DNA of 22,605 nt from Candidatus Thorarchaeota archaeon (GTDB taxonomy: Archaea; Asgardarchaeota; Thorarchaeia; Thorarchaeales; Thorarchaeaceae): assembly GCA_016840855.1 (NCBI GenBank), contig JAEORO010000021.1, positions 1 through 22,605 on the forward strand, written 5' to 3'. The translations under genes were made by a program, and so were the position numbers. Below, piece after piece: positions 1 through 22,605 of the stretch; positions within the stretch are counted from its first letter, which is position 1, and each line of letters starts with the position of its first letter. The notes below the pieces were generated by a model. The model was not told where the DNA came from. It did not search any database and worked only from the letters and a program-made list of their open reading frames with translations.

Positions 1-134
1 CGCTGCATAATGTCAGTCCCAGTCATTTCACTAGACTTTAAGAGACGAGGAATAATATGTCGAAGAAGACCTCTAGGCACCGATTGTGGCATATCAAGAT
101 GTTCACAGTCTTTCTGAGGCTCTTCGTGGTTCAT
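1..134 (-). CDS. PadR-family winged-helix transcriptional regulator, N-terminal part (runs off the left edge; not in the ORF track)
   Basis: Manual translation from ATG at 134: MNHEEPQKDCEHLDMPQSVPRGLLRHIIPRLLKSSEMTGTDIMQ, open to the edge. RGLLRxxIxxLL-x3-MTGxDIM matches the PadR helix1-helix2 pattern. AAGGTG SD-like sequence just upstream. Confidence 0.8.
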   Translation of the reverse strand, partial: MNHEEPQKDCEHLDMPQSVPRGLLRHIIPRLLKSSEMTGTDIMQ

Positions 135-151
135 TTACAACACCTTCTTAT

Positions 152-201
152 TATCGGATGCGATTATCGAATGCGATATTCTACCATATCGAATGCGATA
201 T
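152..201. promoter_or_regulatory. Three palindromic operator-like boxes, TATCG-N4-CGATA
   Basis: TATCGGATGCGATT (152-165), TATCGAATGCGATA (165-178) and TATCGAATGCGATA (187-200, extendable to ATATCG-AATG-CGATAT at 186-201), between the divergent PadR-like and DUF2070 genes. Confidence 0.75.
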
Positions 202-212
202 AAAGGCTTTGA
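198..212 (-). promoter_or_regulatory. Putative BRE/TATA promoter of the PadR-like gene
   Basis: Minus strand reads CAAAGCC-TTTATAT, a purine-rich BRE-like stretch followed by a TATA box at 204-198 that overlaps operator box 3. Confidence 0.5.
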
Positions 213-288
213 TAAGTACACCCTGACAGCTAGGGGAAGTTTGATAAGACCCAGACTAAGGAAATTGCCAAAAGCGAGTGATGTAATC

Positions 289-2115
289 TTGGGAGAAAAG
301 GCGAAGGTTAAGGAAACAGTTAGACTCTACTCAAAAGTTTGGCGGCTTCCTTCATATCGTCAAATAGTTGTGAGAATGATTCTTCTCGTCTTTATTGGCT
401 CATTAATTCTATCTGCCACCAAGGGATTACTTCTTGATGTATTCATGGGTTATTCAATCATCCTTGGAGTACCAGTTTTCATTGGTTCAGGACTTCTCTA
501 TGCAATAGCTACAGATGAGGGGTCTCCCCTAAATGGAAGAAGAACTGCTGGATTGGTCCATTTTGGATTGATCTTTTGGATAACTTTGAGTGCAATTGGA
601 GGTATTCTTGATGCAATTGCATCTTCAAACATACTTGAAATCAGATTCTCGATATTGGGAGTATCTATTGCATACTTAGCATTCGCTTTTCTAGTAAATG
701 GGTTAAGTGACCATCATCCTGTAAGGAACACGATTGCGGCTCTAATGCCGCCAATCCTTTGGATAATTCTGGAATTACTGCTTGCTCCGATGAATACTGC
801 ACTCCCAATTTTGCCAGGATTATGGTATATTCCAATTGTCAGTTCCTTGATCATTGCTTCACTTGTGGTTCATTATATCTACAGGGCGGTGAGCGTGCCA
901 TTCGAAAGAGACCTCGGTATCAACGGCCCTCGACTCCTTCGAGCATTTGGTCACGATTACTTAGCGGATAATCCAAAACCATTTGAAGAAATACTTACCA
1001 AAATCGCAACAATTCAGGATATTCCAGTAGAAATCATCATATTTCGGGATGAAGAAGGTCCAGTCGCATGTGGAGTAATTCAATATGTACACCCAGGGCC
1101 TTTCAGAGATATTGGCAGTAGCGACCTTCCATCCGTAATCATAGAACACGTTCAGAAAAAACATGGAATACCTGCATTTGTAATGCATGGAAGTTGTACA
1201 CATCAGCAGAATCTGACAACAAAAGACGATTATCCTATTGTACTCGAAGAAATTGACAGACTGATCGAGAGTACTGAAGTCCACGAACTTATTTCAGGAC
1301 CCCACTGGTATGATGGCGGAAAATTCAAGGTATGGAGTCTCTTTGTAGGTAACGATGTTCTCACAATTAGCACAAGCTCACCTGAGTTCACTGATGACAT
1401 CTCGTTAGATGTGGGATATGATGTAGCAAATATGATCAGAGAAAGACTACCTCAAGTTGAGGGTGTGGCAGTCGTAGACGCTCATAATTGCATTAATGGT
1501 TCGGCTATTTCTGTTAATCAAGGAGATCCAGAAGCAGGTGAATATGTAGGTGCAGTTTCAGGAGCTGTGTTCTCGAGTATAAATAACGAAAAAACCAAAG
1601 TGCAACTTGGAATGCATCAGATTATTCCTGATGATATAACTCAGTCTGAGGGAATGGGGCCTGGTGGCATAATAGCTGTCATCCTGAATGTGGGAGAACG
1701 TGAAGTGGCTTTAATTTCAGTAGATGGTAACAATATGGAGCTAGGATTTAGAGAGCAAATTCAGAGTTTACTAAAAGCACAAGGATTTGATGATTCGGAA
1801 ATTATTACGACAGATACTCATGTAGTAAATGCAATTTCACTCTCAAGCAGAGGTTATCCTCCAATTGGCCGCCACAAACCGAATGAAACTATAGAACATA
1901 TATTAGCTGCTTCGATTAAAGCTCGAGAAAGGGTCCAACCAGTAAAAGTTGGTCTTGGGTTTGGAAAAGCAAAGAAACTTCGGACATTCGGGGAGAAGGG
2001 ATTTGATATTCTCACTCAAGATGTTGCTGAAGCAGCGGGTATTGCCAAGCGAGTGGGGATAAGGGCAGGAGTAGGATCAATTCTGCTCTATATACTCCTT
2101 GCATTTTTAATATAG
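289..2115 (+). CDS. DUF2070-family membrane protein (predicted membrane-associated hydrolase, neutral ceramidase-like superfamily)
   Basis: About 6 N-terminal TM helices, then a soluble domain with HPGPF, HGSCTH, DAHN, DGNN and TTDTH motifs, and a C-terminal TM helix. Start moved from ATG193 (inside an operator box) to in-frame TTG289, preceded by GAGTGA. Confidence 0.8.
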   Translation: MGEKAKVKETVRLYSKVWRLPSYRQIVVRMILLVFIGSLILSATKGLLLDVFMGYSIILGVPVFIGSGLLYAIATDEGSPLNGRRTAGLVHFGLIFWITLSAIGGILDAIASSNILEIRFSILGVSIAYLAFAFLVNGLSDHHPVRNTIAALMPPILWIILELLLAPMNTALPILPGLWYIPIVSSLIIASLVVHYIYRAVSVPFERDLGINGPRLLRAFGHDYLADNPKPFEEILTKIATIQDIPVEIIIFRDEEGPVACGVIQYVHPGPFRDIGSSDLPSVIIEHVQKKHGIPAFVMHGSCTHQQNLTTKDDYPIVLEEIDRLIESTEVHELISGPHWYDGGKFKVWSLFVGNDVLTISTSSPEFTDDISLDVGYDVANMIRERLPQVEGVAVVDAHNCINGSAISVNQGDPEAGEYVGAVSGAVFSSINNEKTKVQLGMHQIIPDDITQSEGMGPGGIIAVILNVGEREVALISVDGNNMELGFREQIQSLLKAQGFDDSEIITTDTHVVNAISLSSRGYPPIGRHKPNETIEHILAASIKARERVQPVKVGLGFGKAKKLRTFGEKGFDILTQDVAEAAGIAKRVGIRAGVGSILLYILLAFLI

Positions 2116-2192
2116 GTAGCATGTTCCAGTCGTTTCGATAGAGGTATATGCATAAGTTCTATTCCTGAAAATCGAGTCGATAGGTGACAATA

Positions 2193-2759
2193 ATGACAAA
2201 GAGGGTTCTTGTTTGTCTAACTGGTGCTAGTGGGGCCATCTATGGAGTTAGATTGATTAGAGCACTGAAGTCAAACGACCATGAAGTTCACTTAATCGTT
2301 AGTAAGTGGGGGGAAGAAACCCTCAAGTATGAAACAGGAATTGATGTGCAGAATCTCAAAAAAGAAACAGACTTCAACTATGATGAACATGATCTCTCAG
2401 CAGGTCCTGCAAGTGGTACGTTTCCAATCGATTCCATGGTTGTCATTCCCTGCTCAATGAAGACACTTGCTGGAATTGCTCATGGATACGCTGATAACCT
2501 CATAGCCCGTGCTGCCGATTGCGCTCTTAAGGAGAGAAGGACACTTATTCTAGTTCCAAGAGAGTCGCCACTAAATCTTATTCAAATTAGAAATATGGCA
2601 ACAGTAACTGAAGCAGGAGGAATAGTGATTCCAGCAAGTCCTGCATTCTGGGCAAAACCAAAGACAATTGATGAGCTGGTTGACTCAGTGGTAGAGCGAG
2701 TCTTGTCTCACTTGGGGATTGGGGATGAAAAGCGTGCTACATGGACCGGGGAGTCCTAG
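2193..2759 (+). CDS. ubiX: Flavin prenyltransferase UbiX
   Basis: Motifs TGASGAIYG, ASGT, PCSMKTLAGIAHG, RAADCALKERR, PRESP and PAFW. ATG2193 follows GGTGA (2183-2187); the track's GTG2184 lies inside that SD. Confidence 0.95.
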   Translation: MTKRVLVCLTGASGAIYGVRLIRALKSNDHEVHLIVSKWGEETLKYETGIDVQNLKKETDFNYDEHDLSAGPASGTFPIDSMVVIPCSMKTLAGIAHGYADNLIARAADCALKERRTLILVPRESPLNLIQIRNMATVTEAGGIVIPASPAFWAKPKTIDELVDSVVERVLSHLGIGDEKRATWTGES

Positions 2760-2761
2760 CA

Positions 2762-4624
2762 TCAACCCCAATGCAAAAGAGTGCCACAGTGCTCACAGAC
2801 AACCGTTTCTCCAGGAAGAGCACGTTTTGGTAATGCCGCACCACATTGGACACACTCGATTTTCCTTGGCGCAGTGTCACCAGTCTTAGCTTGGAGGCGG
2901 AGAAGGACTTCTCGTAAATTATCACGCATCTCTGAAAGAAGCATGTTCATTTTATTCTCATCATCGCTTGTAACTGAGATCCTCATTGTCAAATTCTCTT
3001 TTGAAACAGAGCCAATCACTATGTATTGTGTGCCAGATAGAGCTTTCCCATAGTACCACGATTCCTCGCCATTCTTAGTTCCACTCTTTTCTCCGACAAA
3101 TTTCACGCTTTGTTGCTCAATGACATCATTGACAATGTCTATCATTTCTTGTAAGTCTGCATCTGGTTCAATCTGATATTCTGCAGCTCTCTCGGTTTGG
3201 AGACTGGTTTCAAGGAGTTTCTCCAAGTCGTTCATTGTCATTGTTGAAAGATACGCATCGCGAGCAATAGCTGCATGTGAGGTAGGAATTTCAACTTGGC
3301 TATCTCCATGTTGTTCACAGCTGAGAAATGCTTCAGATTTATCCCCTTTATCATCAATATGCGACAAAGTAAGTTGATTGTGACACTTGTGGCATTCATA
3401 TAACTGACAGTAGAATCTTTCGACAACAGGTTCGCTTGCTCCTATATGCAGATGTCTTTCAAATCCATGACCATTCCGACATTCCATCTTTAAAGTAATG
3501 ATATTGTTACGAACCTTGGCATCACGGATTGTCATTGGAGATTTACATTTCTCACATACTAGGCTCTCTTCAGTCGAAGGCATTCTATCAATGTGCTTGT
3601 TTCTTTCCTCAACATGTTTGAAAATGCCTACACTCACGTTTTTCTTAAAATCACCATGAACTGGACATATGAGTTTTAATTCTACTTCGTTGCCACTGAC
3701 CTTGGTTTCTATAATGTCAACAACAAGATTGCAGTCATTGCACTTCAGGACACCACTGACAATAGAATCAATTGCTTCCTCGTCTAAGTCTGCGGGTTGA
3801 GATAGTTCAATACTATGACCATTCATGCAACTGCATTTCAGTTTGTATTTCATTTTGTCAAGTTCAATGGACTTTATCGATAATGAGTTCCCACAATCAC
3901 GACAGTTCAGCATCGACCTTACGATGCTTCCTTCAGACATTGCCTCCACAATTGATTCAATCATCCATGCATATTCTGCAGGAAGTTCCTTCTTCATTTT
4001 ACCATGTGCCGGGCATACAAGCTCAACCTGAGCCTTGTTTCCTTTGGGTTGTGTTCCTAATACTTGACATGGTAATCCACCTTGATCACAATGGATGAGC
4101 CTCTTCACAACTGTTTTGAGTACTGACTCGTCTGCAATCTTTGGAATAAATCTCATCTCTTTGTGACCATTAGGACATCGTAATTTAACTTCAAGAATCC
4201 CTTTCTTTTCAGAAATCTCAGAAACGGCAAACACTTCACTGCACTTAGGACAACTCAAAGAGTCAAGGATGGACTTTGAACAGTTCATTCCACCTTGCAT
4301 GCCTGCTACAGCGGTGTGATAGAAGGCAGGAATCTCCCTTCTTTGAAGACCATGTATTGGGCAGACAAAGATGTACTCTGCTTTATGTTTACCAACATCT
4401 GTGTTCATTAATGTCATTGTGGAGCCACATTCTATGCACGTAAAGATACCTTCGAAGACTTCATTTGCCATACTATCAGCTTGGTATCTCGAAATGTCCC
4501 GTTTCCCCTTGTGCCCATTCAGACATTGGCAATAGACTCGAAGCGTTTGACCTTTAAGTTCACCAGCTTGAACATAGAAAGGTTCTTTGCATTTCTTACA
4601 AGTGAAAATTGCTCTCTCCTCCAC
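2762..4624 (-). CDS. Hypothetical protein: 8 tandem CxxC-x21-Cx2/3H metal-ribbon repeats + appendage platform-like domain + C-terminal CxxC..CxxC ribbon (620 aa)
   Basis: Repeats alternate CxNGH and CPxHG-type endings (CLNGH, CPIHG, CPNGH, CPAHG, CMNGH, CPVHG, CRNGH, CEQHG); ends with CVQC...CEHC. Collinear paralogue of 4700-6973 (shared IDRMPS, CEKC, ECRNGH). Confidence 0.85.
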   Translation of the reverse strand: MEERAIFTCKKCKEPFYVQAGELKGQTLRVYCQCLNGHKGKRDISRYQADSMANEVFEGIFTCIECGSTMTLMNTDVGKHKAEYIFVCPIHGLQRREIPAFYHTAVAGMQGGMNCSKSILDSLSCPKCSEVFAVSEISEKKGILEVKLRCPNGHKEMRFIPKIADESVLKTVVKRLIHCDQGGLPCQVLGTQPKGNKAQVELVCPAHGKMKKELPAEYAWMIESIVEAMSEGSIVRSMLNCRDCGNSLSIKSIELDKMKYKLKCSCMNGHSIELSQPADLDEEAIDSIVSGVLKCNDCNLVVDIIETKVSGNEVELKLICPVHGDFKKNVSVGIFKHVEERNKHIDRMPSTEESLVCEKCKSPMTIRDAKVRNNIITLKMECRNGHGFERHLHIGASEPVVERFYCQLYECHKCHNQLTLSHIDDKGDKSEAFLSCEQHGDSQVEIPTSHAAIARDAYLSTMTMNDLEKLLETSLQTERAAEYQIEPDADLQEMIDIVNDVIEQQSVKFVGEKSGTKNGEESWYYGKALSGTQYIVIGSVSKENLTMRISVTSDDENKMNMLLSEMRDNLREVLLRLQAKTGDTAPRKIECVQCGAALPKRALPGETVVCEHCGTLLHWG

Positions 4625-4699
4625 TTGGTGTGCGGCAGCGAACCAAAACCAGTTGTGTTAAGCTCCCTAAAAGATATTACGTAAACACAAATAATGCCT

Positions 4700-6973
4700 T
4701 TACTGGAGATAAAGAGCAATAGTTAGAGTAGCTGTGCAGTACTTACAGCGAACAGGAAGTCGTCGTCCCATCTCTTCCACCTGTTCAATTTCTAAAGGTG
4801 CACCGCAACGAAGACAGACCCAGGAGTCCATTGTGTCAGCTAATTCATCAATAGTTGTGGGCAACATGGCTATATCTTCTCCTAGTGCCTCCACTCTCAC
4901 ACTTGAATGTCGTCCGTTCTCTGGACCACTAATGAGAATGATAACTGCAACTTTCTTCTGTGTGTACTTGCCTTCAGCATATCCCCTAATAGTGCCTATG
5001 AATTCTCCACCCACTATCCGTTCTTCACAGTCCACGATATGAAAATTCTTTGCCGGTAGTATCTTTTCAGCTTTGGTAAAAAGAACTTGAGCATTCCATT
5101 CCAATGTTTGTTCTTGCTGTGTCCTCTCGAGTCCAGTTAGTAGTAGCTCGAATGTTTCCGTAGTTTTCTTTAAGGGCTGAAGCAAGTCGCAAACAGAACG
5201 AATCAAATAAGGTTCAACACTCACTGTGTGGAGTTGATCTAAAAAGTCAATATAGGAAACCGTGGCTACAACTTTGCCTTGTACACAATCCTTTGTTGGA
5301 TAGAATGTGAATTGAGGGCTTCTAAAGCCTCCAACTTCAATTCTTGATATTGTCTTGACACTCTCACCAGTCAGTTCCATACAATCTTGAGGATATGCTA
5401 CAATTGAAACAGTGACATTAGTAATTACATATCCACTATCATTTTTCACCTTCACTTTAAAGTCGAACTTACCACCGACAATTTCGCAACCTCTGAGTAC
5501 TGCAACACCGGTTTCGCATGTAGAAGTTGCAGTTGAAACTGCTAGGATGTCCGGACCTTCCGGTTCAGGAACTTCTACAGGTGGCCGTTTTTTGTCTTCT
5601 TGCATCTCATTGTACGCAGATTGCATTGCCTCTGCGTGGTCTGGAGGGATATCAAGCACTGTTTTACCATGAAGTGAGCACAGTAAAACAACCCTATCTT
5701 CTCGAGTGTGAGGTTCTATGTAGACTAGTTCGAGATCTTCATAACATTCTGGACATTGATAGAGTCTTTTGTAGAGACCAGTGAGCGTTTTGTGATCCAG
5801 ACCGGGAATAAACAACCTACTACTACGGTGTCCATTCCGACATTCAACATCTAGCTCAATCAGTCCCCGTCTTTCTTCGACATCTCGCACATTTACGGGC
5901 ATGCTACATTTTTCGCAGCTTAGACTACGAATTATCGAAGGCATGCGATCAATACGGGACTGATTTTCCTCAACCAACTTAAAGACGTCAGGTGGTGCGT
6001 CACGTTTCATCACACCGTGAACTGGACAGACGATTCTAAAGCTTATCTTCTTCTTTGTTCTCTTTTTATCAAGAATATGCGTGAGGTTTCCACATTCCTC
6101 GCAGGTTAGAAGAGCAATAGCGATTCGTGTTATGACGGGTTCAGTCCAAATGATGGGTAAAACTCTATCGGAGGTGCTCTTTGTACCTGGACAAATACAT
6201 TTCAGCTTGAAACCCTGCTTTCCTTCTTCAATGCTCCTAATAGCAAGAGCATGACTGCAGTCATGAGCGGCAAGTGAAGACTTGACAACAGCGTCCTCAG
6301 GAATCTCAGATACAGCCTCTTGGAGTAAATCAAGATGTGTAGAAAGAATGTCCTTCTTTGATGCACCGTGAATAGGACATGATGTTGTTAACCGAGTAGT
6401 GTTTCCGCGTCGCTCCACATCAGTTATATGACCTGGCAAGCCGCATTTATCACAATGAACAACTCTCTGTAGAATATTCTTTAGTAATGGGATTTCAAGA
6501 CTGCTGGGGAGATACCTCGTTGTTTTGTGACCATTGGCACATCTGACTTCTAATTCGAGAACTCCTTGTCGGAGGTCAACCTCATTTACAGCATACACAA
6601 GACCACATTGGGAGCATCTAAATGAATCAATAATAGAACGAGGACTATCGACATCAGCACCCACAAGTTCAACCATTGCTTGAAAAGAACGAGGAAACTC
6701 ACGTTTCTGCGGCCCATGTATTGGGCAGAGGAAAACACTCTCGATACTGTTTCCTTGACCACGTTCTTCAATATGAGTCATATTTGATCCGCATTCAGTG
6801 CAAGTGTATAATTTCTTGAACACCTCGAATCCCATGTCTTTAGCTTGATGTTCAGATAATCGACGAACACTCTTGTGGCCTCGAAGACATTGTACATGCA
6901 TTGTTAGAATCTTCTCATTCATCTCAGCGCTTCGAATGTAAAGGGGTTCGCCACATGTCTTGCAGGAAAACAC
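4700..6973 (-). CDS. Hypothetical protein: 8 tandem metal-ribbon repeats + Pro/Glu linker + adaptin/coatomer appendage (beta-sandwich + platform)-like module + C-terminal Zn ribbon (757 aa)
   Basis: Same eight-repeat array; linker RPPVEVPEPEGP; beta-rich FKVKVKNDSGYVITNVTV...ATVSYID; junction VCDLLQPLKKTTETFELL; ends with CLRC...CKYC. GTG start after a GGTG SD. The CDS is secure, the ear-domain call is less so. Confidence 0.85.
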   Translation of the reverse strand: MFSCKTCGEPLYIRSAEMNEKILTMHVQCLRGHKSVRRLSEHQAKDMGFEVFKKLYTCTECGSNMTHIEERGQGNSIESVFLCPIHGPQKREFPRSFQAMVELVGADVDSPRSIIDSFRCSQCGLVYAVNEVDLRQGVLELEVRCANGHKTTRYLPSSLEIPLLKNILQRVVHCDKCGLPGHITDVERRGNTTRLTTSCPIHGASKKDILSTHLDLLQEAVSEIPEDAVVKSSLAAHDCSHALAIRSIEEGKQGFKLKCICPGTKSTSDRVLPIIWTEPVITRIAIALLTCEECGNLTHILDKKRTKKKISFRIVCPVHGVMKRDAPPDVFKLVEENQSRIDRMPSIIRSLSCEKCSMPVNVRDVEERRGLIELDVECRNGHRSSRLFIPGLDHKTLTGLYKRLYQCPECYEDLELVYIEPHTREDRVVLLCSLHGKTVLDIPPDHAEAMQSAYNEMQEDKKRPPVEVPEPEGPDILAVSTATSTCETGVAVLRGCEIVGGKFDFKVKVKNDSGYVITNVTVSIVAYPQDCMELTGESVKTISRIEVGGFRSPQFTFYPTKDCVQGKVVATVSYIDFLDQLHTVSVEPYLIRSVCDLLQPLKKTTETFELLLTGLERTQQEQTLEWNAQVLFTKAEKILPAKNFHIVDCEERIVGGEFIGTIRGYAEGKYTQKKVAVIILISGPENGRHSSVRVEALGEDIAMLPTTIDELADTMDSWVCLRCGAPLEIEQVEEMGRRLPVRCKYCTATLTIALYLQ

Positions 6974-7081
6974 AACTATGCACCACTGAAGTAGAAAACC
7001 TAGCTAGGTACTGATTTTCATGATGCACTATTAAGGGAATTTCAGGTGAGTTCATATGTGATTAGATTGATTGCATATGAT

Positions 7082-7561
7082 CTAATCTTCGTCCGACTCT
7101 GAGTCTTCGTTTTCATCCTCGTCTTCTGAAACCTCTTTTACAGTAGGTTTTGGTGTTTGTTTCTTTTTCTTTGATTCAATGAAACCTTCTAAGTCCTTTA
7201 CAATAGGGACATCAGCTCTTTGAAGAGCTAATGAAGCACCATAGAATATAATCAAGATTCCACCAAAAACAATCAACGCAGGTCCAATAACCCAACCTAC
7301 AAGTGGTACATAATTGACATAGTAGCCTAGCACATAGATAAGTCCTCCAATCAATAAACCAGGAAAAGCGACATTTACAGTTTTAGTCATCGCTGATTCG
7401 ACTGTCAGAATGCAAGTTAATCCGAATCCAACAACTAAGAAAAATGGGTATATAAGTGGTACAAAGAAACCCAAATACCAAATTACTGCTCCAATTAAAA
7501 TCATCAAGATATTTTGTGATGATGTCACTTGTTCAAATACTTCTAGTGGTTTGTCACTCAT
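7082..7561 (-). CDS. Hypothetical membrane protein, about 4 TM helices, with a basic then acidic C-terminal tail
   Basis: Two hydrophobic hairpins and tail KKKKQTPKPTVKEVSEDEDENEDSESDED. ATG7561 follows GGTGAG; the track's GTG7570 lies inside that SD. Confidence 0.8.
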   Translation of the reverse strand: MSDKPLEVFEQVTSSQNILMILIGAVIWYLGFFVPLIYPFFLVVGFGLTCILTVESAMTKTVNVAFPGLLIGGLIYVLGYYVNYVPLVGWVIGPALIVFGGILIIFYGASLALQRADVPIVKDLEGFIESKKKKQTPKPTVKEVSEDEDENEDSESDED

Positions 7562-7624
7562 TGTTCTCACCGATTAAAAGGACATAGAGAACGTGTGATA
7601 TTATATATTGTGGAATAGAACACA

Positions 7625-8899
7625 TTACTTTGCGCCGGTAGTATCAACACTCTCAAGTACCCTATCTGCAGATTTCTTTAGTTTGGATCGATATCCACGT
7701 GTTGTATAAACTCGGATGGGCTTCAATAATCTTGAGAAGCTCCTGGCCATTGGACTAAGGTCGGTAGCGAGCCAAAACTCGTAGCCACTAGAACCACGTT
7801 CAAAAAGCACGAGATCTTCAAACCCAAAACGTCCAGGATAAAATGTTACTGAAACTCTGTCAGGAAAATCGATATATACATTAGTAGGGTCGATACCAGC
7901 ATCATCAGCAATTTCCTTCTCTATGGAATATAGACCATCAGCTGTTTCAAGATTCCCAAGAAATACTGGGTCTGAGATTGCTCTGGAACTGACCAGTTTG
8001 ATAAGATTTCTTCTTCTAAAATCATTAAATATGCTGTTCGCAGTTTGCATTTCATCAGGGTCATCGTTATCTACGTTGAGGAGTCGGTGGAGAAAGGTAA
8101 GGTCATCACAATTTAGAAATGAATTCGGATCTTCAGTAGGTAGAGGGAAGAGTTGTGATCCTGCTTCGTCCAGAACTCGAAGAAGCATGAGCTCGGCAGC
8201 GCGAACGGTCTTATGGAAATACACGGCTTCAAACATGTTCGCTGCTGCTGACAAGTAGGACTCAAGTGTGAATAATGAACTGCGTTCAACAGCAATCTTG
8301 TTCTTTGTAATCCTAGTTGCAGAAAATAGTCTTCTAAACTCTAACTGTGCGTATTCTACGCCTGCAAAATATGAATCTCGTTCAAGATCATCAATTAGCT
8401 CTGGATTGATTGGACAGTGGATTAAGTCGAGATTGAGTCCCTTTATGGGGACTCCTTTGAGGATAAGGTCTACTACTTCATTAGCTGTGAATCCATGTTT
8501 TTCAACAATTCCCTTAACAACAGATTGTTCGAGAATCAGCTTGACAATTCTTTGTCGAGTATTACCACGCACAGAAAGATATTCCTCAGATACATTTCCC
8601 CAAGGGCCATTCGTTAACATAAGAAGTAAAGAAGCCAGCCGACCCCTAAGGATTTCGTCAACGTCACCACCTAAATATTCAAGGAAGACTTCAGTCATAT
8701 GCATAAATCCCAATGTTCGTCCCATCAAAGAGGTGGCTGCTCCAGGATATACGAGCGAGAGACCTGCTGGACTCTGAATGTATCGAAGCCTTTGACTCAG
8801 CCGCAAATCAATGATTTCCTTTTCAAGAGCAGTTAAGGATACGTATCCATGTATTGGATCCTTGATTTCAAGAACTGTAGGAAAGTCTGTTAGAGGCAT
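7625..8899 (-). CDS. HD-superfamily dNTP triphosphohydrolase-like protein with a degenerate active site (probable pseudoenzyme)
   Basis: Family scaffold present (IKDPIHGY, QRLRYI, VYPGA, RDSYFAGV, MFEAVYFHKTVRAAELML), but the HxRFEHSLG and LLHDxGHGPFSH positions read TSLMGRTLG and LLLMLTNGPWGN. Start ATG8899 (alternative GTG8926). Confidence 0.85.
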   Translation of the reverse strand: MPLTDFPTVLEIKDPIHGYVSLTALEKEIIDLRLSQRLRYIQSPAGLSLVYPGAATSLMGRTLGFMHMTEVFLEYLGGDVDEILRGRLASLLLMLTNGPWGNVSEEYLSVRGNTRQRIVKLILEQSVVKGIVEKHGFTANEVVDLILKGVPIKGLNLDLIHCPINPELIDDLERDSYFAGVEYAQLEFRRLFSATRITKNKIAVERSSLFTLESYLSAAANMFEAVYFHKTVRAAELMLLRVLDEAGSQLFPLPTEDPNSFLNCDDLTFLHRLLNVDNDDPDEMQTANSIFNDFRRRNLIKLVSSRAISDPVFLGNLETADGLYSIEKEIADDAGIDPTNVYIDFPDRVSVTFYPGRFGFEDLVLFERGSSGYEFWLATDLSPMARSFSRLLKPIRVYTTRGYRSKLKKSADRVLESVDTTGAK

Positions 8900-9012
8900 A
8901 GATTGCTCAACCGTCTTTTTGGTCACTTGAAGGATATAAGAAAACCCTGAAATACTTGCCTCTCGTGCTCATAGGAGAACCTTCTTGAGGGGATTTGTTG
9001 CACCACGATTGC

Positions 9013-10863
9013 ATGAGAAGACAGTGGTTTGTGCTTTTCTTCATCCTATGGTTTTGTACCAGCTCGGTTTCAGTCGGAGGTATAGAACCTATCAATTCTA
9101 CGTTGGAAACATCGATACAAGCTCAATCTTCATCTGGGATACAAAGAGTTTATGGCACAGACCTCTCAGAGGAAATCTATTCCAGTGTAAGAATTTCTGA
9201 TTATCGGACTTTCGTAAGGGAGATATCTGAAAATGGCTCCAGATACATAATGGATGCTTCCGAAGCAAGGTTGACTAATAATAGGAATGCAAGAGAGTAT
9301 ATTAAACAAAAGCTTACAGAACTCTCAAAAAGCAGAATTGAAGTTGAAGAAATTGGTAGTTATATGAATGTAGTTGGGAAGCTGCCAGGTTATCTTCCTG
9401 GCAATAATCCAGCACTTGCTATTTCAGCCCACTATGACTCGCCTGAATCTTCACCAGGGGCAAACTGTGATGGTAGTGGTATCGCAGCGATGCTAGAGCT
9501 TGCAAGAGTAATGTCCCAATATGAATGGCCACTTGACATTTACTTCTTAGCTTTCAATGGTCTATTCGGCTTTCGTTTTATGCAAGGAAGTCCCCAAGTT
9601 GCCATAGAGTTTCAAGACAGAGGAGTAGAATTCTTGATGGTCTACAACGTAGACACTATTCTTGTTCAAGACAATGAACTTCCTACTGATGAGCGTTTGC
9701 AGATGGGATACGGTACAATAGGACAATCAGATTATCATAATGGACAATATTGGGCAGAACTCGCTCGCATGATGAGTAACAATATTGGGCAAGATAGAAT
9801 AGTTCCAGTTTCATCTCTATACTTTGACGCTTGGTATAGTTCAGACCACTATGCATTCTTTAACAGGGGCTTCAATGCGGTTTGTGCGTTTGAGTCAGGA
9901 CGTGCAGTTGATCCCTCATTTCACAGAGCAAATGATACTTGGGATAATTACTATTTCGATTACAATTTGGGATATGAAACCACAGCAGCGATTGGTGCAT
10001 GTATGGCGCATATCATGGGGCGTACATATGGTGAACAAACAAAACTAAGTTATGATTTCACTTTGGGACTCCGTACCTCTAAGAAGTTCTATATTCCTGT
10101 CACTACTCCCACAACAATGAATTTTACAATCAGGTGGTTTGGAGGTGCTTCATCGTTCTATCTATATAACCCTACAGGCGGACTTATCGCATCAGGAATT
10201 TTCAATCATTCCTCAGCATGGAAACCAAGCAATATTTTCAACCCGACTGTATCAACAAAGGGACTATACACACTGATAGTGGAAAAGGGTGATGAATCAC
10301 CCATCGGTTATGAACTGCGAATCTCCTATGAAACTGATATTGATGGAAATGGCATTGCTGATAGTCAGGAATATTGGATCGACCAAGCCCTATTCTTGTC
10401 AGATCAAGATAACGATGGTCTGAGTGATGCAGAAGAGATATTTTATGGAACTGATATGCTGAGTGCTGACTCCGATGGAGACACCATGCCTGATAAATTC
10501 GAGATTACTGTAGGTCTCAATCCCAATGACCCAGCAGATGGAAACGAGGATGCAGATGGAGATCATTTGACTAATGCCCAAGAGTATTCGAGAGGGCTTG
10601 ATCTGTTTTCTATTGATTCGGACTCAGACATGATGGATGACCTATGGGAGCTGGAGAATGGATTAGACCCCCTTTTTGATGACTCAATGCTTGATCAAGA
10701 TGGAGATGGAAAGACAAATCTGGAAGAGTATCTTAACGGAACTAACCCCCAGGTCCCGGAATCGATGGAGGTACCAATTGTATATATCGCCACACCAATA
10801 TTGTTCATTGCTGCAATCAGTGTATTTGTTTATATTCGTACACAAAAAGATCCCTGGACATAA
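9013..10863 (+). CDS. Secreted, membrane-anchored M28-family peptidase homologue, probably inactive; PPC-like beta domain and DxDxDG repeats
   Basis: Signal peptide MRRQWFVLFFILWF; SAHYDS, NVD, SDH and FH are kept, but GANCDG and FNGLFG replace GANDDG and NAEE; acidic DxDxDG repeats; C-terminal TM helix. In-frame ATG9013 preferred to TTG8995. Confidence 0.85.
   Translation: MRRQWFVLFFILWFCTSSVSVGGIEPINSTLETSIQAQSSSGIQRVYGTDLSEEIYSSVRISDYRTFVREISENGSRYIMDASEARLTNNRNAREYIKQKLTELSKSRIEVEEIGSYMNVVGKLPGYLPGNNPALAISAHYDSPESSPGANCDGSGIAAMLELARVMSQYEWPLDIYFLAFNGLFGFRFMQGSPQVAIEFQDRGVEFLMVYNVDTILVQDNELPTDERLQMGYGTIGQSDYHNGQYWAELARMMSNNIGQDRIVPVSSLYFDAWYSSDHYAFFNRGFNAVCAFESGRAVDPSFHRANDTWDNYYFDYNLGYETTAAIGACMAHIMGRTYGEQTKLSYDFTLGLRTSKKFYIPVTTPTTMNFTIRWFGGASSFYLYNPTGGLIASGIFNHSSAWKPSNIFNPTVSTKGLYTLIVEKGDESPIGYELRISYETDIDGNGIADSQEYWIDQALFLSDQDNDGLSDAEEIFYGTDMLSADSDGDTMPDKFEITVGLNPNDPADGNEDADGDHLTNAQEYSRGLDLFSIDSDSDMMDDLWELENGLDPLFDDSMLDQDGDGKTNLEEYLNGTNPQVPESMEVPIVYIATPILFIAAISVFVYIRTQKDPWT
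10336..10770 (+). repeat. Coding DxDxDG (thrombospondin type 3-like, putative Ca-binding) repeats
   Basis: DIDGNG, DQDNDG, DSDGDT, DADGDH, DSDSDM and DQDGDG interleaved with GL(N/D)P and GT(N/D) units. Confidence 0.75.
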
Positions 10864-10875
10864 AGAGGACATCAC

Positions 10876-12693
10876 ATGAAACATCAACTGCTATTCCTCA
10901 TCATCTGCGCGGCTATACTTGTAAGTCCAGTTAATAATGAGATTCGAGCAGTGGATGACACCTCATCTGGATATTTACCAGCGGCTATTGAATTCGAGAG
11001 AGTCTATGGTATTGATTACTCTCACCAGATATTTGATACTGTTTCCCTTGACTCATTCCGCAATTTCATCATTAAGCTTACTGAAAATGGATCTAGACCA
11101 ATAGGGGCAATAACCAATTTAGGCGAGAATAACGTTGCTGCGAGAAACTGGATTGCCAATGAGCTACGAGCAGTATCTAAGGGCAGGATTCAAGTAGAAA
11201 TATTGGGACACTACAATTCGGTCGTAGGTAAACTTCCAGGTTATCTTCCAGTGGATGCACCAGCCCTTATGGTGGGAGGTCATTATGATTCAGTAGCAGA
11301 TTCGCCTGGAGCGAATGATGACGGAACAGGAATTGCCGCGGCTTTAGAGCTCGCAAGAGTTCTTTCTCGGTACAACTGGCCATTAGACATATACTTTGGA
11401 GCTTGGAATGCTGAGGAAAACGGTCTATTAGGGAGTACAGAGGTATCTCAGATTATGCGTGACAGAAATGTCAAACTCTTAGCATACTATAATATTGATA
11501 TGCTGCTCGTGCCAGGGCCATATGCTCCACGCGGGGGTGAAGTATTAATGGCATATCCAGAAGGAGCATATCATCAAGGGAACTACTGGGCTGATTTGAC
11601 AAGAGTTATGAGCCAAAATTATGGCCAGCATATGATTCAGCCTATATCTTCTGAAGATTTCTCAGGGTGGGAACGTTCAGACCATTGGCCCTTTATTGTA
11701 AAGGGATATACAGCGCTTTTCGCACATGAAAGGGGATTTGCATATGATGTGGCATATCACACAGCACAAGATGTATGGAATAACCCGCTCTACAATTATG
11801 AGGTGGCAACTGAGGTAGTTAGGGCAATAGGGAGCTCAATGGCATTTACGATGGCAAGAGCCTACGAAAAACCTACAGTTCAGAATGTGTCCTTTACATT
11901 ACCTAAAGATGACGTGAAGAACTATACATTTGCTATCAGCACGCCAACCACAGTCAATGTTATAGGGCGTTGGTTTGGAGGTGGAACATCAATATCTCTC
12001 TACAATCCTAATGACCAGCTACTCGCTCAAATGGTAGACACTAATGCTTCAGCGTGGGAATATACTCAGATATTTAATCAGAGTGTCACTTCGAAAGGCA
12101 TCTACAGACTGCAAATAACTAACGAGGGAAAAAAGACTGTAGGACACGAGATAAGCTTATCCTATGAAACGGACATTGATGGTAATGGTATTCAAGACAG
12201 TGCAGAGTTTTGGTTTGATCAAGAGTACTTTTCATTAGATACGGATTCTGATTCACTAAGTGATGGCTTCGAAATGATTATTGGCACACTCCGTGATTCT
12301 GCTGACTCTGACATCGATAATCTTCCTGACGCATGGGAAATCGAACATGGACTTAATCCACTTAATCCAAATGACGCAACAGAAGACAATGATTCTGATG
12401 GCGTAATAAACGTGGATGAGTACCTGTATAACTGCGATCCAAATAATCCGGACTCAGATTCAGACAATATGCCAGATTTGTGGGAAATTGATAATGACTT
12501 AAATCCAACAATGGATGATTCTCTTGAGGATCCCGATCATGATGATTTCACCAATATCCAAGAGTATATTGATGGAACAGATCCGCATTATGCAGAATTT
12601 CGACCAAGATATCTTGTTGTCCCTACGATTGTTATTGGAGCAATAGCAGCTATAGTTATGGTTACATATTGGAAGATTCGACCAAGGACTTAG
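10876..12693 (+). CDS. Secreted, membrane-anchored M28-family aminopeptidase with intact metal-binding motifs; PPC-like domain and DxDxDG repeats
   Basis: Signal peptide; GGHYDS, GANDDGTG, NAEENGLLGS, NIDM, SDH and YHT; C-terminal TM helix followed by KIRPRT. GAGG SD; 12 bp after the upstream paralogue. Confidence 0.9.
   Translation: MKHQLLFLIICAAILVSPVNNEIRAVDDTSSGYLPAAIEFERVYGIDYSHQIFDTVSLDSFRNFIIKLTENGSRPIGAITNLGENNVAARNWIANELRAVSKGRIQVEILGHYNSVVGKLPGYLPVDAPALMVGGHYDSVADSPGANDDGTGIAAALELARVLSRYNWPLDIYFGAWNAEENGLLGSTEVSQIMRDRNVKLLAYYNIDMLLVPGPYAPRGGEVLMAYPEGAYHQGNYWADLTRVMSQNYGQHMIQPISSEDFSGWERSDHWPFIVKGYTALFAHERGFAYDVAYHTAQDVWNNPLYNYEVATEVVRAIGSSMAFTMARAYEKPTVQNVSFTLPKDDVKNYTFAISTPTTVNVIGRWFGGGTSISLYNPNDQLLAQMVDTNASAWEYTQIFNQSVTSKGIYRLQITNEGKKTVGHEISLSYETDIDGNGIQDSAEFWFDQEYFSLDTDSDSLSDGFEMIIGTLRDSADSDIDNLPDAWEIEHGLNPLNPNDATEDNDSDGVINVDEYLYNCDPNNPDSDSDNMPDLWEIDNDLNPTMDDSLEDPDHDDFTNIQEYIDGTDPHYAEFRPRYLVVPTIVIGAIAAIVMVTYWKIRPRT
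12172..12590 (+). repeat. Coding DxDxDx (thrombospondin type 3-like) repeats
   Basis: DIDGNG, DTDSDS, DSDIDN, DNDSDG, DSDSDN and DPDHDD, in the same register as in the upstream paralogue. Confidence 0.75.
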
Positions 12694-12772
12694 CTCCGAT
12701 ACAGAGAGGACAGATGATAAAGATTCAAATTACTGCTAAACTACAGCAACAATTGGGACCGGTGAGAAGTTA

Positions 12773-13651
12773 TTGTATATTCCGAGAAAGAGGTCATTAC
12801 AGCTAATCGAGATACAGGAGGCCGTCCTTCCTGAAGATGAATGGCTAATAGGAATCTCTGATCTCGGATATTTCGAGGGTATAGGTTATTCCATGCCCAT
12901 TGCTAATGAAGATACAAATGAAAATGCACTGGATAATCTTTATGCTTTCATCCCGGGATTGTTTTACTGCTCTTCGCAGCAAACATCTGTTGATGCTGTT
13001 TTAATCGAAGTGACTCACAAGCGCTTATCAGGGGTGATGCTACCAAGCTTCAGACCTGAAGATGTCAGAACTTTTGATGTCGGTGGTGGAATTACTCTTA
13101 ATGAAATGGGAGAAATAAAGCCATTTGAGATAACGACGGAAACTCTTGGTAGTTTCGGAATAGAATCATTCATGAAAGACTCTGGAATAAGTCATGAATC
13201 ACTTGATTACAGACAAGAGATTCAAATTGCATCTCAACTTGCTCAGAGGATACCTCTTATTGACTTGAAAAAAGCATACATTTCAAGCTCGTTTTTGCAG
13301 ACCAGGCTTACAAAATTACTCGATGATATTGAATTCTATGGACTTAAACCTCGAATGAGAATTTATGTGAGAAATAAGAATCATCCTTATGGAACTGTAG
13401 TAGATGTCAAATATGGAGGGCCAAGTAAAGAAGATGTGTTTGATACCAGAGTAAATCTAAAAATTCTTGATGACATCGAAATGGAAAAAGAACTAACTAA
13501 TCTATTATTCCCAAAAATGATTGACTCAGGTGTTGAAATTAACATAGAGAAAGCGATTCGTGATATGCATCAATACATTGGGCAAGCCCTGGGGGGTAGT
13601 GCTACTCATCAGGAAGTCTTGAGAAAACTGTTTGAGGAGGGCACACGATGA
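12773..13651 (+). CDS. Hypothetical cytoplasmic protein (292 aa)
   Basis: Long ORF; TTG start preceded by GGTGAG (12761-12766); stop overlaps the next start (ATGA). No family recognised. Confidence 0.8.
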   Translation: MYIPRKRSLQLIEIQEAVLPEDEWLIGISDLGYFEGIGYSMPIANEDTNENALDNLYAFIPGLFYCSSQQTSVDAVLIEVTHKRLSGVMLPSFRPEDVRTFDVGGGITLNEMGEIKPFEITTETLGSFGIESFMKDSGISHESLDYRQEIQIASQLAQRIPLIDLKKAYISSSFLQTRLTKLLDDIEFYGLKPRMRIYVRNKNHPYGTVVDVKYGGPSKEDVFDTRVNLKILDDIEMEKELTNLLFPKMIDSGVEINIEKAIRDMHQYIGQALGGSATHQEVLRKLFEEGTR

Positions 13652-15174
13652 GCTTGGATTTATTGGATGTAACTAAATCAGTTGTTGATAACTTGCATCA
13701 GACATGGCTCTTCAGAGCAATAGAGGAATTGTGTAGAAAAGATGCTCTGGAGTTGCGAGAAGAACTTGACTTAGCAAGTTTCTCAATATCAACTTCAAAC
13801 TCAATTGAAAGGTATAACATGGTCAAGAAACATTTGCTCTCAAAAAGATTTCAAGATGACGCGACTCTCGAATTCCTAATGGATGCGCCTCGTTGGGCAG
13901 GTTTCGCTTTAAATGAAGACGAATTTCAGTCAAGTCAGCAAGTCATTGGGGCTGCAAGAAATGAGGCTATTGCCTTACTTTGGCTAATGGCAATTCCTAA
14001 GCTCATCATAAGTCCAATCATATCACCAGAAGAATATCCGATTGAAGGCATTAGGCAATTTGTCAGTAATCTCATGACATCAGATGAGTCCCGAGCTTTA
14101 CTTGTGAATGACATGTCTAAAGCAATGGAGTCTAGAGGGATACATGACATTGTCTTTGAACCAAATCCTATTGGGAAAGGGTATAGTATCGATGATACAT
14201 TACGACTGCAAAGGATACAATCACTACTTGCGATGATTATGATGCATTCAACAAAATATTCGTTCGATATTGATAGAATATTCACCCTTAATGAAAGAGG
14301 GATTATAGAAGAAACGACAGCGTATATCATTTCAATGCATGCCAAGTCGATGTTGAAGAACCAGATTACCGGAGCTGGTGCACAACGACCTTTCGATTGG
14401 CCATTAATCGGAAATCCCAAGACATGTAGTAATTTGTTTACGACATTGGATGTTTTACAACAAAGTGCCCTAAATATGACGACATGTTCAAAGTATACTT
14501 CTGAATCTGCTCAGGGACGAACTCCATGGGGAAAACGAGAATTTACTTCATTCTTAATAAATGAGATAACAGAACATTATTCTGAAATACATAGGGTGCG
14601 CCATGGCAAGAGCAAAAATATCGAACTTGACTTATTTATAAAATTATTAACATTAGAGAATAATGAAATAACAGAACGACTCGTTGAAACAGACGATCTC
14701 GGAGGCATGTTATTTACTGAATTAAATAAATACAAGCAAAAGGCAAAGAATGGAGAGCAACCTCAAATCACTCCAGAGCGTCGCTTTAGGGTGATCTTAC
14801 TAAACTTAAAGCAACGAGTGTCAGCGGATGTACTCGATGTAATCTCATCTGAAGAAATCATTGATCAAATCATCGAAGTGTTTGATGCGATAGTCGATGT
14901 AGTTGAGAGCCACAAGAAATCTTTTGGGGAGGAGTCGGAGAGATTTACCCAGGCATTATGTTTTGAAACTGCATATCGTATTCTGCAGCTTCTCAATGTT
15001 GGAGGTGCGATTATGGACCTTCCATGGGTATCAAGATTCATTGCTGAAGAGTCTGCACGATCATATATCTCAACAGGAGAGCTTAGTAACCTAGATGATG
15101 AACATCGTATCAGGAGAATTGTTTCAGCATATGCTGGTGGCCTGACGTACTTGGTTCTTCAATGCTCAAATTGA
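13648..15174 (+). CDS. Hypothetical, mostly alpha-helical protein (508 aa)
   Basis: Long ORF with GAGGAGG SD and ATGA overlap with the upstream gene; amphipathic helical pattern; no recognised motif. Confidence 0.8.
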   Translation: MSLDLLDVTKSVVDNLHQTWLFRAIEELCRKDALELREELDLASFSISTSNSIERYNMVKKHLLSKRFQDDATLEFLMDAPRWAGFALNEDEFQSSQQVIGAARNEAIALLWLMAIPKLIISPIISPEEYPIEGIRQFVSNLMTSDESRALLVNDMSKAMESRGIHDIVFEPNPIGKGYSIDDTLRLQRIQSLLAMIMMHSTKYSFDIDRIFTLNERGIIEETTAYIISMHAKSMLKNQITGAGAQRPFDWPLIGNPKTCSNLFTTLDVLQQSALNMTTCSKYTSESAQGRTPWGKREFTSFLINEITEHYSEIHRVRHGKSKNIELDLFIKLLTLENNEITERLVETDDLGGMLFTELNKYKQKAKNGEQPQITPERRFRVILLNLKQRVSADVLDVISSEEIIDQIIEVFDAIVDVVESHKKSFGEESERFTQALCFETAYRILQLLNVGGAIMDLPWVSRFIAEESARSYISTGELSNLDDEHRIRRIVSAYAGGLTYLVLQCSN

Positions 15175-15221
15175 ATATTGAAGAGCTATACAAGTGAATC
15201 CAGACAAACTTTTAATGATAC

Positions 15222-16136
15222 TCATGTAAAAGTCCGCATGAGCATGTCCCATCTGTGTTGAATGAAGTCCTCTATCTCCTTAATCTTCTTGTCGTCACGT
15301 TTAGGCTTGTACAAATGTGAAAACCTGCCCTGCATCTTCAGGAATTCATCTATGGGCTTTCGCTTCTCAGGGTCTTGGAATCTTTTGCTATGCATTCCAA
15401 GAGTAAACTCATCACCCACACGTTCCCATTGAATCCAGTATCCCGTTTCCACAGCAAGCTTGCCTATCTCCACTCCTTTCTCTACAGGATAATTCCATGC
15501 CTGTGGGCATGGAAGAAAGATATGTCCAAACTTGGGGCCTTCATACTCTCGAGCTTTCTTGAACTTGTCAAATAGGTCTCGAGGATAAGCAGTATTTGCT
15601 GTGAATTGATACACCGGTTCGTGTGCAGCTACGATGAAGTCAAGCATCTTCTCGGGTTCGGTCTTGCCAAACCAAGTAGTCGTTGTCTGAGCATGAAGTG
15701 GTGTGGCTCCAGAACGTTGAGTTCCTGTGTTGCTATAGACTTGGTTATTGTAACAGATATAGAGAAAATCAGTCCTCCGTTCAAACGCACCACTTAGAGC
15801 TTGAATCCCAATGTCAAAGGTTCCACCATCACCGGCCCAAACCATCACCATAGTATGATCATTCTTTTTGGCATTCAAGGCAGCTTTTACACCTGATGCT
15901 GTTGCAGCTGAAGCCATGAACGCAGTATTAAGAACAGGAATTCCAAGCCCGCTTTTTGGCCAGAGTGACTGGACAACGCTGGTGCAACATGCTGGAACAA
16001 CTTGGATAACATCACCCTCGAGTGCTTTATGAGCGTGTCTTAAGGCGACCATATCCTGACAACCAGCACATGCAGCATTACCTTTCAATACATATTCCTT
16101 GAGCGGCATTTCTTTAGTTGCGACCATTTCACTCAC
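15222..16136 (-). CDS. porB: Pyruvate/2-ketoisovalerate-type 2-oxoacid:ferredoxin oxidoreductase beta subunit
   Basis: ACAGC and ACC Fe-S ligands, TPP-binding GDGG...YNN, NTGTQRSGATP, PCP, LKMQGRF. Start GTG16136 (overlapping the alpha stop) or ATG16127. Confidence 0.92.
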   Translation of the reverse strand: MSEMVATKEMPLKEYVLKGNAACAGCQDMVALRHAHKALEGDVIQVVPACCTSVVQSLWPKSGLGIPVLNTAFMASAATASGVKAALNAKKNDHTMVMVWAGDGGTFDIGIQALSGAFERRTDFLYICYNNQVYSNTGTQRSGATPLHAQTTTTWFGKTEPEKMLDFIVAAHEPVYQFTANTAYPRDLFDKFKKAREYEGPKFGHIFLPCPQAWNYPVEKGVEIGKLAVETGYWIQWERVGDEFTLGMHSKRFQDPEKRKPIDEFLKMQGRFSHLYKPKRDDKKIKEIEDFIQHRWDMLMRTFT

Positions 16137-17311
16137 TCCTTCAAATCATTCCAGGTTTCTTCAGGACCCAGCTCACCACTTTCTACAGCCTCGTACGTGT
16201 CCAAAATCACAGCTTTGATGTCAGGGATTGTGACATCCCGACCACCTAAGCCACCAATATAGCTCTTAATCATCGGGCGATGTTTAGTATGGTACATCGA
16301 TGAACGAATGTCATTAGCTACAGGACCCCCGAATCCATAGGATACACCTCTATCATAGCTAGCGAAAGCTTTGACTTGGCTTCCGAGCTCTCGGATTTTG
16401 TCAACAGGGAAAGGTCGTATCATACGCATCCTTGCGTTCCCAACTTTGTAACCTTCTTCACGAAGTTCATCGATAGCATCCTTTGCTTCTGCACCCATTG
16501 AACCCTGAGAGGTGAATACGACATCAGCATCATCACATTTGTAACAGTCGATGGGACCTCCAAAGTATTTTCCAAATCGTTCCTGGTATTCTTTCTCTAT
16601 TTCATCATAGACACCGATAGCTGCTTTTGTCCCTTCGTGCATCATATTGCGAAACTCGACATAGTGTTCAGGAAAGACGATGTTGCCATGACTAACTGGA
16701 TTTTCTGGATCCATCACCCAGTGAGGTGGAGTATATGGAGGAAGGAACTTGTCAACTTCCTCTGGTTCAAGATAATCATAGGGAGACACAGTATGGCTTA
16801 GAACAAATCCATCAGAGTTAACCATCACTGGCATAAGAACACGTTCATCTTCTGCGAGTTTGAATGACTGAATTATTGTGTGATAGAGCTCATCTACGCT
16901 CGCAACATAGAACTGAATCCATCCAGTGTCACGCTTCGAGTAAGAGTCATCGTGAGTAACATGGATATTCCAACTTGGCGAAACTGAACGGTTAATATTA
17001 TTCAGCACAATAGGAAGTCGTGCAGCAGCAGCCCAGTGCAATGCCTCATCCATGAGCAATAATCCGTTGGAAGATGTTGCAGTGAATGCCCTCGCTCCTG
17101 TTGAACTTGCTCCTATACAAGCAAACATCGCAGAATGTTCTGACTCTACCCGAATAAATTCGCCTTTGAAGACTCCAGTTTCGCTTAGATAAGCTACTTG
17201 TTCAGGAACCGTAGTTGCTGGAGTGATTGGGTATGCGGCGACAACCTCGACACGCGCAGAAACAACAGCACGAGCTGCTGCATAGTTGGCACTCATAATC
17301 TCGGTTCTCAT
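16133..17311 (-). CDS. porA: 2-oxoacid:ferredoxin oxidoreductase alpha subunit
   Basis: AYPITP, VESEHSA, FTATSS, DGFVLSH, RPFP, GLGGRD. Likely start ATG17311, which overlaps the delta stop (ATGA), not 17389. Confidence 0.92.
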   Translation of the reverse strand: MRTEIMSANYAAARAVVSARVEVVAAYPITPATTVPEQVAYLSETGVFKGEFIRVESEHSAMFACIGASSTGARAFTATSSNGLLLMDEALHWAAAARLPIVLNNINRSVSPSWNIHVTHDDSYSKRDTGWIQFYVASVDELYHTIIQSFKLAEDERVLMPVMVNSDGFVLSHTVSPYDYLEPEEVDKFLPPYTPPHWVMDPENPVSHGNIVFPEHYVEFRNMMHEGTKAAIGVYDEIEKEYQERFGKYFGGPIDCYKCDDADVVFTSQGSMGAEAKDAIDELREEGYKVGNARMRMIRPFPVDKIRELGSQVKAFASYDRGVSYGFGGPVANDIRSSMYHTKHRPMIKSYIGGLGGRDVTIPDIKAVILDTYEAVESGELGPEETWNDLKE

Positions 17312-17643
17312 CCTTCTGAACCTCCAACAGGGAGTGAGTCTCCAATTGAGTCTGAAGTACGCACCATCTCGATACACTTCTTGGGGCATACCTCAGCGCA
17401 TATGCCACAACCTTTGCAATAGTCGAAATCCCATACGGGATAATCGTCTTCGCCTATACTGATAACGGCCTCAGGGCAATGAAGCCAGCATGTGCGACAC
17501 CTATTACACTCTTCATAGTTGACTATGGGATCAAAAGTCCGCCAGCTCCCGGTCTTACCAGTAGCCCCAATAGTGGGTTTAGAGTAAGATGTCTTTGGCA
17601 TGTCCTTCTTGCCTGTTGGCTCGGTATTTACCTCGTTCACCAA
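17308..17643 (-). CDS. porD: 2-oxoacid:ferredoxin oxidoreductase delta subunit (2x[4Fe-4S] ferredoxin-like)
   Basis: KTGSWRTFDP, CNRCRTCWLHCP, DYCKGCGICAEVCP. Start uncertain: TTG17643 or ATG17601. Confidence 0.92.
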   Translation of the reverse strand: MVNEVNTEPTGKKDMPKTSYSKPTIGATGKTGSWRTFDPIVNYEECNRCRTCWLHCPEAVISIGEDDYPVWDFDYCKGCGICAEVCPKKCIEMVRTSDSIGDSLPVGGSEG

Positions 17644-17772
17644 AAGGATACACTTCCAGTGTGAAACGTCATCAGCTCGTCCGGAGGACAGACAATTAAG
17701 GGTTATGATGTAGGTTTATTCTTGATTCGGTTGCCTTATCTAGTAGTCAACTCACAAGCGATTTGATGTATT

Positions 17773-18576
17773 ATGGAATTCTCAATGACATTGGTTCAGA
17801 TGCCCTGCGTTGAAGGAAACCGAGAGCACAATTTTTCGAAAGCTAAACTACTTCTTGAGCAGTATAAACCCGGGAAAGGAGTTCGATTTATTCAATTTCC
17901 CGAGCTGTTTGCGATTGGCTTTCGTCATGAGGATTATCATAAGGAAGGATCAGGAGTCCCGGGTCCAACAACGGATTTCTTGACAGCTATAGCTGAGAAA
18001 TATGAAGCTTATGCCATCGGAACAGGGATTGAGAGTATTAACGACAAGTTCTACAACACGCTAGTACTGGCAAAACCAGATGGTAATGTTCAAGGGACGT
18101 ATAGGAAGATTCACCCATTCCAAGAGGAACGAGAAGTTTTCAAGGGGGGAAACACAATGGCGATTTTTGATTGTTCAGGAATTATGGTTGGAGTTCAAAT
18201 ATGCTATGACATCAGATTTCCTGAAATAACTAGAAAGCTAGCACTGGAAGGCGCAGATCTTGTTTTAGTTCCTGCTGCATTCCCTGATCCCCGTAGTGAG
18301 CATTGGAACACACTTGTGAGGGCAAGGGCAATAGAAAATCAACTCTATGTTGCTGCAACAAATAGAATCGGATTCGGATTTGACGGGAAGACTTACTTCG
18401 GTCATAGCCAGGTCGTTGACCCGTGGGGTGTTGTTCTTAGTAGAAGGAATTCAGAGGAACGTTTGCTGACAACTCAGGGTGACACTAAAATGATAGAGTC
18501 TGTGAGATCAGAGATTACCTGTTATGCGGACATCGCGCCAATGGGTTATAGCAAAATCCAACGATTCAAATCATGA
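17773..18576 (+). CDS. Carbon-nitrogen hydrolase (nitrilase superfamily; omega-amidase/Nit-like)
   Basis: Glu-Lys-Cys triad motifs FPELF, YRKIH and ICYDIRFPE, plus RARAIENQ and GHSQVVDPWG. Confidence 0.92.
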   Translation: MEFSMTLVQMPCVEGNREHNFSKAKLLLEQYKPGKGVRFIQFPELFAIGFRHEDYHKEGSGVPGPTTDFLTAIAEKYEAYAIGTGIESINDKFYNTLVLAKPDGNVQGTYRKIHPFQEEREVFKGGNTMAIFDCSGIMVGVQICYDIRFPEITRKLALEGADLVLVPAAFPDPRSEHWNTLVRARAIENQLYVAATNRIGFGFDGKTYFGHSQVVDPWGVVLSRRNSEERLLTTQGDTKMIESVRSEITCYADIAPMGYSKIQRFKS

Positions 18577-18638
18577 AACAAAGAACACAAGCGTTAAGTG
18601 AAGGTCACAGGTAGAGTATTGCACTGGAGGATCAAAGT

Positions 18639-19148
18639 ATGAATCAGACAGACCTTATCAAAGATGCAGTACGAGATTGGTTCTCACGTGAAGGAACAAA
18701 AGTGGAATCTATTTCAAATCCACGAGCTGAGTTTCTATTCAAAGTTAAGTTCCACCGATTTTTCTTTACAGTCGTACGACCAAATGATCAGAGATACCTC
18801 CAGATTGAGTCACAGGTCATGATCTCTCCGCAACATCAGAAGCTCCTCACTGTTGAAAAAATGCGAACATTTCAGGTGCAAGCAATGAAGTTTAGCTTTC
18901 AGGAGGGACTCACTATGGGATTCATTCAGCCACGACCTGGACAACCTGGGCCACAACCTCCAGGGCCGGGATTCGTCATCTCAGACAGGATATACGACGA
19001 TGCCTTTAGCGAGAACAGATTGTGGAAGACCATGAGAAAGCTACATGGTGCAATTGATATGGTCATCACTCTTCTAAATGAGGTCACAGGACAGCCAGGA
19101 CCGAAGCCTGAAGAGTCGACTGATGCTGGTCCATCATATTATACATAA
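18639..19148 (+). CDS. DUF2299-like archaeal protein with a Pro/Gly-rich insertion
   Basis: GGAGG SD. VRDWFSREG, VVRP, ISPQHQKLL and RIYDDAFS resemble the DUF2299 pattern as I recall it. CDS secure; family call moderate. Confidence 0.65.
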   Translation: MNQTDLIKDAVRDWFSREGTKVESISNPRAEFLFKVKFHRFFFTVVRPNDQRYLQIESQVMISPQHQKLLTVEKMRTFQVQAMKFSFQEGLTMGFIQPRPGQPGPQPPGPGFVISDRIYDDAFSENRLWKTMRKLHGAIDMVITLLNEVTGQPGPKPEESTDAGPSYYT

Positions 19149-19277
19149 TTGCGACGAGCTTTATCATTTTTCGAAGAGGATACATAGTAGCTCTCTTTTT
19201 CAAACCAGAGGAAATAAGATTAGGGTAGCTGAAGCAGTCCAATAGCTGTCCCGCCATTTGTTGCGGAGTGTGTTCGT

Positions 19278-22200
19278 ATGAGAAAGCACATAGTTGTACT
19301 AATACTTGTGATTTTGGTACTTTCAGCTGTGCAAGATGTAGATAATCCAAAAAGATCACTTAATCAGTTGAATGAGCAAAATATCTCACATAGTGTTCTA
19401 GGTAGTACAGCATCAGCCTCAGGAAGAGGTAATAGCCATGTTGCCACCATGTTTTTTGATCGAACAATATCAGAACAAGAAATAGAGATTTTCAACACTT
19501 ATAGGAACACAGTCACCCATAGTGTAGATCTAGACCTTTCACCATACCTGATATCAGGTTGGAGGTTATCCAATGTACAAATAATAACTTCAGGCATTAG
19601 TGCTGCGTTGGAAAGAGAAGTTGTTGCGGATACATTTGAAAATTTGGACTTTAGTATTGCCAAAATCAGTGGTACATTCTATCCCCAAATCGCCCAAGGT
19701 TTCTATAATTTTCCACACGATGGAGTTTTAGTTAATTACTCGATTTATTATAGTACTGCATTATATGATCCCGATCTTCGAGGTAACGCATCATTTGTCG
19801 TTAGAAGAGGTAATGCAATCGAAACGGCATCAGATATAACAACACATGTTAATATGACTGCTTCAGATGCTGTGCCATCATGGGCAGTATTGGGGGGCGA
19901 GAATGCATTATTATATGCAAACACGCTCCATTGGGCAGTGATTGATGGTTCGTTGCTTCAAGAATTTGCTAGTTATTATCCATACATCTATTGGATGTCT
20001 GAGGATGGAGCTGGAATATATCCATCAAAACGAAAAGGTACTACTCTCTGGAATACATATAATTTGGAGGCCTTAATGAACTATACTTACATTCCATGGA
20101 ATCAAACTGCAGGTGCACCATTGACTTATTCATCACCTCAACAAGTTGATCTTAAATGTAATGCGTCAACTATCACATCGTTGAGCTTCGATTTCTTTTC
20201 ATCCACAAAGAATATCACAAGCATCTCATTTGACACCAATCAATCCGTTTATTTCAACTATAATATGACTCTCTCGTATGTAAGGGAAACCACAGCTTTG
20301 GCTTCATGGGAGGTCGAATCCTCAGGAAATCAAGTTGATTGGAATGTAACATTTAACGCATCTTATCCAAGCGTATCAGGACAGGTTTCAAGATATCTTA
20401 ACTGCTCAAAGGCAACTAGTTGGACAATCACTGGCCTCTATGAGAGTGCAGCTCCTTCAACTAATCACAGTGACTATTCAATTCAGGGTACAATAGTACG
20501 ATGCGCAAGTATGACAAATGGTACATGGCGATTCGAAGCTACATCCCACAATCATCTTTCAACAGTTAACACGTATAATTCATCAGACGATGCTGAACTC
20601 ATTCGATTCGCCTCGATTCTTGTCGATATTGATGTTAACTTGACAATATTGGAGGATGACTCAGATCCAGTTAAGACAGGGTTGGCAAATCTTACTATCG
20701 TTAAAAGTGATTCAGTGGTATGGGCTCCAACCAACAAGAGTGTAATTGATGGAAAAGTGAATTATTTATGGAACATTGACGCGACAACCTCAGAAAATGG
20801 TGCGTTTATTCTAGAAGTTTCTTGGTCAAATGGCACAGATGCAGGCTATTTGAGTAAAGAAATTATTGTTTTCTTCCCCACATTATTGACAACTTCCACA
20901 CCAAGTATTGATGCCTTTACAGAGAGCATTTTTGACTTAATTGTATACTTTGAGGACACATTTACACCGCAAGGGCTTGATGGAGCCAATGCTATTGTTG
21001 CCTATTCATTTGATGGGGGAACGAATACGAGTATGGTTGACCACAATAATGGGACTTGGACTGCAACAATCTCCACTGCTGGCAAGACTAATGGAACGTA
21101 TTCAGTCCAAGTCTATGCACAGGGCTACGCATTGGAAAATCATAGCATTACGATAGACGTGATTCTAATTCATGATACGCAGCCATTGGTTATAGAATGG
21201 TCAGATGGTTCGGATATTAGCTATGTCCAGACAACAACACTCTATGTCGACTATTTGGTGGCTGGTGGTTCACCAATACCGAAAGCATTAGTTAATGTAT
21301 CAATAGATGATCAGTCTTGGCTGCTTCATTGGAACAGCATAAGTGAAAGATACTGGATTTGCTTCAATGGTACAGATACCACACCAGGTTTTGGTAATCA
21401 TTCTCTCACCATTGAAGCTTGGAAATATGGGTACAAATATCAAATAGACAACGAATACAACTTGACCATAAGTAGAGAACAAACATCTCTTGATATATTA
21501 TGGGACACAAGTAACATTATCACATATGTTGGAAGTACCACACTCATAGCTAACTATACAATGTCAAATGGATCCGCAGTTGTTGGAGCTGAAGTAAATG
21601 TCACAATAGGTACAGGCATCTGGAATATGACTTGGAATGATTTGACAAAAGTATATGAATTAGTGATTCTTGGTAATGATACGAAACTTGGTCTTGATGG
21701 ATTCTCTGTTTTTGTTTTTGCAGGGAAGATAGGATATGTAAATGCCACTAAAGCCGAAACTCTGACAATAAATCCCGAACCCACATCCTTAATGATAAGC
21801 TGGTCTGATGGGAAAAATATAACATATATCGAAACAACGACTCTCTTTGTTACGTATAGAATGAGTGATACAACGCCCATTATTAATGCAATTCTTGTTG
21901 TAACAATTATGGGTGAAACATATGATATGTTCCAGTATAACGAAACCTCATACCGATTGACATTCAACGGAACAGATATTCCACAAGGTTTTGCTACATT
22001 CAATCTGGAAATTGCAGCTCACAAGTATGGTTTTGAAAACAGCTCAAACACCAACCACTGGATTACATTGAGAGAAGAGCCTACATCGATTGAAATCTCA
22101 TGGAGCAATGGTGATAATATCACCTTTGTGCAGTCAACAATTCTTTCAATCAATTTCACTATGAGCAATGGCTATCCAGTCCTAGGAGCAAATGTTACTG

Positions 22201-22605
22201 CAACAATCGGTTTGGATTCATTGTTCTTGGACTATGATGAAATCTCGAAAACCTACAGAGTACTATTCCTTGGAACTGATGAGCCACCAGGAATAGGAGT
22301 ACATGACCTCGAACTATCAGCTTTGGCATATGGATTTGAAAACAAGACTGACATATGGCTAGTATTTACTATAAATCCAGAACTAACTACATTGGATATT
22401 AGCTGGAACCCAGATGACGACATAACTTTTGCAAGCTACTCAATACTTTCTGTCAATTATCAGATGAGCAATGGAACAACAATAATTGGCGCAAATGTCA
22501 ATATGACCATTGGTGACGACTTCTGGGAGATTCAATGGAATGAAACCAGTAAGCTGTATCAGATTAGAATCAATGGCAGTGATTTACCTCCGGGTTTTGG
22601 CAATC
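19278..22605 (+). CDS. Large secreted surface glycoprotein with tandem ~100-aa Ig-like repeats (partial, at least 1109 codons; not in the ORF track)
   Basis: Manual translation from ATG19278 (GGAGTG upstream): MRKHIVVLILVILVLSAVQD signal-like N-terminus; no stop found to the window end; S/T/N/aromatic-rich with very many N-x-S/T sequons. Confidence 0.9.
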   Translation, partial: MRKHIVVLILVILVLSAVQDVDNPKRSLNQLNEQNISHSVLGSTASASGRGNSHVATMFFDRTISEQEIEIFNTYRNTVTHSVDLDLSPYLISGWRLSNVQIITSGISAALEREVVADTFENLDFSIAKISGTFYPQIAQGFYNFPHDGVLVNYSIYYSTALYDPDLRGNASFVVRRGNAIETASDITTHVNMTASDAVPSWAVLGGENALLYANTLHWAVIDGSLLQEFASYYPYIYWMSEDGAGIYPSKRKGTTLWNTYNLEALMNYTYIPWNQTAGAPLTYSSPQQVDLKCNASTITSLSFDFFSSTKNITSISFDTNQSVYFNYNMTLSYVRETTALASWEVESSGNQVDWNVTFNASYPSVSGQVSRYLNCSKATSWTITGLYESAAPSTNHSDYSIQGTIVRCASMTNGTWRFEATSHNHLSTVNTYNSSDDAELIRFASILVDIDVNLTILEDDSDPVKTGLANLTIVKSDSVVWAPTNKSVIDGKVNYLWNIDATTSENGAFILEVSWSNGTDAGYLSKEIIVFFPTLLTTSTPSIDAFTESIFDLIVYFEDTFTPQGLDGANAIVAYSFDGGTNTSMVDHNNGTWTATISTAGKTNGTYSVQVYAQGYALENHSITIDVILIHDTQPLVIEWSDGSDISYVQTTTLYVDYLVAGGSPIPKALVNVSIDDQSWLLHWNSISERYWICFNGTDTTPGFGNHSLTIEAWKYGYKYQIDNEYNLTISREQTSLDILWDTSNIITYVGSTTLIANYTMSNGSAVVGAEVNVTIGTGIWNMTWNDLTKVYELVILGNDTKLGLDGFSVFVFAGKIGYVNATKAETLTINPEPTSLMISWSDGKNITYIETTTLFVTYRMSDTTPIINAILVVTIMGETYDMFQYNETSYRLTFNGTDIPQGFATFNLEIAAHKYGFENSSNTNHWITLREEPTSIEISWSNGDNITFVQSTILSINFTMSNGYPVLGANVTATIGLDSLFLDYDEISKTYRVLFLGTDEPPGIGVHDLELSALAYGFENKTDIWLVFTINPELTTLDISWNPDDDITFASYSILSVNYQMSNGTTIIGANVNMTIGDDFWEIQWNETSKLYQIRINGSDLPPGFGN
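21177..22605 (+). repeat. Coding tandem repeat of 100-101 aa, at least five copies
   Basis: Conserved Trp codons at 21198, 21501, 21801, 22101 and 22404 (spacing 303/300/300/303). Approximate consensus EPTSLxISWSxGxxITY...YxMSNG.P..GAxVxxTIG...Y....GTD...G......A...G(Y/F). Confidence 0.85.

Follow-up and report, generated by a model that had tools for sequence, protein, structure and literature searches.

The contig analysed here, 22,605 nucleotides of Thorarchaeota DNA (the window), carries two neighboring genes whose products begin with tandem cysteine- and histidine-containing units, which raises the question of what these proteins are and what they might do.

An eight-unit Cys3His array in two neighboring genes

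Two collinear open reading frames, P1 and P2, were found on the minus strand at exactly the coordinates given in the original prediction. The genes, their arrays and the two units that depart from the repeat pattern are as follows:

4700..6973, minus strand: P2 gene, 757 aa, with a zinc-ribbon array, a hinge, a predicted ear-like domain and a C4 ribbon (open reading frame and translation)
2762..4624, minus strand: P1 gene, 620 aa, with a zinc-ribbon array, a predicted platform-only ear remnant and a C4 ribbon (open reading frame and translation)
5585..6973, minus strand: P2 array, residues 1-463, four AB modules with eight units (motif positions and four module profile matches)
3224..4615, minus strand: P1 array, residues 4-467, four AB modules with eight units (motif positions and four module profile matches)
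3914..4099, minus strand: P1 unit 4 (residues 176-237), whose first knuckle is a variant, with C-x6-C replacing CxxC in the window genome
6113..6277, minus strand: P2 unit 5, residues 233-287, degenerate A unit, CxxC and His absent

The first cysteines of the units lie at residues 9, 63, 125, 179, 241, 295, 357, and 411 of P1 and at residues 4, 58, 120, 174, (236), 291, 353, and 407 of P2, so that each protein starts, as had been predicted, with eight units of 54 or 62 residues. The periods alternate (54/62 aa), which bears out the proposed two-unit repeat and gives a 116-aa AB module present four times. A units follow CxxC-x21-C-x3-H and B units CxxC-x21-C-x2-H, with one departing unit per protein; in the window the odd units end in CLNGH, CPNGH, CMNGH, CRNGH, CLRGH, or CANGH and the even units in CPIHG, CPAHG, CPVHG, CEQHG, or CSLHG. 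The constant spacer of 21 residues between the second and third cysteine, also part of the original prediction, holds in all canonical units of the window, in 268 of 274 units of the P1 relatives and in all 253 units of the P2 relatives. Strict A/B alternation is correct as the family order (ABABABAB in 30 of 35 P1 relatives, ABAB-BAB in 32 of 37 P2 relatives), but P1 unit 4 of the window and P2 unit 5 depart from the unit motif. The family consensus of P1 unit 4 is CDxCGLPC, with the second cysteine in at least 90% of 35 sequences, and P2 unit 5 is degenerate both here and in the family consensus. Up to nine metal sites per chain had been expected; each protein has seven canonical putative sites plus the C4 ribbon, to which P1 adds a variant one. 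In the P1 and P2 families, whose overall identities are 44-84%, conservation of the ligand columns is complete or at least 90%, and, judged from these alignments, the Cys3His repeat pattern is not due to chance.

The AlphaFold2 model of P1 is confident (pLDDT 89.0, pTM 0.70) and agrees with an ordered scaffold; an elongated, metal-stabilized scaffold had been proposed for the array. Every unit of the modeled array combines a knuckle with three strands and with one or two helices: the strands at the CxxC knuckle are short, two long ones reach the third cysteine, and the third strand follows a turn that bears the His. The modeled P1 units show the two knuckles, β-hairpin and third antiparallel strand of a generic zinc ribbon. 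As had been anticipated, no known family in Pfam, NCBIfam, or the PDB sequence families covers the array. Trm112p (PF03966) matched P1 with 22.9 bits against a cut-off of 22, at residues 238-301, which straddle two units, and over profile positions 7-34 of 40, and the NCBIfam archaeal Trm112 model gave 16 bits against a cut-off of 77; at the level of sequence this match is a generic ribbon resemblance. The other weak Pfam matches were to Zn_ribbon_recom (22.5 bits, cut-off 25.3) and ZPR1 ribbons. P2 fell short of the DUF723 (PF05265) cut-off (20.3 versus 20.9 bits), with only profile positions 17-45 of 60 aligned.

Predicted ear-like domains at the C-termini

The C-termini, which the original prediction had not described as ear-like, are the most informative part of the two proteins. 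From the models, the P2 C-terminus is predicted to resemble an adaptin/COPI appendage, with hinge, β-sandwich and platform, and that of P1 to retain the platform only:

5507..5611, minus strand: P2 hinge, acidic and Pro-rich, about residues 455-489 (pLDDT below 50 at model residues 1-33, which are residues 455-487; pI 4.17 for residues 456-490)
5201..5506, minus strand: predicted P2 β-sandwich subdomain, residues 490-591 (strands at model residues 36-137)
4832..5170, minus strand: predicted P2 platform (α/β) subdomain, residues 602-714
4703..4825, minus strand: P2 terminal C4 ribbon, residues 717-757, with C720, C723, C743, and C746 (all four invariant, n = 38)
2888..3214, minus strand: P1 platform-like domain, residues 471-579
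2765..2863, minus strand: P1 terminal C4 ribbon, residues 588-620, with C591, C594, C610, and C613 (all four invariant, n = 35)

The P2 C-terminal model is of moderate confidence (pLDDT 63.6, pTM 0.41) and places a sandwich before a platform, the subdomain order of an adaptin/COPI ear. Among the Foldseek matches listed, ranks 1-14 are adaptin or COPI appendages, with BBSome chains next; the best match is 9pue_A (E 2.6e-7), and the alignments extend over 227-271 columns and cover both subdomains. For the sandwich, the Foldseek and VIA matches include adaptin, COPI, and BBSome appendage sandwiches. Two-domain superpositions gave rmsd values of 9-14 Å and TM scores of 0.24-0.41, and the single subdomains match common folds at similar Z values (helix-grip folds of Bet v 1 and Flpp3, 9.8; Ig-like TRAP, 8.9). 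A sequence link to adaptins was absent: for the Pfam ear families (alpha-adaptin C2, B2-adapt-app_C, and COP-gamma platform), hmmscan up to E 1 returned only PF09066 in P1 (E 0.17, 12.4 bits, cut-off 22.6) and nothing in P2, and profile searches of the PDB returned no adaptin. A hinge is predicted in P2, but the region ahead of it is the zinc-ribbon array and not the HEAT/α-solenoid trunk of the adaptors. The P1 C4 ribbon was modeled with reduced confidence (pLDDT 55-72).

The single-pass membrane proteins of a large Thorarchaeota family likewise end, after the span, in a P2-type ear-like domain with a ribbon tail. In the eight paralogues inspected, four from the genome of the window and four from two other genomes, the membrane span always precedes the ear, the C4 ribbon stands at the end in seven, and SBP_bac_5 or NosD/β-helix domains lie ahead of the span in two. 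We infer that the ear and ribbon tail of these paralogues are cytoplasmic. P1 has no hydrophobic segment and P2 a single borderline one, and both are predicted to be soluble proteins of a Thorarchaeota-type Asgard archaeon.

Distribution, duplication and the question of a heterodimer

Searches returned 123 homologs of P2, those named by organism being nearly all from Thorarchaeota, and 113 of P1. P2 occupies a conserved syntenic slot and is present in 16 of 16 genera of the family, although the conserved gene order around it may be plain synteny of related genomes. P1 is a later tandem copy of P2. Modules at the same position in P1 and P2 share 33-39% identity and other module pairs 16-29%, and in profile comparison the two arrays are collinear over 461 alignment columns, whereas the C-termini do not align; this position-wise orthology together with the collinear arrays indicates that the four-module array is older than the gene duplication.

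An obligate P1-P2 heterodimer along the collinear arrays, elaborated from the pairing suggested in the original prediction, could be the functional unit. The two genes share a contig in 22 of 28 genomes of the window's genus, directly adjacent in 18 and with an insert of ~0.8-1.4 kb in 4, and they are also adjacent in G376, G392, G394, and G396. Their order and strand are constant, P1 always lying downstream of P2, and a pseudo-symmetric pair would fit the position-wise orthology of their modules. Adjacency, however, is what tandem duplication yields by default, and the distribution gave the idea no positive support, since many genera have P2 alone, one has mostly the P1-type gene alone and 1.7 Mb separate the two genes in G320, a single-contig genome. 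Nine genera (g3-g5, g7-g11, and g14) gave no match to the P1 C-terminus at E 1e-5, and in these the four modules correspond to one array gene per genome; the P1 C-terminal query matched only weakly (E ~1e-6) in g2 and g13 and not at all in g15. Conversely, genus g12 has the P1-type gene in 13 of 17 genomes and a P2 ortholog in one of 17 (G376), and in its genome G368 the syntenic slot is filled by the P1-type gene alone. An obligate heterodimer is thus unlikely, P1 having arisen later by tandem duplication.

The module itself is not limited to the P1/P2 pair: a profile search found other Asgard proteins with one to four copies. The fusion partners in other Asgard lineages are PCI or UFL1-like winged helices and double zinc ribbons, with a PCI winged helix in three proteins (P0222, P0273, and P0316) and a UFL1-like domain (PF09743, E 2.1e-17) in an AB-module protein of Ranarchaeia; winged-helix or HhH domains also occur in some relatives that have a single module. 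Of the 150 module-profile matches listed, 104 cover one part of the module only, in 1-11 stretches each; all ten such partial matches that were scanned are DUF723 and nine are also DUF4379.

A proposed role and comparison with known systems

We propose, with confidence about evenly poised, that P1 and P2 are soluble, cytoplasmic, metal-stabilized interaction scaffolds of Thorarchaeota-type Asgard archaea and belong to an Asgard domain-shuffling network, which earlier work by others connects with membrane remodeling. The four tandem 116-aa AB modules (~460 N-terminal residues), with two Cys3His metal-stabilized ribbon units each, would form an ordered rod, and this eight-unit rod would stand where eukaryotic adaptins have their helical trunk. 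Its sites would bind a structural metal, probably Zn, and the rod may serve as a rigid multivalent platform or spacer. The C-terminus would be an adaptin/COPI appendage-like module closed by the C4 ribbon, complete in P2 after the hinge and reduced to the platform in P1, and the ear presumably binds partner proteins or short peptide motifs. Within the ear and ribbon family, P2 would be the best conserved member, soluble and present in a single copy, with P1 as its tandem duplicate. The likely context is membrane-protein handling in a ubiquitin/ESCRT/adaptin-like Asgard domain network. The window neighbors of the pair are UbiX, DUF2070, an HD-domain protein, M28 peptidases, and POR; within the window no ESCRT, ubiquitin-like, GTPase, or coat genes stand beside the pair, nor are small or medium adaptor subunits or clathrin-like genes found near it.

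A tandem ribbon array could instead read or clamp DNA or RNA, which would make P1 and P2 regulators or RNA chaperones. Zinc ribbons of TFIIB, TFIIS, RPC12, and Elf1 act on DNA or RNA, and type IA topoisomerases carry C-terminal zinc-ribbon arrays, the tandem ribbons of topoisomerase I. The automatic names of homologs, all from one source, point the same way ("RNA polymerase subunit RPC12/RpoP," "transcription elongation factor Elf1," "ssDNA-binding Zn-ribbon topoisomerase 1"), as do the weak Pfam ribbon matches (Zn_ribbon_recom, Trm112p, and ZPR1) and the winged-helix or HhH domains of some single-module relatives. The nucleic-acid-binding Pfam ribbons all score below cut-off, however, with Trm112p as the nominal exception, and the module is fused to winged helices of the PCI/UFL1 type, which are mainly protein-interaction modules. 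Charge is nearly balanced in the arrays (pI 6.68 and 7.75; K+R close to D+E), and the ear-like C-termini suggest protein binding instead, as the solved structures they match are ears in complex with partner peptides. We consider action on nucleic acids improbable, to the same degree as the obligate heterodimer. Still less probable, and in our view quite unlikely, is an Fe-binding array that stores or relays electrons or senses redox state or iron. A near-identical motif in the tetraether synthase GDGT-MAS holds mononuclear Fe (PMC9433317), and within 10 kb there are genes for a UbiX-type flavoprotein and for subunits of pyruvate:ferredoxin oxidoreductase. The flavoprotein gene, however, is convergent with the pair and not co-oriented, and it encodes a UbiX prenyltransferase; searches of the PDB sequences with three module and family profiles, at E thresholds of up to 1-10, matched neither a solved rubredoxin nor a GDGT-MAS chain. 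One decayed site per protein is kept family-wide, which a structural role tolerates better than a relay, and the fusion partners of the module elsewhere are interaction domains, not redox enzymes.

Generic zinc ribbons (Trm112p PF03966, Zn_ribbon_recom PF13408, ZPR1 PF03367, and Elf1) resemble the modeled P1 units in that the knuckles bracket a β-hairpin that is followed by a third strand, but in P1 and P2 the ligands are Cys3His and not Cys4, the 21-residue spacer is fixed, and A and B units alternate strictly, with type-specific helical linkers and eight copies per chain. The Cys3His site that the original prediction cited from tetraether synthases does exist: the report on GDGT-MAS (MJ0619) describes C9-X2-C12-X20-C33-X2-H36 binding a mononuclear rubredoxin-type Fe (PMC9433317). 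This ligand set, C-X2-C-X20-C-X2-H, is close to the B unit C-x2-C-x21-C-x2-H and one residue shorter; as described there, the site binds Fe and occurs once, in the N-terminal part of a radical SAM enzyme, in contrast to the eight-unit arrays of P1 and P2, in which Pfam and NCBIfam scans found no radical SAM domain. The treble-clef arrays of DUF723 and DUF4379 (PF05265 and PF14311) share tandem small metal sites and a strand followed by CPxHG, but their match is confined to module positions ~64-100, and in their repeats CPxHG precedes CPxC with a different spacing.

The closest published archaeal and Asgard proteins, as far as the accessible portions of the two papers go, are those of Liu et al. 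(10.1101/2020.10.19.343400) and Makarova et al. (10.1101/2024.02.06.579148). In the former, Asgard adaptin/COPI C-terminal domains are fused to Vps28/Vps23 and to E3 UFM1 ligase 1, and these fusions are predicted to serve ubiquitin-dependent membrane remodeling (10.1101/2020.10.19.343400); in the latter, appendage regions (IG plus TBP) recur in archaeal ESCRT loci (10.1101/2024.02.06.579148). The proteins of both papers are like P1 and P2, as modeled, in having an IG-like plus TBP-like appendage in lineage-specific fusions, and they also include transmembrane-linker fusions and one Zn-ribbon protein. The fusions reported are to Vps28-C, Vps23, longin, GOLD, and UFL1, and those portions describe no eight-unit Cys3His array, although the P1/P2 family may be listed elsewhere in these papers under a cluster number. 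We found no published description of a rod of eight metal-binding mini-domains combined with a predicted adaptor-ear tail. P1 and P2 differ from the ears of AP-2 α/β2, AP-4 β, and COPI γ (9pue, 2vj0, 1e42, 3h1z, 1w80, 2mj7, and 1r4x) in having no detectable sequence kinship with them, in a trunk that is a zinc-ribbon array and not a HEAT solenoid, in the extra C4 ribbon after the platform and, for P1, in the missing sandwich. In the model, P2 nevertheless has the same subdomain order as these ears and, like them, would carry its ear at the far end of a long structured region, beyond a disordered hinge.

The ribbon array of P1 and P2

P1 and P2 are neighbouring paralogues encoded by collinear ORFs.

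2762-4624, minus strand: P1, 620 aa
4700-6973, minus strand: P2, 757 aa

The N-terminus of each protein is made up of eight units whose first cysteines are spaced alternately by 54 and 62 residues. Odd (A) units follow CxxC-x21-C-x3-H, mostly with the ending CxNGH, and even (B) units follow CxxC-x21-C-x2-H, mostly with CPxHG. One A and one B unit together give a module of 116 aa that occurs four times in each protein, and both C-termini end in a CxxC...CxxC ribbon. The eight-unit array with A/B alternation and a 21-residue spacer, as put forward in the original prediction, is present in both ORFs and recurs across relatives, the unit order being ABABABAB in 30/35 P1 sequences and ABAB-BAB in 32/37 P2 sequences compared. 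The spacer is 21 residues in 268 of 274 P1-family units and in all 253 P2-family units, and at an overall identity of 44–90% the ligand positions show little or no variation. Eight regular sites per chain, which the prediction also implied, are found for most units but not for P1 unit 4, which reads C-x6-C in the window's genome (P1 family consensus CDxCGLPC), nor for P2 unit 5, where the CxxC and the His are lost throughout the P2 family. Each P1 module is closest to the P2 module at the same position (39, 34, 36, and 33% identity for modules 1–4), other P1/P2 module pairs share 16–29%, and an alignment of the two family profiles is collinear across 461 columns. This position-wise likeness and the collinear profiles argue that the four-module array is older than the gene duplication and was already present before P1 and P2 separated.

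The expectation that no known sequence family accounts for the array held. Pfam and NCBIfam gave only weak, local ribbon matches in P1 and P2, the one nominal Pfam pass being Trm112p (22.9 bits against a cut-off of 22), whose match straddles two units. Searches of PDB sequences with three profiles returned nothing usable (best hits bL33, E 0.21, and ZPR1, E 0.88), and the ESM Atlas returned nothing beyond the query protein's own Thorarchaeota cluster.

The AlphaFold2 model of P1, built from 35 sequences, has a pLDDT of 89.0 and a pTM of 0.70. Every unit in the model consists of a knuckle, a long hairpin leading to the third Cys, a His-bearing turn and a third strand, followed by one helix in A units and two in B units. 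The high pTM suggests that the array would be an ordered rod and not beads on a string. The PDB chains returned by Foldseek for the whole P1 model are all beta-propellers, designed or natural, or other repeat proteins (TM 0.07–0.13, rmsd 19–30 Å); these are read as matches of repeat pattern and not as a shared fold. On the model, the array appears to be a compact repeat scaffold, probably very stable, of a kind that was not found among solved structures. A Foldseek-independent search of 48,161 chains placed appendage platform subdomains in the top four positions for P1 residues 458–578, with generic helix-grip folds reaching a Z of at most 9.1; the rows listed for this search cover only residues 467–583 and not the array, so that the fold of the module is not claimed to be new. 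As modeled, P2 is ear-like in architecture, with a beta-sandwich and platform after a hinge, and P1 is platform-like. Neither protein was placed in the adaptin sequence families by the sequence test, and they are therefore not assigned to them.

Distribution of the AB module and gene context

Homologs of P1 and P2 that carry an organism name are annotated almost entirely as Thorarchaeota; a few bear the labels Sifarchaeia, Promethearchaeota or Odinarchaeota. The module profile matches, in the window's own genome, only the eight P1/P2 modules, and it has a match in 141 of 400 genomes of the phylum (E up to 1e-5). In the window's family 68 of 85 genomes match; most genomes of the window's genus have eight modules, and in most other genera the number is four. 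Weaker matches, one to six in number, come from six further families (f14 19/19, f16 6/6, f17 3/3, f18 2/2, f19 2/2, and f22 39/135), and at the same threshold no match was obtained in the well-sampled families f8 (0/31), f11 (0/22), and f21 (0/14). Against 1.84 billion representative proteins the profile gave 244 matches (E up to 0.001). Among the 150 listed, 46 are module-length and 104 partial, mostly around CPxHG; all 10 partial matches scanned contain DUF723, and nine of them also DUF4379 treble-clef arrays, an architecture different from that of the AB module array. In five of the 20 clusters looked up a member has an organism name: Ranarchaeia, Helarchaeota (three clusters) and Lokiarchaeota, all of them Asgard. 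The profile search envisaged in the original prediction thus did reach other proteins, every named one Asgard, and the module is not confined to the pair.

In Asgard relatives outside the pair the AB module is present in one to three copies, accompanied by PCI-type winged helices, by double zinc ribbons after Pro-rich linkers, or by N-terminal hydrophobic segments in front. In one relative, the Ranarchaeia protein P0364 (923 aa), two and a half modules (residues 12–321) are followed by a winged-helix repeat region of ~600 residues that is UFL1-like (PF09743, E 2.1e-17); P0364 has a weak DDRGK match as well.

Among 12 loci examined, from nine genera, 10 share the gene order DUF2070, UbiX-type flavoprotein, (P1), P2, (162-aa three-span protein), HD-domain protein, M28 peptidase, POR. 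A functional operon with these neighbours was considered and rejected, because these loci all stem from related genomes within a single family and nothing evident connects the neighbours to P1 and P2. The syntenic slot is occupied by a P1-type gene alone in genome G368, and in the closed genome G320 it holds P2, with a P1-type gene 1.7 Mb away. Within the window's genus P1 and P2 share a contig in 22 of 28 genomes, directly adjacent in 18 and separated by an insert of 0.8–1.4 kb in four; the other six are cut by a contig end or lack a match. The extra ~0.8–1.4 kb of DNA (G348, G349, G352, and G342) is probably one small inserted gene. This pattern of adjacency is that expected of a tandem duplication in a syntenic region and is compatible with joint function.

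Other features of the window are as follows.

7082-7570, minus strand: protein of 162 aa, with three hydrophobic spans and a very acidic tail at its C-terminus, detected in 6/12 related loci
8995-10863 and 10876-12693, plus strand: two tandem M28 peptidase paralogues, the first with a bacterial TSP3 repeat
12773-13651 and 13648-15174, plus strand: overlapping gene pair of 292 aa (no family) and 508 aa (weak Dynamin_M, E 3.8e-4, below cut-off)
19278-22604, plus strand, open at the window end: very large ORF of >1109 aa with weak Ig-like matches only (Invasin_D3, Big_13)

The three-span gene has the orientation of the HD-domain gene and of P2, between which it lies; the gaps are 54 and 108 nt. 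In several related genomes the M28 peptidase is single-copy. One or both genes of the overlapping pair occur in four of the 12 related loci, both in three, and the 508-aa product may be a dynamin-like protein.

The ear-plus-ribbon tail and its membrane paralogues

Of the family's 86 genomes, 78 were matched by a query with the P2 C-terminus, the maximum being 16 matches in one genome, and a P2-type ortholog (at least 68% identity) is present in 52 genomes. Eight other copies of the tail were inspected: a row of four on contig C51, which belongs to the window's genome (locus L009 in G000), three from G320 and one from G368.

L009, 2566-3705, 5713-6840, 6861-7937 and 8001-9428, plus strand: four ear-plus-C4-ribbon paralogues of ~360–475 aa, the last three directly tandem
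L024 (G368), 1148-3943, and L025 (G320), 1250-3634, minus strand: longer tail paralogues with SBP_bac_5 (E 4e-67) or NosD/beta-helix, then a single span

In every one of the eight the ear is preceded by at least one hydrophobic span; seven end in the C4 ribbon, and two carry extracellular-type domains ahead of the span, SBP_bac_5 and NosD/beta-helix. The layout of L024 and L025 appears receptor-like, in that a predicted outside binding domain is joined through the span to an ear-like tail. The L009 paralogues have one to four N-terminal hydrophobic spans each, then a linker of 60–100 residues, and near-identical terminal ribbons (WLCPMCGS...CPFC..S.GR). The largest expansion seen, 16 tail matches, is in G322 of the window's family, where the copy at C344:3683-4441 contains in-frame stops (one TGA and two TAG).

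P1 and P2 were rejected as membrane proteins themselves, as P1 has no hydrophobic segment and P2 only a borderline one, within unit 5. Since the paralogues have spans and P2 only this segment, within this family of receptor-like membrane proteins P2 appears on sequence to be the soluble one, its zinc-ribbon rod standing in place of the paralogues' putative outside domain and span.

Proposed role of the pair

We see an even chance that P1 and P2 are soluble, metal-stabilized interaction scaffolds in the Asgard membrane-remodelling domain network. The Cys3His sites would hold a structural metal, more likely Zn, the rod would present a rigid, near-neutral protein-binding surface or act as a spacer, and the ear would bind partners. 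The partners fused to archaeal ears include Vps28/Vps23, UFL1, longin and GOLD, and the same authors link that Asgard domain network to ubiquitin-dependent membrane remodelling (10.1101/2020.10.19.343400; 10.1101/2024.02.06.579148). These ear fusions, together with the PCI/UFL1-like partners of the module, are the reason for placing both the module and the ear in this network.

The pI values of the two arrays are near neutral, at 6.7 and 7.8, and a nucleic-acid-binding array is a reading that we regard as unlikely. An array of redox centers is very improbable in our judgment, one point in its favor being the tetraether synthase domain, where Fe occupies the same ligand set (PMC9433317). The suggestion that P1 and P2 form a heterodimer overlaps with the scaffold reading and is compatible with their adjacency, but genera that carry P1 or P2 alone count against an obligate pair, which we likewise consider doubtful. 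Complex prediction with the arrays only (P2 1–460 and P1 1–470, each with its alignment) gave scores of 0.42, 0.00, and 0.30, a median of 0.30 against a mark of 0.32, a result that speaks neither for pairing nor against it.

The zinc ribbon is a classic fold, and publications already describe ear-like domains from Asgard archaea. The literature searched, apart from asCOG and arCOG supplementary tables that may list the family, yielded no description of the AB module as a family, the strict A/B alternation, the eightfold array, the rod-hinge-ear-ribbon architecture or the link to the membrane paralogues. Our analysis defines a 116-aa module with two predicted metal sites that in Thorarchaeota makes up the trunk of a universally retained soluble protein whose tail is adaptin-ear-like, and the same tail is found at the end of receptor-like membrane proteins that form a large family. 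Concrete expressible targets for asking what archaeal ears bind are the rod, the ear and the paralogue tails.

Going beyond the scaffold reading, P2 could be a primitive cargo adaptor, an idea to which we attach little probability. Its rod or tail would engage the identical tails of the receptor-like membrane paralogues, so that in an Asgard cell these would collect in patches to be sorted or turned over. The AB module would act throughout Asgard as a recognition element of that system, which would explain its fusions to PCI/UFL1-type winged helices. In such an adaptor the layout of trunk, hinge and ear would be that of the eukaryotic large adaptin subunit, whereas the trunk is built from HEAT repeats in adaptin and would be made of metal ribbons in P2.
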